In this document: piece by piece, positions 1-64,000 of the stretch
Layout of the letters: the number at the start of each line of letters is the position of its first letter
Position numbering within the stretch: the stretch's first letter is position 1
Source of the DNA: an uncultured Candidatus Saccharibacteria bacterium
GTDB taxonomy: Bacteria > Patescibacteriota > Minisyncoccia > Phycocordibacterales > PALSA-1337
Direction: 5' to 3'
NCBI GenBank assembly: GCA_964358005.1
Contig: CAYHNH010000001.1
Span: 78,775 to 142,774, forward strand
Length of the DNA: 64,000 nucleotides
Made by a program: the position numbers and the translations under genes
Notes under the pieces: model-generated
Told to the model about the DNA's origin: nothing
The model's database searches: none
Seen by the model: the letters and a program-made list of their open reading frames with translations, nothing else

Positions 1-926
1 GCATCGAGTAACGATTGATTTTCTCCAACATCGCTATTCTTTGTATCCACTTGGAAGACTTTCTTCTTTGGATCCACCAAGACATGTATCTGATTGAAGG
101 AATCAGAAAAGACTGACGACACTTTGAGGGTGTTTATAAGGTCTTGCTTGAGCATCACAGCTTCGGTCAGGAAGCCTTTTGGAATTATCTGGCGATAATC
201 AGGGAACACCCCGTCTATTATGCGGGAGGTAATGCGGACTCCACCGGCCTCAAATGACACCAGGTTCTTGTTTGAGCGCATTGTGACGGTAGGGCCGGCT
301 GATTCCAACATCCTCACAATTTCAACGCTGTTCTTGAATGGGATGAGCATGTCCTCTATGCTCGCGCCTTTTGGAAGAGTCGCCTTCTTCTCAGCTAGAC
401 GGAAAGAATCAGTAGCAGCAAAAACTGCCGTTTCTCCATCTCTGTATATGTATATGCTGGAAAGTTCTGGTTTCACGTTAGAGATCGCCGCGCTGTACCA
501 GACAGATTTGAAGCCTTTTATGAGAACTTCCGATGGAAAGTCGCTTGTTTTACCATCTGAAACAACCGGTATAGCTGGAAAATCTTCAAAAGGAAGGGTT
601 TTTACGACTCCTTTTGATTTTGAAAGTGTTATATGAAGATTCCCGGCATTGGTTTCCAATCTAACTATTTGTTCCTTACTGCCCACCTGCGCCAAAAAGG
701 AGGAGAGTGTGCGGGCAGGAACAGCAAAAACAGCCTCGCCATCAGATTTGATCGGGATTTCAACCTCGATTCCCACATCTAGGTTAGTGGCTCGGATAGT
801 GGCAGCGCCTTTCTTTATATCCAAAAGAAGGCAGGAAAGGATGGGGAGGGTGAGGTGACGGCCAGCCACCTTTTCGGTCAAGAATACGGCTTGCCTGAAT
901 TTTTCAAATTGTATCTCGCATCTCAT
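1..926 (-). CDS. dnaN: DNA polymerase III beta subunit (sliding clamp), 5' part; the gene runs off the window start
   Basis: Manual reverse-complement translation from the ATG at 926..924 gives MRCEIQFEKFRQAVFLTEKVAGRHLTLPILSCLLLD...SRIIDGVFPDYRQIIPK, the typical DnaN N-terminus and clamp motifs. It lies directly downstream of dnaA on the same strand. The ORF track missed it because it is truncated by the window edge. Confidence 0.8.
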   Translation of the reverse strand, partial: MRCEIQFEKFRQAVFLTEKVAGRHLTLPILSCLLLDIKKGAATIRATNLDVGIEVEIPIKSDGEAVFAVPARTLSSFLAQVGSKEQIVRLETNAGNLHITLSKSKGVVKTLPFEDFPAIPVVSDGKTSDFPSEVLIKGFKSVWYSAAISNVKPELSSIYIYRDGETAVFAATDSFRLAEKKATLPKGASIEDMLIPFKNSVEIVRMLESAGPTVTMRSNKNLVSFEAGGVRITSRIIDGVFPDYRQIIPKGFLTEAVMLKQDLINTLKVSSVFSDSFNQIHVLVDPKKKVFQVDTKNSDVGENQSLLD

Positions 927-1153
927 AATTGTTTGTATATATGTATAAGAAGAAATTTATTATCACTATTAGCCCTGTGTATATGTGGTTAACTCGGAAA
1001 TAAACCCCTACAACTGGGTCCTAAGGGATTTTTAAAAAGGAGTGACTGTGTGTTTGGCATGATGGTTTGTGGGTAATTTTTTTAGTTTGTATTTTTGATC
1101 TGGTTTATCATTTTTTTACCACAAGCTATTCACAGGTTATCATCCCCCATAAA
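927..1153. promoter_or_regulatory. Candidate oriC: AT-rich dnaA-dnaN intergenic region carrying DnaA-box-like 9-mers
   Basis: TGTGGTTAA at 984..992, TGTGGGTAA at 1068..1076 and TTACCACAA at 1116..1124 are each within 1-2 mismatches of TGTGGATAA/TTATCCACA. AT-rich runs (tttttagtttgtatttttgatctggtttatcattttttt) could serve as an unwinding element. The position between dnaA and dnaN is the classical one. Confidence 0.4.
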
Positions 1154-2494
1154 CTATAGCATCGAACGCAGTTGAGTTATCTCCTGCGAAAGTATGGGAT
1201 TGGTCTTTACCTCCTCCTTCATTTTATTGTAGGAGTGTATGACTGTGGTGTGATCTCTTCCTCCCAGCTTCTCTCCTATTGAAGGGAAAGAAACATTGAA
1301 ATCCTCCCTAAGGATATACATGACCACCTGGCGTGGCTTAACCACCTCTTTTCTGCGGGTTTTGTTGTAGATGATATCTTCGGACAGGTTGTAAAATTCC
1401 GAGACAGTCTTGACCACGTCCTTCACAGAGAGGAGCTTTTTGGGCTTGGTGTTGTTCTTCAGGATGTTCCGGATCTCATTGAGCGACAATTCCCTGCTCT
1501 TGAACTGTGTTTGGCAGGCGATTATATTCACAACCCCCTCTATTTCACGGATGTTATCTTTTATTGTGGAAGCTATGAGCTCCACCGCCTCTACTCCAAG
1601 GGTTATGTTGTATGTACTGCATTTTGCCCTCGCTATGAACATGCGCGACTCGTGGTCGGGTTCAGGAATATCTAGTACCATACCGGCACTGAAACGACCT
1701 CGTAGGCGGTCCTCCAGTCCTGGGATGACGTTTGGGTGCTTGTCTGACGAGAAAACGAGCTGGCGTGATGTATCTACGTACATATTGAACAGGTGGAAGA
1801 ACTCTTCCTGGAATTTTTCCTTACCGGAGAAGAATTGCACGTCGTCCATGATGAGAACATCGTATTTCCTATACTTTTCCTTGAATTGCTGGGCCTTACC
1901 CTCCTGGAGAGCGGTCAAAAGCTCGTTACCGAAGCGCTCGGAGGTCAGATAGAAGACCTTTTTCTCTGGAAACTGTGCCTTAATCTTGTTGCCTACGGCT
2001 TGGATGAGGTGGGTCTTGCCTCGGCCAGTCTCTCCATATACGAAAAGCGGGTTGTAGGTCTTGCCTGGGCTGCTTATGACTGTCTGGGAGGCCGCAAAGG
2101 CCAGCTCGTTGTATGGACCTACGATGAAAGTCTCGAATGTGTAGCGTGGGTTGAGGTTGTCTTCTCTGTTGATGTAGAAATCCTGGAGCGGCATAGCCAT
2201 GGTCGGGGCTGGGGCGGCCTGTTTCCTAGCCGCATTGGCCTTTTCCTCCTTAACAATGACGTATTCAAGAGCTCTTATGCGGGCATCCATCTGTCGCAGG
2301 ATCCTCAAAATAGCGTTGTGGAACTTCTTTTGCATCCATTCCTGGGTAAAGGAGTTCGGGACGCCGAGATATATAGTGCCTTCCTCCTCCCTCAAAATAG
2401 CGGTTTCCTTGAACCAGGTGGAAAAGTTGGCCTGGGACACGGCGGTCTCGATCTCTACCAGGGCGGTCTGCCACATTTTTGAATAGTCGTGCAT
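1154..2494 (-). CDS. dnaA: Chromosomal replication initiator protein DnaA
   Basis: The 446-aa ORF has Walker A GETGRGKTHL, Walker B VLIMDDVQF and a C-terminal DNA-binding helix-turn-helix (VSFPSIGEKLGGRDHTTVIHS). It is divergent from rpmH. Confidence 0.95.
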   Translation of the reverse strand: MHDYSKMWQTALVEIETAVSQANFSTWFKETAILREEEGTIYLGVPNSFTQEWMQKKFHNAILRILRQMDARIRALEYVIVKEEKANAARKQAAPAPTMAMPLQDFYINREDNLNPRYTFETFIVGPYNELAFAASQTVISSPGKTYNPLFVYGETGRGKTHLIQAVGNKIKAQFPEKKVFYLTSERFGNELLTALQEGKAQQFKEKYRKYDVLIMDDVQFFSGKEKFQEEFFHLFNMYVDTSRQLVFSSDKHPNVIPGLEDRLRGRFSAGMVLDIPEPDHESRMFIARAKCSTYNITLGVEAVELIASTIKDNIREIEGVVNIIACQTQFKSRELSLNEIRNILKNNTKPKKLLSVKDVVKTVSEFYNLSEDIIYNKTRRKEVVKPRQVVMYILREDFNVSFPSIGEKLGGRDHTTVIHSYNKMKEEVKTNPILSQEITQLRSML

Positions 2495-2618
2495 AGAGTT
2501 TGGACGAAAATAAGTATATACCTGTTTCTAGTTCTGCATACTTGTGGAGTGAGAAAAACTATGTTGATAAGTTGTGGACATTTGTTTTTCCGTAAATTTC
2601 CTGTAATATCTATCCATC
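2495..2618. promoter_or_regulatory. dnaA/rpmH divergent promoter region with weak DnaA-box-like motifs
   Basis: TTGTGGAGT, TTGTGGACA and CTATCCATC are each about 2 mismatches from the DnaA-box consensus. This is the classical autoregulated dnaA promoter position. Confidence 0.3.
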
Positions 2619-2753
2619 ATGTCAATCACTTACCAACCAAAGAAGCGAAAGCGCGCGAAGTCCCACGGTTTCCGTGTCCGAATGAAGACTCCAGGTGGAA
2701 AGAGCGCTCTTTCTAGGCGCCGCGCCAAAGGACGGAAGCGCATAGCCGTATAA
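2619..2753 (+). CDS. rpmH: 50S ribosomal protein L34
   Basis: The 44-aa product [44 protein letters not shown] is below the ORF-track size cutoff and was found by reading the sequence. It is followed by rnpA. Confidence 0.9.
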
Positions 2754-2777
2754 CAGCCCACGCGCTATAATCGGCTG

Positions 2778-3116
2778 ATGCTCAAGCGCTCTCAGAGGCT
2801 GTCCGGAAGCCAATTCGATTTGGTTATAAAAAAGGGGCGAGTCCTGCACTCCCCTCTTTTTATTGCCCGGATACTTTCGGGGGAAAGGAGCTCGTCTCGT
2901 GTTGCCGGCGTGGCACCGGTAAAGGTAGCCAAGACCTCGGCAGCGAGGCATCTCGTGAGGCGCAGGATATACGAAGCCGCGCGCCCGCTCATGAGCGAGG
3001 TTGCCCCAGGCAACCTAATCATTCTTCTTGCTAAACAACCAGCTATTGGACGCAAGCCGACTGATCTCCGCCAAGATATAAGGTCGCTTTTTGTTAAAGC
3101 CAAGCTTTTGCGCTAG
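2778..3116 (+). CDS. rnpA: Ribonuclease P protein component
   Basis: A 112-aa basic protein directly downstream of rpmH, with the RnpA-like pattern RLxxSxFDLVIKKGRVLHSPLFIARI. Confidence 0.85.
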   Translation: MLKRSQRLSGSQFDLVIKKGRVLHSPLFIARILSGERSSSRVAGVAPVKVAKTSAARHLVRRRIYEAARPLMSEVAPGNLIILLAKQPAIGRKPTDLRQDIRSLFVKAKLLR

Positions 3117-3127
3117 TATTACCGCAC

Positions 3128-3868
3128 ATGTATAACGAACTCATATTCCGCCCTCTGTATAACGGTCTCATCGGCATCATGAACCTTCTTCCATGGATAG
3201 ACGTCGGTATAGCCGTCTTCATCTTTACCGTTATTGTGAAGGTCATCCTGTACCCCCTCTCCAAATCTGCGCTTTTGACTCAGGTTCGCATGAAGGACAT
3301 AGAGCCAGAGGCGGCCAAGATACGCTCCCAATACGCGAAGGACAAACAACTACAAGCTCAAAAAGTCATGGAGCTCTATAAGACCAAAGGGGTGAAGCCT
3401 TTTTCTGGAGTTCTGTTGCTCATCATTCAGTTACCTATCCTTTTCGCTCTCATATCAGTCTTCTACAAGATAATCCCGACCATAGACGCGACTATCCTGT
3501 ATAGCTTCGTTTCAGTTCCCGTTCTCAAGACCATGTTCTTGGGGTTCATCGATCTCACCCAGCCAAGCCTTTACTTGGCTCTGGCGACGGGTGTTATCCA
3601 ATATCTCCAACTCAAATATTCCCTAGCTTCACAGCAAGCTGCGCCACAGTCGAACACTGGAGGTATGGCTAACATAGCCAACTCGATGAATACGCAGATG
3701 AAATATGCTATCCCGGTTCTAGCGGTGGTATCTATATATTGGATCATTCCGGCTACCTTCCCAGGAGCTTCATCGATAATAGCTGTCTACTGGATGACCA
3801 GCTCGCTTATGACCTTCTTGCAAGAGCTTGTGATACGGAAGAAACATTTGAAGACCGCAAAGGCCTAG
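3128..3868 (+). CDS. yidC: Membrane protein insertase, short YidC/Oxa1 form
   Basis: A 246-aa polytopic membrane protein with hydrophobic core helices and a YidC-like amphipathic region (EPEAAKIRSQYAKDKQLQAQKVMELYKTKGVKPFSG). It completes the conserved rpmH-rnpA-yidC synteny. Confidence 0.85.
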   Translation: MYNELIFRPLYNGLIGIMNLLPWIDVGIAVFIFTVIVKVILYPLSKSALLTQVRMKDIEPEAAKIRSQYAKDKQLQAQKVMELYKTKGVKPFSGVLLLIIQLPILFALISVFYKIIPTIDATILYSFVSVPVLKTMFLGFIDLTQPSLYLALATGVIQYLQLKYSLASQQAAPQSNTGGMANIANSMNTQMKYAIPVLAVVSIYWIIPATFPGASSIIAVYWMTSSLMTFLQELVIRKKHLKTAKA

Positions 3869-3890
3869 TAAACCCAATCACTAGGAGACA

Positions 3891-5156
3891 CTATGGTCTG
3901 ACAAGATCGAGCGACCATAGCGATAGGTCGTTTTTGTTCATGAAGAACATGAATTTGTCCTTAGAGTCGAGGGTTGGATTGAATACGTTGAGTACCCTGT
4001 CAGCCTTATCGATGAGAGAGGAGATGAGCTTGGCTTCTCCCGTCGTTGCGTTGACCTGCCAAATCTTGTCAGTCGTCGAAACGCTTCCGAGGTACCAATC
4101 ATCGGGATAGATCCCGCTCGGGAGTTCGCTGGGCACTCCACAGTAGGCTAGTTCCCTGTACAGGTTGCCCCACACGCATTTGTCCGAGAGCGTGCGGAAG
4201 ACTGCATCGGTGGTGGTCGCAGCCGATACCGAATATACGCCGGTAGCGATGGTTCCGTCCTTAGTGGAAGAGTAGAGGACATGTTTGCCTGTCCGGCTGA
4301 CTGCTGCCGTAAGGCCGTAAATAGGGCCAAGGATCTTTGTCCAGGCGCCGCTCTTAGGGTTGACGAAGTAGAGGAATCCCCCATAGTTGGCCGAAGGCTT
4401 GGTAGTGATGGCGATGATGTCATCTGCCGGCCAGGATACGTTTATGTCAGTAAGCGGTGTGGTGAAGATGCGCGTTGGAGCCGAAGCGCTAAATGAAGAT
4501 AGGTACCCCGCACCGGTGCCGTTCTCGTTTACGATGACGATGACACGCGAGGTATCCGGCGAGGCCGCGTAACCTATGACATTTCCGGATATATTCCTTC
4601 CGCGCAGCTCGTAAGGCGAGAATTGCGCTGTAGTCGAGGCCTTTTTGCTGGGCACAATGTCCGTATAGACAGTAGTCGGGTATAGATTACCGTCCTCGAA
4701 CATGGAAGCGATGAATGCTGTCAGATTCCTATTCCACACGCTCCTCACGATCTTAGGTACGACAGTATTAGAGAGCGTAGTAATCGCGGCCGAATCATAA
4801 GTCGCCTGGTAGACGTTCCCTCTCCCCCTGTCCACCCAGAGCACCTTCGTGGTCGTAGCTGTCGTCGAAGCGCCGTATCCACCCACAGGAGAGTCGCTAA
4901 GCAATCGCAGTGCTGGAATGCGTGCCAGTGCGCCGGGCTGTTGTGTAGTAGTCGTGGCAGTGCTTGTGGCCATTCCAGGGCGGGTAGTTCCCGGAGTAGC
5001 GGGCCGTCCCAAGGGCTGGAAGCCGACAGGCGGTTCCTGTCCTTCCGGTCCTAGAGGCACCTGCACCGGGCTCATCAGGAAGTACCAATATGCCCAGCCT
5101 ACGGCGATGAGCAGTATGACTATGAGCAAGGAGATTATGATGTTTCGGATCTTCAT
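3891..5156 (-). CDS. Membrane-anchored protein with a Thr/Pro-rich linker and a beta-propeller-like C-terminal domain (hypothetical)
   Basis: There is one N-terminal TM helix (IIISLLIVILLIAVGWAYWYF), a low-complexity TTRPGMATSTATTTTQQP linker, then about 300 aa rich in predicted beta-strand (TolB/WD-like). Confidence 0.5.
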   Translation of the reverse strand: MKIRNIIISLLIVILLIAVGWAYWYFLMSPVQVPLGPEGQEPPVGFQPLGRPATPGTTRPGMATSTATTTTQQPGALARIPALRLLSDSPVGGYGASTTATTTKVLWVDRGRGNVYQATYDSAAITTLSNTVVPKIVRSVWNRNLTAFIASMFEDGNLYPTTVYTDIVPSKKASTTAQFSPYELRGRNISGNVIGYAASPDTSRVIVIVNENGTGAGYLSSFSASAPTRIFTTPLTDINVSWPADDIIAITTKPSANYGGFLYFVNPKSGAWTKILGPIYGLTAAVSRTGKHVLYSSTKDGTIATGVYSVSAATTTDAVFRTLSDKCVWGNLYRELAYCGVPSELPSGIYPDDWYLGSVSTTDKIWQVNATTGEAKLISSLIDKADRVLNVFNPTLDSKDKFMFFMNKNDLSLWSLDLVRP

Positions 5157-5161
5157 TTGTT

Positions 5162-6448
5162 TTATCGTCTTTCAAGGCCTGCTAGCATCGCATCGATCTG
5201 TATCTGCGTAGTCTGTCTAAATTCAGAGTTTCTAATGGATGCAATGACAGAAGATGTGTAATTTTTTATGTTGTTTACGGCAATGGCTTTGTAGCCAGCG
5301 AACTGCGAATCATTCGACACTGTTAAGATATTGGTAACTACAGCTCTTCCAAAGTTTCCACCAGCTACTGCACCCACGGCGGCTAGAGTTCCCCCGCTTA
5401 CTCCACCCCCGAACGCACCTAAGGTGACTCCGCCTATTATAGTTCCAGCTCTGATCTCCATATCCTGTAGTGCCGCATGGAACGGACCTATGGAGGCATC
5501 CCCTATAGCCTTAACAACTTGGCTTTGCGTGTATGCCATAACAGACGCGTAGCGTGCGTAATCATCGATAGACGTTTTTAATATCGGGTCGTTGCTTAAA
5601 GTGTCCAGTTCCTGATTATATTTTGTCCTGAATGCCAATATCATTCTTTGGCAGGTCTCGAATGTGGCGCCGGCCGAGCATTTTATGATCTCATCATTCA
5701 TCACACCGACGGCGACTTTCACGGCAATAATTATTTTCTCTTTTTTTACCTGGTCTAGTAGGTTCAACCTGTCTAAACATAACGCTTCTATAGCCTCATC
5801 ACCCTTCGGTTCCTCGTCATTACAATCAACCCCGCCTGTGAGGGTCGCGACCCTAGCGTTTATCTCATCCGCTTGCCTCTGCAGACCTGCTGCAGTAGCG
5901 CGCGCCACGGTCACATCGGCAAGGATTTTCCTATTTGCTTCTTTTGTCCTGTCCAGGACACTTGCCGTGCTGGTCTCCAACATGGCGAAGAAGTCTGCTG
6001 TAGTAGCGTACCTCTCATAATTTATCTTAAGCGGAGCGACAAGGGTCTTGGGGATGGCGACCAGTCTGGGGTCTATGGTGCGTAATATGAGGTATGAGCA
6101 GAGGACCAGGAGCAGGCCGTAGACTGCGTTCTTGACCTTGTCCAGACCGGTTTTCTTGTCCTGCCAGGAGTCGGTGGTCATATACTGTAGGCCGCCGAAT
6201 ACGATCATGAATACGGCCCCTGCCGCCGCGATAGCTATGATCAGGTTGAAAATATACTGTATATAGTCCTGGAAATTGAATGAGGACCGCCCTTTTGCCA
6301 ACTCATCGGCTGTGCAGGTCACACCGTTTCCGGGGATGCACGGCAACGGCTCTAGAGCGACGTATTGCTGGCTCTGCGCCCAACCGATCGATGGTAGGAT
6401 CATGATGGTCAGCATCAGTACTAGTGAGATTTTTGTTTTTATTGCCAT
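5162..6448 (-). CDS. VirB2/TrbC-like pilin domain fused to a roughly 300-aa coiled-coil and Gly-rich extension
   Basis: Signal peptide MAIKTKISLVLMLTIMILPSIGWAQ, then two closely spaced TM helices (IFNLIIAIAAAGAVFMIVFGG and AVYGLLLVLCSYLIL) joined by a short loop, the T4SS pilin architecture. The C-terminus is Gly-rich (GGVTLGAFGGGVSGGTLAAVGAVAGGNFG). Confidence 0.45.
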   Translation of the reverse strand: MAIKTKISLVLMLTIMILPSIGWAQSQQYVALEPLPCIPGNGVTCTADELAKGRSSFNFQDYIQYIFNLIIAIAAAGAVFMIVFGGLQYMTTDSWQDKKTGLDKVKNAVYGLLLVLCSYLILRTIDPRLVAIPKTLVAPLKINYERYATTADFFAMLETSTASVLDRTKEANRKILADVTVARATAAGLQRQADEINARVATLTGGVDCNDEEPKGDEAIEALCLDRLNLLDQVKKEKIIIAVKVAVGVMNDEIIKCSAGATFETCQRMILAFRTKYNQELDTLSNDPILKTSIDDYARYASVMAYTQSQVVKAIGDASIGPFHAALQDMEIRAGTIIGGVTLGAFGGGVSGGTLAAVGAVAGGNFGRAVVTNILTVSNDSQFAGYKAIAVNNIKNYTSSVIASIRNSEFRQTTQIQIDAMLAGLERR

Positions 6449-6454
6449 GATGAT

Positions 6455-7543
6455 TTAAAAGGTGATAGGCGAGCTGGAAGCTGCGGCAGTGAATACGGCG
6501 CGGAATGCACCATTAGCACTCTGTAGTATCGATGTTTTGTTCGTGATGCGCAGCTCTATCGCGGTAGAGCCGACGGATCCTTCTGGTGCTCTCAGGGTCA
6601 CGGTTTGGTTCGATACGAGCTCCGGCCGCGACCTCCCGTTTATCATCCAGGCCATGTTGAGGTCCCCCAGACCGGTGGCAGGGGCATTGAAGCCGTACGG
6701 GATGGCCAATACACCCGTCTCTCTCTGTGTGTTGAGATACAAGGCATTGTTTATGGCCGTGTCGTACAAGGGGCCGTACAGTGGGTCATTCTTATAGAAT
6801 TTTACGAAGGGAGCAACAGGGTTCACTGAAACAGAACCGGCGCCTTGGGCGCTGCCGTCCCGGGTACTTACGCTGACTGATATGACATATGGTCTGGGTA
6901 TCATGCCGCCAGGTATGATCAGAGATTGTTTTCCATACCCAGAAGATCCTTCGATGATGTCCCCATTCTGCTCCCATCTATAGAGGAGAGATTTAGGGTC
7001 GTATTCGGTGCCAGCTGAATTGGCCAGATGAGGAATAGCAGCTACTTTGACGTCGTTTTGGTATGCGGTCGCGATCTTGCCCTGGAATGTCGGGGGCTTA
7101 TGTCCGGCCGGCTCGACGATCATATCAACTGAGCCGGAAGTCAGGGTGAGCGAGCTCTGCAGTGATTCGCCGGAGGGAGTCACCGCGGAGATGTTGATTG
7201 AGAGCGATTTGCCCAAAGCTGGAGCCTTGACGGTTATGATATTGGATCCTATGCCCTTTTCCACGACCTTACTCGCGACCGACCAAGTAAGGTTGGCTGA
7301 ATATATATCTATGCTGTAACTCCTTGCTGTAATGGTGACGCTCTGACCTGGCGCCGGATTCGAGATAGATGGAGTCAGCTCTATCCCCCCGACAACCGGG
7401 GTGATGCCCTGGGCGCTCACAGAAATAGTCGCGCTGAGTAACAGACCTGATATGACCAATATAATCCTAGTCCAGCTAGTGCGGCGTTGCATTCCTGCCA
7501 TTTTATCATGGAAGTCGGCCGCTGGTTCAGGAGTTATCACCAA
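6455..7543 (-). CDS. Secreted protein with Ig-like/beta-rich repeats (hypothetical)
   Basis: N-terminal signal/anchor (WTRIILVISGLLLSATISVSAQG), then a Ser/Thr/Gly-rich beta-rich sequence. It sits inside the T4SS-like locus. Confidence 0.5.
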   Translation of the reverse strand: MVITPEPAADFHDKMAGMQRRTSWTRIILVISGLLLSATISVSAQGITPVVGGIELTPSISNPAPGQSVTITARSYSIDIYSANLTWSVASKVVEKGIGSNIITVKAPALGKSLSINISAVTPSGESLQSSLTLTSGSVDMIVEPAGHKPPTFQGKIATAYQNDVKVAAIPHLANSAGTEYDPKSLLYRWEQNGDIIEGSSGYGKQSLIIPGGMIPRPYVISVSVSTRDGSAQGAGSVSVNPVAPFVKFYKNDPLYGPLYDTAINNALYLNTQRETGVLAIPYGFNAPATGLGDLNMAWMINGRSRPELVSNQTVTLRAPEGSVGSTAIELRITNKTSILQSANGAFRAVFTAAASSSPITF

Positions 7544-8045
7544 AATGTTGGGTAGGCTGCCTTACCCCACCCACATTCAGAGGTTGCCTGCCAGCAGCGT
7601 GGTTTACACTTTCAGTGTCAGCCCGTCTTATTCCTCCTTGATTGAGCGGTGCATTGCCGGGCACAGACGCTTTTATTCCAGTCTTATCCTCTAGTCTGGA
7701 GAGGACTATGACTACGGCAATTCCTACGATGAGGAGTGGGAACTCTTGAATGACCGGAATCAGCTCCGTGGCCATCGATATAAGAGAAGTGGCGAGGCGC
7801 CGCGCATTCAAGATGCCGTGCCCTTTGAAGTACAGGTATATGCTGACGAGTACCCAGAATACGGGAGCTACGATATCGCCGGCGATAGGGATCAAAGTCA
7901 CGATGTCGGCAACTGTCGCAAAGAACAACAGTCCTACTACTGCTGTATTTTTCAGCCTATAGTTGGTGCCCTTGTCGGTCACCGCCTTAAGGACGGCTCT
8001 TACAGTTTCTTTTTTCTCACTATCGGTCTGTCCTGTCTGAGCCAT
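7527..8045 (-). CDS. Small polytopic membrane protein (hypothetical)
   Basis: 172 aa with 3-4 predicted TM helices (VVGLLFFATVADIVTLIPIAGDIVAPVFWVLVSIYLYF; LLIVGIAVVIVL). It is adjacent to VirB4. Confidence 0.4.
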   Translation of the reverse strand: MAQTGQTDSEKKETVRAVLKAVTDKGTNYRLKNTAVVGLLFFATVADIVTLIPIAGDIVAPVFWVLVSIYLYFKGHGILNARRLATSLISMATELIPVIQEFPLLIVGIAVVIVLSRLEDKTGIKASVPGNAPLNQGGIRRADTESVNHAAGRQPLNVGGVRQPTQHFGDNS

Positions 8046-8069
8046 AATAAACCATTATAGCATCGGCGC

Positions 8070-9887
8070 TTATGCCCCCGCCTGTTCTAGGTCGCGCTTG
8101 GCTTTCTCTATCTCCATGACCTGGGCCGGGTTAGTCGTGATGATCTGGTCCTCCGTGTACGAGGCGCGTATCTGGATAGCCACATGTTTCAGTCCTACGA
8201 AGAATATACCCTCGCCCACATCCGACTCGAGCAGGAGGTACTTCTCTTCGTCTGTCAGATTGAACGTCTGTTGGATATGATCGATGATGGTCGGAGACTG
8301 CTTGAGCAGGATCTGGATCGAGGAGTTGGTGAGGATCGGCAGGCCATAAGGCGATTTTAGGAAGTCGTCCACGTCTTGAGTGATAGTGGCCAAGCCCAGG
8401 AAGTATTTGCGGCCGCGCTTGGCCAAACTGTACAGGAATGAAGCCGTATCTTCGGATTTCATCATCCACCAGGCCTCGTCGATGACCAAGAGCCTCTTCT
8501 TGCGGATCTTTCGGATGGCATTCCATATATAGTGCGTGACTATGTACATGGCAACAGGCTTGAGCTCGTCTTCCATGTCGCGTAGGGAGAAGACGATGAA
8601 TTTGTTGTTAATGTCCACATTCGATGGGCGGTTTATGAAGCCCGACCATGTGCCCTTCGTATACTTGGTCAGTCTCTGGACTAGCGAGTCAGCGCCTTCC
8701 ATGCCAGCCAGCACCAGTTCGAAGTCGGACAATAGCGGGGGCTCGATATTGTGGAAATTTGATTCCGGGGAGATGTCTTTGAGGGCGTATGTCTCGGTGA
8801 TGGCTCGGTCGATGATAGCGTCCTCTTCTTGCGACAAACCACCTAGCATGATGCGGAAGAGTCCCACCAAGTTGATGATATTGGAGCGCAATACATCCGA
8901 GCTAGACTCGTCCTCCCCCACTATAGGCAGGTCGAAAGGATTTATGTGGTGCTCGGAGTTAAGCGAGATATTGAAATATTTTCCGCCGGTGGCTTCTGAC
9001 ATGTACTCGTACTCCTTTTCAGGGTCAATGACTATGACATCGCCATCGAACATGAGTGTGCGCAGGATTTCCAGCTTGGTGCAGTAGGACTTACCGGCGC
9101 CGGCCACCGCGAAGGTCACGGAGTTGTAGTTTGCCAGCGAATAACGGTCAAATAGCACCAGCGAGGAGTTGTGGCGGTTTATCCCATAGAGGATGCCCTT
9201 GTCTGATGTGAGGTCGAATGACACGAACGGAAAGACGCTCGAGAGCGGCGAGGAGTTGAGCTTGGAATGCACCATGAGCTGATCATCACAGATCGGAATG
9301 ACGCTCTTGAACCCAGGTTCCTGCTGGAACAGCGCCGGCTTGAGGTACACGAGCTTTGATTCGAGGATGGATTTTATCTCGGACTCGAGCTTATCGAGCT
9401 CGCTCTCATTGTCGGCAAAGATGGTGAGGTATACTCCGACGTCGAAGAGGTGTTCCTGGGCCTGCATGAGCTGATCGCGCAAGGTTTCTAGGTCCTGATA
9501 TGCGGTGTCTAGGGCCGGGTCGCGGACCAGTCCCTTCTCTTCTCTTCTCGATATCTGGCTCTGTACCTCGGCGACCTTTTTCTGGAAATGGCGCAGGATC
9601 CTGGCCGTATCTACGGGATGTATGAATATGGAGGCATTGAATACCTTGTCGAGATTGATGATGGGGGCGAACCAGCTCTCATCCAGGAAGCGCGGGTAGG
9701 ATATGACGAAGAGGGTCCTGCCGACTTTTTCACCCAGGTTAAGCTCCTTGGGGCTTATCTTCAGTGCCGATGGGGCGATGACGTCCTTGAGCTCCAGGAC
9801 TCCTGCCTGATATATCTCCTCCGGAAGTATGGAGATGATGGGCGATTGCTCGTCTTTTTTGCCGAATAGTTTGGATATGAAGCTCAT
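8070..9887 (-). CDS. virB4: Type IV secretion/conjugation ATPase VirB4/TrbE family, C-terminal 605-aa portion including the ATPase domain
   Basis: Walker A AVAGAGKS and Walker B RLLVIDEAWWM are present, plus a VirB4-like linker/membrane-proximal region (VIAPSALKISPKELNLGEKVGRTLFVISYPRFLDESWF). Confidence 0.85.
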   Translation of the reverse strand: MSFISKLFGKKDEQSPIISILPEEIYQAGVLELKDVIAPSALKISPKELNLGEKVGRTLFVISYPRFLDESWFAPIINLDKVFNASIFIHPVDTARILRHFQKKVAEVQSQISRREEKGLVRDPALDTAYQDLETLRDQLMQAQEHLFDVGVYLTIFADNESELDKLESEIKSILESKLVYLKPALFQQEPGFKSVIPICDDQLMVHSKLNSSPLSSVFPFVSFDLTSDKGILYGINRHNSSLVLFDRYSLANYNSVTFAVAGAGKSYCTKLEILRTLMFDGDVIVIDPEKEYEYMSEATGGKYFNISLNSEHHINPFDLPIVGEDESSSDVLRSNIINLVGLFRIMLGGLSQEEDAIIDRAITETYALKDISPESNFHNIEPPLLSDFELVLAGMEGADSLVQRLTKYTKGTWSGFINRPSNVDINNKFIVFSLRDMEDELKPVAMYIVTHYIWNAIRKIRKKRLLVIDEAWWMMKSEDTASFLYSLAKRGRKYFLGLATITQDVDDFLKSPYGLPILTNSSIQILLKQSPTIIDHIQQTFNLTDEEKYLLLESDVGEGIFFVGLKHVAIQIRASYTEDQIITTNPAQVMEIEKAKRDLEQAGA

Positions 9888-10525
9888 GTTAGTTGTATCG
9901 GCTTCTCTGTTTCGCCTGGGTTAAAGATCTTGTAGAACAATTCTACCACTTCCTCGGTGCCAAGCTCGGCCGTGCGGATGCCACAGCGCACCAGACCCTG
10001 CTCTACTACGGCCACTCTTTGCTCTAGCTGGCTCTTGTATTCCTGGAATTTCTCCTCGGCGGAGGCGGTCTCCTTTTGGGTGGCTTCCCTCTGGGGCATC
10101 ATCCTGGATATGGGGTTTTTGCCGGCGCCCATGATCGGCGGGTCGTAGGGCACGACCACAAAAAAGCCCTTGGACATGATGTTGGTTGTTTCGACGAACG
10201 TTTTTATGAATTCTATGTACTCTCGGACCTGTATCTTCATGAGCTCAGTAGGCTGTTCCTTGTATCTGTCCTCGAGGAGAGCTATGTACGGCCTGATATC
10301 TAGCTTTTTCGACTGTATGTATATCTGTATCGAGAAATCGAGCGAGTTCAGGAAGTTCTGGAACTGCAAAAGTATGGCGCTCTGTTCGTCTGAGGACTTC
10401 AGGGCGAAGTTTAGCGAAGTCGCGAGGACGAGCGCGCGCATGCCGCCGCTCTTCAAGATGACGACCCCATCGCGTATCTCCTGGATGGGAACGAAGTTCT
10501 GGGTTGTCTGGGTTTGTGAAGCCAT
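9884..10525 (-). CDS. VirB4 N-terminal domain encoded as a separate 213-aa ORF
   Basis: FVPIQEIRDGVVILKSGGMRALVLATSLNFALKSSDEQSAILLQFQNFLNSLDFSIQIYIQSKK matches the N-terminal domain pattern of Gram-positive-type VirB4 (PrgJ/TcpF/Orf16-like). Its stop overlaps the downstream start as ATGA at 9884..9887. Confidence 0.6.
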   Translation of the reverse strand: MASQTQTTQNFVPIQEIRDGVVILKSGGMRALVLATSLNFALKSSDEQSAILLQFQNFLNSLDFSIQIYIQSKKLDIRPYIALLEDRYKEQPTELMKIQVREYIEFIKTFVETTNIMSKGFFVVVPYDPPIMGAGKNPISRMMPQREATQKETASAEEKFQEYKSQLEQRVAVVEQGLVRCGIRTAELGTEEVVELFYKIFNPGETEKPIQLT

Positions 10526-10959
10526 CAGCGTTGGTCTTTGTTAGAGTATATGCTCTCCTTTATATCTAGGCTCCATGAGAGGTCCTTCAGTTTGCTGTCC
10601 GAGATCTTGGGGACCATTATCGAGGCGTAATTCTTGGCCTGCTTCACTGCCTCCGCGGTCGTCGGTGGCTGGGGTTTGGGCTCTTTCTTCCATATATATA
10701 GTTTGGCTCCGAGCCAGAACCTTATTGCCGCTTCTAGCACTCCGATGAGCGGCTTGTTGTTCACCTTGTAGAAGGCTAAGGAGAGCGATAGCGCCATGAC
10801 TATCACTATAGGCAGTAATGACAGGATTATGCTGTTCAGCATGAAGTAGATCACGAATGAGAGCCCTGCTCCTCCAGCGACGTAGATGAATTGCTTCAAC
10901 GTCAGTGGGCCAAAGATCTTGTCCTCTACTTCTATGAATTGAGGTACCTGAAATCGCAT
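10525..10959 (-). CDS. PrgI/VirB3-like small membrane protein
   Basis: 144 aa. The N-terminus MRFQVPQFIEVEDKIFGPLTLKQFIYVAGGAGLSFVIYF has the PrgI-family pattern (F.EKI.G.LT.RQ), followed by two TM helices. It sits immediately upstream of VirB4. Confidence 0.5.
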   Translation of the reverse strand: MRFQVPQFIEVEDKIFGPLTLKQFIYVAGGAGLSFVIYFMLNSIILSLLPIVIVMALSLSLAFYKVNNKPLIGVLEAAIRFWLGAKLYIWKKEPKPQPPTTAEAVKQAKNYASIMVPKISDSKLKDLSWSLDIKESIYSNKDQR

Positions 10960-11008
10960 CTAGGATATTATAGCGACAAGCGAGGACCAAAGCGAGCGCT
11001 TGCGCTCA

Positions 11009-11626
11009 CTAGACCAATGGTTCCCTGTAGGGGTCGCCGCTCGTCGAAGCTCCTGGTACTGCCGGGCTCGGCTTCTGTGTCACTTTTTCGGTAGGAACGG
11101 CGGTCGAACTGCGTAGGAGCTGTTCGACGAGGGATTCCCTTTTCTGTTCTGGTGCCGTGGTTGGTGCCTGCGGTGCGCTTCTAGGGGCCGTCGGTTGCGG
11201 GTTTTCGAGGCCTTCCAGCACGTCTTTGCGGTTTATCGGTACGATTGAGCCGTCATCAGCCTGGGGATTCCCAACGGCTGGCGTTTTCTCTATCGTGAAG
11301 TCGCCGGCCTGTTCGAGTGCCTTGTTGCCTTCGGTACTTGTAAGCTCGGTACCCTGTAGTTCCTCACGGAATACCTTTATGAGTTCTTCGTTCACGCTTT
11401 GGGTTATGCCATCTGCTGTTTCTGAATCAATTTTAAGTAAGTCGGTTATGTTCTGGGTGAAGTCTGCTGGTTGGCTCAAGCCCAAAAGGATCTTCTTTAT
11501 CTCTACGTCTAGCTCTCCCAATTGATCAAGGTTAAGACCGAACTTTTCACCAACGGATTCGACTGCCGTGTATATCCGGGGGTCCCGAGACAAGTTTTTT
11601 ATGCCGCCTATTGTTTGTGGGTTCAT
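11009..11626 (-). CDS. Acidic hypothetical protein within the T4SS-like locus
   Basis: A 205-aa ORF on the same strand, between the VirB6-like and PrgI-like genes. No recognisable motif. Confidence 0.4.
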   Translation of the reverse strand: MNPQTIGGIKNLSRDPRIYTAVESVGEKFGLNLDQLGELDVEIKKILLGLSQPADFTQNITDLLKIDSETADGITQSVNEELIKVFREELQGTELTSTEGNKALEQAGDFTIEKTPAVGNPQADDGSIVPINRKDVLEGLENPQPTAPRSAPQAPTTAPEQKRESLVEQLLRSSTAVPTEKVTQKPSPAVPGASTSGDPYREPLV

Positions 11627-11633
11627 ATTTTTA

Positions 11634-13571
11634 TCATAACCAATCGCTATTTGAAGGCTTGTTCACAAAGCCTTCTGCTTTGTGTGGGAGTCTCGGTCCT
11701 GCCGGACCAACTCGCCAGCCACTAATCTTGTTGCCGATGGCCTTCTTCAGAACAGTGTCGATGCCTTCATCCCCCATCGCCTTTAGCTGTCCTGCCGTAA
11801 GGTGCTCTATCACTTTTTCATCCTCAAGGAGAGATGGTCCAGGTACCCTGGAGGTGACATCCAGGAGGTCCTTTCCGTTCATTTCGCCCGTCATGTGCTT
11901 TATTTGCTCGGTCTCTTCCCTCGTTACGGAATCCTCAAGGGCCTTGCCTCTGAGATCCAATATCTTGTTCTTATCTTCATCAGAAATGTCCTCAGATTTT
12001 GCGATCGAGGCAAAATCTTCTCGGCTGGCGTGCTTGAGTATCTGCATGACTGCGTCATCGTCCTTTTCTTTTAGTTTTGCCGTTATCGCGCCAGTCTTTT
12101 CCTTGGTGCTCATGACGCTGACTACCGTCTTCAGGTCGGCGTGAGTGCCAGTACGAGCCATGACAGCATTGAGTTTGCTATTGAAGTTGTTCTTCCTATC
12201 GATGATCTTGCCCTCCTTGCTAACCTCCTTCTGCTCCTTCTGGCGTTCCTCATGCGATCTCATGCCACCCATCTTGCTCTTGGCCAGAGCGCCGGTGGTA
12301 GCTCCTCGTATGTCGCGTGCCAGGAGAGTGTTCCCGAGTTTTGTACCCGCCATTGCCTTGTCTAGCCTTGCTGCCCCAGCTCCGATTGTCTTGGTACCAG
12401 CATAGCCACCAATAGTGCTCCAGACCTTGCCGGCACCGAACTTATCTGCAGCCTTATTTAGTATCGATATAGTCTTGCCCGCTATGCTGGCCGCCGCAAC
12501 CAAGGGAAGGTTGAGCAGGAAAATGACGATGGTGGCATTGACTGCTAGGAGCATGTATTCTCTGTACCAAGGAGCCGCGCTCACGGCTGCCGTCGTGCTT
12601 TGCGGGTCGAACATCGGCGTGGTCGTGAGGACATTCAAGGCCAGATACATGAGTAGCAGGTACACGGGCATGAACAGCAGCATGCTCTTGTAGAGATCCC
12701 ACCACTTGCCAGCGTAGGTTTTCACCTCTGGGGCCAAGAAAGAGATGAAATATACTGGCGAGAATGCCAAGAGGAACAGCAGGATGACGAATCGGGCGAT
12801 GAAGGCAAATGCCGCGGCGGCAAAGCTTATCGTAGCCACGAATTCTATGATGATGCCTATTATACCGACCATGATTATTTTGAAAGTATCGTTGAACAGT
12901 CCAGTGGTACCGTTGCTCGATCCTAGCCCGGATGCCGCGTTGCTGGCCGAGAAGTCATAGAGCTTGGTTATCTTCAGTGAGTTCATGAATATATCGGAAA
13001 GGCCGCCGTCTCGTATGAGAACGCCGTTTTCGAGGCCAATCTGCTCGTTGCCGAGAGCCATCCCACCGGTTGCCGTATTCGCTGGAGCGATAGCGTTGTA
13101 GAGCTGCATGGAAACTATGTTCGACGCGTCTATGCCGAGACCCGTGAGGAAGAAGCTGAAGTTGATCAGGATGCCGGCCATGACGATGTTCTTTATGAGC
13201 TCCTTGAACTTCGGATCCTGCAGTCCGAGGATGAGCTGGACGGAGGCGTAGAGCAGGAAGAAGATTATGAATATGCCGCTTATGTCCCGGATCGCCTTCC
13301 AGGTCGTATATATGGCTGGCGCATTGTCTACGAAAGCTTTTATATTGAGCGTGAGCCTGATCGAAACGTTGAGGAGGAAGCCGGCGATGGCCAATATCCA
13401 GCTCATTATCTTTAGTCCTGTGTTGAAGAACATGGCGACGAGCTCATTGAAGGTGCCGTATGCGATATTGAAGAGGCTCCACTGCGCATGTGCCTGGTGG
13501 GTGGTCGCCACGAAGACAACAAATGCCAGGAGTAGGACGGCGCCGATTTTTATGAGGTGTTTCTTCTTCAT
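11634..13571 (-). CDS. VirB6/TrbL-like polytopic membrane protein with a long hydrophilic C-terminal tail
   Basis: Likely start MKKKHLIKIGAVLLLAFVVFV (signal/anchor), then at least 6 TM helices and a charged C-terminal region of about 250 aa. Architecture and position match VirB6-family channel proteins. Confidence 0.55.
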   Translation of the reverse strand: MKKKHLIKIGAVLLLAFVVFVATTHQAHAQWSLFNIAYGTFNELVAMFFNTGLKIMSWILAIAGFLLNVSIRLTLNIKAFVDNAPAIYTTWKAIRDISGIFIIFFLLYASVQLILGLQDPKFKELIKNIVMAGILINFSFFLTGLGIDASNIVSMQLYNAIAPANTATGGMALGNEQIGLENGVLIRDGGLSDIFMNSLKITKLYDFSASNAASGLGSSNGTTGLFNDTFKIIMVGIIGIIIEFVATISFAAAAFAFIARFVILLFLLAFSPVYFISFLAPEVKTYAGKWWDLYKSMLLFMPVYLLLMYLALNVLTTTPMFDPQSTTAAVSAAPWYREYMLLAVNATIVIFLLNLPLVAAASIAGKTISILNKAADKFGAGKVWSTIGGYAGTKTIGAGAARLDKAMAGTKLGNTLLARDIRGATTGALAKSKMGGMRSHEERQKEQKEVSKEGKIIDRKNNFNSKLNAVMARTGTHADLKTVVSVMSTKEKTGAITAKLKEKDDDAVMQILKHASREDFASIAKSEDISDEDKNKILDLRGKALEDSVTREETEQIKHMTGEMNGKDLLDVTSRVPGPSLLEDEKVIEHLTAGQLKAMGDEGIDTVLKKAIGNKISGWRVGPAGPRLPHKAEGFVNKPSNSDWL

Positions 13572-13575
13572 GTTT

Positions 13576-15096
13576 TTACAGGCGGTCACATGCTGTCTGG
13601 AATGCGGCGGCATCGGCGGTGAATGTTACTACGCGACCTCTGACATAGTTCAGGTCTGACTGGGAGGAGGTAACCAATGCCGCGACGTTCGATCCAGATA
13701 GGAATTGGCTGAGGCCATTGACCTGAGTGTTTATGTTTTGAGCTACCTGATCGATCGGATTATTTCCAATTACAGACGGTGGTGTGGATAGACGAATGAC
13801 TATGTAATCTCGCCTACTGGTCAATTCGTTAATAAAACTGCCCACCTCGTATTGTTGTGTCGCTATCAGGCTGAGGTTTGTCTGGGCGTCTTGTATCTTC
13901 TGTTGGGTCTGGCTGATGCCTAGTTTTCCTGTAAAGCACGCCTGTGCTTGGCTGTATTTGGTGTAGGCTTCGTTTACCAGGACGATGGCGTCATCGTAGT
14001 TTCTCTTAGCCATGCTTAAAGCACCCGCATCTGGATTGGAGCCATCGCCTGTCCCTCCTGTTGGGGTTAACGTGTTCGCATATACCTGTTGTAGGTACAA
14101 TCTCCCGCTTCCAGGTCCAGATGATCCGGAGCTCATAGCGTAAAGTCCTCTTTGCAGAGTCTTGGTTACAAGTTGCGATACGAGCGCGCTCACCACAGCG
14201 TTTATGTTGTCAGCGAGCTCGAGCTGTCTTGCCGGAGACTGGAGAGAGCTGTTCAATGATGCTTCTATGACAGAGCCAGGTGTTTTGTATTGGCACTTCT
14301 GCAGGTGGCCGTCCGGTCCGTCCTTGTAGGCTACACCGCCCGAGGAAGTCCCCCTGTAATTTCCGGCCTCTTCATCGGATATCCCGGCGTCTTCACATGA
14401 TTCCCATGAGAGAAAGCCTTTTCCCTGTATAAGGTCGCTCTGCACAAAGGCTTTCTTTTGTGAGACAGCGAACATCTGGTCGCTCCTTGCCATAAGGATG
14501 GTTCCTATCGGATTGTTCTGGTCCTCTGTTGTTAACGCAATGAAGGCTGGCCAGCCACCCTGCTTGAAATCTCCTTTTATGAAGCCGTCTATGCTCGCGC
14601 CGTTGACGTAACTGCCCTGATAGTTGTCTATGACGGTGCTTAGAGTGCAGGTATATTTTCGACGATTTGGCATACCGTCACCGGGGGTTTCAAGCTGTTG
14701 GATAGCTAGGGCGACCTTTATGTCTACGCTCCAAGGCGAGCACAGCCTTTTGAGCGGGCCGCTGTCTGAGATGAATTGACCGGTGAGCTGGTCAGCCGCG
14801 TCTAGGAAAAATCCTTCAGGATTAGTGAGGAATGAAGGCTTGCCCTTGAAGCCAGTGTTGATCCAATTAACCACGGACACTGTCATCTGATTCAGGACCT
14901 GCTTGGCTGCCATGTAGGCTAGTCTATCGCCGAGGAAATCCTTCCAGTTTCTCGCCTGATTAAAAAAGGCGTTGGCGATACCTGTCGGGCTAGTATCGCC
15001 GACCTGGAGGGTGGCGAGCTGCGCGTTTGCGATCTGCGAATTGGTTGTAAAAATAATACAGGAAATAATCAAAAACACCGTTGCGAGGTATTTCAT
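13576..15096 (-). CDS. Secreted hypothetical protein (likely start MKYLATVFLIISCIIFTTNSQIANAQ)
   Basis: Signal peptide, then a soluble Gly/Ser/Thr-rich domain with several Cys. Same strand, between the VirB6-like gene and rsmA. Confidence 0.5.
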   Translation of the reverse strand: MKYLATVFLIISCIIFTTNSQIANAQLATLQVGDTSPTGIANAFFNQARNWKDFLGDRLAYMAAKQVLNQMTVSVVNWINTGFKGKPSFLTNPEGFFLDAADQLTGQFISDSGPLKRLCSPWSVDIKVALAIQQLETPGDGMPNRRKYTCTLSTVIDNYQGSYVNGASIDGFIKGDFKQGGWPAFIALTTEDQNNPIGTILMARSDQMFAVSQKKAFVQSDLIQGKGFLSWESCEDAGISDEEAGNYRGTSSGGVAYKDGPDGHLQKCQYKTPGSVIEASLNSSLQSPARQLELADNINAVVSALVSQLVTKTLQRGLYAMSSGSSGPGSGRLYLQQVYANTLTPTGGTGDGSNPDAGALSMAKRNYDDAIVLVNEAYTKYSQAQACFTGKLGISQTQQKIQDAQTNLSLIATQQYEVGSFINELTSRRDYIVIRLSTPPSVIGNNPIDQVAQNINTQVNGLSQFLSGSNVAALVTSSQSDLNYVRGRVVTFTADAAAFQTACDRL

Positions 15097-15136
15097 GGGT
15101 GCACGGGGTTTTCTGTTTTGTATATTTACCATGTGT

Positions 15137-15976
15137 TTACGAGCCTATTCGGACTCCTGCCATCAGTAGATAGTCGTTAACCTCATAAAGAAGGCTGGCT
15201 ATATTCTGCATCGCTGCCACCCCGAGGCTGATTCCAGCTAATCCGCTTACAGGGTCTGTGTCTATGCGCCTTATCGCTTCAGCGTTGTGAATCGCCAGAC
15301 TTACGTTGTTCATCAGCTCCAGATGATATTTGGCAAGAGGGATCGGGGTATTTATAGTCTTGAGCGAAGCCAGGAGACTCTTGTAGTCTTCGATGATGGG
15401 GTCGATCTTTTTTAAGATGAGCATGTCGTTGGTCGTAAGCGCCTCCGTAGCTATCTGTGCCTCATTCTCTTTCGGCATGTGAGAACCAAATGTATTTGTT
15501 AAGACTTTGCCATAGTCATTCAATGCTACTGTGGTGCTCGCCGATAGTTTGATGTCTGAGATCGAAAATGTTTTAGGTAAAGGCAGTTTTGCTAGCGCTT
15601 CGGCCGTGACTTGACCCATGATGCTTGCAACGGAATCGGCGTCCGCGATAAGCCCTGATTGTTGTAACTCTTCATATTTGGTGAGGAATGATCGTCCGAG
15701 AAGGTCGGTGGCTGTAAGTTTTTCCGGTTCATTCGGCGTGGCCTTTGCCGGGCTCTTAAAAGTCGTGCTAGTAGAGTTTTTGTCTATGAATTGTTGCCGC
15801 CAGTTCGTATTTTCTGGAAGAGCTTCCGGCGTCGCCAGTGATATGCCGACGAGCTCGCTGCCTATCGGTGCTTTTATTCCTGATGAATCACCGCGGACGT
15901 AGAAAGCCACGCCTCCCACAGCGAGGATGCATACGACAAGAATCACGACGGTTTGCTTGCGTGGGTATACGGCCAT
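15137..15976 (-). CDS. Membrane-anchored hypothetical protein
   Basis: Single N-terminal TM helix (VVILVVCILAVGGVAFYV) and an extracytoplasmic alpha-rich domain. It is the first gene of the T4SS-like block. Confidence 0.5.
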   Translation of the reverse strand: MAVYPRKQTVVILVVCILAVGGVAFYVRGDSSGIKAPIGSELVGISLATPEALPENTNWRQQFIDKNSTSTTFKSPAKATPNEPEKLTATDLLGRSFLTKYEELQQSGLIADADSVASIMGQVTAEALAKLPLPKTFSISDIKLSASTTVALNDYGKVLTNTFGSHMPKENEAQIATEALTTNDMLILKKIDPIIEDYKSLLASLKTINTPIPLAKYHLELMNNVSLAIHNAEAIRRIDTDPVSGLAGISLGVAAMQNIASLLYEVNDYLLMAGVRIGS

Positions 15977-16023
15977 ATTCCTGGGGGAATTATAGCAAGA
16001 TTGGCTTGAAATAAGGCCGAAAG

Positions 16024-16812
16024 TTATTCACACAACAAGTCGAACCACTGCTTGAGAGTGAGATCTTCAGCCCGGACCTTCGGGTTGAGGTAAATTTTTG
16101 CAAATTTTTGATCGATTTTGTCCAAGTCCATCTCTTTCAGGTTGCTTATCAGGAGTTTTCTCTTATGCGCAAACCCGGCCTTTACGATATCGAAGAATCT
16201 CCTTATTTCTAGGCCTTTTTCGGTAAACAAGCGGTCAGATATGTCCTCGATGGACAGTATCGCCGAGTCCACGTTTGGCGGCGGATTGAATGCTCCCCTT
16301 GGGACCTTCGCGGCTATACGGGGCGTCCCGAAGGCCTTGACCGAGATCGAGAGGATGCTTTCCTTGCCGTTTCTCGCAACGATCCTATCAGCCACTTCCT
16401 TCTGGACTAATAGCACCATCCTGTTCGGTCGTGGACCGTATTCTAGGAATGATTCCAGAATAGCTCCTGTTATGTAGTAAGGAATATTCGCGACCACTGC
16501 GTATCCTCCCTCTTCGAAGCCCATCTTTGCTCGGTCCGTCTCCAGGATATCCGCAGAGTGGACCGTCAGGTTGCCCGAGGCGATCTCGGAAGCGAATTTT
16601 TCCCTGAGCAGGACGTTTGCGCGGTCATCTTTTTCCACAGCTATCACTTTTACTCCGCTTTTTAGCAGTGCACCGGTTAGCACACCTGTACCCGGACCGA
16701 TCTCGAGCACAACCTCCCCATTTTTCAGGTTGGCCGTCTCGATGATCTTCGCCAGCGCTGAAGGCGAATTGAGAAAATGTTGTCCCAGAGATTTTTTTGG
16801 TTGAAGATGCAT
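16024..16812 (-). CDS. rsmA: 16S rRNA (adenine1518-N6/adenine1519-N6)-dimethyltransferase
   Basis: LGQHFLNSPSALAKII, VLEIGPGTGVLT (SAM motif) and ANIPYYIT (NIPY substrate motif). Confidence 0.9.
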   Translation of the reverse strand: MHLQPKKSLGQHFLNSPSALAKIIETANLKNGEVVLEIGPGTGVLTGALLKSGVKVIAVEKDDRANVLLREKFASEIASGNLTVHSADILETDRAKMGFEEGGYAVVANIPYYITGAILESFLEYGPRPNRMVLLVQKEVADRIVARNGKESILSISVKAFGTPRIAAKVPRGAFNPPPNVDSAILSIEDISDRLFTEKGLEIRRFFDIVKAGFAHKRKLLISNLKEMDLDKIDQKFAKIYLNPKVRAEDLTLKQWFDLLCE

Positions 16813-16819
16813 GTGCGTG

Positions 16820-17566
16820 TTAAAAATCTATGAAAATAGCCTTGGCTCCAGTCGGTTTGGGAGGGATGCTGTCCTCGATGAGGTTCTTTTCGATGTCCTC
16901 GATGAACTCTGAAGGGGTATTGACCCTCTCGGTGCCGTAGATTTTCCTGACGAGCGAGTAGCTCAAGTGGATTTTTTTCCGAGCACGGGTCAGAGCTACA
17001 TAGAACAGTCTCCGTTCCTCCTCTGCCTCGTGCTGGCTCATGTCCCCGTCATCGGAATGCTTGAATGGGAAAAGGTCTTGTTCCAGTCCGGCTATGAACA
17101 CGTGGTCGAACTCGAGGCCTTTGGCCGCGTGCACGGTCATCAGTTTGACTGAGTCGGTATTCTCGTTGAGCTCGTCCTGATCGGTGGCGAGCGCCGCGTT
17201 CGTCAGGAATGCCTCGATGCCTTCCTCTGGCTTCAGGTGGTCGTACTGCGATGCTACGGAGACGAGCTCACGGACGTTAAGCAGGCGATCCTCATCCTCC
17301 ATATCTCCAGAAAGCAAAATCTTCTCAATGCCGCTTTCCTGGATGATGAAACGGATGACATCCGATGCCTTCTTTTCCTTTATCTCCTCGCGTATGTCAG
17401 AGAGGAGCTTCCTGAAATCGGCTATCTTGTCGCGCATGCCCGGAGGGAGAGAGTCCTCTTCCCCGCCGACGATCTTCGCTAGCGTCACCTTGCCGATGCC
17501 TCGAGGTGGCACGTTTATTATACGGCTAATGTCAGCCACGCTTTCTGGATTTAAGGATGCCTTCAC
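16820..17566 (-). CDS. uvrD: UvrD/PcrA-family helicase, C-terminal fragment (2B/2A domains); starts at a GTG three nt after an in-frame TAA
   Basis: ISRIINVPPRGIGKVTLAKI, VKLMTVHAAKGLEFDHVFIAGLEQDLFP and RRLFYVALTRARKKIHLSY are the conserved helicase motifs V/VI region. Confidence 0.7.
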   Translation of the reverse strand: MKASLNPESVADISRIINVPPRGIGKVTLAKIVGGEEDSLPPGMRDKIADFRKLLSDIREEIKEKKASDVIRFIIQESGIEKILLSGDMEDEDRLLNVRELVSVASQYDHLKPEEGIEAFLTNAALATDQDELNENTDSVKLMTVHAAKGLEFDHVFIAGLEQDLFPFKHSDDGDMSQHEAEEERRLFYVALTRARKKIHLSYSLVRKIYGTERVNTPSEFIEDIEKNLIEDSIPPKPTGAKAIFIDF

Positions 17567-17569
17567 GTA

Positions 17570-18751
17570 TTATAGGACGTCCTTCACCTCCTTCCTTTCG
17601 AAGAATTTCACCCCCAGCAATTGGTATGGGATGTTCTTCTTGATGAAGGCTTCTTCGAGCACGCGGGATTGGAAGTTTGTCCGGTATAGGACGGCGATCT
17701 CCCTAGGAGACAGGCCGGTCTCGATGAGATCCCGGGCGGAGTCAGCTATGGCTCGGGCTTCCTCGGTTTCAGAGTAGGAAGCCGAGAGGGATATCTTCTC
17801 ACCGGCAACATTGTCGGTATACAGGGTCTTCTTCTTGCGCATGGAGTTCTTCTCGATCACGGCATTGGCTGCCGCAAGAATAGTTTTCGTCGAGCGATAG
17901 TTCTTTTCGAGAGTGATCACGGTGGTGTTGGGATAGTCCTTTTCGAAATGGAGGATATTCTCTATCGTCGCCCCGCGCCAGCTGTAGATATTCTGGTCCG
18001 CGTCCCCGACGGCGCAGATATTGTTATGCGCTGCGGCTAGATGGTTGGCGATCTTGTATTGGACCTTGTTTGTGTCCTGGTATTCGTCTATGTGTATGTA
18101 CTTCCAGACCTTGGCGTAGCGTTCCCTGATATCCGCCCTCTCCAACAAGTGGGCCGTCTTTGCCAAGAGGTCATCGAAGTCTAGAGCTTTTTCCTTGAAT
18201 AGGATGGCGTCATATCTTTCCCACACCTCTGCTGTCATCTCCTGCATAAAATCCCTGGCCGCGTCCTTGTACTGGAGCGGATTATGCCCATCGCCCTTGG
18301 CTCGGGAGATGAGATTGAGGAATAGTCCCGGGTCGTATTTTTTCGGGTCGATGTTGCGCGAGAGCATGGCTTCTTTGACTGCCCGCTTCGAGTCGCCGCG
18401 ATCATATATCGTAAAATACCTGGTGAGGCCGAGCAGGTGGGCGTTTTCTTTTATTATGTGCACGCCGAGGGCGTGGAAAGTGCTTACGAACGGCTTTTCA
18501 TTGATGGAGATTGGGCGGTTTATTCCGTTGTCCACCGAAAGCAGGCTTGTCACCCTGTCGCGCATTTCCTTGGCCGCCTTGTTGGTGAAAGTTATTGCCA
18601 ATATCTCATGCGGAGCTACCCCGGACCGGACCAGATTGAGGATTCTATGGGCTATGACCCTAGTTTTGCCCGAACCAGCACCAGCGACTATGAGCAAGGG
18701 GCCGTTTTTGGTCTCGACGGCTCTTTTCTGGGCTTCGTTGAGAGTGTTCAC
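17570..18751 (-). CDS. uvrD: UvrD/PcrA-family helicase, N-terminal fragment (1A/1B domains), ending at an in-frame TAA
   Basis: LLIVAGAGSGKTRVIAHR (Walker A), ILAITFTNKAAKEM, HIDEYQDTN (motif II) and the KFFERKEVKDVL end. It is in frame with the downstream fragment. Confidence 0.7.
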   Translation of the reverse strand: MNTLNEAQKRAVETKNGPLLIVAGAGSGKTRVIAHRILNLVRSGVAPHEILAITFTNKAAKEMRDRVTSLLSVDNGINRPISINEKPFVSTFHALGVHIIKENAHLLGLTRYFTIYDRGDSKRAVKEAMLSRNIDPKKYDPGLFLNLISRAKGDGHNPLQYKDAARDFMQEMTAEVWERYDAILFKEKALDFDDLLAKTAHLLERADIRERYAKVWKYIHIDEYQDTNKVQYKIANHLAAAHNNICAVGDADQNIYSWRGATIENILHFEKDYPNTTVITLEKNYRSTKTILAAANAVIEKNSMRKKKTLYTDNVAGEKISLSASYSETEEARAIADSARDLIETGLSPREIAVLYRTNFQSRVLEEAFIKKNIPYQLLGVKFFERKEVKDVL

Positions 18752-18945
18752 CGGGACATACTACCATAAAGACCATGTTCATATCGCGTTTGACTTCGGG
18801 TCAAAAAATGATATCCTTGGGCCACATATCCAATCTTTATGTTTTTGACATTCACGGCTCTATATAGCCATGAATACATAGGGACAGGATCACAGGACGG
18901 CTGATATTACCTTTACGGATGCTTGACAGGAGGGGCACATCCATT

Positions 18946-20037
18946 ATGCACTCAAACCAGTCCGAAAAAAATCAATACCCTGCCTTTTTTAGGTTCAAGC
19001 GCCTCATCCCGGCATTGGTCATTTCAGTGGCCGTCACATCTTCCATATTTGTCTTTTCCAAGACCGCCAATGCCGGTCTTGTGTCTTTTTTGAACATGCT
19101 CATGGGTAATCAGCAAGCTTCTGCCAAGCTCATGATCCCGAGAGCCGCGGATTCGCAAATCCTGCCCACTATCGTCCTCATGGCTGCCGGCAACCCGATC
19201 CTTCTGGCCCAGGCATCCCAGACCCCGCCTATAGAGGGCGAGACTACCCTTTCGCCGGACATAGCGCGCATGAATGCGACTTCAACCGAAGAGATAAACA
19301 CCCAGATCAGCATATATGTGGTCAGACCGGGTGACACCATATCATCTGTGGCAAAGATGTTCAGCGTGTCTGTGAGCACAGTCCTCTGGGCGAATGACCT
19401 AACGAGCAAATCCCTGCTACAGCCGGGACAGACTCTGGTCATACTTCCAGTTACGGGCATAACTCACAAGGTTATGAGTGGAGACACCATCCAAAGCATC
19501 GCAAAGAAATACAATGCCGACATAGAGGACATCCTCAATTACAATGATCGGACATTGGCCTCGGTTCTGAAGGCTGGAGAAGAGATATTGATACCGAACG
19601 CGGAGATTCCTACGCTGACGGTTTCGCCGGCACGCAATCCTGCCAAGCCTGCAAGCGGACCTCTGATATCAGGCTACTATTCATGCCCTTTGCCAGGGTC
19701 CAAAGTCACCCAGCGTTTGCATGGACATAACGGAGTCGATCTAGGAGCTCCTAGCGGCACGCCCATACGGGCGGCAGCGGGCGGGACGGTCATCATCAAT
19801 CGCTCCAACGGTGCATGGAACGGCGGATACGGGAATTTCATCGTAGTGCTCCATTCTAACGGGACACAGAGTCTCTATTCCCACATGTCCAGGAGCACAG
19901 TCCAGGCTGGAGAGGTCGTCTCGAAGAATCAGACTATCGGCTATGTTGGCATGACCGGCCTTACGACGGGTCCACACCTACATCTCGAAATCCGCGGCGC
20001 TCAGAATCCATTCACTGATCAGGGTCTTTGCCGGTAG
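18946..20037 (+). CDS. LysM-domain (x2) M23-family murein endopeptidase
   Basis: Two LysM repeats (YVVRPGDTISSVAKMFSVSVSTVLWAN and HKVMSGDTIQSIAKKYNADIEDILNYN). The C-terminal M23 motifs are HNGVDLGAPSGTPIRAAAGGTV and YVGMTGLTTGPHLHLEI. The start is taken at MHSNQSEK, preceded by GGAGG. Confidence 0.8.
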   Translation: MHSNQSEKNQYPAFFRFKRLIPALVISVAVTSSIFVFSKTANAGLVSFLNMLMGNQQASAKLMIPRAADSQILPTIVLMAAGNPILLAQASQTPPIEGETTLSPDIARMNATSTEEINTQISIYVVRPGDTISSVAKMFSVSVSTVLWANDLTSKSLLQPGQTLVILPVTGITHKVMSGDTIQSIAKKYNADIEDILNYNDRTLASVLKAGEEILIPNAEIPTLTVSPARNPAKPASGPLISGYYSCPLPGSKVTQRLHGHNGVDLGAPSGTPIRAAAGGTVIINRSNGAWNGGYGNFIVVLHSNGTQSLYSHMSRSTVQAGEVVSKNQTIGYVGMTGLTTGPHLHLEIRGAQNPFTDQGLCR

Positions 20038-21568
20038 AGCAGTCGTCCATTTTTTGCCGGTATTGGAGCGCTTCCAATACATGCCTCTGCTGGATGACCT
20101 CTACGCAGGCGAGATCTGCTAGGGTTCTGGCCACTTTTATTACCCTGTGGAATGAACGACCAGACAATGACAGTTTTTGTCCGGCGACTTTGGCAGTTTT
20201 GCGCGCATTATCAGTGATCTGGACGCATCGTTCGATATCATCGGCGTCCATTTCGCTATTGAATCTTTTTTTCAGGCCGAAACTCCTGAATCTGTCTAGT
20301 TGGATTTTTCTGGCGTTCGCTACGCGGGCTTTTATCGCGGCAGAAGGCTCCGACAGCGAGCATTTCTCGGCCAGCTTCTCGTAGTCTATCTTGCTCACGT
20401 TCACCCATATATCTAGTCTGTCCAATATCGGGCCAGAGATCCTCCTTCTGTAGGTTCTCACCAGGTGCTCTCTGCAGTCACAGCCATTATTGCGGCCTTT
20501 GCCGCAGGGGCAGGGATTCATCGAGGCGACGAGGATACATTGCGCGGGGAATGTCACACTGCCTCTCGCGCGCGAGACCGTGATGGACCTTTCTTCCAGA
20601 GGCTGACGGAGAGCTTCTATGACGGTCCGGTCGAATTCGGGGAATTCATCCATGAAAAGGATGCCTCTATGTGCCAGGGTTATCTCTCCTGGATGTGGGA
20701 AGGCTCCGCCACCGACGATGGAGGGATATGAGGCGGTATGATGCGGCGCCCGGAAGGGTGGATGCCTCACAAGGCCGCTCCTTAGCACGTTTGCGGCAGA
20801 GTGTATGCCGGTCACTTCTATGGCTTCTTCCTGCGACAGCGTCGGCAGGATGGAGGGGAGGCTCTGAGCGAGCATAGTTTTGCCGGTGCCCGCAGGCCCG
20901 AACATCAGGATGTTGTGTGCGCCAGCCGCAGCTATCTCCAGTCCGCGCTTGGCCATCTCATTTCCACGAATTGTGCGCATGTCTGGTGCTTGGAGGTTGC
21001 CCGCTGCTTGCTCGTCGATTTCTCGCGGCTTCAGTGGCTCGATGGACGATCTGCCATTCAGGGCTGATATGATCTCCGAGAGCGAATCTATAGCGAATAC
21101 CTCTATATCCGCGTACAGCGAGGCCTCCTCAGAGTTGTCTTTGGGTATGAAAACAGTTTTGAAGCCGCGGCTTTTTGCCTGGCACATGAGCGGCAGTATG
21201 CCGCTTACGGGTCTGACCTTTCCTTCCAGAGAAAGCTCGCCTAGGAATAAACTAGCCTCCGACCCATCCTGGATATCGCCGCTCGCCATGAGATATGAGA
21301 CCGCGATGGCCAAGTCGAAGGAAGGGCCTTCCTTACGCGCGTGAGCCGGAGCCAGTGAGATCACCACTTTTTGGTTCTTTTGCTTGGGTGAGACGTATCC
21401 TGAATTTTTGATGGCCGCGGAAACCCGGTCCTTGGCCTCTTCTACTGCCCGATCGCCCAAGCCGACTATCGAGACAGCATTAAGGCCGTTCGAGATATCG
21501 ACTTCTACGGTGACGACCTCTATTGAGAGGCCGACTAGTTGCGCGCTGTAGCATTTTGCTATGCTCAC
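20012..21568 (-). CDS. comM: Mg-chelatase-like AAA+ ATPase, YifB/ComM family
   Basis: N-terminal Lon-like domain, Walker A MFGPAGTGKTMLAQ, Walker B ILFMDEFPEF and a C4 cluster (CPCGKGRNNGCDC). Confidence 0.85.
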   Translation of the reverse strand: MSIAKCYSAQLVGLSIEVVTVEVDISNGLNAVSIVGLGDRAVEEAKDRVSAAIKNSGYVSPKQKNQKVVISLAPAHARKEGPSFDLAIAVSYLMASGDIQDGSEASLFLGELSLEGKVRPVSGILPLMCQAKSRGFKTVFIPKDNSEEASLYADIEVFAIDSLSEIISALNGRSSIEPLKPREIDEQAAGNLQAPDMRTIRGNEMAKRGLEIAAAGAHNILMFGPAGTGKTMLAQSLPSILPTLSQEEAIEVTGIHSAANVLRSGLVRHPPFRAPHHTASYPSIVGGGAFPHPGEITLAHRGILFMDEFPEFDRTVIEALRQPLEERSITVSRARGSVTFPAQCILVASMNPCPCGKGRNNGCDCREHLVRTYRRRISGPILDRLDIWVNVSKIDYEKLAEKCSLSEPSAAIKARVANARKIQLDRFRSFGLKKRFNSEMDADDIERCVQITDNARKTAKVAGQKLSLSGRSFHRVIKVARTLADLACVEVIQQRHVLEALQYRQKMDDCSTGKDPDQ

Positions 21569-21665
21569 GCTAGCATTTTACGCGAATGCAGATAAAATCC
21601 GCATCAAAAAAAGTTCAAATTTCAATGAAGAAATCTTAAATTACTTATGAAGTTTCACCAAAAAG

Positions 21666-22019
21666 CTATTTTAACGAGTATCGGGCGGACGGGTTGGCCT
21701 GCAATCTCTCCATCTCGATCGGTTTACCAGTCTTCTCACAGGTGCCGTAGGTGCCAGAATCCATCCTTTCAAGGGCGGAAACAACTTCTTTTAACTGGTT
21801 TTCAAGGTTGGATACGATACCGCTGTTCTCCTCTATCTCCTCGAGCTTGTCGGCGACCTCGTTTTCGTCTGCCGAGTCGACTTCCATGTTGCCGCTAGTA
21901 GCGTCCCAGCCGCCAGCCTTGGAGCTGTCCCTCTTGCCTATTCCGGCCAGCTCCTTCTCCAATAGAGCTTTTTCCTCCAGAAGCCTCTTCTTAAAGTTGT
22001 CCAGATCTTTTTTATTCAT
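21666..22019 (-). CDS. DksA/TraR-family C4-type zinc-finger protein
   Basis: 117 aa with an N-terminal coiled coil and a C-terminal GTYGTCEKTGKPIEMERLQANPSARYSL motif, as in DksA/TraR. Confidence 0.7.
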   Translation of the reverse strand: MNKKDLDNFKKRLLEEKALLEKELAGIGKRDSSKAGGWDATSGNMEVDSADENEVADKLEEIEENSGIVSNLENQLKEVVSALERMDSGTYGTCEKTGKPIEMERLQANPSARYSLK

Positions 22020-22029
22020 TGCTATGATT

Positions 22030-23544
22030 TTATCTCACAAAAGCCTTGTTTTCAAGCCGTGATATGACAGCAGCGAGCGCTTCAGTATTTGCGGCAACCA
22101 CCAGCGTCGAATTGTCTACGAATGAATAGACCAGAGCTGTCCGTTCATTGTCTGTAATAAACGCTCTGACGTCCTTATTTCTTACAATCTGGTCCTTGAA
22201 TGTCCCTCGCAGAGGGGGGCTCGAGGATTTGTCGCTGGCATCTGTCAGGATGTCTTTGATCTCAGCTGGCAGGGACGATTCCCAGCCGAGCATGCCAGCA
22301 AATGCATTCTGGAACAGGTTAGTGTTGGCGATCACAAAGGCGGTCTTCTCGTCCTTGCCTGCATAGACGCCAAGCATCCATTCGTGGGTCAGCGAGCGCG
22401 ATATTATGTCAGGCATAGCCATTCCCATCAGATTCGACATCTCGGTGGCGGACACCCTGTAGGTCTGCTCCTCTTTGATCTCTGTCATCACGATCTCCCT
22501 TATATTTCCTGGTGTTAGGGTTTTTGCTATCTCTACGCGGACCTTCCTTATCAAGTCCTGTCTGGTCTGGCCATCAGTCGCGATGACGGACTGGGTCTCG
22601 TATGGGATGAGTGCGGGAGGAGTCTTGGGCCTGGTCACGGCAGGCGGCTTGGCACCGACGGCGCTCTGCGAGTATAGGTAGTATCCAGCGATCATTCCTC
22701 CGGCTATGAGCAGGAGCGATATGACGACGATTACCGTATTTCTTACAAAATGGGATTTTTCTGCCGATATACCATCGGCGCCTGAGGTCACGATGCTCGG
22801 GCCGCTGTTAGATAGAGTCTCGCCTTCCCCCTTGCGTGCATTCTCTGCGATAGCTATCGAGGCTCTGGTGGTATTTCTTTGGGCCAAGACGTCAGCCACG
22901 TCGCTCTCGTATGTACGGATGTTCTTCAGGGTGGGACTTGTGGCGGCAGTCGGGAACGGTTTTAGTACGAACCCGTGAGTCGCAACTGGAGGTATCTGGG
23001 CGGGGATTGCTGGGGAAGGTGTTTTTGTTGGGTTTGTAACAGGGGCCGAAGGCGGGATGGGCGTAGGGGCTTTGAATATCGGAGGTACTGGTGTGGCCGC
23101 AATCGGACGGGGAGGAGGCGTGACGGGAGGCGTTGCGACGGGTATCGGGGGGAGAGTGATGGCAGGTGGCGGTACTGCCGGTGGTACAGGGACGACTGCG
23201 GCCGCGGTCGGGGCCACCTGAACGCTAGGAACTGGCTTGTTCAAAGGGATCTCCTGTTCTGCCGGCATGGCCCCGGGCAATCCTTCGGGGGCGAGGGAGC
23301 TCACAACAGAGCTGTCATCGGCGGTTTTGATGATTGGGTCAGGCTTGAAAGGGTTGACGGGGCTAGGACTCGAGGATACCGAGGGTATTGATGGAGGCAT
23401 CGAGGGCACTGGTGGTGGCACTGGTGCGGATACTGGCGATGGTCCCGGTGTGGGCGCCGTGGGTGCCACTGGTGGAGGAACAGGCTTTGGGATGTCCTGT
23501 TTGGAGTCATCGGTTATTTCTCCGTTCCTACCAATGAGTATCAT
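22030..23544 (-). CDS. Proline-rich membrane-anchored protein (hypothetical)
   Basis: 504 aa. The first roughly 200 aa are nearly pure P/A/V/T low complexity, followed by one TM helix (VIVVISLLLIAGGMIAGYYLY) and a globular C-terminal domain of about 230 aa. Confidence 0.5.
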   Translation of the reverse strand: MILIGRNGEITDDSKQDIPKPVPPPVAPTAPTPGPSPVSAPVPPPVPSMPPSIPSVSSSPSPVNPFKPDPIIKTADDSSVVSSLAPEGLPGAMPAEQEIPLNKPVPSVQVAPTAAAVVPVPPAVPPPAITLPPIPVATPPVTPPPRPIAATPVPPIFKAPTPIPPSAPVTNPTKTPSPAIPAQIPPVATHGFVLKPFPTAATSPTLKNIRTYESDVADVLAQRNTTRASIAIAENARKGEGETLSNSGPSIVTSGADGISAEKSHFVRNTVIVVISLLLIAGGMIAGYYLYSQSAVGAKPPAVTRPKTPPALIPYETQSVIATDGQTRQDLIRKVRVEIAKTLTPGNIREIVMTEIKEEQTYRVSATEMSNLMGMAMPDIISRSLTHEWMLGVYAGKDEKTAFVIANTNLFQNAFAGMLGWESSLPAEIKDILTDASDKSSSPPLRGTFKDQIVRNKDVRAFITDNERTALVYSFVDNSTLVVAANTEALAAVISRLENKAFVR

Positions 23545-23561
23545 TCGTTATAGTATACAGC

Positions 23562-25778
23562 CTAAAAGCGTTTTCTAAAATCTTTTCTAGGACCACCGTG
23601 TCCCTCGCCGAAAGGCCTAGGCGGCCTAGGCGTCTCCTCTTTCTTCGTGAAGAATTCTGGCTTCGCCTGTTTTATGGACAGGTTGATGCGACCCTTCTCA
23701 TCGATTTCCTTCACCGCAACCGGCACTTTATCGCCCTCTTTTACATAGGTTTCTACCCTCTCGACCCTGAATGGGGCCATTTCAGAGACATGTACCAGTC
23801 CCTCGGCGTTGGGGCCGATCTTGACGAAGAATCCGAAATCCATGAGCCTGGTCACCTCCCCCTCGAACCTTTCGCCGGGCATATATTCCCGGGTCATGTT
23901 GTATATGATTTCTCGTGCTTTTTCAGCAGTGCCAGCCTTTCCGGTTATGAATACCGACCCATCATCCTCTATGGTTATGTCCTCGACGTGCGTGACGTCG
24001 CGGATCTCGTTTATCGTTTTGCCGCCGGAGCCGATGACCAAGCCGATTTGGTCGGGCTTTATCTTCATGGCGATGATCTCTGGCGCGTTGGGTGATATCG
24101 TCGCTCTGTGCTCGGGTATCTCCTTCTCTATGAGATCTAGGATCTTGAAGCGCGCGACCTTGGCCTTTTCGAAGGCTTCCGAGAGGATTTTCAATGGTAT
24201 CCCTCCAACTTTCACGTCCATCTGGACTGCTGTGACGCCCGCGCGCGTGCCGGCGACTTTAAAATCCATGTCGCCGTGATGATCCTCGGGCCCTTGGATG
24301 TCGGTCAGTATCTTGTATTCGATCTTTTCGCCGCCAAATGCTCCTTTTTTACCCAGGCGCATCATGAGGCCTGAAGCGATGCCGGCCACCGGCGCCTTTA
24401 TCGGGACGCCGCCGTCCATGAGTGCCAGCGTCGATCCGCACACTGATCCCATCGAGGTGGAGCCATTGGATGCGAAGGCTTCTGATACTAGACGGATAGT
24501 GTACGGGAATTTATCCTTGTCAGGAATGACTGGCAGTAGCGCTTTTTCTGCCAGCGCGCCGTGGCCGATCATGCGGCGGTTGGTCCCACCGATCTTGCCT
24601 GTCTCCCCCGTCGAGAATGGCGGAAAGTTGTAGTGATGCATGAAGCGCTTGTTCTCAGTCATGTTGACGCCTTCTATGACTAGGGCGTCCCCAGGCGAGC
24701 CTAGAGTCAATATGGAAAGAACGTGTGTTCCGCCTCTATAAAATACGCCTGTACCGTGCAGTATCGAAGATACTCTGCCGGCTTGCACATACAGCGGCCT
24801 GATCTCGTCCATGCCGCGGCCGTCGGCGCGAAGGCCCTTGTCTATGGCGTATGTGTGGATCAGACTGTTCACCGATTCCTCGAATATTTCCATGGCCATA
24901 GCCGCGTTTCCTTCGGGGAATTTCTCATTGAATACAGCCATCCATTTTTCGATGACTTCGTTATATTTTGTCTTGCTGTTTGGAGCCGGGATGTCTTTGT
25001 GGAATATATGATCCGGCAAGAGCGGCGCTATCTCCGCATCGAAAAGCTCCTTTGTGCCAGGCGTAGCTTTTGGCAATGCGACTTCAGCCTTCTCTCTGCC
25101 CACCTTTTTGATTATTTCCTCCTGCCATTTCTGGACTTTTTCTATCTCGGCAGAAGCGAGCTTCAGGCCCTCGTTGAGATCGGCCTCGGACACTTCCTTG
25201 CTCCCCACCTCTATCATGTTTATCATCCCATCTTTGCCGCAGGCTATCATGTCTAGCGAAACTCCGGCCTCTTCGCGCTGTTTGAAATCTGGATTCACCA
25301 GCCATTCGCTGTTCTTTCCGATTCGGACGGAGGATACCGGTCCATTCCACGGGATATCCGAAGTCCCCAGAGCGAGAGAAGCTGCGATGACTGCCACCAT
25401 GTCCGGGTCATCCTGGTCTATGGCGATGGTAGTGACTACTACTTGCACCTCGTTGCGCATCTTCTGGTCGAAAAGCGGGCGAATGGTGCGGTCTACTATG
25501 CGGCCGGAGAGTATGGCTTCGGTCGAAGGCCGGCCCTCCCTGCGCATGAACCTAGATCCGAGTATCTTGCCAGTGGCGTAGAAGCGCTCCTCGTAGTCGA
25601 CAGTCAGCGGAAAAAAATCGCCATCACGGAGTTTCCCCATGACAGCCGTTGCTAGTACCACAGTATTCCCATAGCGGACCATCACGGCACCGTTGGCCTG
25701 GTCGGCTAGGTCATTGAATTCGGCGGTCAAGGTCTTGTCGCCGATCTCGAGGGAGAATTCTTTCTTTTTCATGCACAC
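23562..25778 (-). CDS. pnp: Polyribonucleotide nucleotidyltransferase (PNPase)
   Basis: 738 aa with two RNase PH domains, a KH domain (IGLVIGSGGKTINEI) and an S1 domain (GERFEGEVTRLMDFGFFVKI). It is downstream of rpsO. Confidence 0.95.
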   Translation of the reverse strand: MCMKKKEFSLEIGDKTLTAEFNDLADQANGAVMVRYGNTVVLATAVMGKLRDGDFFPLTVDYEERFYATGKILGSRFMRREGRPSTEAILSGRIVDRTIRPLFDQKMRNEVQVVVTTIAIDQDDPDMVAVIAASLALGTSDIPWNGPVSSVRIGKNSEWLVNPDFKQREEAGVSLDMIACGKDGMINMIEVGSKEVSEADLNEGLKLASAEIEKVQKWQEEIIKKVGREKAEVALPKATPGTKELFDAEIAPLLPDHIFHKDIPAPNSKTKYNEVIEKWMAVFNEKFPEGNAAMAMEIFEESVNSLIHTYAIDKGLRADGRGMDEIRPLYVQAGRVSSILHGTGVFYRGGTHVLSILTLGSPGDALVIEGVNMTENKRFMHHYNFPPFSTGETGKIGGTNRRMIGHGALAEKALLPVIPDKDKFPYTIRLVSEAFASNGSTSMGSVCGSTLALMDGGVPIKAPVAGIASGLMMRLGKKGAFGGEKIEYKILTDIQGPEDHHGDMDFKVAGTRAGVTAVQMDVKVGGIPLKILSEAFEKAKVARFKILDLIEKEIPEHRATISPNAPEIIAMKIKPDQIGLVIGSGGKTINEIRDVTHVEDITIEDDGSVFITGKAGTAEKAREIIYNMTREYMPGERFEGEVTRLMDFGFFVKIGPNAEGLVHVSEMAPFRVERVETYVKEGDKVPVAVKEIDEKGRINLSIKQAKPEFFTKKEETPRPPRPFGEGHGGPRKDFRKRF

Positions 25779-25856
25779 ACTTTAGCATGCCGGACTTTCC
25801 GATAGTAATTAACAGAGGTGTATAAGGTTTTTCACTCAATATGGGGCTGAATAGTA

Positions 25857-26378
25857 TTACCTCTTCCCTCCCGTCCTCAATAGATACTTGTTAGGTGCCT
25901 GGTCGAGGTCCATGAAATGGTCAGTGGCCTCGATGAGCTTGGCTGAAGTGGATTTGCCGAATGAAACGACTTCTACCTGACAGCCTTCGTTGGTCTGGAG
26001 GTATTCGACGAGCGGCACGAAGTCGCCGTCGCCTGTCACTAGGATGATCGCGTCTAGTTTCGGGGCCATCTTCACGGCGTCTATGGCCATGCCGACATCC
26101 CAGTCAGCCTTCTTGGCGCCGGAACTGAAGATCTGGAGGTCTTTGACCTTGGTCTCTATGCCCGCCTTTTCGAGTGCGTCGAAAAATGCGCTCTCCTCGC
26201 CTGATTCCGTGGATATGACATAGGCCATGACGCGGACTAGCTTCCTGCCGTCGAGTGCGTCCTTGACGATGGCGCCGAAATTGACCTTGGAGTGATATAG
26301 ATTCTTGCCGCTATGATAGAGATTCTGCGCGTCTATGAAAATTCCGACGCGCTGTTCCTTATGTTTTATTACTGACAT
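25857..26378 (-). CDS. NYN/LabA-like PIN-fold domain protein
   Basis: VGIFIDAQNLYHS...VMAYVISTE...DWDVGMAIDAV...IILVTGDGDFVPLVE matches the NYN-domain acidic residue pattern. Confidence 0.7.
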   Translation of the reverse strand: MSVIKHKEQRVGIFIDAQNLYHSGKNLYHSKVNFGAIVKDALDGRKLVRVMAYVISTESGEESAFFDALEKAGIETKVKDLQIFSSGAKKADWDVGMAIDAVKMAPKLDAIILVTGDGDFVPLVEYLQTNEGCQVEVVSFGKSTSAKLIEATDHFMDLDQAPNKYLLRTGGKR

Positions 26379-26404
26379 TCTTTATTGCGCTTGCGCGCGG
26401 TTAG

Positions 26405-26671
26405 TTATTTCTTGAGCTCGAGCTTCTTTATGATGGATGAGTATCTGCGAGGAAAATTCTTCTGGAGATACACGAGATGCGTCTGGCGGTCGGCGACCAT
26501 GCCGAGAAGACCGCGCCTCGAGTGGTGGTCTTTCTTGTGCTTCTTCAGATGTTCGGTTAGTTCGGCGATTTGCTTGCTGAGGAGCGCTATCTGAACCTCC
26601 GGCGAGCCAGTATCCTTGTCGTGTATGCCGGTTTCCTTGATAACGCGTGTTTTTTGTCTCGTGGTTAACAT
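26405..26671 (-). CDS. rpsO: 30S ribosomal protein S15
   Basis: Start taken at MLTTRQKTRVIKE. TGSPEVQIALLSKQIAELTEHLKKHKKDHHSRRGLLGMV is the canonical S15 signature. It is followed by pnp. Confidence 0.9.
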   Translation of the reverse strand: MLTTRQKTRVIKETGIHDKDTGSPEVQIALLSKQIAELTEHLKKHKKDHHSRRGLLGMVADRQTHLVYLQKNFPRRYSSIIKKLELKK

Positions 26672-26727
26672 GGGCGATATATTAGCACTAAAGCCGTTTT
26701 TCGGCAACATTTTGCTATAATAATGCC

Positions 26728-27651
26728 ATGTCGCACAATATCTCCGATATGAAGCAGAAGTTCCTGGAATACGTGGAGATAGAGAGGGGCCGCTCGGTCC
26801 TGACTGTCAGGAATTATGACCAGTATCTATCGCGTTTCATACAATTCGCCAAAGTAAAGAACGCTGAGGATATCACGGCAGAGTCCGTGCGTGAATTCAG
26901 GTTGTGGCTCAACCGCTTGCCCTCCGGCAACAGAGACGCTCCCGGCGCTACGCTGAAGAAAAAGACCCAGAATTACTATTTGATAGCTATACGCTCCTTC
27001 CTGAAATTCCTAGCCAAACGCGGTATAAAGTCGCTCTCCCCCGAACAGATCGAACTCGCCAAGGTAGGCGAACGCCACCTCGATCTCATCTCTAGTGACG
27101 AGTTGGATAGGTTAATGAGCGCGCCGGACGGTAAAGACCTCAGAAACCTTCGTGATAAAGCCATTTTGGAGCTGCTTTTTTCTACTGGATTGCGCGTGTC
27201 CGAACTCTGTTCCCTCACCCGCGATGTCGATTTTGATGCTGACAGCTTCTCCATCCGCGGCAAAGGCGAGAAGATACGGGTCGTTTTCATATCTGATGAA
27301 GCTCGCAAGGCGGTCAAAGCCTATGTAGACAAGCGCACTGACGTCGATGACGCCCTGTTCGTCAGGGTGAGCCGCGAAGCAAGCTCAAAAAGGTCAGACT
27401 TGGCCTTGGATCCTCGCTCTGTACAGCGTCTCGTCAAATATTGGGCCATCAAGGCCGGCATCTCCAAGAAAGTGACTCCTCACGTGGTGCGGCACTCCTT
27501 TGCCACAGATCTCCTGCATAACGGGGCTGATCTACGTGCCGTCCAACTTCTCCTGGGCCATTCGAGCATAAGCACGACACAGGTCTATACCCATGTGGCT
27601 GATAGCGAACTCAAGCGCATCCACAAGCAGTTTCACAATAAAAGAAAATAG
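26728..27651 (+). CDS. Tyrosine recombinase, XerC/XerD family
   Basis: N-terminal SAM-like domain (FLEYVEIERGRSVLTVRNYDQYL) and a catalytic domain with RHSFATDLLHNGADLRAVQLLLGHSSISTTQVYTHV (R...H-x-x-R...Y). Confidence 0.85.
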   Translation: MSHNISDMKQKFLEYVEIERGRSVLTVRNYDQYLSRFIQFAKVKNAEDITAESVREFRLWLNRLPSGNRDAPGATLKKKTQNYYLIAIRSFLKFLAKRGIKSLSPEQIELAKVGERHLDLISSDELDRLMSAPDGKDLRNLRDKAILELLFSTGLRVSELCSLTRDVDFDADSFSIRGKGEKIRVVFISDEARKAVKAYVDKRTDVDDALFVRVSREASSKRSDLALDPRSVQRLVKYWAIKAGISKKVTPHVVRHSFATDLLHNGADLRAVQLLLGHSSISTTQVYTHVADSELKRIHKQFHNKRK

Positions 27652-27672
27652 ATTCCCTGTTATACTCTGTCC

Positions 27673-28467
27673 ATGAAAATCATCTCATGGAATGTGAATG
27701 GCATCAGATCCGTAATCAAAAAGGACATCTTTGTTCCTTTCATGGACAAATACCAGCCAGACATTCTCTGCCTCCAAGAGACAAAGGCCGAAAAAGGACA
27801 AGCCATCATAGACATGCCGGAGTACGAGGAGTATTGGAACTCTGCCGAGAAAAAAGGATATTCTGGAACGGCCATATTTACTAAGGTAAAACCGATAAGC
27901 GTCATAAATGGTCTGCCTGACAAGGTTTGCCAGAAATACGGCTTAATTGCAGACAAATACGGTGATCCGCGAACGGAAGGACGTGTCATCGCGGCAGAAT
28001 TCGATGATTTTTATCTAGTCACTGTCTATACGCCAAATGCCAAGGACGACCTGAGCCGCATCCCTTTGCGTCATAGACAGTGGGACCCGGCCTTTCTGGC
28101 GTATTGCAAGGAACTGGAGAAAAAGAAGCCTGTCATCTTCTGTGGTGATTTGAACGTCGCTCACACACCGGATGACCTGGCTCGTCCCAAGGAGAATGAA
28201 GGACTGAAAGGTTTCACCCAGGAAGAACGCGCGGGTTTTGACAACTTTATAAAAGCGGGATTTATTGACACATTTCGCATGTTCCACAAAGGCGCCGGCT
28301 TCTATACCTGGTGGTCGAATTTTTCGAATGCCCGGGGGCGCAATATCGGTTGGAGGATAGACTACTTTTTAGTATCGGAGAGCCTCAAGAATAGGGTCAA
28401 ATCAGCCTCCATTTTGGATGAACAAATGGGCTCAGACCATTGCCCTGTCGAGTTAGTTATTAGGTGA
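27673..28467 (+). CDS. xth: Exodeoxyribonuclease III (AP endonuclease, ExoIII/APE1 family)
   Basis: MKIISWNVNGIRS, ILCLQETK, IFCGDLNVAHTPDDL, WWSNFSNARGRNIGWRIDY and SDHCPV are the conserved EEP-family motifs. Confidence 0.9.
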   Translation: MKIISWNVNGIRSVIKKDIFVPFMDKYQPDILCLQETKAEKGQAIIDMPEYEEYWNSAEKKGYSGTAIFTKVKPISVINGLPDKVCQKYGLIADKYGDPRTEGRVIAAEFDDFYLVTVYTPNAKDDLSRIPLRHRQWDPAFLAYCKELEKKKPVIFCGDLNVAHTPDDLARPKENEGLKGFTQEERAGFDNFIKAGFIDTFRMFHKGAGFYTWWSNFSNARGRNIGWRIDYFLVSESLKNRVKSASILDEQMGSDHCPVELVIR

Positions 28468-28471
28468 TTCG

Positions 28472-28497
28472 TACGGCCTATTTTGGCCGTATTTAGT
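28472..28497 (+). terminator. Rho-independent terminator after xth
   Basis: Stem TACGGCC / GGCCGTA with loop TATTTT, followed by TTTAGT. It begins 5 nt after the xth stop. Confidence 0.5.
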
Positions 28498-28984
28498 AAA
28501 AAAGTTAGCATTATTTCGGCATAAAAAATCCAGAAAAAGAAAAGCCGCGTTTTTATCGTGGTTTCCAGGAGAAAAATTTGGAAACCGCGAACGCGGCTTT
28601 ATGAAGCTAAGCAAACAAGAGCTAGCCACTATCCAAACTGTTACTGAAAACGATAATCGTTTTTAGGTGCCGACGTGCGCTGTCTAGCTAAATTGTGCTC
28701 TCCCGGAAGGAGGCAGTGAGAAATTGTGACAACTTTCGTCAACAGTCCTAGCAACAGAAGGACGGGCAATCCCCAAGATTGTCCTGGGGACAAAAATGGT
28801 TTGCATGAGCTTCGTGAGTTTGAAGGCCTACCCTAGATCCTTCAAAAAGTTTTGTAAGGAGCGTAATCCGCTCTACTTGCAAGTCTCTCGACTTACCGAA
28901 CCTCGGAAGCGGACAAGGTCTACCAAGGAGTGTATATCTTATAAAGGACAGAGTAAAGGACACAATGGGGATAACCTGTTGAGA

Positions 28985-30472
28985 CTATTGGACAAAGTAT
29001 TTTTTCCTTATGTCGCCTAGGTTTTTTGCCTCTTCCTGCTCCTGTTTGTCCTTTCCCTTTTCACCCAATACAGCCAAGGCTTTATCGCTTAGTTTGCATA
29101 GTTCGACAGCCCTCTTCTCGAGATGTTCTTTAGAATTCAGCCTCGGGTCATCAAGGACTTCGTTGAATAGCGCATGCAGTATATTCCCTACCTTGGGTCC
29201 TGGAGGGATGCCTGTGACGTCCATAAGCCTTTTGCCGTCGATGTTCAGCATGGATACAGATATGGGGTCATGGAGAGCTTCCTCGATCATTGCCTTGTAT
29301 TTGCGGAGGCGATACGGGTTTTCCTTAGGCCTGCCGGTGCCTATACGGTCACAGACCCTGACATTCATCAGGTCCCAGATGTTTTCACGCCCAACATTCA
29401 CGATCATGCGTCTTACGGCCGCTAGGGTTATCGTCTCTGTATCAGAGAAAAACATATGCCATCTGACGAGCTTTGTGACTTTTTCGATCGTTGCACGTGA
29501 AAACTTCATCCTTTCCAGGATTTTACGTGTTTCACGTGAACCTTTTACTTCGTGACCATAGAAGGTCACCTGCTTTGTTTCACGTGACACGTCCTTGGTT
29601 GCCGGCTTAGAAATGTCGTGAAATAGTGCAGAAAGCCTTATTTCTAGGCCCCATTCCTTGTCTGCCGCGTGTTGGAGGCTCCTAAGTAGGTGCTCCCAGA
29701 CATCATAAGTATGTGCCTGTGTCTGTGTAACACCGATCCCGGCCTCTAATTCTGGGATTATATGCTTCAAAATACCCGTTTCGTGAAGCAATTCAAGGCC
29801 TTTTTTGGGCTGGGGGGACAGTAAAATCTTAGCGAATTCGTCCCTAATCCTTTCACATGAAACGTCCTTAATAAGCCAGTTTTGGCTATTTATGGCCGTT
29901 AGAGTCTCTTTTTCGATATCAAAGCCCAATACAACAGAAAGCCGGACTGCCCGCATCAATCGCAGGGCATCTTCGCCGAATCTGTCCGATGGGTTGCCCA
30001 CGGTTCTTATGAGCTTACTCTTCAGATCAGCGAACCCAGCGTACAGGTCTATTATGTCCTTTATGGCACCGCCAGAAAGGCTAGCAGCCATGGCGTTTAT
30101 GGTGAAATCGCGCCTTTTAAGGTCATCTTCTATCTTGTCGCTGAATTTGACGCTGTCGGGGTGTCTGCGGTCGGAATATGTGGACTCTATGCGATAGGGA
30201 GTTATCTCTATGTTCCTGAGGGTCTCGTTTTCAGTGTTTTCATTTATGACGGCGACTGTTCCGAAGTCGTTTTCATAGACGGTCTTCGGAAATAGTTTCA
30301 TGATCTGTTCCGGTCGGGCATTCGTGGTGAAATCCCAGTCCTTGGGCTCTTTGCCTAGGAGTAGATCCCGGAGGCATCCACCGACGATATAGGCCTCAAA
30401 ACCGGCCTTTTCAAGGGCTGTAGCAACATTTACCACTTCCGCGGGGATAGGGCTATTTTGAGCCATTTTCAT
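28985..30472 (-). CDS. cca: CCA-adding tRNA nucleotidyltransferase with a C-terminal HD domain
   Basis: GGCLRDLLLGKEPKDWDFTT (pol-beta nucleotidyltransferase motif), RRDFTINAMA and ALFHDISKP...HE (HD). Confidence 0.85.
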   Translation of the reverse strand: MKMAQNSPIPAEVVNVATALEKAGFEAYIVGGCLRDLLLGKEPKDWDFTTNARPEQIMKLFPKTVYENDFGTVAVINENTENETLRNIEITPYRIESTYSDRRHPDSVKFSDKIEDDLKRRDFTINAMAASLSGGAIKDIIDLYAGFADLKSKLIRTVGNPSDRFGEDALRLMRAVRLSVVLGFDIEKETLTAINSQNWLIKDVSCERIRDEFAKILLSPQPKKGLELLHETGILKHIIPELEAGIGVTQTQAHTYDVWEHLLRSLQHAADKEWGLEIRLSALFHDISKPATKDVSRETKQVTFYGHEVKGSRETRKILERMKFSRATIEKVTKLVRWHMFFSDTETITLAAVRRMIVNVGRENIWDLMNVRVCDRIGTGRPKENPYRLRKYKAMIEEALHDPISVSMLNIDGKRLMDVTGIPPGPKVGNILHALFNEVLDDPRLNSKEHLEKRAVELCKLSDKALAVLGEKGKDKQEQEEAKNLGDIRKKYFVQ

Positions 30473-30552
30473 TGAAATATCTTACTACAATTTCCGGTTT
30501 TATTCTATGTGCGCTACTATGCATGGCACGGTACTGAACAATTATAGCTACT

Positions 30553-30624
30553 GCCCTCGTGGTGAAATGGATATCATTCTTGTCTTCGGAACAAGCGTTG
30601 GGGGTTCGAATCCCTCCGAGGGCA
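30553..30624 (+). tRNA. tRNA-Arg (anticodon TCG)
   Basis: Hand-folded cloverleaf: acceptor GCCCTCG/CGAGGGC, D-stem GTGA/TCAT, anticodon stem CTTGT/ACAAG with loop CTTCGGA, T-arm GGGGG-TTCGAAT-CCCTC, discriminator A. CCA is not encoded. Confidence 0.75.
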
Positions 30625-30688
30625 CTTTCTTCCAAAACATAAAGAACTAAGTTATACTCTTTTGACTTGTGTTTTGAAGGTGCGTGTT

Positions 30689-30759
30689 GCGGGTATGGTT
30701 TAATGGTAGGACGCGTCCTTGCCAAGGACGAGGTGGGAGTTCGATTCTCCCTACCCGCA
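30689..30759 (+). tRNA. tRNA-Gly (anticodon GCC)
   Basis: Acceptor GCGGGTA/TACCCGC, anticodon stem CGTCC/GGACG with loop TTGCCAA, T-arm GGGAG-TTCGATT-CTCCC, discriminator A. Confidence 0.85.
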
Positions 30760-30797
30760 CAAGTCAGTTTATCAGAGCTAGCATTCCAAAAAGAGGT

Positions 30798-30840
30798 GAT
30801 AGGTCGATCACATGTCTTTTTTGGTCTTTAGAATTAAAAA
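30798..30840 (+). terminator. Hairpin plus T-run after the tRNA-Arg/tRNA-Gly pair
   Basis: CCAAAAAGA...TCTTTTTGG (9-bp stem) encloses the GTGAT...ATCAC sub-stem, and the 3' arm is itself T-rich (tcttttttggtcttt). Confidence 0.4.
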
Positions 30841-31007
30841 CGGCTTAATTTCGGTGTTTGGAGTGTACGTTTACACGTGAAACCTGGGGATAACACTGTG
30901 AACACGGTTGATAAAAGACACAAAATAGGCCTAATTCTCGTCGTTTTGACCGATTAACAGAGTCCTTAACGTGCCACGGCCTTACGAGGCTATTTTTCAA
31001 GTACAAA

Positions 31008-31388
31008 ATGCATAATCGACAAAAAGGGGACTTGGGCGAGAGTATTGCCTGTGCGCGTTTGATCAAGGAGGGTTTTGTTATCAAGGCTAGGAACTATATG
31101 AAGAAATGGGGCGAGATAGATATCATTGCCGAAAAGGACGACACGGTTCATTTTGTTGAAGTAAAAAGCGTGATGGTCCATAAAGGCCAGTCTTTTAGGG
31201 ATTCCCATGTTCCAGAGGAGAACGTTCATCCCTGGAAAACTCTCCATATTCGCAGGATGGTCAAGACCTATTTTGCCGAGAAAGGGGAGAATGGTGAAAC
31301 AGAGTTTCAGTTTCATATTTTTTGCGTGTATATCGACATGAAAGCCAGAAAAGCTCGCATTAAATGGCTAAAGAACATAATTCTGTGA
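31008..31388 (+). CDS. yraN: YraN/UPF0102-family endonuclease-like protein
   Basis: GDLGESIACARLIKEGFVIKARNYMKKWGEIDIIAEKDDTVHFVEVK is the hallmark YraN motif (GExxA...GEIDIIA...FVEVK). Confidence 0.75.
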   Translation: MHNRQKGDLGESIACARLIKEGFVIKARNYMKKWGEIDIIAEKDDTVHFVEVKSVMVHKGQSFRDSHVPEENVHPWKTLHIRRMVKTYFAEKGENGETEFQFHIFCVYIDMKARKARIKWLKNIIL

Positions 31389-31443
31389 TAATATGCCATT
31401 GTCCGCCGGACTGCCGCCTTGCTGGCAGGCAGGGCAGGACATC

Positions 31444-31516
31444 CGGAGCGTGGTGTAACGGCTAACATCCCTGTTTTGGGTACAGGTGACTCCGGGTTCG
31501 AATCCCGGCGCTCCGA
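31444..31516 (+). tRNA. tRNA-Pro (anticodon TGG)
   Basis: Acceptor CGGAGCG/CGCTCCG (7 Watson-Crick pairs), anticodon stem CCTGT/ACAGG with loop TTTGGGT (G37), T-arm CCGGG-TTCGAAT-CCCGG, discriminator A. Confidence 0.85.
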
Positions 31517-31524
31517 CAAGCAAA

Positions 31525-31956
31525 ATGAAGAAAACACTAGAATTCTTTGATCATCTCGAGGACAAAGTGCGCGGACACTTGAGCCGCTACCCGATCGTAT
31601 ATACGATGATCGGAGCAGTTGCTATAGTCCTGTTTTGGCGAGGAGTTTGGCACACAGCGGATATCCTACAGGCGAAGGGAGGTTGGCTCGGCTGGGTATT
31701 CTATGAGCCGACCAACCTGGTCATCGTCCTGGTGATCCTTCTAGCGACCGGCCTGTTCGTCTCATATTTCATCGGGGATACGATACTCCTGAGCGGCCTC
31801 AAAAAAGAAAAGAAGGTCGCCGAAAGGACCGAAAGGGAGGTTAAGGAAGAGGATGAGAAGATATCTGAGCTTCGCACCACGATCAAGGAGATGAAAAAGG
31901 AGGTGGACCAGATAAAAGAGATCGTGGTAGAGGAGCACAAGTTACATCATTCATGA
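31525..31956 (+). CDS. Small membrane protein with a C-terminal coiled coil (hypothetical)
   Basis: Start taken at MKKTLEFF, just after tRNA-Pro. Two TM helices (IVYTMIGAVAIVLFW; LVIVLVILLATGLFVSYFI), then a KE-rich coiled coil. Confidence 0.5.
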   Translation: MKKTLEFFDHLEDKVRGHLSRYPIVYTMIGAVAIVLFWRGVWHTADILQAKGGWLGWVFYEPTNLVIVLVILLATGLFVSYFIGDTILLSGLKKEKKVAERTEREVKEEDEKISELRTTIKEMKKEVDQIKEIVVEEHKLHHS

Positions 31957-31978
31957 TAGGATGTTGCTGTCCGAAAAA

Positions 31979-32049
31979 GCGGGATTAGTTTATCGGTAAA
32001 ATAACAGTTTTCCAAACTGTGGTGGCGGGTTCGACTCCCGCATCCCGCA
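31979..32049 (+). tRNA. tRNA-Gly (anticodon TCC)
   Basis: Acceptor GCGGGAT/ATCCCGC, anticodon stem ACAGT/ACTGT with loop TTTCCAA, T-arm GCGGG-TTCGACT-CCCGC, discriminator A. Confidence 0.85.
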
Positions 32050-32050
32050 C

Positions 32051-32623
32051 ATGATAATAGGCGTAGATTTGGATGATGTGCTGCTGGATTTTTTCGGCAC
32101 ATTTTGCGATTTCATAAACGAAAAGAATGGCACGAAATACGACAGGAACAGCCTGACTGATTTTTATCTTGAAAAATCTTGGGGCTGGACGAAAGAGGCC
32201 GCCTCGCAGGCGATCACGGACTTCTATGCATCCGCCAAGCATGTGGGTGCTGCTCCCGTAAAAGGCGCAGTGGAAGCGGTAAGCACGCTTTCGAAGGGCA
32301 ATACTCTGCACATCATAACTTCCAAGCCGGACTCTCTGCGGGAAATTACTGAGAAGTGGGTGTATAAAAATTACCCGGGGATGTTCGCCGGCATTCATTT
32401 CATGAATCAATACCACAGCAAAGGCGAGAAACGCCTTAAGGCCGATGTCTGCAAAGAGCTGGGCGCCACGATATTGATCGAGGATTCCCTGGAGCAGGCG
32501 CAGAGCGCGGACGCCAAGGGTATCCGCGTCTTGATGCTGGACGCTCCCTGGAACCAGAAAGATGTGCGGACATCTATAACCAGGGTGAAGTCATGGAACG
32601 AGATTGTCACTTTACTTTCTTAG
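32051..32623 (+). CDS. HAD-superfamily 5'(3')-deoxyribonucleotidase-like hydrolase
   Basis: HAD motif I at the extreme N-terminus (MIIGVDLDDVLLDF), then LHIITSKP (motif II-like) and ILIEDS (motif IV-like). The ATG lies 2 nt after the tRNA-Gly 3' end. Confidence 0.6.
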   Translation: MIIGVDLDDVLLDFFGTFCDFINEKNGTKYDRNSLTDFYLEKSWGWTKEAASQAITDFYASAKHVGAAPVKGAVEAVSTLSKGNTLHIITSKPDSLREITEKWVYKNYPGMFAGIHFMNQYHSKGEKRLKADVCKELGATILIEDSLEQAQSADAKGIRVLMLDAPWNQKDVRTSITRVKSWNEIVTLLS

Positions 32624-33376
32624 AGAGATATCCCAGAGGGTCTTGAAGTGCATGAGCTGCAGCTTGGCGAACTCCTCGCTCTGTACTATGAACCCAAAGG
32701 GCTTCTCGCTGGAGGATACGAAAGCGACTTTGTCTGCATATATCCAGTAGCTGATCTCGAAATGCATGGATTTCGGAGTGTAGCGTATCTCCCGCAAGTC
32801 GTCTTTCCTAGTGCCCATGTAGGGATATTTTTTGAAGTTTATCTTTCTGGAATCGTGGCGACGTAGGGCCTTCAAGCTTACATTATTGGCGATACGCCTC
32901 TTGTTGTGCCACTCCAAATATTCTGTGCCTAGGATATCCATCATCTTATGAGTCGGCCAGAGGGAATAGGTCTCTATATTCTTGTAAAAAAGGGCATCGT
33001 TAAAGATCCTTTGTATACCTTCCTGACCAGCGAAAAATCGGATCTGCGGCTCGACCGTCTTGGTCCTCTTTCTTAAAGAGGGAAGGGCTTCCTTCAATAA
33101 TTTTTTTCCGTGCTCGATTACGGCTGTCTGCTGGTCTAGGAGCTGGGTCAGAGTATCTGGATCGCTTGCTCCGAATATGGTTTTCGAATCCTCGATCTTC
33201 GATACGACCAGACCCTTATTCATGAGGTCGTTCAGGCCGTCATATACAGTGGGGCGGGGCATGCTCAATCTCTGCGAGATCATCCGGGCTGATGCCGCGC
33301 CAGATCCCAGGAGATCCAGGTATATACGCTGGGTGCCGCCCTCCACGCCCAGTACTTTTAGGATATCTTCTATCAC
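32612..33376 (-). CDS. TrmB-family transcriptional regulator, copy 1
   Basis: N-terminal winged HTH (LKVLGVEGGTQRIYLDLLGSGAASARMISQRLSMPRPTVYDGLNDLMNKGLVV). It is divergent from an SBP gene. Confidence 0.7.
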   Translation of the reverse strand: MIEDILKVLGVEGGTQRIYLDLLGSGAASARMISQRLSMPRPTVYDGLNDLMNKGLVVSKIEDSKTIFGASDPDTLTQLLDQQTAVIEHGKKLLKEALPSLRKRTKTVEPQIRFFAGQEGIQRIFNDALFYKNIETYSLWPTHKMMDILGTEYLEWHNKRRIANNVSLKALRRHDSRKINFKKYPYMGTRKDDLREIRYTPKSMHFEISYWIYADKVAFVSSSEKPFGFIVQSEEFAKLQLMHFKTLWDISLRK

Positions 33377-33449
33377 GGGCTCATTCTAGCAGGATTGTCG
33401 CTTTTTGACGACAGATAGACAACTTTGTTGACTGCGCTAGGCTGTCTGC

Positions 33450-34550
33450 ATGAAAACCAAGAATATCATTTTGGCTCTAATAGCGATCGCCCTAGCAGCC
33501 ATTATCATAACCAGGGCGGTTAGGCCCAATAATAGCTCCTCTATACGAGTTGCGGGCATATTCTCCCTGACCGGCAATGCTGCTGTCTATGGAGAGCCGG
33601 CCAAGAATGGCATGATGCTCGCCATCGAGGACATAAATGCCAAGGGAGGCATAAACGGCAAGCTCGTGGAAGCAGTCTACGAGGATTCGCAATTCGATCC
33701 AAAGATCGCCATTTCTGCCTATCAAAAGGCGCGGGCAGAAGGCATCCGGCTCATCGTCAGCAATGGCTCCTCCGTTTCGCTGGCTCTCCAGAAGCCCGTA
33801 GTCGACAATAAAGACCTGCAATTCGAAACTGGAGCAGTCACTCCGGCTTACAGCGATGGGGTACCAAATACCTGCAGGCTGACCCTCACTGCTCCGGTCG
33901 CTGGGAAGAGGCTGGGCGACTTTATTGCAGAAAAAATGAAGCCGCAATCATTCGCGGCATTGACCATCAATGACGATTTCGGCAGGTCCATGGCCGAGAA
34001 TGTCTCAAAAACCGTTTCCGGCTATGGGATAGCAGTCAAAGGAGCCGAATCATTCGACAAGAGTGCGGGAGACTTTAGGACACAGATAACTAAACTCGCC
34101 GCGATGAAACCAGACGTTCTCATGGTCATACCTCTGGGCGGCCAGGCGCCTGCTTTGCTGAAGCAATTGAAGGAGTTGAACTGGAAGGGCACGATGGTGA
34201 GCGACCATTGGACCATCATCAATGACAGCATCAAGGACTTGAGCCTGGTCGAGGGTATATATTTCGTGAACTATGATTGGGATGGCCTGTCGTGGCCGGC
34301 CTATATGGATAGATTCAAAACTTCGGCTCCTGCCATCGCGGCCAACGCCTACGACTCAATGCAGCTCATTGCCTACGGCATCAAGGGTGCCGGTACTGAA
34401 GACCCCGAGTCATTGGCGAAGTGGCTCATAGAAAATACCGAGGATTATCAGGGTATCACTGGCTCTATAACACTGAACCCTGACTGTGAGGCGTCTAGGA
34501 GCGCTGTTATTCAACAGGTTAAGGATGGAAAATTTGTGACGGTGGAGTGA
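33450..34550 (+). CDS. Membrane-anchored periplasmic-binding-protein type I (Leu/Ile/Val-binding-like) substrate-binding protein, copy 1
   Basis: N-terminal TM anchor (IILALIAIALAAIIIT), then IRVAGIFSLTGNAAVYGEPAKNGMMLAIEDINAKGGINGKLVEAVYEDSQFDP, the PBP1/LivJ-like signature. Confidence 0.8.
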   Translation: MKTKNIILALIAIALAAIIITRAVRPNNSSSIRVAGIFSLTGNAAVYGEPAKNGMMLAIEDINAKGGINGKLVEAVYEDSQFDPKIAISAYQKARAEGIRLIVSNGSSVSLALQKPVVDNKDLQFETGAVTPAYSDGVPNTCRLTLTAPVAGKRLGDFIAEKMKPQSFAALTINDDFGRSMAENVSKTVSGYGIAVKGAESFDKSAGDFRTQITKLAAMKPDVLMVIPLGGQAPALLKQLKELNWKGTMVSDHWTIINDSIKDLSLVEGIYFVNYDWDGLSWPAYMDRFKTSAPAIAANAYDSMQLIAYGIKGAGTEDPESLAKWLIENTEDYQGITGSITLNPDCEASRSAVIQQVKDGKFVTVE

Positions 34551-34567
34551 TCAGAAAGCACCCATTA

Positions 34568-35338
34568 CTACTGTTTTGCCGGCTCTAGCGTCTCCCAAAG
34601 TATCTCGAACACTGATTTGAAGACGTCTACCATCGGCGGTATCTCTATGACCACGGCCATAGCCTTTAATTCAGGGCCTACGATGAAGATCTTGTCATCG
34701 TAGATGTCTATCGTGCTTCGAAAGAAGTATTTTGCTGGCATGTATTTAAAGGCTCGCAATAGGGAAGGGTCGTTCTGGCCGATCTCCTTGCGAGAATCGT
34801 CAGACATTATGAGCTTAACCTTGATGTTGTTGGCAGCCCGGCGTTTTCTGTACTCGATGAGAAAATCTCGGTCTATATTGAGGAAGCCTGAGGCGCTGCC
34901 GATGATGTAATACTCGCGACCTTTGTATTCGTGGAGCACATTCTCATAAAAAAGCTCAAACTCTTTTTTTGACCTGATAAAACGCACCCCATATAGTTCA
35001 CCAGTCTTTCCTTCGAGTGCTTCAAGCTTGGGGATGATGCTGTTCAAGGCCTCGATCTTTCGGCTGTAGAGAGTCGAAAGACCCGACGGCTTGATTGCCC
35101 TGAAGAATTTCTTACGGCCTGAGTCGTAAATAGTCACTAAGCCCTGGGAGATCAACCTTTCTATTATCGGATAGACGGTCGTTCGTTTTATGTCGATCTT
35201 TTTCGCCAAGGTCGTGGCGTCGGCACCGCCTGTTTTTAGCAGTCCCAAATAGACATTCGTTTCCATTTCAGAAAGGCCGATTTCCTTTAGTACAGTTGTA
35301 ATATTTGATATTTCCATGTTGTCATTTTTTAACAACAA
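34568..35338 (-). CDS. TrmB-family transcriptional regulator, copy 2
   Basis: HTH LKEIGLSEMETNVYLGLLKTGGADATTLAKKIDIKRTTVYPIIERLISQGLV. It is divergent from SBP copy 2. Confidence 0.7.
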   Translation of the reverse strand: MLLKNDNMEISNITTVLKEIGLSEMETNVYLGLLKTGGADATTLAKKIDIKRTTVYPIIERLISQGLVTIYDSGRKKFFRAIKPSGLSTLYSRKIEALNSIIPKLEALEGKTGELYGVRFIRSKKEFELFYENVLHEYKGREYYIIGSASGFLNIDRDFLIEYRKRRAANNIKVKLIMSDDSRKEIGQNDPSLLRAFKYMPAKYFFRSTIDIYDDKIFIVGPELKAMAVVIEIPPMVDVFKSVFEILWETLEPAKQ

Positions 35339-35442
35339 ACTATGTAAATAGTGTAATATTCCTTTAAATATAAGTCAATACGTTTGATAGCTGTTAAAAT
35401 TACTTGACAATACATTTATGATTCTGTATACTTACCCTCATT

Positions 35443-36561
35443 ATGAAAAATACCAAACTTTGGGTTGGAGCCATTATCCTAGTGGTGATCGTTGCCCTCA
35501 GCATCGTTTTTGGACGTTCTACGCAAACGGTCAAAATAGGGGCGATGTTCCCGCTAACTGGCGGTCTGGCTTCGTATGGCGAATTGGCCAGGAACATGGC
35601 CGCGCTTGCAGTTGAGGAAATAAATTCCACTGGCGGCATCAATGGCCGGCAATTGGAGCTCATAATAGATGATCACAAATGCGATCCGAAGCAAGCTATT
35701 GCGGTATTCGAAAAACAAGCCAGCGTGGATGATGTTCACATCTTCACTTCTGTTGCTTGTACGGGGACAGTATTGAGCATCGCTTCTCAATTAGAGGCAA
35801 AGAACGCTGTTCTTCTCGGTACGATCACTAGCGGTAACAAACTTACCGGCGTTTCGCCGAACTTTTTCAGAAATTGGGCCTCTGATAGACAGGAATCGCG
35901 CCTTCTCGCTGATGAGATAATCAAAAAGGGCTACAAGAGTGTTGCGGCGATTTACGAGGAGACTGATTATGCCAAGGGTCTCGTGATATCCTTGCAGGAA
36001 TTCCTGAAAGATAGCGGCGTCGAGCTGTCCACCGAGTCTTTTGCCGTGAATGCGACGGATGTGCGGTCCCAGTTGACGAAATTGTCCGCGCTCAAAGCGG
36101 ATCTGCTCTTTGTGAGCGTGCAAACTGTCACTACCGGCGAAACGGTGCTCACACAGATGGAACAATTGAAGTTCCAGCCGAATAACCTCTTCGTGAGCGA
36201 CAACATCCTAAAGACTCAGACCCTGCTCACTGACCACAGCAGACTCCTCGAGGGCGCGATCGGTGCTGACTATGTCATCCCCGTGAATTCTAGGCTCGAG
36301 GATGTCATGCTCAAATATAAAGAAAAGTACGGTTCTGATTGTCTACAGATAAATCTGTGTGCAGCTGAATACGATGCAGCTCGTCTCTTGGCTGAGGCGA
36401 TGAAAAATACCGACGGATCAACCTTGTCTGTCCGCAACTACTTGAAGGTGGTGAACTATGACGGCGTGAGCGGACAGGTCAGCTTTGACAGCAATAACGA
36501 CAGAGCTAATGCGGCTTATTCGTTGTTTAAAATAAGTGCTGGCAAGGCGGGGATTAAGTAG
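35443..36561 (+). CDS. Membrane-anchored PBP1-type substrate-binding protein, copy 2
   Basis: TM anchor (LWVGAIILVVIVALSIVF), then VKIGAMFPLTGGLASYGELARNMAALAVEEINSTGGINGRQLELIIDDHKCDP. Confidence 0.8.
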   Translation: MKNTKLWVGAIILVVIVALSIVFGRSTQTVKIGAMFPLTGGLASYGELARNMAALAVEEINSTGGINGRQLELIIDDHKCDPKQAIAVFEKQASVDDVHIFTSVACTGTVLSIASQLEAKNAVLLGTITSGNKLTGVSPNFFRNWASDRQESRLLADEIIKKGYKSVAAIYEETDYAKGLVISLQEFLKDSGVELSTESFAVNATDVRSQLTKLSALKADLLFVSVQTVTTGETVLTQMEQLKFQPNNLFVSDNILKTQTLLTDHSRLLEGAIGADYVIPVNSRLEDVMLKYKEKYGSDCLQINLCAAEYDAARLLAEAMKNTDGSTLSVRNYLKVVNYDGVSGQVSFDSNNDRANAAYSLFKISAGKAGIK

Positions 36562-37704
36562 CTATCTAGCCACTTTCACCTTACCATCCTCTATGACATG
36601 CATGACTGACGGTCGGCTGACTTCGCAGTCGGAATTGAATTTGAGTGTGCCGCCCACGGCTTCATAAGGCCCCATCCTAGTGGTCATATAATCGGAAACG
36701 GCCGCCGGAGTTATATCACCGGCGTTCTGCATCGCTTGTGCGACTACCATGACCGAATCGTAACCGTTGACTGCAGCCGCGAGAGGGTAGCCGCCGTATT
36801 TTTTAAAGAATGACCTTTTGAACTCTGCGAGAATCGGCGAATCATCTGATTGCGGCTCTGCCACGAATGGATAGTCAACAAATACGACGCCATTAGCCAG
36901 TGCCAGGTCCTTCATGGCGGGATTTACGATCGTAAAGAGGTCAGCCACGATCTGTTTCATGTAACCGAGCTGCTTCAGCTGTTTGAGCATGGCCTCTATG
37001 GAGTTGGTCGCGTTTATGATCACGAGCGCGTCGGTCTTGTCCTGGAGCGCCTTCAACTTTGTGACCTGTGTTCTAAAGTCGCTAGCAGTTTGGTCATAGC
37101 TTTCCGTTGCCACTATGGTCCCACCGTGCTCTTCAACAAAGTCCTCTATCGATGTGCGCGCCGTGTTACCGTACTCGTTTGCCGTTACAAGGAATGCCAC
37201 GCGGGCGTTCGGGAATTTTTCCATCGCATATCCACCGATGGAACGTGAGAAATCCTTTGCCGTCAGAGCGATACGGCAGGTTTTTGGATTTCCATCGAAG
37301 TATGTTCCGTGGATGCCGATCGGGACCATGCCAAAATCACCGTTTTTTCTAAGCAAAGGAGCGACTGGAACAATGCCATTGCCGCCGTCAACAAAAATAA
37401 ATTCAATGCCACGCTGTTTCAGCGCCTCGTATGCTGAAATGACCTTCTTTGAATCGCTAGCGTAGTCTTCTGTGACAAGTTCGAGCCTTTTGCCCTTGAT
37501 GCCGCCATCGGAATTGACCTTCGAAACTGCCATCTGCATACCGTTGTATTCTTGCTCACCCAATGCCGCCAGGGGACCGGTCATGAATAGGATGTTGCCT
37601 ATTTTTATCGAATCTTTTGAGTCAGAGTTATGCTGTGTGGCCAAAACAAATACTAAAACGCCCACTACAACAAAAACTGTTATGCCTATGATTTTATTTT
37701 TCAT
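36562..37704 (-). CDS. Membrane-anchored PBP1-type substrate-binding protein, copy 3
   Basis: TM anchor (IIGITVFVVVGVLVFVLA), then IKIGNILFMTGPLAALGEQEYNGMQMAVSKVNSDGGIKGKRLELVTEDYASD. Confidence 0.8.
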   Translation of the reverse strand: MKNKIIGITVFVVVGVLVFVLATQHNSDSKDSIKIGNILFMTGPLAALGEQEYNGMQMAVSKVNSDGGIKGKRLELVTEDYASDSKKVISAYEALKQRGIEFIFVDGGNGIVPVAPLLRKNGDFGMVPIGIHGTYFDGNPKTCRIALTAKDFSRSIGGYAMEKFPNARVAFLVTANEYGNTARTSIEDFVEEHGGTIVATESYDQTASDFRTQVTKLKALQDKTDALVIINATNSIEAMLKQLKQLGYMKQIVADLFTIVNPAMKDLALANGVVFVDYPFVAEPQSDDSPILAEFKRSFFKKYGGYPLAAAVNGYDSVMVVAQAMQNAGDITPAAVSDYMTTRMGPYEAVGGTLKFNSDCEVSRPSVMHVIEDGKVKVAR

Positions 37705-37821
37705 CCAGCAATTCTGCTACACAGTCAAGGATATGTCATATTTGTCGACAAACTTGTCACAATTGACTATTAACGCCATATAAATTAAGCTTTAGTTGTT
37801 GACGAAATACTCGACAAATTA

Positions 37822-38565
37822 GTGAAAACCAACCAATTAACAGCGGTGTTGCAGGACTTGGGCCTCACGGAAAACGAATCAAAAGTCTACTTTTCCAGCC
37901 TCTCACTAGGCCCGTCAGCCATACTCAAGATCGCCCAGGCGGCCGAATTGAAGCGTACGACTGTGTATTCGGTCATCGACGCACTCAAGCAGAAAGGCCT
38001 GATGAATATCCAGGTTGCTGGCTTCAAGAAAAAGTTCGTGGCGGAGGACCCAAACAAGCTTGAGGCAATATTGGAGACGCGCCGGCAGAGGCTACGCGAT
38101 GTTCTGCCTGAATTCTCGGCGCTATACAGTCTCCAGGGAGGTGAGGCGTTCATAAAATACTACGAAGGGCTCGAATCGGTGAAAGGCGTCTACGAGGGTC
38201 TGATCAAAGGTATAAAGCCTCATGAGGATTACCTGGTCATGGGCAACGTAGATCATTGGATCAAGCTCGACAAGGAATTTTTCTCGGATTTTTCCTACAG
38301 ACGGGCAAAATTGCCCATAAACATCCGTCTTCTAGTTCAAGATACCGAGATTGGGCGAGAATGGCTGGCTCTCGAGAAGAATTTCAACTCAAAAGTGAGG
38401 TTGCTGCCGAAAGAGACTCAGCTCACGACCAATCTGGTCATCACGCCAGAGAAAGTCCTCATCCACCAGCTGACTCCGCCTGTCCTCGGCATAGTCATTG
38501 AGAACAAGAACGTCATCCGCATGCACAGGGAGATGTATGAGATAGCGTGGGGAGCTAGTCAATAA
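37822..38565 (+). CDS. TrmB-family transcriptional regulator, copy 3
   Basis: HTH LQDLGLTENESKVYFSSLSLGPSAILKIAQAAELKRTTVYSVIDALKQKGLM. It is divergent from SBP copy 3. Confidence 0.7.
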   Translation: MKTNQLTAVLQDLGLTENESKVYFSSLSLGPSAILKIAQAAELKRTTVYSVIDALKQKGLMNIQVAGFKKKFVAEDPNKLEAILETRRQRLRDVLPEFSALYSLQGGEAFIKYYEGLESVKGVYEGLIKGIKPHEDYLVMGNVDHWIKLDKEFFSDFSYRRAKLPINIRLLVQDTEIGREWLALEKNFNSKVRLLPKETQLTTNLVITPEKVLIHQLTPPVLGIVIENKNVIRMHREMYEIAWGASQ

Positions 38566-38592
38566 AAAAACGGCAGGAAGGGGTTCCTGCCG
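38564..38592 (-). terminator. Rho-independent terminator for the minus-strand high-GC gene
   Basis: Stem CGGCAGGAA / TTCCTGCCG with loop GGGG. On the minus strand it is followed by TTTTTTT. Confidence 0.5.
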
Positions 38593-38621
38593 TCGAGGGA
38601 TCGGAATCGGCCTGCGGCCGA

Positions 38622-39335
38622 TTACATGTGCCGGCGGAGGCCGCCGAGGGCCACCAGGCGACCGAGCGCGGAAATCAGCCCACGCGGGTCGTGCTGCTCA
38701 CCGTCACCGTTATCGCCATCGTCGTCCTTGTCGAACGGGTCGGACTTCTGCTCGGCCAGTTCCTCCTTCTCCTTGGAGGCCAGGTGGCGCGCGATGAAGA
38801 CCTGCGCCTCCTCGCTCTCCGTGGTGCCGTAGCGCTCCTCGGCGTGCGCACGGACCTGATCCTCGTAATCCGGCTTCCGGACCAGGACCCAGCCGTCGCT
38901 GACCCCGAGACTTCCGCGTTCGCCCTGACCAGGGAATTCGTCGTGGATGAAGTCCCAGGCGAGCTTCTCAGCCTGCTCAGAGAGGCGCTTGAGCGTGACG
39001 GAGTCGCGCTTGTAGCGCCCGATGTCGGCCAGCTTGCGCGGATACGGGAGTTGCAGCGCCAGCGCGTGGTATTCGGTGTGCAGCGAGAGGAACTCGCGCG
39101 CCTTCGGGTCAGTGATGACGCCGATGACGGTCACCCGGCTCGGATCCGCGTTGAGGAGCGGCTGGAACAGCTTTTCCTCCGGCGTGATCTCGCCGCGCAT
39201 GATGGCGGCGACACGATTGGTGAACTGCCCGTAGACGCTCTTCGGCGCGGGGGCCGTGGTTCCATCAGATGTCCCGGTCGCTTCCGAAGCGCCACGGTGT
39301 GCCGTGGCGCTGATGCTAGCATTCGATGTTTTCAT
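38622..39335 (-). CDS. Hypothetical protein with a GC-content outlier (about 65% GC against about 50% in flanking genes); likely start MKTSNASISATAH
   Basis: Continuous ORF with a dedicated terminator. The product has an acidic C-terminal tail (DKDDDGDNGDGEQHD) and no recognised motif. GC counts in 60-nt samples were 63-67%. Confidence 0.5.
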   Translation of the reverse strand: MKTSNASISATAHRGASEATGTSDGTTAPAPKSVYGQFTNRVAAIMRGEITPEEKLFQPLLNADPSRVTVIGVITDPKAREFLSLHTEYHALALQLPYPRKLADIGRYKRDSVTLKRLSEQAEKLAWDFIHDEFPGQGERGSLGVSDGWVLVRKPDYEDQVRAHAEERYGTTESEEAQVFIARHLASKEKEELAEQKSDPFDKDDDGDNGDGEQHDPRGLISALGRLVALGGLRRHM

Positions 39336-39461
39336 GGTGCTGAACGTTTTTCTGTTTTTGGGTTCTTGACTTGAGGCGGTTTCTAACCGAATCAAAGAGT
39401 TTTTGAGCACTGCGCACGAGCCGCAGTCTGGCGGAAACCTTAACACTAGGTTCAGGGGGTG

Positions 39462-39914
39462 TCAAGGTTTCGTCGTCGGACTGACATTCTCATGCGCGAT
39501 CACCAGTTTCAGATAGTCGCTCATCTCGACGATGATCCGTGCTCGGATCTCGGAGCGAGAGATGATGCCGACGAGCTCCTTGCCACCCCTTGTGACTAGG
39601 AGCCGACGGATGCCGTGATTCTTCATGAGGCGCCAGGCTGTATCGAGAGAATCATCGTGATCGATAGGGATGATGATCTTGGACATCAGATTCCGGACAT
39701 GCTGTTCGGTAGCCGGCTTCGTCGGATCTATGCGCAAAGTTATGTCTCGGTCAGTTATGACGCCGACAAGCTTGCCGGCGGCGTTGGTCACGGGCAGGCT
39801 CCCGTATTTATCATTCTTCATGACCTCGATCGTCTCGGCGATCGTATCAGATTCGAGGACGCAGGCCGGGTCTGGAGTCATTACTTGGCTCACCGTGGTG
39901 TTTGTGTATATCAT
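39462..39914 (-). CDS. CBS-pair domain protein
   Basis: 150 aa with two CBS repeats (VSQVMTPDPACVLESDTIAETIEVM...GSLPVTNAAGKLVGVITDRDI and IPIDHDDSLDTAWRLMKNHGIRRLLVTRGGKELVGIISRSEI). Confidence 0.75.
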   Translation of the reverse strand: MIYTNTTVSQVMTPDPACVLESDTIAETIEVMKNDKYGSLPVTNAAGKLVGVITDRDITLRIDPTKPATEQHVRNLMSKIIIPIDHDDSLDTAWRLMKNHGIRRLLVTRGGKELVGIISRSEIRARIIVEMSDYLKLVIAHENVSPTTKP

Positions 39915-40035
39915 TTTGAAAGAAGGTTCATGCCCAGACTAGCACTAGGTTTAGGTATGTCAAACAAAAACCGCCCTAGAAAGGCGGCTTTTGTATTCAT
40001 GCCTGGCTTACGGCCAGGCCGAATGAGAAACGGGC

Positions 40036-40308
40036 TTATTTCACTGCGTCCTTCAGGGCCTTGGCGGCGCGGAACTTCGGAACCTTCATGGCCGGGACCT
40101 TGATGGCCTCACCGGTGCGAGGGTTGCGAGCTTCACGGGCTGCGCGCTGCTTGACCGAGAAGATGCCGAGACCAGCGATAGAGACCTCATCACCCTTCTT
40201 CAAGGAGTCGATAATTGTGTTAATCATAGTCTCGACCGCTTGTTCGGCCTGTACCTTCGTACCGCCGAGAACGCCATGAACTGCATCAACAATGCTAGCT
40301 TTGTTCAT
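40036..40308 (-). CDS. hup: HU-family DNA-binding protein
   Basis: 90 aa matching the HU signature: MNKASIVDAVH...GDEVSIAGLGIFSVKQRAAREARNPRTGEAIKVPA. Confidence 0.85.
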   Translation of the reverse strand: MNKASIVDAVHGVLGGTKVQAEQAVETMINTIIDSLKKGDEVSIAGLGIFSVKQRAAREARNPRTGEAIKVPAMKVPKFRAAKALKDAVK

Positions 40309-40566
40309 TGTGTATTGTTAATTCTTATAAATTTGGTCTCGGCGCCGACGCGTCGAGCTTGCGAACTACGGAGTTATTATACTTTAAGCCATTTTTTAGG
40401 CAATGGGCACGAAAGTTAGCTGTGGATTGACTGTGGATTGCCAAAAAAGATGAAATATGGGCCTATTTTAGAGAAAAAATGGCTATTTCTGGTGATGAGC
40501 ATGCCAAACAAATAAAAAGCCGCACAGCTCACTGTACGGCGGAAAGAACTGGGGGACTCATCCCCA

Positions 40567-41115
40567 TTACACGCGGAAATTCGGCAGGCCGATCAACCGC
40601 AACTCCAGCGAGCAATTGCCGATCACGCTCCGGAAGAACCACGGCGCGAAGAGGGCAAAGAAGCTGTTTCCTGCCAGATGCCACAAGGTGAAGGGTATTT
40701 GACCAATGGCTGCCACGCTGAGAGGTGTCCCATGGATCGGTGCCAGGAGCACTCCTGTCACGAGATCGAAGAAAAGAGTCCCAACCACGCTGGCGCCGAC
40801 GTAGTGGCGCACAGTAATGGGTCGATTCTTGAGGTAATAGCCTCCGGCTACCCCCACGATGGCGTAGCAAATTGAGGTTGCGATGGTCCAAGGACCCAAC
40901 GCATTCGTGCATGCATCCAGCATGATCATCCCAAGGAAGCCGTATAGGCCTGCGACCCAGGGGCCGTAAGCGCGGGCGCCGGCAAGCTCGGTTGCCATGA
41001 GCGGAGCGACGTTCGGCAGGCCGAGGAGCGGCGTTACCAAACGGAATAGGAGCGTAATGAAGCCAGCCAATGCGAACTTCGCGAGGCCGACAGACCAAAC
41101 GATGGGATCTTTCAT
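40567..41115 (-). CDS. Small 5-6 TM membrane protein, ECF S-component / BtuM-CbrT-like (candidate vitamin transporter)
   Basis: 182 aa, wholly hydrophobic with short loops, in the size and topology class of solitary S components. It is preceded by a candidate cobalamin riboswitch. Confidence 0.45.
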   Translation of the reverse strand: MKDPIVWSVGLAKFALAGFITLLFRLVTPLLGLPNVAPLMATELAGARAYGPWVAGLYGFLGMIMLDACTNALGPWTIATSICYAIVGVAGGYYLKNRPITVRHYVGASVVGTLFFDLVTGVLLAPIHGTPLSVAAIGQIPFTLWHLAGNSFFALFAPWFFRSVIGNCSLELRLIGLPNFRV

Positions 41116-41124
41116 GTTTTTAAC

Positions 41125-41295
41125 GAGCTAATCACACAGCTGCTAAGGAGATTCGTGGCGAAAACCGATCGCCAGGGCCTGCCTCGGGCAAATCCGGGTC
41201 GGGTGACCCGGGGTTTACGAGATCGGACTATACCGTTGCGGGACAGTGAGGGAATCACACCCTCTTCATCGTAAACGCTGTATGTAAGGGCCAGT
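41125..41295 (-). ncRNA. Candidate cobalamin (B12) riboswitch in the 5' leader of the membrane-protein gene
   Basis: The minus strand reads ...GAAGAGGGUGUGAUUCCCUCACUGUCCCGCAACGGUAUAGUCCG...CCCCGGGUCACCCGACCCGG...GCCCGAGGCAGGCCCUGG. This matches, from memory, the cobalamin-riboswitch core (GGUG.GAAUCC...CUG.CCCGCAAC.GUAA) and a downstream CCCGAG.CAGG segment. Confidence 0.35.
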
Positions 41296-41441
41296 CTAGC
41301 AAACGTTATAGAAAAAACAAATTTCCATGAGAATAAGCCAATGAAAAAGGGCGACCGGTGTTTGTTCCCACCGGCCGCCCTTGGGCGTAATGTCAGTCAA
41401 CAACTTCCTGACTAACTGTAATAAAGATACACCCCTCTTTC

Positions 41442-42971
41442 TTATCTTGCAAACTCGATGGAGCGAGTCTCGCGGATGACTGTGACCTTTATTTCGCCTG
41501 GATATTTCAGGTCTTTCTCTATCTTAAGGGCTATCTCGCGGGCAAGATTCTTGGCCTCCATATCGCCCATAGCCTCCGGCTTGACGAAGACGCGTATCTC
41601 GCGGCCAGCCTGCAGAGCGTATGACTTCTCGATGCCGGGGAAGGAGTTGGCGGTGGCTTCTAGGTCGCCCAGACGCTTGAGGTAATTCTCGACATTGTCA
41701 CGACGGGCACCAGGACGGGCACCAGATATGGCGTCAGCCGTCTGGACTATGCGCGACTCGACGGTCTCGTACGGATATTCCTCGTGATGTGCCTGCATAG
41801 CTTTGACTATCTCTTCTGGAGCCCCGAATTTCTGGAGTATGCGTCGGCCTATCTCGACGTGGGTGCCGGCGACCTCGTGATCAAGCGCTTTGCCTAGGTC
41901 ATGCAAGAGGGCGCCAGCCTTGGCTACTTGAACGTTTGCGCCGAGCTCCTCGGCTATCATGCCCGCGATGTGGGACATCTCTATCGAGTGCTGGAGGACA
42001 TTCTGGCCATAACTGGTGCGGAAATGCAGGCGACCGAGAATGAGCAGTATCCTGGGGTCTAGGCCGAGCACACCGCATTCGTAAGCAGCCTGTTCGCCCT
42101 TCTCCTTGATGGTCTTGTTCGATTCCTGGCGGGCCTTTTCTACCACTTGCTCGATGCGGGCTGGCTGGACGCGACCGTCCTTGATGAGCTCGCGCAAGGC
42201 TATGCCGGCCACGTGTCGGCGGACCGGGTCAAAAGACGAGATGGTTATGGCTCCTGGGGTGTCATCGACGAGAACTTCGACGCCGGTCGAGCGCTCGAAG
42301 GCCTTGATGTTGCGGCCTTCCTTGCCGATTATCTTGCCCTTTACGTCATCACTCGGTATCTCGACTGTGGAAGACATGAAATCCGAGGCGACGGATGAAG
42401 CCAGGCGCTGAATGGACACGGCCAATATGTCCTTGGCCTTCTGTTCGAGCATATCCTCGCCTTGAGTCTCGAGCTTCTTCATGCGGACGAGGAAATCAGC
42501 CTCGTTCTTCTTTTCGAGCATCTTTATGATCTCGTTCTTGGCGTCTTCGGCCGAGAGATTTGCGGCTTTTTCGAGTGCCGCTAGGCGGTCCTGCTCCAAT
42601 TTGTCGGCTTTTTCCCTTATGGCCCTTATCTCATTGGCCTTTATCTTGATGAGCTCGACCTCTTTGTCTATGTCGGCCTGCCTCTTATCGAGCAGGTCCT
42701 CCTTCTTGATCAGACGATCTTCTGTATTTCGAGCTTTGTCCTCCTTTTCCTTTATTTCCACGCGCTTTGCCTCCGCCATTTCAGCGGCTTTCTTCTCGGC
42801 TTCGGTGGTGATCTTCTTGCCCTCTTCTTTGGCGGCTAGGAGCATCTCTTTGACTTCGAGCTCCATCGAACCTTTTTTACCCAAGGTGATCAGGTATCGG
42901 AGGTAGTAACCGATTGCTATGCCCAAGACTCCTGCGATGGAGAGGTATAGCGCAACTAATTTTAATGACAT
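41442..42971 (-). CDS. rny: Ribonuclease Y
   Basis: N-terminal TM helix, a long coiled coil, a KH domain (KGKIIGKEGRNIKAFE) and an HD domain (HSIEMSHIAGMIAEELGANVQVAKAGALLHDLGKA). Confidence 0.9.
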   Translation of the reverse strand: MSLKLVALYLSIAGVLGIAIGYYLRYLITLGKKGSMELEVKEMLLAAKEEGKKITTEAEKKAAEMAEAKRVEIKEKEDKARNTEDRLIKKEDLLDKRQADIDKEVELIKIKANEIRAIREKADKLEQDRLAALEKAANLSAEDAKNEIIKMLEKKNEADFLVRMKKLETQGEDMLEQKAKDILAVSIQRLASSVASDFMSSTVEIPSDDVKGKIIGKEGRNIKAFERSTGVEVLVDDTPGAITISSFDPVRRHVAGIALRELIKDGRVQPARIEQVVEKARQESNKTIKEKGEQAAYECGVLGLDPRILLILGRLHFRTSYGQNVLQHSIEMSHIAGMIAEELGANVQVAKAGALLHDLGKALDHEVAGTHVEIGRRILQKFGAPEEIVKAMQAHHEEYPYETVESRIVQTADAISGARPGARRDNVENYLKRLGDLEATANSFPGIEKSYALQAGREIRVFVKPEAMGDMEAKNLAREIALKIEKDLKYPGEIKVTVIRETRSIEFAR

Positions 42972-43172
42972 ATGCGGTAATGACCCGCTTTTTGAGGACT
43001 AGGGTGAAATCAAGATATGATCGTTGTCGGAAAGGGTAGGATAATTCATAAATTGGGTGTCACGGATCTTCAAATGCGCTGTCGCAATTAATATTGAGTA
43101 ACAAAAACATCATATACCCCTCTTTACTTTTGCGCAACAGCGCGATATATTTCGCAAACAACCAACAAAATC

Positions 43173-43754
43173 ATGCTTATACCCACAGTCATCGAGAAAT
43201 CTAGCTTTGGCGAGCGCGCCTATGACATTTACTCGCGTCTCCTCAAGGAGAACGTCATATTTTTGGGCGGCCCGATAGACGATCATGTGGCTAACCTTAT
43301 CATCGCCCAGCTCCTTTTCCTGCAGACGGAGGATTCGAAGAAAGAGATAAGTCTGTATATCAACTCTCCAGGAGGCTCGGTTTCGGCGGGAATGGCCATC
43401 GTCGACACGATGCAACACATCAAGAACGATGTTTCCACTGTTTGTGTCGGTATCGCGGCTTCCATGGGGGCGGTCATACTCTCGGCTGGCACGAAGGGAA
43501 AGAGGATGGCGCTTCCAAATGCAGAGATAATGATCCATCAACCCCTCGGTGGAGTAGAGGGACAGGCCTCGGACATAGAGATCAGCGCTAAACACATCCT
43601 GAAGATGCGCGCTAACCTGAACAAGATGCTGGCCAAGAACACCGGACAGACTGTCGCCAAGATAGAGAAGGACGTCGATCGAGATTTCTTCATGGATGCT
43701 GATGAGGCCAAGAAATACGGTATCATCGACCAGGTTGTCGCCAACAAGAAATAG
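43173..43754 (+). CDS. clpP: ATP-dependent Clp protease proteolytic subunit
   Basis: [33 protein letters not shown] (catalytic Ser) and MIHQPLGG (His). Confidence 0.95.
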
Positions 43755-43784
43755 ATCTCACGCAGGGCCTCTCAAACCGCTCAA

Positions 43785-44489
43785 ATGCGCCTACACAGAT
43801 TTTTCATAGATGAGGCTATCGGCTCCAAAAAGGAGGTACTGGTTGCTTCGCCTGAACTCGCGAATCAGATATCGCGGGTTTTTCGTTTGAAGCGGGGTGA
43901 CAGAGTCATACTGTTCGATGGCTCTGGTTCTGACTATGAGTCCGAGGTCACAGAAGCTAGCAAGGGGTCTGTGCTTTTCCGCGTCCTGTCCGCCACCCAC
44001 AGCCGCTACATGCCGGAACGCAAAATATATCTCTGCGCGGCCGTGGTCAAAAAAGACAACTTCGAGCTCATCGTTGAAAAGGCCACGGAATTGGGCGTGA
44101 CCGACATCGTTCCCGTATTGGCGGAGCATTCAGAAAAGAAGTCCTTGAATGAGGGGCGGCTAAAAAAGATTGCCATCGAGGCCAGCGAACAGTCCGGACG
44201 TGGAGATGTGCCGAGGATATGCGCTATAAAAAGCCTTGAAGAAGCGCTAAGTTCCTTGGTGGAAGTAGACTCCATAGTTTTCCACACCGAAGGGAACTCT
44301 TTTGAAAGGCAAAATGTTACGCGGAGCGATGATATCGCTATTTTTATAGGTCCAGAAGGCGGGTGGTCCAGGAATGAATTGGACCTGTTTCACAAGAATA
44401 AGATACCTGTCGTATGTCTTGGGCCACAGGTTCTGAGGGCCGAAACAGCCGTAGTTGCCGCCCTTTCTCAGGTGGTCTTTGCCGCGTAG
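43785..44489 (+). CDS. rsmE: 16S rRNA (uracil1498-N3)-methyltransferase
   Basis: MRLHRFFIDE N-terminus, PUA-like domain, and C-terminal SPOUT motifs (IFIGPEGGWSRNEL; CLGPQVLRAETA). Confidence 0.85.
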   Translation: MRLHRFFIDEAIGSKKEVLVASPELANQISRVFRLKRGDRVILFDGSGSDYESEVTEASKGSVLFRVLSATHSRYMPERKIYLCAAVVKKDNFELIVEKATELGVTDIVPVLAEHSEKKSLNEGRLKKIAIEASEQSGRGDVPRICAIKSLEEALSSLVEVDSIVFHTEGNSFERQNVTRSDDIAIFIGPEGGWSRNELDLFHKNKIPVVCLGPQVLRAETAVVAALSQVVFAA

Positions 44490-44606
44490 CCTATTTCAGA
44501 TAGCGGGTTGTTTCACGGGAGGGTGAGTGACGTGGTGATGGGGCCCTGCTTCCCAACCTCGTTTCTAAAACCATGGCGAATAGTCAAAAGTACTTTGCTT
44601 TTGTAA

Positions 44607-44653
44607 ACAAAAAAGTCCGCCTTGCGACGAACTTGTTTCTGTCGCGAGCGGAC
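44607..44653 (-). terminator. Imperfect long hairpin plus T-tract, terminator for the minus-strand gene ending at 44692
   Basis: GTCCGCCTTGCGAC...GTCGCGAGCGGAC; on the minus strand the stem is followed by TTTTTTGTTT. Confidence 0.4.
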
Positions 44654-44691
44654 GTGGACCTAGCCGCAGGTCACTGATGTCGACACCCTAG

Positions 44692-45279
44692 TCAGGGTTT
44701 CCAAGGAACTACGGCTATATCTAGAAACACCGGTAGGGCGGGCAGACCATGTCGTTGCCGTAGATACTCGTCAAACGGCTGGTGTGAAATTTTCCCGGTG
44801 CGGACATGAGTGACCTTGTAGACTGCGAAGAGCGACAAGAGCACTTCTTGAGGAGGGGGAGTTGGCGGTCCTTCGCCTCGGATATTCAACATCTTGAAAA
44901 GCATTCTACCGATTCGGATCGCGCCATCAGAGAAATTTTCCCCTTTGTGCAGCTTCCAGAATGCGTCCATGCTTCCGTGGCGGATGAAGCCTTCTTCTTT
45001 TGCGCCGGCCGCTTCCAGGGTTTCAGCGAAGCTCATGCTCCACAACCCGCCTCGTTGTTCTGTCGGGAGGAGGTTCTCATTGATGTCGATGAAAACGACT
45101 CGATCCGGCCCGAAATGCTTTATGGGATTGTCGACCGAATGGATGGAAAGCGACGATACACAAAACTTTTTCAGATCCGGGTTTGATTCTTTCGCGTTCA
45201 CGTCTGCCCAGATGTAGCGATTGCCTGGGAACAGATGGTCAAAGTCCCAGTGAATGACAACTGTGTCTATGTATTTCAT
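44692..45279 (-). CDS. Hypothetical protein
   Basis: A 195-aa ORF with its own terminator. It has a VVIHWDFDH motif but no confident family assignment. Confidence 0.45.
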   Translation of the reverse strand: MKYIDTVVIHWDFDHLFPGNRYIWADVNAKESNPDLKKFCVSSLSIHSVDNPIKHFGPDRVVFIDINENLLPTEQRGGLWSMSFAETLEAAGAKEEGFIRHGSMDAFWKLHKGENFSDGAIRIGRMLFKMLNIRGEGPPTPPPQEVLLSLFAVYKVTHVRTGKISHQPFDEYLRQRHGLPALPVFLDIAVVPWKP

Positions 45280-45380
45280 TTTGGAGAGCTGTTATGGAAC
45301 TCGCGCACCATGCTTGAGTAATTGGTATAGATGACCAATTTTGTTGAACAGCTGGGCTCAAACTACAGCAATATCACCTT

Positions 45381-46385
45381 TTAGGCAATTTCGCCTTCTT
45401 TTCCCTTGCTCCCCACAGGCTCCTCGTTTGTTGATTCCAAAAACTCAAACACCTTCTCGTTCGTGAGGACAGTCTCGGCATAGATAGAGGCGCGCTCGCG
45501 ATCGGCATCCTTATAGTGTTCTACGATGTGATTCGTTTCGGCCTCTATCTCGGCAGGGGACGGCTTGATGTTCTCCAGCCGGGAGATCTCATTGAGGATC
45601 AGTTGCAGCTTGGCCTTTTTCTCGGCGTGGGGCAGCCATTCCTTGCGAATCTCCTCGAGGGTTTTCTTTGCATGTTTCAGATAGTCGTCCAATTTCACTC
45701 CCATCCGCTGTATGTCATTCTCGAATTGCGACTGGGTGCGGTTGAGCTCGCTCTCGATCATCACGTTCGGCAGCTCGACTATGGTCTCTGCTGCTATGGC
45801 ATCGGCGATAGAGAGCCTGACCTTTTCCTTAGCGGCAGTCCTCTTGTCCTCAGATAGCATGGTGGAGAGCTGTTCCCTCGGTATTACCGGGGGATTGGGC
45901 ATCTTCTTTATGCGCTCCTCGGCCTCAGCTATCTCCTTGTCAGAAACAGACGTATCAGGCTGGCCGGCTTTCTTCACCTGCTCGCCGGCGAGCTTCTTGT
46001 AGTCAGGCAGCTTTATCTCCGGAACTACGGCAGTGACGGCTTTGAACTCCAGATCATTGCCTTTGGCTAGCTTGGTCACGCTTATCTCCGGCCGACCTAT
46101 GGCGTCGATCTTCTGATCTATGAGTATTTCCATGTAGGCCTTTGGGAGCGCCAACTCGGCCATCTCCTCGAGTATGACCATGTCTCCGACCTTGGCGACC
46201 AGCACATTCTCCGGAATGTTGCCCTTGCGGAAGCCGTCGATAGTGACTGTATCGTTGATGTTCTTCAATGCGGCGGCGCGGAACTGTTCCCACGTCTCCA
46301 CGGGCACGGAACCAACTATCTCGACCTGTGATTTGTCGAGCTTTTTAATGGAAGCAGATGCATATGATTTAGAAGTTTTGTTCAT
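45381..46385 (-). CDS. tig: Trigger factor-like chaperone (short form)
   Basis: N-terminal ribosome-binding signature GFRKGNIP, then a helical C-terminal arm domain. At 334 aa it is shorter than canonical Tig and a PPIase domain is not evident. Confidence 0.7.
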   Translation of the reverse strand: MNKTSKSYASASIKKLDKSQVEIVGSVPVETWEQFRAAALKNINDTVTIDGFRKGNIPENVLVAKVGDMVILEEMAELALPKAYMEILIDQKIDAIGRPEISVTKLAKGNDLEFKAVTAVVPEIKLPDYKKLAGEQVKKAGQPDTSVSDKEIAEAEERIKKMPNPPVIPREQLSTMLSEDKRTAAKEKVRLSIADAIAAETIVELPNVMIESELNRTQSQFENDIQRMGVKLDDYLKHAKKTLEEIRKEWLPHAEKKAKLQLILNEISRLENIKPSPAEIEAETNHIVEHYKDADRERASIYAETVLTNEKVFEFLESTNEEPVGSKGKEGEIA

Positions 46386-46674
46386 TCAATCCATCCGTTG
46401 AGGCGTTGAGCTCGGCCTCTAGGCCGCTCAAGTCATCTGTTCCTGCATTTCCGACTGCTGCTGGCTGCGTGGCTAGGTTGTTCTCGACAGGCGCTGGCTG
46501 GTTGATCTTGGAAGCGAATAGGTAAAGGACGGCTATTATTATGATGATGACTATTATCAAAGACGCGACTATAGGTCCGACCTTCCTTTCGGTCTGGGGA
46601 GGGGTTACGGCCGCTGGGGCCGGAGCTGGGGTCGGTGCCGGAGCTGAGACTGGAACTTGGTTATTTTGGTCCAT
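46369..46674 (-). CDS. Small single-TM protein with a Pro/Ala-rich N-terminus (hypothetical)
   Basis: TM helice IVASLIIVIIIIIAVLYLF. Confidence 0.4.
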   Translation of the reverse strand: MDQNNQVPVSAPAPTPAPAPAAVTPPQTERKVGPIVASLIIVIIIIIAVLYLFASKINQPAPVENNLATQPAAVGNAGTDDLSGLEAELNASTDGLNEQNF

Positions 46675-46696
46675 AAGTTTGTTAGTTATCCATTTA

Positions 46697-47518
46697 TTAA
46701 CGAGTCGTAGTAGTTGCCTGACGCGGATTGGCGGAGTCTTGTCCGGTTTTTAGCCCCATAGATGCGGCTATCGCTCGGACTACTTCTTGCAGGGACTGCC
46801 GAGCCTGGTTTGTGGCTTCGATGGCTTCTTTTCCTATCACCCTCGGTCCATCCAGAGTGATATTCATGGAGGCAGTCACATCAGCCTGCGATGATGAGGC
46901 GAGTGCCGGGGGCACATATGCGGCGAGCTTGGCTAGGGCCTGTTCTGCGGCCGATATCTTGGCATCTGCGGCGGCCAGTAGAGTCCTTGCCTCGGTCATC
47001 GTGCGACCCCTTTCCTCGGCAGACTCTATCCTGTCGCTAATCTTGTCTTGCAAGTCATTCAACTTACTGATCGCCTGTTCGTTCTGATCGAGCAGATTCT
47101 TGTGCATCTGGGCGAATTGGTCTAGGCGAGCCTCTTTCCGGTCTTCCCTCCGGTCCTTTCGGTCTTCCTTGCGATCTTCCATTCGGTCCTTGCGGTCTTC
47201 TTGCAGGGTAGATGAGGCTATCCTCTTCATCAGTTCAGGTGGCAGACGCTTTATGTTTATCCACCCAGGAGAAGTGGAGCTGGAAATCCTGGACTTCACT
47301 TCGGCCCGGATAGTCGCGGTCCGCTTGAGCTGTTCGTTCCTGACATTCAACTGCTCGTTCCTGATATCGCGGTTGTTCTCCGCGTTTTGCAGGCGGGTCT
47401 GGATAGGTGTTCTCTCCGGACGAGGTGTCTCGGTCTGGGCTTCTGAGAGGGATGGTGTGGCCACAGCTATTAAGCCGGCAACTGCCAAGGCAGCGCTATA
47501 TGTGTATATTTTGTTCAT
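46697..47518 (-). CDS. Secreted coiled-coil protein with a DRKEDRKDRRE tandem repeat (hypothetical)
   Basis: Signal peptide (YTYSAALAVAGLIAVATPSLSEAQ), then RKDRMEDRKEDRKDRREDRKEAR encoded by cggtcttcc-type nucleotide repeats at 47130-47230. Confidence 0.5.
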   Translation of the reverse strand: MNKIYTYSAALAVAGLIAVATPSLSEAQTETPRPERTPIQTRLQNAENNRDIRNEQLNVRNEQLKRTATIRAEVKSRISSSTSPGWINIKRLPPELMKRIASSTLQEDRKDRMEDRKEDRKDRREDRKEARLDQFAQMHKNLLDQNEQAISKLNDLQDKISDRIESAEERGRTMTEARTLLAAADAKISAAEQALAKLAAYVPPALASSSQADVTASMNITLDGPRVIGKEAIEATNQARQSLQEVVRAIAASMGLKTGQDSANPRQATTTTR

Positions 47519-47539
47519 GCGTAGATTGTACCATTCCTT

Positions 47540-49537
47540 CTAGAATAGGTGCCAGGCGGTGACGAAAGAGACTATAAGCAGAGCCACGATATTGAGGATC
47601 TTGATCATAGGATTGATGGCTGGGCCTGCCGTATCCTTGTACGGGTCTCCGACGGTGTCGCCCGTGACTGCGGCCTTGTGAGCATCGGAGCCCTTGCCGC
47701 CATGAGCGCCTTGCTCGATGTGCTTCTTGGCATTGTCCCAAGCACCGCCGCCAGATGTCATGGAGATGGCTACGAAGAGACCGGTGACGATAGAGCCGAC
47801 CAGGAGGCCGCCTAGGGCGATCGGGCCGAGCAGGAATCCGACCACGATCGGGGCGAGGACAGGGATGAGTGCCGGGACGATCATCTCCTTTATGGCTGCT
47901 GACGTGACTATGTCTACACAGCGCGCATAGTCAGGCTTAGCAGTGCCTTGCATGATGCCCTTGATCTCGCGGAATTGGCGTCGCACTTCCTCGACGACCT
48001 TGCCGGCGGCTTTGCCGACAGCTTCCATGGAGAGAGCGGCGAAATAGTAGGGGAGAAGACCGCCGATGAAGAGACCGACGATGACTTTAGGGTCTGACAG
48101 GTCGAATATCCCGCCCGGGACGAGGTGAGTGTATTCTGCGAAGAGAACAAGTGCGGCTAGAGCGGCAGAACCGATGGCATAGCCCTTGGTGACGGCCTTG
48201 GTGGTGTTGCCGACTGCGTCGAGAGGGTCTGTGACATCGCGGACTTCCTTGGGGAGTTCGGCCATCTCGGCGATGCCTCCGGCGTTATCAGTGATAGGTC
48301 CGTAGGCGTCGATTGCGACGATGATGCCGGCCATGGAGAGCATGCTCATGGCGGCTACAGCGATGCCGTAGAGTCCGCCGAAATAGTATGAAGCCAGGAT
48401 ACCGACGACGATAGTGATGAGCGGCCAAGCGGTGGCTTTCATCGAGATCGCCAAGCCCTGGATGATGTTGGTACCGTGTCCGGATGCCGAGGCGTTAGCG
48501 ATGGACTTCACCGGGTGGTATTTCGTGGAAGTGTAGTATTCCGTGATGATGACTAGGAGCGCTGTGACGATGAGACCTACTAGCGTGGCTCCATAGAGCG
48601 ACGCAGTGGAATATGTGCCATTATCGCCCATGATCCATTTCGTGAGAGGGTAGAAAGCGATAGCAGAGAGGACACCGGCTACAGTGAGGCCTTTGTACAT
48701 GGCACCCATGATGTTCTGGGACTTTCCCATGCGCACGAACCAGGTACCGATGATGGAAGCGATGATGGCTATGCCACCGAGCGCGAGAGGGTATATGATG
48801 GCGCCGTCGAAGCCCTTGAATACAGACACTCCCAACATCATGGCGGCGATGGTCGTAACGGCGTAAGTCTCGAATAGGTCAGCGGCCATGCCTGCGCAGT
48901 CGCCGACGTTATCTCCGACGTTGTCAGCAATGACGCCTGGATTCCTCGGATCGTCTTCAGGGATTCCTGCCTCTACCTTACCTACGAGGTCAGTGCCGAC
49001 GTCTGCGGCCTTAGTAAATATGCCACCGCCTAGGCGGGCGAATACTGAAATAAGGCTGGCTCCGAAGGCTAGGCCTATGAGCGAGCCCACATCCTGGGTG
49101 ATCGCATAGAATCCAGTGACGCCGAGGAGGGCGAGGCCGACCACGAGGAGTCCGGTGACAGCGCCACCCTGGAAGGCGAGCGTGAGAGCCGGAGCGAGGC
49201 CTCTGCGCGCAGCTTCGGCTGTGCGAACGTTGGTCCGTACTGACACATTCATGCCGATGAAGCCGGTGAGAGCCGAGAGGACGGCGCCGACGAGGAATCC
49301 TAGGGCGATCGTCCAGCCGAGGGCGAAGCCGAGGATGACGAAAAGGATGACCGCTATGATCGCAATGGTGCGGTATTGGCGGTTCAGATAGGCCTTTGCG
49401 CCGGCCTGAATGGCCGCGGCTATCTCCTGCATGCGAGCGTTGCCGGCCGGCTTCTTCATTATGGAAGAGGCGAGCAGTGCGCCGTAGGCGATAGCGATCA
49501 CGGAGCTGATAAGAGCGAAAATGATGTATGTATTCAT
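47540..49537 (-). CDS. hppA: Membrane-bound proton-translocating pyrophosphatase (H+-PPase)
   Basis: 665-aa polytopic protein with [38 protein letters not shown] and [12 protein letters not shown], the V-PPase signature motifs. Confidence 0.95.
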
Positions 49538-49617
49538 AATGTGAGAGATTCTAGCAAGAAATGGCTCAAATTATAGTCTTGACAGTATCTTCTGGGTGTT
49601 ATTAGATAAGAGTAGAT

Positions 49618-50013
49618 ATGCATATCCTAAAATTGATTTGTGTCACCAACGGGAACCTCGGTCTGACCCCCGAGGCTCTGCAGAAAAGCCTTGGAAGTCA
49701 GGAAAGCCTGCCCATTGCTCGTTCGGCGAATCCTTCAGATCTCGCGGTTTCGAAAAATGGGTTGTTTCAGATCATTCATTTCGCAGACGCGGAGTTTGAT
49801 GGCCACCCCGGGAGGACATTCCTGTTGATCGAGATGACCAACGGTATCGGCAGAATCCTCGCCCGCGGCCATGCCCAGGAGATTCATCGGACGATGATGG
49901 CGCCGGAGGTTGTCACTTTTCGGGGATACAGTGAAAGGATCGGCCACTTTAACTTTGTCTGCCAAAACAAGTTCGTCGAGTCTTCCATGGCCATGGAGCT
50001 TTCTCCCCCCTGA
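49618..50013 (+). CDS. Hypothetical 131-aa protein
   Basis: ORF followed 30 nt later by a clean rho-independent terminator. No recognised motif. Confidence 0.4.
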   Translation: MHILKLICVTNGNLGLTPEALQKSLGSQESLPIARSANPSDLAVSKNGLFQIIHFADAEFDGHPGRTFLLIEMTNGIGRILARGHAQEIHRTMMAPEVVTFRGYSERIGHFNFVCQNKFVESSMAMELSPP

Positions 50014-50043
50014 ACTCCAAGCCGCCTGTCTTTTTCGCAAATC

Positions 50044-50068
50044 CCGACCCTCACCGGTCGGGCTTTTT
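50044..50068 (+). terminator. Rho-independent terminator
   Basis: Stem CCCGACC / GGTCGGG with loop TCACC, followed by CTTTTT. Confidence 0.6.
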
Positions 50069-50137
50069 ATGCGATAAGCTTAATCATGCTAACTATAGTA
50101 TGTAGAACTATGATAGGCTCGCTTTTATTATATAGAC

Positions 50138-50359
50138 ATGACCAATCTAACCAGGCAATTTCAGATACTTTTGGGCCAAAAGATCCGCTCTGAGCGCGAA
50201 AAGAAAGGTATTTCTCAGGAAAAATTTGGCGAACTAGCAAAAGTTCACCGTACCTATGTCGGTATGATAGAAAGAGGCGAGAAGAATATTACTCTCCAAA
50301 ATATGGCGAAATTCGCCAAAGCCTTGAATTTGAATGTGCGTGATCTCATCGACTTCTAG
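50138..50359 (+). CDS. XRE-family (Cro/CI-type) helix-turn-helix transcriptional regulator
   Basis: 73 aa with LLGQKIRSEREKKGISQEKFGELAKVHRTYVGMIERGEKNITLQNMAKFAKAL, the canonical HTH_XRE. Confidence 0.75.
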   Translation: MTNLTRQFQILLGQKIRSEREKKGISQEKFGELAKVHRTYVGMIERGEKNITLQNMAKFAKALNLNVRDLIDF

Positions 50360-50483
50360 ACAAACCCGAAAATATGTTAGCTAACTATAATTAGCTATTG
50401 ACGTTTATGTGCTAGTATACGATACTCATAGTTAGCGCTAATCAAGATTAGCACAGTACACAAAAAATAAAGGATCCCATACC

Positions 50484-51029
50484 ATGAGCTCATCGATCGA
50501 ACCTCCGACCCTTGGCGTAGCCCAGAGCCCCGCACGGATTGTCTCCGTAACCACAGGCGACTTCAGCGTCGCCTCGCATCTCACCCATAGGGGCAAAACC
50601 CTGGCGGATGTGATGGCCTACAGAAATCCGCACGTCGTAGCCCGTCTGGCCAAAGAAGAGGATATGAGCATCGAGGAGGCCGAGTCGGCCTTAAGCGATG
50701 CACTGCTCTTCCTTTGGCTCGGCAATCGTGTCAAAGAGCCGCTTGCTCCGGCTTTGAAGATCGATCTCGCCTGGCACGCCTTCCTCTTGTTTACGAAGGA
50801 CTATCGGGAGTTTTGCACCGAATACTTCGGGGGATTCATCGATCATCATCCTCGCCGTCTCACTGATGAACCCGACGGTGGCCGCGTGGTTGCTCGTTCC
50901 TGGCAGCATGCCGAGACGGTCCTGATTGGCGAGCTCGGCCTATCGCTGTCGCGGAACTGGATTTACGAGCGCTTGCAGCGTTCGGCCGAATGTTGCGGCA
51001 ACTGTGGCCAGGGCTGCTGTAGCCGTTAG
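50484..51029 (+). CDS. Hypothetical protein with a cysteine-rich C-terminal tail (AECCGNCGQGCCSR)
   Basis: 181 aa at about 58% GC. Six Cys fall in the last 12 residues. The conserved-looking core is DLAWHAFLLFTKDYREFCTEYFGGFIDHHP. Confidence 0.5.
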   Translation: MSSSIEPPTLGVAQSPARIVSVTTGDFSVASHLTHRGKTLADVMAYRNPHVVARLAKEEDMSIEEAESALSDALLFLWLGNRVKEPLAPALKIDLAWHAFLLFTKDYREFCTEYFGGFIDHHPRRLTDEPDGGRVVARSWQHAETVLIGELGLSLSRNWIYERLQRSAECCGNCGQGCCSR

Positions 51030-51088
51030 CGAATCATCGGTGCAAGCCTCGGGCAGGAGATCGCTTCTCCTGCCCATTTTTATAGCTT

Positions 51089-51589
51089 ATGAAACTTTAT
51101 GAATATCTGAACAAAAACAGGATATTGCCGCCGCCGGGGACGCTTATTATCGACCTCGGTTGTGGAGATGGCAGAGTACTCGGACCTTTTTATCGTGAAG
51201 GTTATGCCGTTTTGGGGGTAGACATGGATGCGGGAAGGGTCTCAGTCGCTCAGGGCCATATGACCGAAGGGGTATTCGGCGTACAGGATCTCAGGCTTTT
51301 CACTGTACCGAAAGGCGGCTTCATGATCCTGCGCAACGTGCTACCGTTCTTTAGATCAAAAGAAGAAGTCCGGGGGTTCCTGAATAAACATCCTGATCAC
51401 ACGATATATTTTACGCTTTTTGGTAAGAATGATGAGATGGCCGATAAGGCCTTGATTTGGAGTAGGGAAGAAGTCGATTCCATCTGCAGTAATGTTGGGG
51501 CTATAATCATAGAGGTGCAAGATGGTCCGGGGCATTCTCTTTCCGGAGATTCCAGGCGCTGCCATATATTCCATTGTCTCAAGATGTAG
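51089..51589 (+). CDS. Class I SAM-dependent methyltransferase
   Basis: Motif I LIIDLGCGDGRVL, with an acidic residue after beta-2 (LGVDMD). Confidence 0.65.
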   Translation: MKLYEYLNKNRILPPPGTLIIDLGCGDGRVLGPFYREGYAVLGVDMDAGRVSVAQGHMTEGVFGVQDLRLFTVPKGGFMILRNVLPFFRSKEEVRGFLNKHPDHTIYFTLFGKNDEMADKALIWSREEVDSICSNVGAIIIEVQDGPGHSLSGDSRRCHIFHCLKM

Positions 51590-51610
51590 AGGCTCTATCG
51601 TTGAGATTTT

Positions 51611-52033
51611 TTGATAATTGTATATGCTATAGATATGTACGTGAAGACTTTTTCAAATCAGGTTATTGAGATGGCAAAGGTGGATCAGGACCTGCGCTTT
51701 GCCGCGGTACGCTCGCAAAAAGGCAAGAGGCCTGGCACATTGTCTGTCGAGAACTATCTCATTTATGTAGTCGACTGGGTGCACGGTCAAAGAATTCGGA
51801 AACTCATCGATAAACACGGCTATCCTACCGTGAAAGCCTTTGGGAAGAAGGCCATGGATGCGTTTTGGCTGCTCATCCAACATCAGGATTATGATACCGA
51901 GCTACAGAAAGACTGCCTGAAAAATTGTTCTTTCTCGAAGACGCAATTCGAGCATTTGACGGATCGAATTTTGCTGAATGAGGGCAAGCCACAGAGATAC
52001 GGCACACAGTTCAAAAGAAAAATCCGCCAGTAG
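51611..52033 (+). CDS. Hypothetical 140-aa protein
   Basis: ORF only. Same strand, immediately downstream of the methyltransferase. Confidence 0.35.
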   Translation: MIIVYAIDMYVKTFSNQVIEMAKVDQDLRFAAVRSQKGKRPGTLSVENYLIYVVDWVHGQRIRKLIDKHGYPTVKAFGKKAMDAFWLLIQHQDYDTELQKDCLKNCSFSKTQFEHLTDRILLNEGKPQRYGTQFKRKIRQ

Positions 52034-52061
52034 CGGATTTTTCCTGTCCTTACGCTGATCG

Positions 52062-53270
52062 TTATTCCTTCGCGGGTTCTTTAGTCGCAATCGGCTGTTC
52101 CGTTCCAGGCTCGGTCTCGATGATGTCCTCCTCTGGATCTTCCTCATCAACAGTCTCGCCAGCGGACTTGATATCTATCTTCCAGCCAGTGAGCTTGGCT
52201 GCCAAGCGCACATTCTGGCCGCCTTTGCCGATAGCGAGAGACTGTTCGTCCTCGGTCACGGTGACTATGGCGCGGTGTTCCTCGTCTATGAGCTCTATGG
52301 AGACGACCTCAGCAGGTGAAAGGGCCTCCTCTATGAACAGAGCAGGGTCCTCGTTCCACTCGATGATGTCTATCTTCTCTCCAGAAAGCTCGCTCGTGAC
52401 TGTAGACACGCGTACGCCGCGCTGGCCGACTAGAGAGCCTATCGGGTCGATATGCGCATCATGGGAGACGACTGCGACCTTCGAACGGGAACCCGCCTCG
52501 CGGGCGATGGCTTTGACCTCGACTACGCCCTGGGCAATCTCGGGGGCTTCGGTCTCGAACAGCTTGGCTAGGAATTTGGGGTGAGCTCGAGAGAGCTTGA
52601 GCACGATGCCACGAGGAGTTTCCTCCACCGCATAAAGATACGCGCGGATGCGGTCGCCCGTCTTCCAGCGCTCGCTCGGTATCTGCTCTTCGTAAGGGAT
52701 GACGCCGACGGCACGGCCCATGTCTATGTAAACGACGCCTCGCTCGACGCGCTCGACTGTTCCGGCGACTATCTCGCCCTCCTTCTCGCCGTATTCGCCC
52801 ATGACCGAGACCTTCTCGGCTTCGCGGATCTTCTGGATGATGACCTGTTTTGCGGTCTGGGCGGCGATGCGGCCGAAGTCAGCCTTGGCCTCGAGAGGGA
52901 ATACCAGCTCGTCGCCGATCTGGGCGTCGCGCTTTATCTTCTTGGCGTCATCGATGAGCATGTGCTGTTCCGGATTGAATCGAATCTTGATGTCTTCGAC
53001 GTCGGCATGCTTGAGCTCCTCGTGGGCCATCTCCTCGTCGCCTTCCATGATGACCTGACTGCGATCGACGACGATCTTTACCTGCCAGAATTCCACCTGG
53101 CCAGAAGCCTGGTCGAACGAGGCGCGGACGATCTGGCCTTTCTTGCCGTATTCTTTCTTGTACGCAGTCGCGAAGGCCATAGCTATAGCCTCGAGGGTCT
53201 TGTCTTTGGGTATGCCGCGCTCCTCTTCGAGCTCGCGAACTACCGTGTTTATCGTTTTAAGGTCGAACAT
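52062..53270 (-). CDS. nusA: Transcription termination/antitermination protein NusA
   Basis: N-terminal NTD (MFDLKTINTVVRELEEERGIPKD), an S1 domain and two KH domains (IAREAGSRSKVAVVS; AIGKGGQNVRLAAKLTGWKIDI). Confidence 0.9.
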   Translation of the reverse strand: MFDLKTINTVVRELEEERGIPKDKTLEAIAMAFATAYKKEYGKKGQIVRASFDQASGQVEFWQVKIVVDRSQVIMEGDEEMAHEELKHADVEDIKIRFNPEQHMLIDDAKKIKRDAQIGDELVFPLEAKADFGRIAAQTAKQVIIQKIREAEKVSVMGEYGEKEGEIVAGTVERVERGVVYIDMGRAVGVIPYEEQIPSERWKTGDRIRAYLYAVEETPRGIVLKLSRAHPKFLAKLFETEAPEIAQGVVEVKAIAREAGSRSKVAVVSHDAHIDPIGSLVGQRGVRVSTVTSELSGEKIDIIEWNEDPALFIEEALSPAEVVSIELIDEEHRAIVTVTEDEQSLAIGKGGQNVRLAAKLTGWKIDIKSAGETVDEEDPEEDIIETEPGTEQPIATKEPAKE

Positions 53271-53350
53271 ATATGTGATTGTTATTCAGTTGTTATTAAA
53301 TTTTAACTTGGAAATAATATACCACATAGTTGGATAAAATCAAATGTCGG

Positions 53351-53380
53351 AATAAAAATGGCCCCGCGCGGGAGCGGGGC
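53351..53380 (-). terminator. Rho-independent terminator for the minus-strand membrane-protein gene
   Basis: GCCCCGC-GCGGGA-GCGGGGC hairpin; on the minus strand it is followed by CATTTTTATT. Confidence 0.55.
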
Positions 53381-53409
53381 ACTAGGGGGTCTTCGGACCG
53401 GGCTTGTCG

Positions 53410-53940
53410 TCAGGGTTTCCTGACCCCGGGGATGTCGGGCGGCTCGGCGACTGTGGGCACCATCGGAGACGCGGGGATGGGTGTGATCGCGGAATCGTTC
53501 CGCTTACCCGATAAAAGGCTCCAACCGAGCGGCGCCGAGAAGCCGGCTCCGACCAGGATGAGCAGGGCAACCAGCGACCTTACGTCTTGGCCGAGTGTGA
53601 CGTAGGGCGGGAAGGCGAGTCTGATAGCCATCCCACAGATGAGCAAACCGAGCACTGCGAGGATGTATCTGGCGTTACGGTCGCACCAGGCTACGTTGTC
53701 GGTGCTGGCGGTGATGCCCCACAAAAGTGTGAGGAAGGCGCCGGTAACGAGCAAGGTCTGCAGGATCCAGCCTTGAGTGAACCCGGCGATTCCGACCATG
53801 AGCGCGAACACGAAGGTGAGCGTCGGACCTCCTTGCGGCTGGTATTTCGCACGATCCTTGTTGGTGATCATCATGACCCAGGCGAGCAGGGCTATCATGG
53901 TGACTGCGAACTCTACGTAATTGAACCATCTGAAGTTCAT
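53410..53940 (-). CDS. Polytopic membrane protein (hypothetical); start taken at MNFRWFNYVEF
   Basis: 4-5 TM helices; about 58% GC. Confidence 0.45.
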   Translation of the reverse strand: MNFRWFNYVEFAVTMIALLAWVMMITNKDRAKYQPQGGPTLTFVFALMVGIAGFTQGWILQTLLVTGAFLTLLWGITASTDNVAWCDRNARYILAVLGLLICGMAIRLAFPPYVTLGQDVRSLVALLILVGAGFSAPLGWSLLSGKRNDSAITPIPASPMVPTVAEPPDIPGVRKP

Positions 53941-54082
53941 AGTGATACAGGTTTTGAGGGTTGACCCCATTCAACGAGCTGTCTTATGGGCTGTCCTCAA
54001 AACTACATCAAGCATGAGGATTGTCAAGAATAGTTTGCGGGCGTTCTTTATTTGCTGTACTGTGTGATCAGCCAATCACTTT

Positions 54083-54412
54083 ATGTTCCCCAAAACTTCT
54101 GTATCACAGCAAATGGGCATTATGCGCTCGCTCGTCTGGTGCGGCGAAGTCGTGGATTCCAATCAGGACGGCATCTGGAAAACGACGACCAATCTCATCA
54201 AGGTCTTCGCGGCCGATCATGCGACCTTGGTCACCATCGATCTCGCGCAACTGCGGTTCGTCGACAGCTCCGGCGCCGCTCTCATGATGAAGCTCAAGGA
54301 ATGGTCTCGGACACTGCGTCTCGAGATCATCTTCGTCAATACTCGCCCAACGGTCCGCAATATCCTACGACTGACTGCTGTAGATCAGCTGGTCCTCGAA
54401 GGCGGGCAGTGA
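54083..54412 (+). CDS. STAS-domain protein (SpoIIAA-like anti-sigma-factor antagonist)
   Basis: 109 aa. TIDLAQLRFVDSSGAALMMKLKEWSRTLRLEIIFVNTRPTVRNILRLTAVDQLV is the STAS fold signature (phosphorylatable Ser in DSSG). Confidence 0.65.
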   Translation: MFPKTSVSQQMGIMRSLVWCGEVVDSNQDGIWKTTTNLIKVFAADHATLVTIDLAQLRFVDSSGAALMMKLKEWSRTLRLEIIFVNTRPTVRNILRLTAVDQLVLEGGQ

Positions 54413-54485
54413 AGGGCAAGCCTGAAGGTTCTATCCGCGCACTGTGCCTACGGTGCGCTTTTTTGCATGGTATAATTGTGGTGAC

Positions 54486-56237
54486 ATGCTCGTCGAAGAC
54501 ACACAGCTCTACAAATTCATCCTCGACTCGGGGCTCGTTACCAAGGCCGATCTCGAAGATGCCAAGAAAGAGGCCGACGAGAAGAGCAAAAGGCTGGGAG
54601 ATGTCCTGGTCGGCGCTGGCAAGATCACGGCTGACAATCTCCGCCGTATGCAGGCCTATATTTTGGGCATACCTTTCGTCGACCTCAAGAGCAAGAAGAT
54701 ACCTTTCGAGACCCTCTCTCTCATTCCGGAGCCTATAGCCCGTTCGCATTCCATAGTTGCATTCAAGAAGTCCGATGTGGCTCTCGAAGTAGCGATGCTG
54801 GACGTGAATGATCTTTCAGCCATCGATTTCATAAAGAAGAAGGTCAATCTCAAGATACTCCCCCGCCTCACGGATGCGGACTCCATAAAAGAAGTTCTCA
54901 TCCAATACCAGAAGAGCCTCAAGGCTGAATTCGGGGACATCATCCAGAAGGAGACCGAGTCCCTCAAGATGATCGCTTCGGAAGGCAAGGGCGACACAGC
55001 TACAGAGGCAGACCTGAAGAAGATCGCCGAAGACCTGCCGGTGGTCCGCATCGTCGACACTCTCATCAAACATGCCATCATCCAGAATGCTTCCGATATC
55101 CACATCGAACCTATGGAAGAGCAGGTCCTGGTCCGCTATCGCATAGATGGACTCTTGCACGATGCCATGGTCCTACCGAAGCATGCCGGAACATCCATAT
55201 CTGCGCGTATAAAAGTGCTTTCGAACCTGAAGCTAGACGAGAAGCGCCTGCCGCAGGACGGCCGCTTCAAGGTGGACGCTAATAACGAGAAGGTTTCATT
55301 CCGCGTTTCCATACTGCCCACCTACTATGGCGAGAAGCTGGTGATGAGGCTCCTGCGCGAGAATATCTCCGGTTTTACGCTCGAATATCTGCATTTCCAC
55401 GGCGAATCCCTCGAGCGGATACATAAGGCGCTCAATCTCTCGACTGGAATGATCCTGACCACTGGACCTACAGGTTCAGGAAAGACGACTTCGCTGTATA
55501 CCATGCTCGATATCCTGAACCAGCCGGACGTCAATATCTCTACTATAGAGGACCCTATCGAATATCAGATGGCCAGGATAAACCAGACCAATGTCCGTCC
55601 AGAGATCGGCTTCAGCTTCGCCCAGGGCATTCGCACTCTGGTTCGTCAGGACCCGGACATCATCATGGTTGGTGAGATCCGCGACAACGAGACCGCCGCT
55701 CTGGCGGTGAACGCGGCCTTGACCGGCCACCTAGTGCTCTCGACTTTGCATACGAACTCGGCCGCCGGTGCCATTCCTCGCCTGCTCGACATGAAGGTGG
55801 AACCGTTTTTGCTGGCATCCACTCTGGATATCGTCATCGGACAAAGGCTCGTCCGCGAACTGACAGAGGCGAAGGTCGCTTACTACCTGACCAAGGATGA
55901 GCTAGCCCAGCTCGGCAAGTCCGTCGACCTCGGAAAAGTCATGGAGGCGCTCAAGGCTGAAAAAGTCGTGAATGCTGATGCCGTCTGGGAGACGATGCCT
56001 TTCTACAAACCATCCCCGGGTGTAGATGACGATGGATACAAGGGGCGTCTCGGCATACATGAGGTCTTGAAGATGAGCCAAGCCGTCAGAGATCTCATCA
56101 TGAAGAATGCCACCACTTCTGACCTCGAGGTCCAGGCCAGGAAGGAGGGCATGCTCACTATGCTCGAAGATGGCATATTCAAGTGTGTCCAGGGCATCAC
56201 TACCATCGAGGAGGTCCTCCGCGTAGTCTCGGAATAA
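54486..56237 (+). CDS. pilB: Type IV pilus assembly ATPase PilB (GspE family) with N-terminal T2SSE_N domains
   Basis: Walker A LTTGPTGSGKTTSLY, Asp box IEDPIEY, Walker B DPDIIMVGEIRD and His box LVLSTLHTNSAAGAI. Tetracysteine positions are partly replaced. Start taken at MLVEDTQLYKF. Confidence 0.9.
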   Translation: MLVEDTQLYKFILDSGLVTKADLEDAKKEADEKSKRLGDVLVGAGKITADNLRRMQAYILGIPFVDLKSKKIPFETLSLIPEPIARSHSIVAFKKSDVALEVAMLDVNDLSAIDFIKKKVNLKILPRLTDADSIKEVLIQYQKSLKAEFGDIIQKETESLKMIASEGKGDTATEADLKKIAEDLPVVRIVDTLIKHAIIQNASDIHIEPMEEQVLVRYRIDGLLHDAMVLPKHAGTSISARIKVLSNLKLDEKRLPQDGRFKVDANNEKVSFRVSILPTYYGEKLVMRLLRENISGFTLEYLHFHGESLERIHKALNLSTGMILTTGPTGSGKTTSLYTMLDILNQPDVNISTIEDPIEYQMARINQTNVRPEIGFSFAQGIRTLVRQDPDIIMVGEIRDNETAALAVNAALTGHLVLSTLHTNSAAGAIPRLLDMKVEPFLLASTLDIVIGQRLVRELTEAKVAYYLTKDELAQLGKSVDLGKVMEALKAEKVVNADAVWETMPFYKPSPGVDDDGYKGRLGIHEVLKMSQAVRDLIMKNATTSDLEVQARKEGMLTMLEDGIFKCVQGITTIEEVLRVVSE

Positions 56238-56238
56238 T

Positions 56239-57459
56239 ATGTCTACTTTTAGCTATACCGGAAAAAAACCGACGGGGGAGAGATTCACGGCCAGACAGGA
56301 AGCGGCCGATCGTTTCGAGCTGTACCGCATCATCAAAGAGCATGGCGACGAGCTCCTGGAATACAAGGAGAGATCGACAGGTAAGGCCGTGAGCCTGAAT
56401 ATGACCCTGTCCTTCTTGAGCAGGATAAACACCACGGAAAAGATCAATTTCGCGCGCAATCTCGGCCTAATGCTCGAGTCGGGGCTCTCGCTCGCCCGGT
56501 CGCTGTCTGTCATCGAGCGCCAGTCGAAGAACAAGATGCTGAAGGACGTCATCAAACAGCTCCTAGAAGAGGTGAACAAAGGCTCGACGTTCGCGGAAGC
56601 CCTAGCCAAGCATGAGAAGGTCTTTCCTCCCATATTTGTCTCGATGGTCCATGCCGGTGAACAGAGCGGCACCCTGTCAGGATCGCTCAAATCCGTGGCC
56701 AATCAGACCGAAAGCGCCTACACACTGACGAGGAGAGTTCGCGGGGCGCTCATGTATCCGGGCGTCATATTAGGCGTGATGATCACTATCGGCGTCCTGA
56801 TGTTCATATTCGTGGTCCCGACTCTGACCAAGGTTTTCATCGAGCTCAAGGTTGAATTGCCGCTCACCACCAAGATCATCGTGGGCATAAGCGACGCCAT
56901 CCAATACCACGGCATCTTGGTGCTCATATTGATAGCTATCGTAGTCGCCGCGATCATCTTCTGGTCCAAGAAGCCGTCTGGCAAGAATTTCCTGCACGCT
57001 CTGGTACTTAAGCTGCCGCTCATCGGCGGCCTGGTCCAGGAGGTCAATTCCGCCAGGACTGCTAGGACGCTTTCTTCTCTCATCTCCGCCGGAGTTGATG
57101 TAGTCGAGTCTGTTTCCATAACTGGTACGGTCGTGCAGAACGTCCATTTCCAGAGAGTCCTAGCGCGCGCCGGAGAGGCCATAAAAAAAGGCGACCTCAT
57201 GTCCAAAGTTTTCAGCGAGGAGGTCGCTCTGTACCCGATATTTTTCGCTGAGATGCTGTCGGTGGGGGAGGAGACGGGCAAGATAGGCGAGATGCTAGGA
57301 AATGTCTCCAACTATTACGAATCCGATGTCGAACAGAAGACCAAGAACCTGTCCACTATCATCGAACCTCTGCTCATGGTGGTCATAGGAGCGGCAGTCG
57401 GCTTCTTCGCTGTGTCGATGATATCCCCGATATACTCCTTAGTTAACGCGATAAATTAG
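56239..57459 (+). CDS. pilC: Type IV pilus inner-membrane platform protein PilC (GspF family)
   Basis: Two GspF repeats (LARSLSVIERQ...LSGSLKSVA and SARTARTLSSLISAGVDVVESV...GEMLGNVSNYYE) and 3 TM segments. Confidence 0.9.
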   Translation: MSTFSYTGKKPTGERFTARQEAADRFELYRIIKEHGDELLEYKERSTGKAVSLNMTLSFLSRINTTEKINFARNLGLMLESGLSLARSLSVIERQSKNKMLKDVIKQLLEEVNKGSTFAEALAKHEKVFPPIFVSMVHAGEQSGTLSGSLKSVANQTESAYTLTRRVRGALMYPGVILGVMITIGVLMFIFVVPTLTKVFIELKVELPLTTKIIVGISDAIQYHGILVLILIAIVVAAIIFWSKKPSGKNFLHALVLKLPLIGGLVQEVNSARTARTLSSLISAGVDVVESVSITGTVVQNVHFQRVLARAGEAIKKGDLMSKVFSEEVALYPIFFAEMLSVGEETGKIGEMLGNVSNYYESDVEQKTKNLSTIIEPLLMVVIGAAVGFFAVSMISPIYSLVNAIN

Positions 57460-59216
57460 TCCTCCTTCCAGCTATTTACTATGAAGCCTCCAGAAGGGCC
57501 GCCCTGGAATTCTGGGCTGGCCAAGCCCTGGTCGTAGGTGACCTCGCCGCCACCGCCGATCACTATGGTGTTCGCCACTATCGCGTTTATGTCGGCGCCG
57601 CCGTTTAGAGTGATCGTTCCTGACTGCGCGTTTGCGGCTATGGCCCCGGCTCCGCCGGATATAGTTATTGCGCTTGCCCCTCCGCAATTGATGTCATTTG
57701 GGCATCTGCTGGTCGAGACCACGAAAAGGTAACTGTCACTCGAGCCGGAGCCTGCCGAACCGCCGCCGGATATGTTGATCCAGCCGTCAGCTATGATAGT
57801 GCCGCTGTAGTCTCCGAAGCCGGATGGCAATTTTATCTTTCCGCCGCCATTCACAGTCACTGTGCCCTGGACCCACAAGGTTCCATTCAAGGTTAGTGTT
57901 CCGCCGCCGTTCACTGTTAGATTACCGGTTATCTTTTTTGGTCCGAGAGAGGCCCCCTGCCAGCCGACAGTATAGTTGCCTGAGATGGTCCCACCTGCGG
58001 CGGCCTCGTCCTTCCAGTCTTGGATGTTGTCGTCAGTAAACGGCAGGGGAACGGCTGGAGGACTGCCACGGGATGTGTCACAGCTTTTGTTGTTATAGCT
58101 TCCGGTCGTGCAGTATATGGTCCCCTCGACGCTGGTACCCTTCACGTTCGTAGCCCAGGCATCGCCCACCCCGCCGGTCCCTATCTGGAGCCCTCCAACG
58201 TAGTTCGCTCGGCCAATGGTGGAAGTGATACCGCCGGCATAGAGTATGAAATATCCGTCATAGGTGTTTGCCGTCCAGCTTCCGGAATAGGCGCCGGTTT
58301 TGGCGGCTCCTGTGGCGTATGAGCTGTTTGCTCCTATGACGTAGTAATTGTTCGAATTCTGGGAACTGCTATCTATGACCACCCAGTAGGTAGTCCCTGG
58401 CACTAGAGCGGGTTTGGTAGTAAAGACTACGTCCACCCAGCTGTAGCTGGTTGTGACCGAACTAGCTACGAGCGACACGCTCCCGGTCGGTATCTCGGTA
58501 GTGCTCGGGGATCCGGCATTGTTCGCTACAATGCGCACTGTGGCATTGGCCGGAGCGCCGACCTTGCGGATATAGAATCGAATCTTATTGATCGCTGTAG
58601 ACGTGCCGGCCACGAAGCTCTGCGCAAAATCCTGCGAAGCCGAGGCATTCCTGAAGGTTATAGAGTTTGGCGGGGTGCTCGGCGAGGAGTTGCTCTGATC
58701 GGCCGCTAAGGGATAGCTGTCCGCGGCTATGGCCGACCCTGTGATAGTTGAGCTTATGGCGTCGATATTGCCATTTGAATAGACATTGCCGCGTATGGTG
58801 GAGCCGCCATCCATTATCACGCCGCCGTTGCCGGCCTGTAGCCCGTAATTGAAGGCAATGCCGCTGCCGTAGCTGACGCTGGCGCTGAAATTCCTATGAT
58901 AAGAGCTTTGTGAGCTGGTCACCGCGATGCTCTTGCCGCCAGGAACAGTCGTGGTCGTCACGACCGCCGAGCTCGTAGCCAGGGTGATCGTGACGGAAGA
59001 AGGCAGGTTCATGCCGTTCTTAAGCCTATATATGGCTTCGCTCACGCCGCTATTCGAAGCCAGGAGCGCTTGCTTAGAATACCCGTATCCCTGGATCGAG
59101 GAATAATGCGAGACTATTGGAACTGCTCCACCGAGGACTAGGATGAGGCCGAGTGCCGAGAATAGCACTGCCAGAGTGATGACCGCGTAGCCTCTATTGT
59201 GATGATGTATTCGCAT
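57456..59216 (-). CDS. Large Gly/Thr/Ser-rich pilus-associated protein with a pilin-like hydrophobic N-terminus (candidate tip adhesin/minor pilin)
   Basis: 586 aa. N-terminus RGYAVITLAVLFSALGLILVLGG. The C-terminus has beta-helix-like repeats (GNLTVNGGGTLTLNGTLWVQGTVTVNGGGKIKL). It is the first gene of the minus-strand pilin operon. Confidence 0.5.
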   Translation of the reverse strand: MRIHHHNRGYAVITLAVLFSALGLILVLGGAVPIVSHYSSIQGYGYSKQALLASNSGVSEAIYRLKNGMNLPSSVTITLATSSAVVTTTTVPGGKSIAVTSSQSSYHRNFSASVSYGSGIAFNYGLQAGNGGVIMDGGSTIRGNVYSNGNIDAISSTITGSAIAADSYPLAADQSNSSPSTPPNSITFRNASASQDFAQSFVAGTSTAINKIRFYIRKVGAPANATVRIVANNAGSPSTTEIPTGSVSLVASSVTTSYSWVDVVFTTKPALVPGTTYWVVIDSSSQNSNNYYVIGANSSYATGAAKTGAYSGSWTANTYDGYFILYAGGITSTIGRANYVGGLQIGTGGVGDAWATNVKGTSVEGTIYCTTGSYNNKSCDTSRGSPPAVPLPFTDDNIQDWKDEAAAGGTISGNYTVGWQGASLGPKKITGNLTVNGGGTLTLNGTLWVQGTVTVNGGGKIKLPSGFGDYSGTIIADGWINISGGGSAGSGSSDSYLFVVSTSRCPNDINCGGASAITISGGAGAIAANAQSGTITLNGGADINAIVANTIVIGGGGEVTYDQGLASPEFQGGPSGGFIVNSWKED

Positions 59217-59220
59217 TTAT

Positions 59221-59739
59221 TTATTGATATGACTGGCGGAGCACTGCCATTCCGCTATATGTGGCGGTGCTGGTCCCGCTCCTCGTCCTATAGTCGATGC
59301 TTATCTCCGCGCGGACCGAGGACGAAACTGCTGTCGTCAGCTTTTTTACGTAAAATCCCGAGATCCACATGTCTGCGGCCGTGAGGGTCGTTGTCGCGGA
59401 CGAGTTCACCTTCTGCTTTAGGGCGCCTCCTTCCAAGGAATACACTGTCGTCGTCGAAACTCCTGCGCCGCTCGTTGTGAGCGATGTCGCGCCATATTGA
59501 TTGTTATATATGCTTCCTGCATCATTCGCGGTATCTGCGCCCCTCACATCGCTAAGCACTCTGTTTATGAGAGAAATGCCGACCTGGTCCGTACGCGTGG
59601 TCACCGTGGCGCTTCTATACCAGTCATATAGATAGAAAATGAATGTGACGATGCCCGCAAGAATGACCAGTAGGCCTGCGGCATATGTCAGGGTCTCTAC
59701 TAGTGTGAAGCCGGAGCTTTTAGTTGCTGAATACGTCAT
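59221..59739 (-). CDS. Type IV prepilin / pseudopilin
   Basis: Class III signal and N-methylation site KSSG|FTLVETL, followed by a hydrophobic alpha-1 helix. Confidence 0.7.
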   Translation of the reverse strand: MTYSATKSSGFTLVETLTYAAGLLVILAGIVTFIFYLYDWYRSATVTTRTDQVGISLINRVLSDVRGADTANDAGSIYNNQYGATSLTTSGAGVSTTTVYSLEGGALKQKVNSSATTTLTAADMWISGFYVKKLTTAVSSSVRAEISIDYRTRSGTSTATYSGMAVLRQSYQ

Positions 59740-60211
59740 GGATCAATGTTTGGGCTTGTACGATGGGGGCAGTGGTGGTGCTTGAATTCGGGTAGATGCT
59801 GATGGTGGCTAGCCTGGTCCCCGGATCATTCGTGCCTGATGAAGAGATGTTGGATGAAGCATCGCGGTTCACGGATCTTAGGGATATTATCCGGGTATAG
59901 GCGTTGTTTATGATAGTCGGCGTCGTCGTGAGCACATAATCCGAACCGTCCCAGACTAGGTAATAGCTCGTATTCAGAGCGAGCGGAGCTATGTTGGCAT
60001 CCCAGCCCTTGTCTCGGATATATTGTAGAGCCTCGCCAGCCTCTTCGATGAGTAGGTCAGCCTGCGTCATCCTGGTGCTCTGGCCGGCCAGCTTGAGATA
60101 GAACTGCCAGGCGGTAGCGACTCCCGTCACCACGACAGCTATGATAGCCGCGCCTATGACTATCTCCGTGACGGAGAAGCCTAGGCACTTTTTTTGTAGA
60201 GCGTCCCTCAT
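59720..60211 (-). CDS. Type IV prepilin / pseudopilin
   Basis: KKCLG|FSVTEIVIGAAIIAVVV prepilin motif. Confidence 0.7.
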   Translation of the reverse strand: MRDALQKKCLGFSVTEIVIGAAIIAVVVTGVATAWQFYLKLAGQSTRMTQADLLIEEAGEALQYIRDKGWDANIAPLALNTSYYLVWDGSDYVLTTTPTIINNAYTRIISLRSVNRDASSNISSSGTNDPGTRLATISIYPNSSTTTAPIVQAQTLIHDVFSN

Positions 60212-60217
60212 GCTCCG

Positions 60218-60688
60218 CTATTTTATCACACTTATGTCGCCGGATTGTCCTACGATTATGCTGTCTGTGAGAGAGGGGTCCTGGATACTGCTTATCGTGA
60301 CTGTGGCCATGTTCTGTGGCACACCGGTGAGCCGCCCGAAGACGATGGAGGAGCCGCCACCCTGCACTGTTACGCTGAGGCTCCAGCCGGAAGGTACTGT
60401 AGCGGTCTTATTATCTGGATCTCCAGCCACATAGGTAGAGCCGGGGAAGATGTGATAGGCGCTAGGCTCGATATAGACACCGAAGCTCGAGCCATCCTTG
60501 CCAGCCATTGCCTCGGATTTGGCTCGTTCCAGGGCTATGTCCACTCCGTCAGTTATGGTTTCCAGAGACTTCGTGGATTTCGACGAATAGAAGGACGTGA
60601 GGCCTATCGCCGAGAGGAGGATCAATATGGCTATCGATATGACAGCTTCAGTGAGCGTAAATCCTCGGCGCGATATCCTATATGTCAT
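60218..60688 (-). CDS. Type IV prepilin / pseudopilin
   Basis: SRRG|FTLTEAVISIAILILL prepilin motif. Confidence 0.7.
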   Translation of the reverse strand: MTYRISRRGFTLTEAVISIAILILLSAIGLTSFYSSKSTKSLETITDGVDIALERAKSEAMAGKDGSSFGVYIEPSAYHIFPGSTYVAGDPDNKTATVPSGWSLSVTVQGGGSSIVFGRLTGVPQNMATVTISSIQDPSLTDSIIVGQSGDISVIK

Positions 60689-60724
60689 GTATCGATTTTA
60701 GCATGCCATGCTAGAATTGTGGGC

Positions 60725-61486
60725 ATGGCAAAAAGGCTAGTCATAGGCAATTGGAAGATGAACCCGGAGACATTCGAGGCCGCCAAGGCGATCGCTCGCA
60801 AGACGCGAGCTGTCTGCGCGAGGCTGAATAATACAGAGGTGGTCGTCTGTCCGCCGTTCCCGTTCATTTCGGCTGCCACTTCTAGGAAGGAGATATCAGG
60901 TTTTCACATAGGCGCGCAGTCGGTCTCTCTTGAAGCAGCTGGTCCGCATACTGGTCAGGTGAATTCACAGATGCTCAAGAGCCTGGGCGTAGAATTCGTG
61001 ATAGCTGGTCACTCGGAGGAACGCGCCGCGGGGGTTATCAATGCCGATATTTCCAGAAAAGTCTCCATGATCCTCGACGCTGGCCTTACGGCTGTCGTCT
61101 GTTTCGGGGAAAAGGCACGGGACGAGAGCGGCACTCACCTGGATTTTTTGAAGTCGCAGATAAAGGAGACGTTCGCAAATGTCCAAGCAGAAAAGGTTCG
61201 CAACATCGTCCTGGCCTATGAGCCAGTCTGGGCGATAGGTGCCAAGGAAGCGATGCAACCAGAGCTGGTCTATGAGATGTCGCTCTTCGTGAAGAAAGTG
61301 TTCTCGGATGTCTTCGGCCAGGAGGCTGGCCACAAGGTCAGGGTCCTATATGGCGGCTCGGTCAACTTCCGCAATGCCAGCGATATCGTGAAGATCGGCA
61401 AGGTAGACGGCCTATTAGTCGGCCGTGAGAGCGTGAATATGCCTGGGTTCAAGGAACTGATAAAGGCGGTTGACGCCATATCCTAA
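60725..61486 (+). CDS. tpiA: Triosephosphate isomerase
   Basis: Start at MAKRLVIGNWKMN, with catalytic motifs NWKMN, AGHSEER-like (IAGHSEER) and YEPVWAIG. The ORF-track entry 60245..61486 is a 5' over-extension. Confidence 0.9.
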   Translation: MAKRLVIGNWKMNPETFEAAKAIARKTRAVCARLNNTEVVVCPPFPFISAATSRKEISGFHIGAQSVSLEAAGPHTGQVNSQMLKSLGVEFVIAGHSEERAAGVINADISRKVSMILDAGLTAVVCFGEKARDESGTHLDFLKSQIKETFANVQAEKVRNIVLAYEPVWAIGAKEAMQPELVYEMSLFVKKVFSDVFGQEAGHKVRVLYGGSVNFRNASDIVKIGKVDGLLVGRESVNMPGFKELIKAVDAIS

Positions 61487-62608
61487 ATGAAGACTCTCCG
61501 AGACATAGAAAATCTGCAGGGGGTGAGAGTCTTCCTGCGCGCCGCCTTCGACGTTCCCATAAAAAATGGCGTTGTGGTGGATGATTTCCGTATTAGGGCC
61601 GCTCTGCCCACTATTGAGTATCTGCGGAGCCGCGGGGCCAAGGTTCTCATGGTGAGCCACGTCGAAGTCATACAGGGCGAAAGGGCCTCTCTCGAACCGG
61701 TCGCTGTTGCGCTCGGTAAGTTAGGTGTTCCGGTCAAGTTCGTCAAAGACTATAAGAAGGCTTTTGGCATGATGGAGAATGAGATCAAGGACGGCGAATG
61801 CATATTGCTCGAAAATCTACGGGCCTGGGAAGGCGAGAAGGGGAACGACAAGAAATTTGCCCGGGAATTGGCCTCGCTCGCTGACATCTATGTGAACGAT
61901 GCATTCTCGGTCTGCCACCGCGAACACGCTTCGATCGTCGGTGTTCCGCAATTCATTCCTGGCTATGCTGGCTTGCAAATAGAGCAGGAGGTGGCCAATC
62001 TTTCTAAAGCTTTCGATCCGGCTCATCCGTTCCTTTTTATCCTAGGTGGCGCGAAGTTCGAGACGAAACTGCCGTTGGTCAACAGATTTCTCGGTATAGC
62101 TGACACGATCTTCATAGGCGGTGCACTTGCTAATGATTTCTTCAAAGCCAAGGGTTATGAGATAGGCCGATCTCTGCTTTCCAAGGGAGATTTTGACCTC
62201 GCTCCTCTTTTAAACGACCCCAAGATACTCATTCCTGTGGACGTTGCTACCGAGAGCGGCGAGAATAAGAAGGCTGATGCTCTAGCCAAGGCCGACAAGA
62301 TCATGGATATAGGCGCGGAGTCTGTGAAGATCATAAAGGGCAAGATAGAGAGCGCCAAGTTCATCCTCTGGAATGGGCCTATGGGTCTGTACGAGGACGG
62401 CTACAGGGGACCGACGCTGGATATCGCGAAGATGATAGGCGATGCGACACAGCGCAGGGCCACCACGATAGTCGGTGGCGGCGATACGATCGCGGCTATA
62501 GCTACGCTCAAGCTTGAAGACGGATTTACTTTCATATCTACTGCCGGCGGTGCGATGTTGGATTTCCTGGCCGAGGGGACTTTGCCGGGATTGGAGGCGC
62601 TCAAATAG
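61487..62608 (+). CDS. pgk: Phosphoglycerate kinase
   Basis: VRVFLRAAFDVP, MVSHV (hinge), FILGGAKFETK and GGGDT. The start ATG directly abuts the tpiA TAA (TAAATG). Confidence 0.95.
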   Translation: MKTLRDIENLQGVRVFLRAAFDVPIKNGVVVDDFRIRAALPTIEYLRSRGAKVLMVSHVEVIQGERASLEPVAVALGKLGVPVKFVKDYKKAFGMMENEIKDGECILLENLRAWEGEKGNDKKFARELASLADIYVNDAFSVCHREHASIVGVPQFIPGYAGLQIEQEVANLSKAFDPAHPFLFILGGAKFETKLPLVNRFLGIADTIFIGGALANDFFKAKGYEIGRSLLSKGDFDLAPLLNDPKILIPVDVATESGENKKADALAKADKIMDIGAESVKIIKGKIESAKFILWNGPMGLYEDGYRGPTLDIAKMIGDATQRRATTIVGGGDTIAAIATLKLEDGFTFISTAGGAMLDFLAEGTLPGLEALK

Positions 62609-62652
62609 TCTTTGCATTTAATGCACAAAACGAGTAAGCTCCGGTCAGAAAC

Positions 62653-62931
62653 ATGGAGATTCCTATGCCAAAAAACACGTCTGTTAAGCCACGTCCCGTC
62701 GCCAAGTGCGACGTTTGTCACAAGCCGGTGCCGAAGAAGACCCCCGAGCGCGACAAGCCCCGGCATACGTCCTGCGATGTTGCCGTGAGCAGGAGCACAA
62801 TCCGTCGGCTCCAGAACCATCTTCGCCGTTGGCCCCATGATCCGCTGACCGTCGGACTCCGCAATGCCGTCCTGGATCTTCGGCCCAGCCTCCTCACCAG
62901 GCTGTTGCGGGGCGATGAGTGCTCTGACTAG
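62653..62931 (+). CDS. Small basic hypothetical protein with a possible Cys/His Zn-ribbon (CDVCHK...HTSCD)
   Basis: 92-aa ORF at about 60% GC, followed by a terminator. No recognised family. Weak. Confidence 0.3.
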   Translation: MEIPMPKNTSVKPRPVAKCDVCHKPVPKKTPERDKPRHTSCDVAVSRSTIRRLQNHLRRWPHDPLTVGLRNAVLDLRPSLLTRLLRGDECSD

Positions 62932-62988
62932 CAGACGCTTTACTGTGGTAAAGTGCCTTGCGACCGAAACATCCTCGAAATACCCCTC

Positions 62989-63016
62989 GGCCGGCAGGAT
63001 TCTACCGGCCTTTTTT
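62989..63016 (+). terminator. Rho-independent terminator
   Basis: GGCCGG...CCGGCC stem followed by TTTTTT. Confidence 0.5.
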
Positions 63017-63035
63017 GTAATCTGATTCCTTACGA

Positions 63036-63395
63036 TTAGAGTTCTGCCGCTACCCTGTTCTTATTCCCCTCAAAGTCTTTCTTGTCGCCTTTGACGCCGC
63101 TGTTAGGGAAGACCCAGATGTGGGCATGGGGCACTTCATCGCCGACGATGCGGCTCAAGATGAAGTCAGTATCGAACGCCTTGCGCTGGGCTTGCGCGAT
63201 CTTCCGGCAAACCTCGAAATACGCGCCGACATTCGGCACATCCCAGACCCAGCGATGATGGGCCTTCGGTATTACCTGCGTGTGGCCCGGTGACTGGGGA
63301 TTAATATCGAGGAACGCCAGAAAATCTGTGTCCTCATAGACGATGCTGGCCGGGATCTCTTTGGCTACGATTTTGCAGAAGACGCAATCTGTCAT
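63036..63395 (-). CDS. HIT-family (histidine-triad-like) nucleotide hydrolase/transferase
   Basis: N-terminal [44 protein letters not shown] and C-terminal HAHIWVF. Confidence 0.75.
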
Positions 63396-63427
63396 GGCTT
63401 GTCCGCATAGTATACAATACTCTGACT

Positions 63428-64000
63428 CATGCCCTCATATTCCACGCGCCGACCGCTCGAAACTGGAGAAAAAGACGCTTTGCCTGGCTATTCTGATCTG
63501 TTGGCTCAGCTTTTGTTCCACAGAGGAATCCTCGACACTGCATCGGCGGCGCGATTCATCCAGCCTGACTATGACCGAGACACTCATGACCCGCTCCTCT
63601 TGAAGGACGCCGACAAAGCTTCTGTCCGTATCATCGCGGCGATCGAGAATAAAGAAAAGATCGCGATATATTCGGATTACGACTGCGACGGCATACCGGG
63701 CGCGGCCATGTTCTATGATCTTTTCAGGAGGATAGGCTATACGAACTTTGTCATCTACATCCCTCATCGTCACAACGAGGGTTTTGGCGTGAATGCCGAG
63801 GCCATAGACGAGCTCGCCTCGCAGAGCGTGCAGCTCCTTATCACAGTCGACTGTGGCATATCAGACTATGCGGCCATCGATCATGCCCGCAAGAAGGGAA
63901 TAGAGGTCATCGTCACTGATCACCATGAGCCACCAGAAAAGCTTCCGCCAGCTATGGCAGTCATTGACCCCAAGCAGGCTGACTGTGGCTATCCAGACAA
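63428..64000 (+). CDS. recJ: Single-stranded-DNA-specific exonuclease RecJ, N-terminal DHH domain; the gene continues past the window end
   Basis: [17 protein letters not shown] (DHH motif I), [18 protein letters not shown] (motif III) and VIVTDHHEP (the DHH motif). Confidence 0.8.

Follow-up and report, generated by a model that had tools for sequence, protein, structure and literature searches.

The closely spaced minus-strand genes at positions 3891-15976 of the window (the whole stretch of DNA analysed, 64,000 nucleotides in length) very probably encode a chromosomal, vertically inherited T4SS of the Patescibacteria type, derived from the conjugation machinery of monoderm bacteria (MPF_FATA). 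Much of bacterial diversity falls within the Patescibacteria, which seem to depend on other cells for their living, and no T4SS but theirs has been shown to be essential for its own carrier bacterium. In the Saccharibacterium Southlakia epibionticum, T4SS genes including those for pilins were found by Tn-seq to be essential for epibiotic growth, and neither a relaxase nor a coupling protein is recognisable in the cluster, SEML1_0006-0019 (Wang et al. 2023; PMC10633639). A phylum-wide survey covering 3,035 genomes of Patescibacteria reports a VirB4, TrsD, PrgI, VirB6 and VirB2 set with rare relaxases, and names dnaA, dnaN, ksgA and rnpA as neighbours of the T4SS in Paceibacteria (Quinonero-Coronel et al. 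2025; PMC12102498); a 2025 review of T4SSs also covers the Patescibacteria system. The kind of system is already published and the window adds no new kind; the module is real and strongly conserved, and the window offers a clean example from the Paceibacteria in which the genes are intact.

The host genome is that of a groundwater member of the Paceibacteria, in which the block adjoins the replication-origin genes, with yidC-rnpA-dnaA on one side and ksgA-pcrA on the other. Its 11 ORFs, all intact, are separated by gaps of at most 49 nt or overlap, and the block has a GC content (0.50-0.52) close to that of its surroundings. All 11 were found on the minus strand at the coordinates given by the first-pass annotation or within a few codons of them, and the signal peptide, transmembrane (TM) and acidic descriptions made there match hydropathy and composition. 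That annotation had drawn the block as an 11-kb minus-strand run ending beside the gene at 3891-5156; the run stands, but this last gene also belongs in the module, as it follows the pilin gene in conserved order in 59 loci (median identity 31%) of the best 80 of at least 555 VirB4 relatives, the set used for locus comparison. The block thus defined encodes VirB4, a separate TrsD-like protein, PrgI/VirB3, a protein with a VirB6 fold, a VirB2-like pilin and six unannotated envelope or acidic proteins, and its features and neighbours are as follows.

1154-2494: dnaA
2778-3116: rnpA
3128-3868: yidC
3891-5156, minus strand: N-terminally membrane-anchored protein of 421 aa with a Pro/Thr-rich linker, a probable beta-propeller; last gene of the block
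5162-6448, minus strand: VirB2-like T4SS pilin domain (PF18895) with a hypervariable C-terminal extension
6455-7543, minus strand: secreted or anchored protein with probable Ig-like beta-sandwich domains
7527-8045, minus strand: small membrane protein with 2-3 TM helices (TM segments 31-73 and 93-120)
8070-9887, minus strand: VirB4 ATPase of 605 aa, without the usual N-terminal domain (NF045971, PF19044)
9884-10525, minus strand: TrsD-like, separately encoded homologue of the VirB4 N-terminal domain (profile matches)
10525-10959, minus strand: PrgI/VirB3-like protein with two TM helices (PF12666)
11009-11626, minus strand: acidic soluble protein of 205 aa with no TM helix (D+E 32 against K+R 20)
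11634-13571, minus strand: putative extended VirB6-like polytopic membrane protein (TrbL matches of orthologues and an AF2 model)
13576-15096, minus strand: secreted Cys-containing protein of 506 aa with a signal peptide, directly upstream of the VirB6 gene
15137-15976, minus strand: bitopic membrane-anchored extracytoplasmic protein of 279 aa (TM 5-31); first gene of the block
16024-16812: ksgA
18919-20037, plus strand: LysM and M23 peptidase (PF01551 2.5e-29, PF01476 8e-21)

The motor of the T4SS is the VirB4 ATPase at 8070-9887. It matches NF045971 (conju_CD1110) with 366 bits against a cutoff of 325, over profile positions 185-733 of 752, as well as PF19044 (1.6e-26), and has intact Walker A (AVAGAGKS) and Walker B (LLVIDEAW) motifs. 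It is of the monoderm CD1110/MPF_FATA type, and the nearest solved structure is the Thermoanaerobacter VirB4 4AG5 (3.4e-38), with TrwK reaching only 1.4e-4. The adjacent ORF at 9884-10525, which overlaps virB4 by 4 nt (ATGA), matches positions 99-233 of NF045975 (1.7e-11), NF041427 (TrsD; 1.6e-5) and positions 1-105 of NF045971, and carries a precomputed PF26593 TraC-like match. The two ORFs had been described as a 'split' VirB4. There are indeed two, but no gene is broken: a TrsD-like ORF, about 211 aa long, is found in 80/80 loci of the best 80 of at least 555 VirB4 relatives (median identity 63%), so the pair represents a conserved TrsD+VirB4 arrangement. The protein at 10525-10959, with TM helices at 23-67, is the expected membrane anchor for VirB4; its PrgI/VirB3-like assignment was upheld by the Pfam HMM PF12666 (44.5 bits, cutoff 27), and PrgI is present in 78 of the same best 80 loci (median identity 58%).

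The pilin assignment is likewise borne out by profile searches, as the product of 5162-6448 matches PF18895 (T4SS_pilin) at residues 61-123 with 38 bits, above the cutoff of 26.6, and 44 of 45 pilin orthologues match it too. It also matches NF045849, a Mycoplasma ICE pilin-like family (E 2.5e-4). The pilin part, about residues 29-130, consists of a signal peptide and two TM helices (62-91 and 107-126); it is followed by a hypervariable C-terminal extension of some 300 aa, and the conserved columns are confined to the pilin domain. A tail of this length is unusual for a polymerising VirB2 pilin, and pilus formation by this protein is therefore putative. The product of 11634-13571 has a signal peptide, about seven TM helices and a Lys/Glu-rich tail of about 250 aa. 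A direct Pfam search gave no match for it; TrbL was matched by 6/46 orthologues, and among natural structures the top matches of its AF2 model (pLDDT 79, pTM 0.71) were TrwI/VirB6 and DotA, at weak Foldseek E-values of 0.07-0.26. Fold similarity and this minority of orthologues suggest that the protein is a VirB6 homologue, in line with the earlier VirB6-like call; as with the TrsD-like ORF, the support is weaker than for PrgI, VirB4 and the pilin, which exceed curated cutoffs.

Comparison with relatives speaks to how the block has been inherited. The best 80 of the at least 555 VirB4 relatives show 76-95% identity and are without exception from MAGs of Patescibacteria, which bear the labels Paceibacterota, Parcubacteria, Taylorbacteria, Zambryskibacteria or Campbellbacteria. 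Across these best 80, about 40 long loci, belonging to different species, preserve the order pcrA-ksgA-[11 genes]-yidC-rnpA-dnaA, and this is the synteny that the first-pass annotation had proposed looking for. Median identities within the same loci are 80% for VirB4, 63% for TrsD and 58% for PrgI, compared with 58% for DnaA and 49% for KsgA, which argues for strong purifying selection on the module. Alternatively, the block could represent the transfer functions of an integrated element (ICE), conjugative or mobilisable, whose relaxase, coupling protein and integrase lie elsewhere or were recently lost, given that the VirB4, PrgI, TrsD and pilin families stem from monoderm conjugative elements and that a tyrosine recombinase is encoded at 26728-27651. 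This is very improbable: the recombinase lies 10 kb off, past ksgA, pcrA, comM and PNPase, the composition of the block is unremarkable, neither the window nor its left flank holds a relaxase or T4CP, and no more than 103 of the 3,035 genomes in the survey of Patescibacteria have a relaxase (PMC12102498). The same housekeeping genes flank the block in about 40 species and its divergence tracks that of DnaA and KsgA, and since gene order is kept and VirB4 is better conserved than DnaA, vertical inheritance rather than an ICE is indicated. It is scarcely conceivable that the block is a decaying, functionless remnant of an ancient conjugation system. The missing classical parts (VirB1, B8 and T4CP), the lack of an N-terminal domain in VirB4 and an in-frame stop in the neighbouring pcrA could all be read as decay; however, all 11 ORFs are intact, the catalytic motifs of VirB4 are kept, VirB4 outconserves DnaA and the TrsD-like gene is present in every one of the best 80 loci. 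Frequent frameshifts or losses of the block were not seen among relatives, and 12 kb of functionless sequence is seldom retained in a reduced genome.

The earlier claim that conjugation functions are absent holds for relaxase, VirD4 and VirB8/9/10/11, none of which was found by Pfam scans of 49 ORFs across the window. A Walker-A scan of all window ORFs of at least 150 aa returned only DnaA, VirB4, UvrD, ComM and PilB, with no coupling, VirB11-type or second T4SS ATPase. A relaxase or VirD4 immediately outside the window had been named as the finding that would point to a conventional ICE, and the 10 kb to the left of the window, beyond dnaA, contains no relaxase, T4CP or VirB11-type ATPase; the search thus covered the 64-kb window and the 10 kb adjoining it on the left. 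Other parts of the genome could encode a T4CP or relaxase, and VirD4-like genes are reported to lie far from virB4 in most Patescibacteria genomes (PMC12102498). The stated lack of VirB1 is less certain, because the M23/LysM peptidase encoded at 18919-20037 is a possible VirB1 analogue: it may act in cell-wall remodelling, and it adjoins pcrA in 10 loci, those whose flank extends far enough, with its membership of the module being uncertain. In Paceibacteria, VirB1-type matches that have M23/LysM domains are reported to be associated with virB4 (PMC12102498).

Set beside described systems, the block most closely resembles the Patescibacteria-clade T4SS as presented in PMC12102498 and PMC10633639: it shares the MPF_FATA VirB4, the separate TrsD, PrgI/VirB3, VirB6, a PF18895 pilin beside virB4, a cluster without relaxase or T4CP, and the chromosomal position near dnaA, ksgA and rnpA that is the Paceibacteria pattern. 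The first-pass reading of a minimal, Gram-positive-like and non-conjugative T4SS of an ultra-small bacterium is accordingly sustained by the Patescibacteria-only origin of the best 80 relatives, the CD1110/MPF_FATA VirB4, the fixed dnaA-ksgA position and the matching component set. In those same sources, Saccharimonadia and Microgenomatia carry an array of 2-11 short pilins, whereas here there is a single pilin gene with a long tail, and S. epibionticum has a peptidase or lysozyme directly downstream of virB4, which is lacking here; the proteins at 13576-15096, 15137-15976, 6455-7543 and 3891-5156 are lineage-specific and were not met in the accessible descriptions of the clade. With the MPF_FATA T4SSs of monoderm bacteria (pCF10 PrgF-PrgL/PcfC, CTn2, pGO1, Mycoplasma ICE), the block has in common a VirB4 above the CD1110 cutoff, the PrgI family, a single-membrane architecture without VirB7, VirB9 and VirB10, a TrsD-like protein, which pGO1 also has, and a pilin-like protein resembling the Mbov_0395 family of the Mycoplasma ICE. 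Unlike them, it is not mobile, has no relaxase, PcfC/VirD4 or PrgK-type hydrolase in the operon, and has a bona fide VirB2-type pilin domain. A PrgL/VirB8 of the pCF10 kind may also be lacking, as the profile of 15137-15976 gave E 0.21 against the VirB8-like PrgL (hhalign) and no match in PDB. The minimized diderm T4SSs R388 Trw and Agrobacterium tumefaciens VirB offer equivalents of VirB2, VirB3 and VirB4, the TrwI fold predicted for the VirB6-like protein, and a similar gene order, as the secreted-protein gene lies directly upstream of the VirB6 gene just as virB5 precedes virB6. They differ in having an outer-membrane core (VirB7, B9, B10), VirB11, VirD4 and VirB8; the secreted protein here has no VirB5 fold match and VirB4 is only distantly similar to TrwK.

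A working model can be proposed in which PrgI and the TrsD-like protein would anchor hexamers of VirB4 to a platform of VirB6 within a single membrane, and VirB4 would pull pilin out of this membrane and assemble it into a short pilus or a conduit through the wall. The products of 13576-15096, 15137-15976, 6455-7543 and 3891-5156 may help as wall-spanning or host-contact parts, and the machine would act at the site of contact with the host cell, moving proteins or other macromolecules rather than conjugating DNA. The transport step is inferred, as no substrate, effector or recruitment ATPase was identified, and its direction could be outward, with effectors exported, or inward, with host material imported. 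That Paceibacteria systems would be essential to their carriers is an extrapolation from one Saccharibacterium. An unlikely alternative has the T4SS run in reverse as a DNA-import machine, like H. pylori ComB or archaeal Ced, taking host or environmental DNA for nucleotides or genes. DNA-uptake systems do occur among T4SSs without relaxase and T4CP, ComM (20012-21568) and PcrA are encoded near the block, and PMC12102498 proposes hosts as the source of imported DNA or other macromolecules. VirB4 also has a faint CedB match (NF041017, 8.1e-8), but at 31 bits against a cutoff of 700 this reflects generic P-loop similarity. The block contains no DNA-binding or translocase component, no equivalents of VirB7, B8, B9 and B10 from the Ced/ComB-type set were found in the window, and the window has type IV pilus genes of its own, PilB and PilC (54444-57459). 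Moreover, competence in S. epibionticum needs type IV pili and ComEC, and deletion of comEC leaves viability unaffected, in contrast to the essential T4SS (PMC12857230).

About half of the conserved module of this Patescibacteria-type T4SS consists of unannotated envelope proteins. The secreted ones had been put forward as candidate cargo or adhesins; their conserved synteny suggests that they are components of the machine or the surface rather than cargo. It may be suggested tentatively, as a rather doubtful possibility, that the six accessory proteins (including the 13576-15096 family) and the hypervariable pilin tail form a Patescibacteria-specific extracellular apparatus that replaces VirB5, VirB8 and the wall-spanning parts and sets host specificity, with the machine serving as an import conduit for macromolecules from host to epibiont. 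The beta-propeller and Ig-like calls of the first-pass annotation are weakly supported. For 3891-5156, with a TM segment at residues 1-31, TolB propeller matches are weak (TIGR02800 E 0.017; PDB TolB E 0.56), and PD40 or DPPIV_N is matched by four orthologues. For 6455-7543, the top PDB matches of the profile are proteins with an Ig fold (Hoc, E 0.014; an antigen receptor, E 0.052), and orthologues match Ig_3 (nine), BiPBP_C (eight) and PKD_3 (four); its hydrophobic segment at 24-47 ends in AQG, and translation probably begins at an internal Met near 7492-7501, which would yield a canonical signal peptide. Among the best 80 loci of at least 555 VirB4 relatives, this protein is present in 76, the sequence of 7527-8045 is detectable in 18 (a small multi-TM ORF follows virB4 in most), and the acidic protein at 11009-11626, which gave no match in scans of Pfam and other family profiles, is weakly conserved (31 loci, 28% identity). 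Searches of PDB and Pfam gave no match for 15137-15976, of which 10/35 orthologues carry bacterial TSP3 calcium-binding repeats.

The secreted protein at 13576-15096, which PDB and Pfam searches did not assign, has a conserved N-terminal domain that is modelled poorly (pLDDT 67) and a C-terminal long-helix bundle that is modelled confidently. A minor pilin of the VirB5/TraC/TrwJ or TraI (CTnDOT, DUF4141) kind was considered for it and is not supported: the Foldseek top 50 contain no VirB5, albeit with the N-terminal domain so poorly modelled, and the DUF4141 matches of homologues cover only residues 15-59, the region of the signal peptide, and score 24-30 bits (cutoff 30). Across 69 homologues W78, G85, P87, C119, C150, C234 and C268 are invariant, and some orthologues have additional Ig-like, discoidin or PKD domains. 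With its family comprising 5,625 clusters at 50% identity (E<=1e-3), this protein places one very large family among the unannotated envelope proteins of the module, which are the obvious targets for learning what the machine contacts and moves.

The eleven ORFs of the block occupy 3891-15976 of the minus strand and are separated by intergenic gaps of at most 49 nt or overlap one another. A type IV secretion system (T4SS)/conjugation-like module had been placed here by the first-pass annotation, and matches to PrgI, VirB4, pilin and TrsD-like families within the block confirm it. Four of the ORFs (10525-10959, 8070-9887, 5162-6448 and 9884-10525) exceed curated family cutoffs or are near them, and scans for promoters, terminators and DnaA boxes gave hits at chance level only.

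ORFs of the block
15137-15976, minus: bitopic protein; TSP3 repeats in some orthologues
13576-15096, minus: secreted protein; signal peptide; conserved Cys, Trp/Gly/Pro
11634-13571, minus: extended VirB6-like protein; orthologue TrbL/VirB6 matches and AlphaFold2 model
11009-11626, minus: acidic soluble protein
10525-10959, minus: PrgI family protein; PF12666, 44.5 bits (cutoff 27)
9884-10525, minus: TrsD-like, VirB4 N-terminal-domain homologue; matches N-terminal positions of the VirB4 profile and TrsD; precomputed TraC-like PF26593 match
8070-9887, minus: VirB4-like conjugal transfer ATPase, CD1110 family; NF045971, 366 bits (cutoff 325)
7527-8045, minus: small multi-TM protein; position after virB4 conserved
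6455-7543, minus: probable Ig-like beta-sandwich protein; weak recurrent matches
5162-6448, minus: T4SS_pilin domain protein; PF18895, 38 bits (cutoff 26.6), residues 61-123, signal peptide ahead
3891-5156, minus: probable beta-propeller protein; weak recurrent matches

One side of the block is occupied by yidC, rnpA and dnaA, with dnaN, a PBP, ruvC and ruvB beyond dnaA; the other side has ksgA, pcrA/uvrD and an M23/LysM peptidase. Scanning one genome per GTDB species gave at least 555 VirB4 relatives, of which the best 80 (76-95% identity) belong without exception to Patescibacteria MAGs; the labels on these are Paceibacterota, Parcubacteria, Taylorbacteria, Zambryskibacteria or Campbellbacteria. 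Gene order is identical in the approximately 40 loci long enough to judge, and runs pcrA, ksgA, anchored protein, secreted protein, VirB6-like, acidic protein, PrgI, TrsD, VirB4, (small membrane protein), Ig-like, pilin, propeller, yidC, dnaA. The fixed order, the median identities and a GC content resembling that of the surroundings together show that the block is a chromosomal operon, inherited vertically and strongly selected, and not a mobile element.

Flanking genes, and median identities among relatives
1154-2494: dnaA; DnaA 58%
2778-3116: rnpA
3128-3868: yidC
16024-16812: ksgA; KsgA 49%
VirB4: 80%
TrsD: 63%
PrgI: 58%
Envelope and acidic proteins: 28-38%

Within the same best 80 loci, VirB4 (8070-9887) is better conserved between species than DnaA (1154-2494) or KsgA; constraint of this degree is unusual in the ATPase of a secretion system.

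The absence of a relaxase, VirD4 and VirB8-11 from the window, as first proposed, holds: Pfam searches of 49 ORFs throughout the 64-kb window gave no relaxase, VirD4/TcpA, VirB8, B9, B10 or B11, and among ORFs of 150 aa or more a search for Walker A motifs recovered DnaA, VirB4, UvrD, ComM and PilB, the ATPase of type IV pili, and nothing else. VirB1 had also been called absent, which is less certain, as the M23/LysM peptidase (18919-20037) may be a VirB1 analogue; VirB1-type matches with M23/LysM-type domains have been reported in association with virB4 in Paceibacteria (PMC12102498). Two further genes lie within 11 kb of the block, a ComM/Mg-chelatase-like competence helicase (20012-21568, minus) and a XerC/D-like tyrosine recombinase (26728-27651, plus), the latter parted from it by housekeeping genes; both are outside the conserved block as judged from 10-kb flanks.

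An unusual T4SS has been described in the Saccharibacterium Southlakia epibionticum (Wang et al. 2023; PMC10633639), where it is portrayed as similar to Gram-positive conjugative systems, with pilins and without a recognisable relaxase or coupling protein, and where its genes are reported to be essential for epibiotic growth (PMC10633639). In a survey of 3,035 Patescibacteria genomes (Quinonero-Coronel et al. 2025; PMC12102498), VirB4 is reported in 2,417, forming a monophyletic clade nested in MPF_FATA, and relaxases in 103 only; TrsD, PrgI/VirB3, VirB6 and VirB2-like pilins are named as encoded near virB4, and dnaA, dnaN, ksgA and rnpA as the usual T4SS neighbours in Paceibacteria (PMC12102498). 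A 2025 review ranks the Patescibacteria T4SSs as a new branch of the superfamily (PMC12857230). The block agrees with the published systems in every defining feature tested on the window; its T4SS is an already published one, an ordinary member of a described, biologically interesting and mechanistically unsolved system. The match to the published set, the fixed chromosomal locus and the lack of a relaxase or VirD4 in the window support its earlier reading as a minimal Gram-positive-like T4SS that is not a conjugative element.

The VirB4 ORF retains intact Walker A and Walker B motifs, and its nearest solved relative is the C-terminal domain of Thermoanaerobacter VirB4 (4AG5, 3.4e-38), the diderm TrwK of R388 being far more remote (1.4e-4). 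Of the 752 positions of the CD1110 profile it aligns to 185-733 only; the 'split VirB4' of the first-pass annotation is therefore real, in that a protein of its own carries the N-terminal domain. The split is, however, the conserved state: a TrsD-like ORF (approximately 211 aa) precedes virB4 in 80/80 relatives examined. Stop-codon reassignment behind the split genes was rejected, as the reading frames of VirB4 and TrsD differ and overlap at ATGA. Nor is recoding indicated by the pcrA/uvrD helicase gene (16820-18751, minus), which is broken by a single in-frame TAA (17570-17572) at a site that is a Ser codon in approximately 30 relatives, consistent with TCA>TAA. The same TAA is carried by L083, a 99.9% identical locus assembled independently from a replicate sample, and is therefore probably real and not an assembly error. 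L083 (9095-11009), a low-coverage assembly of the same population, has virB4 in two pieces of 48 aa and 465 aa, because approximately 97 bases that the window lacks are present near the 5' part of the gene; at 3x coverage these probably reflect misassembly, the window copy being intact.

The VirB6-like protein itself has no Pfam or NCBIfam match. Its assignment is supported by TrbL/VirB6 (PF04610) matches in 6/46 orthologues (best 6e-5) and by a reasonably confident AlphaFold2 model of the membrane part, built from 69 homologues (pLDDT 78.8, pTM 0.71). With its Lys/Glu-rich tail of approximately 250 aa it fits the 'extended VirB6' type of the 2025 review (PMC12857230); an HMM search of its profile against PDB sequences gave only low-complexity matches to this charged tail. 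Alignments (hhalign) of the VirB6-like profile to PrgH of pCF10 (E 0.09) and of the pilin profile to PrgF (E 0.04) were not significant, a single sequence being a weak template, and count neither for nor against these assignments. Conservation of the pilin protein is confined to residues ~29-130, whereas no consensus emerges for its 300-aa tail from 45 orthologues; for this tail, hints from DUF6861 and SipB suggested a Gly-rich hydrophobic hairpin like that of a pore-former, which was dismissed as it is not conserved in orthologues.

The residual interest lies in this single pilin with a hypervariable tail and in the unannotated half of the module. Family and fold searches gave no assignment for the secreted protein 13576-15096, which has a confidently modelled C-terminal bundle of long helices and belongs to a very large family (5,625 50%-identity clusters at E<=1e-3; 2,651 at E<=1e-30). 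Some orthologues have added Ig-like, discoidin or PKD domains, and therefore a surface location is indicated. A VirB5 identity was rejected as unsupported: the match in some homologues to DUF4141 (TraI of Bacteroides conjugative transposons, termed VirB5-like in PMC4027160) is below cutoff and spans the signal-peptide region only, and the AF2 model (pLDDT 67) matched generic helical bundles only. The bitopic protein 15137-15976 has bacterial TSP3 calcium-binding repeats in 10/35 orthologues; a VirB8 identity failed, with no PDB or Pfam match and E 0.21 against pCF10 PrgL (hhalign). The Ig-like and beta-propeller calls are probable, although the matches behind them are weak, if recurrent, and the place of 7527-8045 after virB4 is kept even where its sequence is not.

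The identities of the components, their topology and their conservation are shown, as is the lack of conjugation functions nearby; T4SS architecture as established from the R388 structure and from monoderm systems suggests how the parts would work: PrgI and the TrsD-like protein would dock VirB4 on the VirB6 platform, VirB4 would power pilin extraction and assembly, and the co-inherited envelope proteins would supply wall-spanning and host-contact parts. The 2025 review speculates that T4SS and pilus together make a conduit, serving either signals or uptake from the host (PMC12857230). The main rival role, DNA import, is opposed by S. epibionticum, where competence, which depends on type IV pili and ComEC, can be dispensed with but the T4SS is essential (PMC12857230), and by the window's own type IV pilus genes PilB and PilC, in a locus (54444-60688) distinct from the T4SS.

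Type IV pilus locus
54444-56237: PilB ATPase (T2SSE, 3e-118)
56239-57459: PilC
57456-59216: 586-aa protein with pilin-like N-terminus; no Pfam match
59221-60688: three small ORFs, which may be minor pilins

Elsewhere in the window, 22030-23544 (minus) encodes a 504-aa protein whose N-terminal half is very rich in Pro and which has a single TM helix and a globular C-terminal part; it has no Pfam match, and tblastn found none in related loci, whose flanks mostly end before it. At 32612-38565, where GC (0.465-0.50) is below that of the surroundings, three paralogous solute-binding proteins alternate with three regulators.

Solute-binding locus
33450-34550, 35443-36561 and 36562-37704: Peripla_BP_6 solute-binding proteins
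32612-33376, 34568-35338 and 37822-38565: TrmB-like regulators

Follow-up and report, generated by a model that had tools for sequence, protein, structure and literature searches.

A T4SS_pilin-family protein with a large, variable C-terminal helical extension in an origin-proximal secretion operon of Parcubacteria/Paceibacteria

In the 64-kb stretch of DNA analysed here (the window), we identified a gene of the T4SS_pilin family whose 428-aa product joins a hydrophobic pilin-type hairpin to a large C-terminal helical extension. With moderate confidence, we read this gene as encoding the single VirB2-like (Pfam T4SS_pilin) subunit of a chromosomal, origin-proximal type IV secretion system (T4SS) of Parcubacteria/Paceibacteria, which are ultra-small CPR bacteria, with the hairpins stacked. 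The gene was taken from the list of open reading frames and occupies positions 5162..6448, with its stop codon at 5162-5164; the gene, its parts and the operon genes whose positions are given below lie on the minus strand. A public protein, called from Met12 (417 aa), is 100% identical to its product, and 104 homologues with lengths of 307-580 aa (hairpin-only alignments included) were found in public collections, so we regard the open reading frame as a real gene. The ATG at 6448 is a better start than the Met12 call: with it the protein gains a Lys-rich n-region, which the family consensus conserves.

Reading from this start, the sequence opens with a signal peptide (aa 1-24; 6377..6448) composed of a MAIKTK n-region, a hydrophobic core and a signal peptidase I type cleavage site, GWA/Q, whose A24 and Q25 are conserved in the family. 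A hydropathy scan assigned the h-region to aa 1-25, TM1 to 62-91 (score 2.64) and TM2 to 107-126 (score 1.68). The first-pass annotation had held that a simple lipoprotein signal would speak against a pilin. At the end of the signal peptide (...PSIGWA/QS) we found a signal peptidase I type site and no lipobox of the form [LVI][ASTVI][GAS]C, and the lipoprotein reading was rejected on this ground; the first cysteine comes only at position 37 (PLPC), 13 residues past the cleavage site. The mature protein, of ~43 kDa, begins with a segment predicted to be extracytoplasmic from cysteine co-occurrence and the AlphaFold2 (AF2) model (aa 25-58; 6275..6376), which carries the motif EPLPCIPG..GVTC and the Cys37/Cys45 pair. 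Both cysteines are present in 86 of the 104 members, and one is found without the other in 0 and 3. AF2 strands at 29-35 and 54-57 give this segment a small β element.

The T4SS_pilin domain itself, a hydrophobic α-helical hairpin (aa 59-126; 6071..6274), was assigned from its PF18895 match and from the AF2 model, which has a helix-loop-helix at 59-91 / 95-125 with pLDDT ~90. Together with the signal peptide and the TM segments from the hydropathy scan, this bears out the T4SS pilin layout that had been claimed for residues 1-130. Two residues of the inter-helix loop, K98 and G101, are invariant in the family, and the mean column entropy of the hairpin is ~1.1 bits versus ~3 bits for the extension. 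One face of TM1 is more variable, as would suit either a filament subunit or a membrane anchor exposed to lipid. Between hairpin and extension lies a Pro-rich linker (aa 127-149; 6002..6070; RTIDPRLVxIPxTLVxPL), which was delimited by its conservation and its low predicted order (pLDDT ~50). P127 is invariant, and D126, R128, L129, V130, I132 and V137 are each conserved in at least 90% of members. The linker falls outside the Pfam model and is specific to the long-pilin family; used as a query, its motif was specific enough to retrieve 38 loci.

Family membership is given by PF18895, a model of 71 positions that the full protein matches over aa 61-123 with 38.0 bits (E 1.7e-9) and the isolated N-domain with 42.2 bits, both above the gathering threshold of 26.6. 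The same model scored above threshold in 23/23 relatives and was the sole family matched by every member. With ~300 aa beyond the second helix, the protein departs from the small-protein norm of PF18895. It has the canonical pilin layout of two hydrophobic helices and a short loop with a conserved basic residue (K98) behind a signal peptide; R91 is the corresponding invariant residue in a VirB2 alignment. Matches to canonical pilins were scarce: PF04956 (VirB2/TrbC) was matched by 1 of the 23 members (E 0.0011), and in hhalign the N-domain alignment reached a probability of 1.3% with Ti VirB2 and of 0.5% with a 5-sequence VirB2/TrbC alignment assembled from plasmid records, both alignments being shallow and of low sensitivity. 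The Ti VirB2 sequence used here is 99% identical to annotated plasmid genes. True T-, N- and F-pilins share merely 9-19% identity pairwise (bioRxiv 10.1101/2022.04.28.489814), so the failed sequence comparison is weak evidence against relatedness. Weak matches to NF045849 (the Mbov_0395 pilin-like conjugal transfer protein of Mycoplasma ICEs) covered the whole 80-residue model in 12 of 23 hairpin domains (E ≤0.01, best 1.5e-5), all below the curated cut-off of 40, with 20.6 bits for the full protein and 24.5 bits for the N-domain. A search of the N-domain profile against PDB sequences returned no pilin (light-harvesting β chains at E 0.76 were noise), and Foldseek of the N-domain AF2 model against the PDB returned generic α-hairpins (E >0.5, for example encapsulated ferritins), with no pilin in the top 50. 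This structural check, which the first-pass annotation had proposed, does not discriminate between families, since the fold is too simple for a search to tell pilins from other hairpins. The label 'VirB2/TrbC-like' thus holds for the PF18895 match and for the VirB4/VirB3/VirB6-type operon described below, and does not extend to demonstrable homology with the canonical proteins.

The C-terminal extension (aa 150-428; 5165..6001; 29.6 kDa) was defined from AF2 helices and cysteine counts and is predicted to be an elongated helical bundle. AF2 placed long helices at 150-204, 218-258, 263-284, 288-318 and 380-427 with pLDDT >90, in agreement with the ~300 aa that had been noted beyond the hairpin. 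The description of this region as a coiled coil is fair for its first ~90 residues, which gave weak coiled-coil-type matches in PDB sequences. The extension contains the paired cysteines C209/C224 and C257/C266, and its cysteine count is even (0, 2, 4, 6 or 8) in 101 of 104 members. No recurrent Pfam family emerged from a scan of 20 extension sequences; Foldseek of the whole model against the PDB returned generic helical bundles alone, with nothing at E <0.1, and the extension had no specific fold or profile match to VirB5/TraC-type pilus-tip proteins or to other known helical-bundle families. That a large appended domain is non-standard, as first proposed, was upheld: it has no counterpart in characterised conjugative pilins.

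To the question of whether orthologues share the extension, the answer was that all relatives do (307-580 aa; 38 species-level genomes). A profile search with the extension identified 108 representatives among 1.84 billion proteins, all of them behind a pilin hairpin, with the match beginning at residue ~135-270 of 350-580-aa proteins. Apparent stand-alone copies (P0106, P0163, P0103 and short hits) were dismissed as truncated gene calls because they start inside the linker or hairpin. The term 'fusion' had to be abandoned: the long form is invariant in the whole lineage and the extension is never found alone, a distribution indicating that the appended domain is a lineage-specific extension rather than the result of two existing genes having joined. 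Across the family the extension retains its length, its helical architecture, its paired cysteines and two C-terminal motifs (DY..YA, I.DP), and it is also the fastest-evolving part of the operon.

Within the extension, a Gly/Ala/Val-rich tract (aa 335-367; 5348..5446; GRAVY +1.10) contains repeated GxxxG and resembles a glycine zipper. Its core, GGVTLGAFGGGVSGGTLAAVGAVAGGNFG at aa 339-367, is present as first described, as is the quoted hairpin sequence. The tract is uncharged and disordered in AF2 (pLDDT <40), and it stayed below family thresholds (DUF6861 21.6 bits versus a cut-off of 28; SlyB E 5.6); the corresponding tract of several homologues reaches the score of a TM segment. A tract with at least 30% Gly occurs in 21 of 104 members (~20%), which makes it a sub-family insertion and not a hallmark of the family.

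The pilin gene lies in an operon that reads 279-aa gene, 518-aa gene, VirB6-like gene, 205-aa gene, PrgI, TrsD and VirB4, followed by a 172-aa gene (which some loci lack), a 362-aa gene, the pilin gene and a 421-aa gene; those given by length alone are unnamed. The VirB4-family ATPase (8070..9887; 605 aa) is of the CD1110 type (NF045971, 366 bits; cut-off 325), also matches Pfam P-loop_TraG and AAA_10, and is 87-94% identical across species. Next to it are a 213-aa protein resembling TrsD or a VirB4 N-terminal domain (9884..10525), with weak NCBIfam matches to TrsD and to residues 99-233 of the Mbov_0397 VirB4 and with PF26593 TraC-like recorded for the orthologues of the 213-aa protein, and the PrgI (VirB3-like) membrane protein (10525..10959; 144 aa; PF12666, 44.5 bits; cut-off 27). 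A polytopic membrane protein of 659 aa (11634..13613) is putatively VirB6-like by its multi-TM sequence and position; the window copy had no Pfam match, and the orthologue in locus L001 had a weak TrbL_3 match. Immediately 5′ of the pilin gene in 38/38 genome loci is the 362-aa gene (6455..7543), whose product is β-rich with an N-terminal TM segment and had no Pfam or NCBIfam match. On the other side, the 421-aa gene (3891..5156), assigned by synteny, encodes an N-terminal TM segment, a Pro/Thr-rich linker and, from a weak TolB-propeller match, a possible β-propeller; it closes the operon ahead of yidC in all loci extending that far. Searched with Pfam and NCBIfam, the operon proteins gave no match to a VirB5, VirB8 or VirB10 family, and a dedicated TraF-like peptidase was likewise not seen among them.

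This arrangement is strongly conserved. All 41 loci compared have the same gene order; 38 of these belong to GTDB species representatives that carry the label Parcubacteria, Paceibacterota, Taylorbacteria or Nomurabacteria, and the two genes between VirB4 and the pilin gene recurred in 33 of the 38 genome loci (every locus long enough). Each of the 41 loci, screened over ±10 kb, holds exactly one pilin-domain open reading frame, and no second pilin gene was found in them or, with the family HMM and a screen for small two-TM open reading frames, in the window. Complete pilin open reading frames across the genome loci are 326-628 aa, long in every case. Median identity to the window proteins was 90% for VirB4, 78% for TrsD, 69% for PrgI and 59% for the pilin hairpin domain; the extension could be aligned to the window copy in 3 of 38 loci, at ~40% identity. 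The operon adjoins yidC-rnpA-dnaA, near the replication origin. A mobile-element (ICE) reading was rejected, as dnaA, rnpA, yidC and ksgA flank the operon in all genomes and neither a relaxase nor a coupling protein (T4CP) is encoded within the 64-kb window. As the window holds neither of these, the role of the system is probably host contact or exchange and not conjugation, in line with proposals for other Patescibacteria.

From these observations, we propose the following model. After Sec/YidC insertion and signal-peptide cleavage, the hairpin would be embedded in the membrane, its two ends would lie outside the cytoplasm, and the short loop with the invariant Lys98 would face the cytoplasm. 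An extracellular location for the extension, which disulfides would staple, is suggested by its even cysteine counts (101/104) and by the cysteine pairing of the N-terminal segment (86/104). By analogy with VirB2/TraA pili, the VirB4/VirB3/VirB6 machine may then pull the hairpins out of the membrane and stack them as a tube or stalk, with the bundle of each subunit projecting off the outer surface, so that a conserved core would carry a variable, host-facing coat. In the sub-clade that includes the window, the bundle may gain a membrane-active or self-associating element from its glycine-zipper-like loop.

Polymerisation is the part of this model that we infer from characterised pili. VirB2/TraA pili have a lumen lined by the inter-helix loop and its basic residue. 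In the T-pilus, the loop residue Arg91 is innermost and the C-terminal Gly121 is outermost, in a 5-start helix with a rise of 13.9 Å and an outer diameter of 79.6 Å (bioRxiv 10.1101/2022.04.28.489814). With the C terminus at the outermost position, an extension added there would lie on the outside. We estimate the outer surface at ~690 Å2 per subunit, roughly the cross-section of a 4-5-helix bundle. To our knowledge, a 30 kDa domain on every pilin subunit has no precedent, and it would be sterically tight at the filament surface. Also against a pilus, the monoderm T4SSs characterised to date are pilus-free, and the conserved, apparently unstructured linker could be a processing site that yields a short mature pilin. 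The more elaborate proposal that the Paceibacteria T4SS forms a filament or tip whose VirB2-like subunits each display a rapidly diversifying 30 kDa bundle and that in some lineages, including that of the window, the glycine-zipper loop inserts in the host membrane is one we consider unlikely.

A different arrangement, which we regard as possible, is that the protein is a structural subunit that does not polymerise. Its hairpin would dock at VirB6/VirB3 in a ring of a few copies, and its ~8 nm bundles would act as a stalk, a wall-spanning conduit or a fixed adhesin, standing in functionally for the VirB5/VirB8/VirB10-type parts that the operon lacks. T4SSs of the Gram-positive type have no pili and require parts that span the wall (PMC12102498, PMC12857230), and a bulky extension is accommodated more easily by a ring than by every subunit of a tube. 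The strong conservation of the hairpin could likewise reflect contacts with the highly conserved VirB4/PrgI core. Conversely, hairpins of this family are annotated and discussed as pilins, and in its invariant basic loop residue and N-out/C-out layout the protein agrees with polymerising pilins. Gene number favours the ring, the gene being single-copy as opposed to the multi-gene pilin arrays of Saccharimonadia, whereas divergence as extreme as that of the extension would be more usual for an exposed surface than for an internal stalk that bears load.

Two further explanations carry less weight. We think it distinctly improbable that the protein is a precursor, cleaved in the linker (RTIDPRLVxIP) after export to give a short pilin, with the helical domain set free or serving as chaperone or pro-domain. 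Although nearly invariant, the linker is predicted to be unstructured, as a recognition site would be, and the Pfam pilin model stops just ahead of it; the extension, however, conserves its length, helices, paired cysteines and C-terminal motifs, from which we argue that it has a function of its own, and a dedicated peptidase like TraF was not seen in the operon. Canonical TrbC (RP4) and VirB2 (Ti) do undergo C-terminal trimming before cyclisation, which counts in favour of a precursor, but the known C-terminal pro-peptides have 4-30 residues, against 280 here. Cyclic TrbC is noted in PMC13434634; head-to-tail cyclisation of the long pilin is very unlikely given the extension. An artefact, in which a sequencing or assembly error merged two genes, or a generic two-TM protein unrelated to T4SS is effectively refuted. 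Although two-helix hydrophobic hairpins give many weak spurious matches (DUF308, DctQ and others) and pilins are inseparable from other hairpins by fold search, over 100 independent assemblies and 38 species-level genomes show the architecture uninterrupted, PF18895, with scores above its threshold, is the sole family common to all members, and the gene never changes its place within the T4SS operon.

Patescibacteria/CPR account for a large share of bacterial diversity and appear to be host-dependent; in the one species examined so far, the T4SS proved essential. All structurally characterised conjugative pilins that we know of are small (7-12 kDa) hairpins. Here, throughout the most species-rich CPR class, the only pilin gene that the operon has encodes a hairpin permanently joined to a large, fast-evolving and probably extracellular domain. 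The long pilin is therefore a concrete candidate for the host-facing surface of a CPR secretion machine, a case that tests how much surface cargo a VirB2-type filament can bear and, as its core is conserved and its putatively exposed domain hypervariable, a ready marker for host-range evolution. If the more elaborate proposal, with a diversifying bundle on every subunit and a membrane-inserting loop in some lineages, is true, the pilin itself would be the host-recognition and membrane-contact device of these epibionts and would define a new class of 'headed' conjugative-type pilin, the type IV pilin principle on a VirB2 scaffold.

The T4SS and VirB2-like pilins of Patescibacteria are already published. 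PF18895 pilins have been described near virB4, without relaxases and, in Paceibacteria, near dnaA/rnpA (Quinonero-Coronel et al. 2025, PMC12102498), and in Southlakia epibionticum an array of six pilin genes is essential (Wang et al. 2023, PMC10633639). Like these, the long pilin has a PF18895 domain and belongs to a monoderm-type cluster with VirB4, TrsD, PrgI and VirB6; like the reported Paceibacteria T4SS, its system is chromosomal, near dnaA/rnpA, with relaxase and coupling protein absent nearby. Whereas the published pilins are small proteins, often encoded in arrays of 2-11 divergent copies, the long pilin is single-copy and 428 aa long, with a family-specific Cys-paired N-terminal motif, a Pro-rich linker and a 280-aa helical extension in addition. 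We found no description of this form in the literature on Patescibacteria T4SS and pilins (including PMC10633639 and PMC12102498).

Among more distant systems, VirB2 (T-pilus), TraM (N-pilus), TraA (F-pilus) and TrbC (RP4) share with the long pilin a signal peptide, the two-helix layout, a basic loop residue, both ends outside the membrane (here suggested by the cysteines) and a gene encoded with VirB3 and VirB4. The long pilin differs from them in its mature size (~43 kDa versus 7-12 kDa), its monoderm host and its undetectable sequence or profile similarity. Mycoplasma ICE systems resemble the operon in that its VirB4 and TrsD neighbours match the ICE VirB4 model Mbov_0397, whereas the Mbov_0395-family proteins are short and ICE-borne. 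SlyB/Pcp lipoproteins and DUF6861 glycine zippers have repeated GxxxG like the tract at aa 335-367, which differs in its AF2 disorder and in its absence from ~80% of family members. Type IV pilins are unrelated to the long pilin in fold, assembly machine (PilB/PilC, encoded separately in the window at 54.4-57.5 kb) and processing (prepilin peptidase); they nonetheless offer an analogy, as they combine a conserved hydrophobic N-terminal filament core with a variable, often disulfide-bonded, exposed C-terminal domain.

The ORF at 5162..6448 on the reverse strand encodes a 428-residue protein with the layout proposed in the first-pass annotation, a pilin-type hairpin followed by approximately 300 residues, and a hydropathy scan recovered both of the claimed transmembrane helices, at residues 62–91 (score 2.64) and 107–126 (score 1.68). 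The N terminus (MAIKTK) leads through a hydrophobic core to the end of the signal peptide, GWA|QS, after which the motif EPLPCIPGNGVTC precedes the hairpin. We consider the ATG at 6448 the better start because it supplies a Lys-rich n-region that is present in the family consensus. A lipoprotein reading was rejected, as the protein is without a lipobox and its cleavage site is of the signal peptidase I type. Pfam PF18895 (T4SS_pilin) matched residues 61–123 with 38 bits (cut-off 26.6), and 42 bits when the N-terminal domain was searched alone. All 23 relatives scanned with family models matched PF18895, and every other family was common to nine members at most. These matches identify the N-terminal part as a T4SS_pilin domain; some family members carry only the names 'pilin' or 'hypothetical protein' at NCBI.

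The pilin gene belongs to an operon for type IV secretion that lies at the replication origin, adjoined by yidC, rnpA and dnaA. On the reverse strand, this operon encodes a 659-residue polytopic protein that is VirB6-like by position (11634..13613; an orthologue has a weak TrbL_3 match), a 205-residue protein of no family (11009..11626), PrgI/VirB3 (10525..10959), a 213-residue TrsD/TraC-like protein resembling the VirB4 N-terminal domain (9884..10525), the VirB4 ATPase (8070..9887; NF045971, 366 bits), a 172-residue membrane protein (7527..8045) and, on either side of the pilin gene, two N-terminally anchored, beta-rich proteins of no family. These are a 362-residue protein (6455..7543) and a 421-residue protein that has a Pro/Thr-rich linker and matches a TolB propeller weakly (3891..5156); they border the pilin gene in all loci, with a median identity of approximately 47%, and probably belong to the machine as extracellular components. 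The VirB4 N-terminal domain is encoded separately, by a gene whose stop overlaps the virB4 start and whose product matches residues 99–233 of the Mycoplasma ICE VirB4 model. The layout is that published for Paceibacteria T4SSs, in which VirB4, TrsD, PrgI, VirB6 and VirB2-like PF18895 proteins are encoded near dnaA, rnpA and ksgA without a relaxase (PMC12102498); the larger ORFs across the 64-kb window include neither a coupling protein nor a relaxase. Near the operon, a LysM and Peptidase_M23 cell-wall hydrolase (18919..20037, forward strand) could stand in functionally for VirB1, a role discussed in PMC12102498.

The rest of the window contains housekeeping genes together with a pair of type IV pilus genes, pilB (T2SSE and MshEN) and pilC (T2SSF), at 54444..57459 (forward strand), so the genome has a T4P system separate from the T4SS. 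An in-frame TAA at 17570–17572 breaks the coding region of a UvrD/PcrA-like helicase (16820..18751, reverse strand): 17570..18751 retains the UvrD-helicase domain and the beginning of UvrD_C, and 16820..17566 supplies the remainder in the same frame (both reverse strand). The break could reflect an error in sequencing, a pseudogene or a gene that is genuinely split. At 32612..38565, three Peripla_BP_6 solute-binding proteins (33450..34550, 35443..36561 and 36562..37704) are interspersed among three TrmB-family regulators (32612..33376, 34568..35338 and 37822..38565). At 47540..49537, the reverse strand carries the gene for a membrane H+-translocating pyrophosphatase (PF03030, 914 bits).

In this lineage, the pilin is consistently of the long form. 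The 104 homologues, including those that align over the hairpin alone, are all 307–580 residues long. When 185,579 species-representative genomes were scanned for a motif, 38 loci emerged under the labels Parcubacteria, Paceibacterota, Taylorbacteria, Nomurabacteria or Minisyncoccia, and these share the gene order of the window with three metagenome loci; complete pilin ORFs in these loci encode 326–628 residues. Each locus has exactly one pilin-domain ORF, and no second pilin copy or other small pilin-like ORF was found in the window. We searched 1.84 billion representative proteins with a profile of the extension (residues 146–428, 20 sequences) and obtained 108 matches, all in the pilin family, nearly all of which start at residue 135–270 of 350–580-residue proteins. 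The exceptional matches were rejected as stand-alone copies, since they start inside the linker or hairpin and represent truncated gene calls. The extension had been described as fused to the pilin; because it is confined to this family, it is instead a lineage-specific domain rather than a known module joined to the pilin. The claimed poly-Gly tract is present at residues 335–367, within the region after the hairpin, but a tract of at least 30% Gly over 30 residues occurs in only 21 of 104 members, and its similarities to DUF6861 and SlyB were weak and below threshold.

Conservation drops steeply from the machine core to the extension. Median identities to the window protein across species were 90% for VirB4 (range 87–94%, 31 species-level genomes among loci L004–L041), 78% for TrsD, 69% for PrgI and 59% for the pilin hairpin, and the extension was BLAST-alignable in only 3 of 38 loci, at approximately 40%. 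DnaA, included for comparison, had a median of 75% (range 65–90%, same genomes); that VirB4 exceeds it indicates a stronger constraint than is usual for a secretion ATPase. Column entropy was approximately 1.1 bits in the hairpin versus approximately 3 bits in the extension, and the loop between the two helices carries an invariant Lys98. Cys37 and Cys45 occur together in 86 of 104 members (singletons, 0 and 3), the extension has 0, 2, 4, 6 or 8 cysteines in 101 of 104, and its helix turns hold the pairs C209/C224 and C257/C266. This pairing indicates probable disulfides, which would place both the segment upstream of the hairpin and the extension outside the cytoplasm. We infer an N-out/C-out protein with an extracellular, disulfide-stapled extension, the topology of VirB2-type pilins.

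The analysis demonstrates directly which domains the protein has, that its gene belongs to the operon and is single-copy, that the extension is confined to this family and that conservation falls from core to extension. By analogy with the T-pilus, the most likely reading, to which we give about an even chance, is a polymerising or stacking subunit whose conserved hairpins would stack into a core and whose variable bundles would form a host-facing surface. In the T-pilus, a tube 79.6 Å wide with a 5-start helix and a rise of 13.9 Å, loop residue Arg91 is innermost and C-terminal Gly121 outermost (10.1101/2022.04.28.489814). By our arithmetic, each T-pilus subunit has approximately 690 Å2 of outer surface, close to the cross-section of a 4–5-helix bundle, so a filament with radially projecting bundles would be just feasible. 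Less probable, as a tentative alternative, is a non-polymerising subunit of a ring or stalk. We regard as improbable a precursor that is cut within the conserved linker, a stretch (RTIDPRLVxIPxTLV) that is almost invariant yet predicted to be unstructured. That the ORF is an artefact, or its product a membrane protein with no connection to the T4SS, is very hard to credit. Public data contain an identical protein (called from Met12) as well as the 104 homologues, so the gene is real.

Earlier work has described the T4SS of Patescibacteria, its position near the origin and its VirB2-like pilins, which are essential in one species (PMC10633639, PMC12102498 and PMC12857230); in these papers and the supplement we came across no long pilin bearing a C-terminal domain. 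Such a pilin bears on both T4SS and CPR biology, and every statement made here about its function is computational. The VirB2/TrbC-like assignment held as far as the PF18895 domain, but direct comparisons with canonical pilins were negative or non-discriminating. A structure search with the N-terminal domain model returned generic hairpins only, its profile found no pilin among PDB sequences, and hhalign, with shallow alignments, gave probabilities of 1.3% against Ti VirB2 and 0.5% against a five-member VirB2/TrbC alignment from plasmid records. As solved T-, N- and F-pilins share only 9–19% identity (10.1101/2022.04.28.489814), these results lower the claim of VirB2/TrbC family membership while leaving room for common ancestry. 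NF045849, the NCBIfam model of the Mycoplasma ICE 'Mbov_0395 pilin-like conjugal transfer protein', gave weak matches, below cut-off, in 12 of 23 hairpin domains of the family alignment A3 (best E value 1.5e-5; window 6071..6274, reverse strand). The MPF_FATA class is published as being without VirB2 homologues. This weak but recurrent link fits the affinity to MPF_FATA that has been reported for the CPR system, and hints that a VirB2-like two-helix protein may already be present in the MPF_FATA systems of Mollicutes.

What the first reader, a model, noticed from the sequence alone, without database searches (positions are those of the whole stretch)
8070..10525. VirB4 conjugative ATPase encoded as two abutting ORFs (N-terminal domain 213 aa plus ATPase 605 aa) joined by an ATGA overlap
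The 213-aa ORF at 9884..10525 carries the VirB4 N-terminal domain (FVPIQEIRDGVVILKSGG...NFALKSSDEQSAILLQF...IQIYIQSKK). The 605-aa ORF at 8070..9887 resumes at the expected linker (VIAPSALK...VGRTLFVISYPRFL) and carries Walker A/B. Together they total 818 aa, a normal VirB4 length. The junction is a 4-nt ATGA overlap, with the two frames offset by one nucleotide. This is either a genuine domain-split VirB4 with translational coupling, a 1-nt frameshift (sequencing error or programmed), or recent pseudogenisation. Naturally split VirB4 is rarely described.
Basis: partly seen in the sequence, partly recalled or inferred. Interest (0 to 1): 0.6.

Follow-up and report, generated by a model that had tools for sequence, protein, structure and literature searches.

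The report
Conserved two-gene VirB4 in Patescibacteria
The secretion-system motor protein VirB4 really is encoded here as two adjoining genes, but this split is the normal, strongly conserved and already published arrangement (TrsD-like protein plus VirB4) in thousands of Patescibacteria genomes and in Gram-positive plasmids, so it is not an error or an oddity.

Summary
In detail: ORFs 9884..10525(-) (213 aa) and 8070..9887(-) (605 aa) share an ATGA stop/start overlap.

The split is genuine, not a frameshift or pseudogene.
- All 80 related species genomes keep two genes, with junctions from ATGA to about 190-nt spacers in all three phases.
- At least 8000 protein clusters resemble the 213-aa protein. 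The 120 best are all 208-222 aa.
- Both genes are under strong purifying selection.

The 213-aa protein is only the first half of the VirB4 N-terminal domain. It maps colinearly with the 605-aa ORF onto full-length VirB4 profiles. It also aligns to residues 2-214 of naturally fused ~790-aa VirB4s from a Colwellbacteria-type lineage. Its model matches only R388 TrwK/VirB4 significantly among solved structures.

The protein is the known TrsD / Pfam PF26593 "TraC-like" family. A 2025 paper reports TrsD homologues beside virB4 as the most abundant T4SS component in Patescibacteria. Firmicutes plasmids carry the same PrgI, N-piece, ATPase order, split at the same point.

The locus is a chromosomal, dnaA-proximal Patescibacteria T4SS.

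Verdict: real but ordinary and already known. Low interest.

The parts
9884..10525 (-). TrsD-like / 'TraC-like' (PF26593) protein, 213 aa. It is the detached first half of the VirB4 N-terminal domain, soluble, with no TM segment.
8070..9887 (-). VirB4 ATPase piece, 605 aa. It comprises a 27-aa leader, the second half of the N-terminal domain (about residues 28-230) and the P-loop C-terminal domain (about residues 230-590).
   Evidence: CD1110 positions 185-733/752, 366 bits against a cutoff of 325; P-loop_TraG E 1.6e-26; PDB 4AG5 E 3.4e-38 over residues 229-584. Also 56% identity to P0175 residues 225-791.
9884..9887 (-). ATGA stop/start overlap between the two VirB4 pieces.
   Evidence: The same overlap is found in 10 of 80 species; the others have spacers of 1 to about 190 nt.
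9084..9104 (-). Walker A motif (AGAGKSY, residues 262-268).
8469..8492 (-). Walker B motif (LLVIDEAW, residues 466-473).
10525..10959 (-). PrgI / VirB3-like membrane protein, 144 aa. Its stop overlaps the TrsD-like start by 1 nt (TGATG).
   Evidence: PF12666 E 2.3e-11; TM-like segments; junction sequence.
11634..13613 (-). Polytopic membrane protein, 659 aa. VirB6-like candidate, inferred only.
   Evidence: About 8 or more hydrophobic segments. No Pfam or NCBIfam hit.
5162..6448 (-). Protein with a T4SS pilin (VirB2-like) domain at residues 61-123 and a long C-terminal extension.
   Evidence: PF18895 E 1.7e-9. Weak match to the Mbov_0395 pilin-like family.
3891..15976 (-). Eleven co-directional, tightly packed ORFs (gaps -38 to +49 nt): the T4SS-like gene cluster.
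1154..2494 (-). dnaA. It marks the origin-proximal chromosomal context. yidC lies at 3128..3868(+) and ksgA at 16024..16812(-).

Best explanation
This is the standard Patescibacteria type IV secretion locus, in which VirB4 is made as two polypeptides from consecutive genes.

The 213-aa TrsD-like protein is the first half of the VirB4 N-terminal domain. The 605-aa protein is the second half of that domain plus the P-loop ATPase domain.

The gene order prgI(virB3-like) - trsD-like - virB4 follows the N-to-C order of the membrane anchor, the N-terminal subdomain and the motor. The overlapping stop/start signals (TGATG, ATGA) favour coupled, roughly equimolar translation.

Inferred mechanism: the free N-piece docks non-covalently on the ATPase piece to rebuild a complete VirB4 N-terminal domain. 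In R388 that domain is wrapped by VirB3 and forms the VirB4-VirB4 dimer interface. The assembled ATPase energises a pilin-containing, non-conjugative T4SS needed for the epibiotic lifestyle.

Shown here: the split, its conservation, the homology, the colinearity and the purifying selection. Inferred: physical reassembly, translational coupling and system function.
For: Conservation of the split:
- At least 8000 clusters of homologues; the best 120 are 208-222 aa and all carry PF26593.
- 80 of 80 species-representative genomes have separate trsD-like and virB4 genes. ATGA occurs in 10, spacers of 1-12 nt in 47, and longer spacers in 22 of the 79 scored. The three relative phases are used 33/27/19 times.
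- Purifying selection: pN 0.07-0.13 and 0.04-0.08 against pS 0.6-0.9.

Homology and colinearity:
- Colinear mapping on VirB4 profiles.
- At least 117 clusters of naturally fused 775-807-aa relatives, with residues 2-214 matching the N-piece and 225-791 matching the ATPase piece.
- The fused model aligns end to end with R388 TrwK/VirB4 (E 1e-27, TMq 0.66).
- The 213-aa model's only significant PDB hits are TrwK chains.

Wider context:
- The same three-gene order and the same split point occur in Geobacillus, Clostridium botulinum and Bacillus thuringiensis plasmids.
- Literature: TrsD homologues lie next to virB4 in Patescibacteria, are essential in Southlakia, and the T4SS sits near dnaA (PMC12102498).
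- VirB3 wraps the VirB4 N-terminal domain and the dimer interface is formed by that domain (PMC9259494).
- Local context: PrgI, a pilin-domain protein and dnaA.
Against: - No direct evidence that the two proteins bind each other or that translation is coupled. 22 of 79 relatives have spacers longer than 12 nt, so coupling cannot be obligatory.
- The match to the NCBIfam TrsD model is far below its cutoff (24.8 bits against 200).
- Sequence profiles do not detect the TrwK N-terminal domain.
- Both AF2 models have only medium confidence (pLDDT about 74).
- Raw reads could not be inspected.
Confidence: 0.87

Rival explanations
1. Assembly or sequencing frameshift: a single 818-aa virB4 gene was artificially broken by a 1-nt indel.
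For: The two frames differ by one nucleotide at the junction. True disrupted fused genes do exist in other MAGs (L085, L086).
Against: - The split occurs in 80 of 80 species, with different junction lengths and phases and with real stop codons and spacers.
- The N-piece C-terminus (..IQ[IL]T*) and the ATPase-piece N-terminus (MSF..) are each conserved as termini.
- Thousands of stand-alone ~213-aa proteins exist.
- An identical junction appears in a second assembly.
- Complete Firmicutes plasmid sequences show the same split.
Confidence: 0.01
2. Programmed -1 ribosomal frameshift at the ATGA produces a fused full-length VirB4 in addition to, or instead of, the two pieces.
For: The downstream frame is -1 relative to the upstream frame. 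Fused VirB4s are functional in a related lineage.
Against: - There is no slippery heptamer before the stop (CAACTAACATGA).
- Relatives use all three phases and spacers of up to about 190 nt, so no conserved frameshift geometry exists.
- The fused relatives lack the 27-aa leader of the ATPase piece and have a different linker.
Confidence: 0.02
3. Recent pseudogenisation of a formerly fused virB4.
For: One relative (L046) has an in-frame stop in the N-piece. Two MAGs have broken fused genes.
Against: - Both ORFs are intact and full length relative to hundreds of orthologues.
- Both are 62-88% identical in protein to relatives, with saturated synonymous sites, which indicates strong purifying selection.
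- The N-piece homologue is reported as essential in Southlakia.
Confidence: 0.01
4. The TrsD-like protein is homologous to the VirB4 N-terminus but now acts as an independent factor (for example an assembly chaperone, regulator, or adaptor to PrgI or other partners) rather than simply completing the VirB4 N-terminal domain.
For: [quoted passage not shown]
- Many family members carry unrelated C-terminal extensions of 60-230 aa.
- Firmicutes versions carry their own N-terminal TM helix.
- 22 of 79 loci have long spacers.
Against: - Strict colinearity with fused VirB4.
- Near-universal adjacency in the clade of the window (80 of 80).
- Parallel conservation of the two genes.
- A whole lineage tolerates covalent fusion.
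Confidence: 0.09

Closest known systems
TrsD homologue + VirB4 pair of the Patescibacteria T4SS (Quinonero-Coronel et al. 2025, PMC12102498; Wang et al. 2023 for Southlakia epibionticum)
   Same: The same phylum-level clade, the same gene pair next to PrgI/VirB3 and VirB2-like pilin genes, and the same chromosomal position near dnaA, yidC and ksgA.
   Different: Nothing substantive. The paper calls the N-piece 'TrsD', notes remote homology to the VirB4 N-terminus and says no function is assigned. In the passages searched it does not use the words 'split' or 'two genes' and applies 'fused' only to VirB3-VirB4. The fused Colwellbacteria-type forms seen here are a small addition.
TrsD/TrsE of pGO1 and TraD/TraE of pSK41 and pIP501 (MPF_FATA, pGO1 subclass); NCBIfam NF041427
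   Same: A small protein of about 200 aa encoded immediately upstream of a shortened VirB4-like ATPase. The profile matches residues 4-125 (E 1.6e-5).
   Different: The score is far below the subfamily cutoff (24.8 against 200 bits). Those systems are plasmid-borne and conjugative, with a relaxase and coupling protein. These plasmids were not retrieved here.
PrgI - 'TraC family/hypothetical' - 'DUF87/ATP-binding' gene triplets on Firmicutes plasmids (Geobacillus pGspE55-1, C. botulinum pCBG, B. thuringiensis BTB_502p)
   Same: The same three-gene order and overlapping junctions (11-14 nt). The N-piece is 24-30% identical over at least 92% of the query, and the ATPase piece 25-28% identical from its very N-terminus. 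The ATPase piece starts with a similar M-[SFL]-F-x-K-K motif, so the split point is the same.
   Different: The Firmicutes N-pieces are longer (257-328 aa) and start with a TM helix. The window's has none.
Full-length VirB4/TraC ATPases (R388 TrwK; CD1110 family; Mycoplasma Mbov_0397; fused Colwellbacteria-type VirB4)
   Same: The same fold and domain order. The two window ORFs together cover the profiles colinearly.
   Different: These are one polypeptide, whereas here there are two. [quoted passage not shown]
VirB3-VirB4 fusion proteins of some proteobacterial T4SSs
   Same: They illustrate that the VirB3, VirB4 N-terminal domain and ATPase modules are joined or separated in different lineages while keeping their order.
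   Different: The opposite event (fusion rather than fission). None were found in Patescibacteria. This comparison rests on the cited paper, not on a test here.

Membership tests
VirB4/TraC-type T4SS ATPase (605-aa ORF) | P-loop C-terminal domain with Walker A and B motifs, homologous to solved VirB4 C-terminal domains | tested here: met
   PF19044 E 1.6e-26 and AAA_10. PDB 4AG5 E 3.4e-38 over residues 229-584. Motifs located.
VirB4/TraC-type T4SS ATPase (605-aa ORF) | Curated family score reached (NCBIfam CD1110-type VirB4-like ATPase) | tested here: met
   366 bits against a cutoff of 325, covering profile positions 185-733/752 only.
VirB4/TraC-type T4SS ATPase (605-aa ORF) | Complete N-terminal domain on the same polypeptide | tested here: not met
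   Profile positions about 1-185 (CD1110) and 1-268 (Mbov_0397) are absent from the 605-aa ORF and are supplied by the upstream 213-aa ORF. Fused relatives confirm the colinearity.
VirB4/TraC-type T4SS ATPase (605-aa ORF) | Encoded with other T4SS components (VirB3, VirB6, pilin) | tested here: met
   PrgI/VirB3-like and a T4SS_pilin-domain protein lie in the same cluster. The VirB6 candidate rests on hydrophobicity alone.
VirB4/TraC-type T4SS ATPase (605-aa ORF) | ATP hydrolysis and hexamer formation | not testable with these tools
   Requires biochemistry or cryo-EM.
TrsD / Pfam PF26593 'TraC-like' N-terminal VirB4-related protein (213-aa ORF) | Match to the family profile | tested here: met
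   PF26593 is recorded on the identical proteins P0001 and P0002 and on the gene in L087. The model is absent from the local Pfam copy, which returned 0 hits.
TrsD / Pfam PF26593 'TraC-like' N-terminal VirB4-related protein (213-aa ORF) | NCBIfam TrsD/TraD subfamily (NF041427) cutoff | tested here: not met
   24.8 bits against a cutoff of 200 (E 1.6e-5). This makes it a distant relative of the staphylococcal subfamily, not a member of it.
TrsD / Pfam PF26593 'TraC-like' N-terminal VirB4-related protein (213-aa ORF) | Homology to the N-terminal part of full-length VirB4 | tested here: met
TrsD / Pfam PF26593 'TraC-like' N-terminal VirB4-related protein (213-aa ORF) | Gene immediately upstream of virB4 and downstream of the virB3-like gene | tested here: met
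   Window; 80 of 80 related loci; Firmicutes plasmids.
Patescibacteria chromosomal T4SS (PMC12102498) | VirB4, TrsD, PrgI and a VirB2-like pilin clustered near dnaA on the chromosome | tested here: met
   The closest homologues are all Patescibacteria, Parcubacteria or Paceibacteria MAGs.
Patescibacteria chromosomal T4SS (PMC12102498) | No relaxase or coupling protein in the cluster | tested here: inconclusive
   No relaxase or VirD4 domain was found among the ORFs scanned between 1154 and 21568. Several ORFs have no hit at all, and the rest of the window was not scanned.
Programmed ribosomal frameshift site | Slippery heptamer plus a conserved phase relation between the two ORFs | tested here: not met
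   No slippery sequence. All three phases and variable spacers occur in relatives.

The most novel reading that the evidence does not exclude
The detachment of the first half of the VirB4 N-terminal domain may be functionally exploited rather than neutral. As a free subunit, the TrsD-like piece could be loaded on only a subset of ATPase protomers, by analogy with the 'central' and 'outside' VirB4 copies of R388 that bind VirB3 or VirB8 tails respectively. It could also be exchanged or regulated separately. Either would give the Patescibacteria and Firmicutes-plasmid machines an inner-membrane complex different from the proteobacterial one. The Colwellbacteria-type lineage, which appears to have secondarily re-fused the genes (rough NJ tree), would be a natural control.
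Probability: 0.15. Interest if true: 0.45.

Novelty: already known. Interest (0 to 1): 0.15.

Why it matters
For annotation, the two ORFs should be kept as two genes (a TrsD-like / TraC-like N-terminal subunit and the VirB4 ATPase). They should not be merged, flagged as a frameshift or marked as a pseudogene.

Biologically, the locus is one more example of the origin-proximal T4SS that is widespread in Patescibacteria and reported as essential in Southlakia epibionticum. The published 'TrsD, function unknown' can be read as the missing first half of the VirB4 N-terminal domain. In R388 that domain contacts VirB3 and forms the VirB4 dimer interface.

The Rosetta-stone evidence from fused relatives, and the shared split point with Firmicutes plasmids, add modest support for a monoderm-plasmid origin of the system. 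None of this opens a new question.

Tried and rejected
- **Local Pfam scan of the 213-aa ORF:** no hit even at E of 10 or less. The relevant model, PF26593, is not in the local copy. The NCBIfam scan and precomputed annotations filled the gap.
- **Sequence profile against PDB:** only the C-terminal domain is detected. The N-terminal domain of TrwK is invisible at sequence level.
- **Internal duplication of the N-terminal domain:** I asked whether its two halves are a tandem duplication, so that the split would fall between repeats. hhalign gave probability 0.4%, so this is not supported.
- **Recurrent recent fission:** two ~600-aa proteins 77-88% identical to fused P0175 suggested this. Their loci show broken fused genes (frame change, missing residues), not clean splits.
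- **pSK41 record AF051917:** not in the plasmid collection, so TrsD/TraD was compared through the NCBIfam profile only.
- **AlphaFold database search (afdb50):** library not available.
- **Promoter and terminator scan of 3000..17000:** counts not above shuffled expectation, so uninformative.
- **Guglielmini 2014 main text:** it does not mention TrsD by name in the passages searched. The statement about homology to the VirB4 N-terminus is taken from the 2025 paper that cites it.
Full report
**Observation**

The two ORFs are exactly as described: 9884..10525(-) encodes 213 aa and 8070..9887(-) encodes 605 aa. On the coding strand the junction reads CAA CTA ACA TGA GCT. The TGA stop of the first ORF and the ATG of the second therefore share three bases, forming an ATGA overlap. 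Walker A (AGAGKSY, residues 262-268) and Walker B (LLVIDEAW, residues 466-473) are present in the 605-aa ORF. The upstream 144-aa ORF (10525..10959) is a PrgI/VirB3-like membrane protein (PF12666, E 2.3e-11). Its stop overlaps the start of the 213-aa ORF by one base (TGATG). Three consecutive genes are thus joined by stop/start overlaps.

**Is the split real?**

Yes. The evidence is as follows.
- A search with the 213-aa protein found at least 8000 protein clusters. The best 120 are all 208-222 aa, 76-100% identical, from Patescibacteria, Parcubacteria or Paceibacteria MAGs, and all carry Pfam PF26593.
- A scan of one genome per GTDB species returned 80 loci at 61-87% identity. In all 80, a virB4 homologue of about 600-635 aa follows as a separate ORF where the contig allows.
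- The junction is ATGA in 10 loci, a spacer of 1-12 nt in 47, and a spacer of 14-194 nt in 22. All three relative reading phases are used (33/27/19).
- A 1-nt error, a programmed frameshift or a recent pseudogene cannot produce that pattern. There is also no slippery heptamer at the junction.
- Against the closest relatives, synonymous sites are saturated (pS 0.6-0.9). Non-synonymous differences are 0.07-0.13 for the small gene and 0.04-0.08 for the large gene, so both are under strong purifying selection.
- A metagenome contig from ENA is 100% identical over 2555 nt, including the junction. It may come from the same sample.

**Is the 213-aa protein part of VirB4?**

Yes, by four independent lines.
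1. *NCBIfam profiles of full-length VirB4 proteins are matched colinearly.*
   - The 213-aa ORF hits the Mbov_0397 family at positions 99-233/894 (E 1.7e-11), the CD1110 family at 1-105/752 and TrbE at 53-202/852.
   - The 605-aa ORF hits the Mbov_0397 family at 269-893/894 and the CD1110 family at 185-733/752. The CD1110 match scores 366 bits, above the curated cutoff of 325.
2. *Natural fusions exist.*
   - An exhaustive search found a 797-aa protein, P0175. Its residues 2-214 are 43% identical to the 213-aa ORF, and its residues 225-791 are 56% identical to residues 28-593 of the 605-aa ORF.
   - P0175 is encoded after prgI and near dnaA, yidC and rnpA in a Patescibacteria MAG.
   - Searching with P0175 found at least 117 further clusters of 775-807-aa fused VirB4s with PF26593 plus the ATPase domains. 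Those carrying a source name are labelled Candidatus Colwellbacteria, Patescibacteria group or Parcubacteria group.
3. *The fused protein has the full VirB4 fold.* Its AF2 model (pLDDT 74.8) aligns end to end with R388 TrwK/VirB4 (E 1e-27, TMq up to 0.66, about 830-880 columns).

**Where the break lies**

The solved C-terminal domain of Thermoanaerobacter VirB4 (4AG5) aligns to residues 229-584 of the 605-aa ORF. TrwK residue 446 aligns to residue 255. In TrwK the N-terminal domain is residues 15-400 (PMC9259494).

The 605-aa ORF therefore still holds about 200 residues of N-terminal domain. [quoted passage not shown] The two halves show no sequence similarity to each other (hhalign probability 0.4%).

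**Comparison with what is known**

- *Catalogued family.* The small protein belongs to a catalogued family: Pfam PF26593 'TraC-like'. It is distantly related to the TrsD/TraD proteins of staphylococcal plasmids (NF041427, E 1.6e-5, far below the cutoff).
- *Published description.* Quinonero-Coronel et al. 2025 (PMC12102498) report TrsD as the most abundant T4SS component in Patescibacteria.
  - They found 2,272 homologues, of which 1,664 are associated with virB4.
  - They note that the Southlakia homologue is essential, that no function is assigned, and that the T4SS often lies near dnaA with ksgA and rnpA nearby.
- *Match to the window.* The window fits this description. dnaA is at 1154..2494, yidC at 3128..3868 and ksgA at 16024..16812. 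A LysM-M23 peptidase is at 18919..20037 and a T4SS_pilin-domain protein at 5162..6448. Eleven tightly packed co-directional ORFs run from 15976 to 3891.
- *Outside Patescibacteria.* The 213-aa protein matches 456 plasmid records, of which 292 are Bacillus. In Geobacillus pGspE55-1, C. botulinum pCBG and B. thuringiensis BTB_502p the order is PrgI, then an N-piece of 257-328 aa, then a DUF87/ATP-binding ATPase of 620-661 aa, with 11-14-nt overlaps. The ATPase pieces begin MFKFKKEK, MLFKKKKK and MSFFKKKK, like the window's MSFISKLFGKK. They align with the 605-aa ORF from residue 3-6 onward in Geobacillus, so the split point is the same. The Firmicutes N-pieces carry an N-terminal TM helix that the window's protein lacks.

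**Direction of change**

In a rough neighbour-joining tree of the N-piece rooted on the Firmicutes plasmids, the fused sequences form one clade nested seven nodes deep among split forms. This suggests that the split is ancestral for the Patescibacteria system and that the Colwellbacteria-type fusion is derived. The tree has no support values, so the result is tentative. Two apparent 'splits' inside the fused clade (P0289, P0385) are broken fused genes with frame changes and missing residues, not clean fissions.

**Mechanism (inferred)**

In R388, VirB3 wraps the N-terminal domain of the central VirB4 subunits. [quoted passage not shown]

The most economical reading is that the 213-aa protein binds the 605-aa protein to rebuild this domain and links it to PrgI. 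The overlapping stop/start codons then promote coupled, near-equimolar synthesis. The last 13 nt before the virB4 ATG (CGATACAACTAAC) show no GGAGG-like Shine-Dalgarno motif.

Coupling cannot be essential, because 22 of 79 relatives have spacers longer than 12 nt. A minority possibility is that the free piece has acquired an independent adaptor or regulatory role.

**Verdict**

The 'genuine split' reading is right, and the error, frameshift and pseudogene readings are wrong. The split is common, conserved and already in the literature and the domain databases. Interest is low.

Noticed in passing
window 16820..18751 (-), stop at 17570..17572: A UvrD/PcrA-type helicase is interrupted by a single in-frame TAA inside a conserved motif (FFERKEVKDVL*YVKASLNPE). 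This gives ORFs of 393 aa (UvrD-helicase plus the start of UvrD_C) and 248 aa (the rest of UvrD_C) in the same frame. It could be a nonsense mutation, a sequencing error or read-through. Unlike the VirB4 case, this one does look like a disruption.
   Followed up: partly
L074:4644-8441 (JBAQUS010000011.1, Minisyncoccia MAG): The virB4 ORF is 1266 aa. An in-frame insertion of about 660 aa sits directly after the Walker A lysine-serine (residue 267) and contains LAGLIDADG-like sequence. It is probably an intein with a homing endonuclease in the VirB4 P-loop.
   Followed up: partly
L046:4001-4621: One relative has a single in-frame TAG (GGMR*VIL) in an otherwise well-conserved trsD-like gene (74% identity). 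This is a nonsense mutation or a MAG error.
   Followed up: partly
L081:544-2937; proteins P0175 and P0271-P0389: A sizeable Patescibacteria lineage (those with a source name are labelled Candidatus Colwellbacteria, Patescibacteria group or Parcubacteria group) encodes VirB4 as one 775-807-aa protein. A short linker (RGEVIGRQGMG in P0175) replaces the N-piece C-terminus and the 27-aa leader of the ATPase piece. A rough NJ tree suggests a secondary fusion.
   Followed up: yes
L085:1282-3458 and L086:1362-3843: In two MAGs close to the fused clade, the N-terminal part of virB4 lies in another frame with residues missing. These are broken fused genes (pseudogenes or assembly errors), and gene callers report them as ~600-aa VirB4.
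   Followed up: yes
proteins P0144-P0267 (about 34 of the 150 representatives): Many TrsD-like family members are 280-443 aa. Their C-terminal (some N-terminal) extensions show no similarity to VirB4. What these extensions are is unknown.
   Followed up: no
window 5162..6448 (-): The T4SS_pilin (VirB2-like) domain occupies only residues 61-123 of a 428-aa protein. The long C-terminal extension, which includes a glycine-rich stretch near residues 330-380, is unusual for a pilin. The domain also weakly matches the Mycoplasma ICE Mbov_0395 pilin-like family. This parallels the Mbov_0397 VirB4 match of the two ORFs under study.
   Followed up: no
window 1154..3868 and 16024..20037: The T4SS cluster is flanked by dnaA and yidC on one side. 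On the other side are ksgA, the broken uvrD and a LysM-Peptidase_M23 protein, a possible VirB1-like wall hydrolase. This matches the origin-proximal context published for Paceibacteria.
   Followed up: partly
L082:3890-4846, L083:3815-4588, L084:3875-4861: The Firmicutes plasmid N-pieces begin with a hydrophobic TM-like helix (for example MAVIVGVLLFLLMVGGMGYAVYW), which the Patescibacteria TrsD-like proteins lack. Membrane anchoring of the split VirB4 may therefore differ between the two groups.
   Followed up: partly
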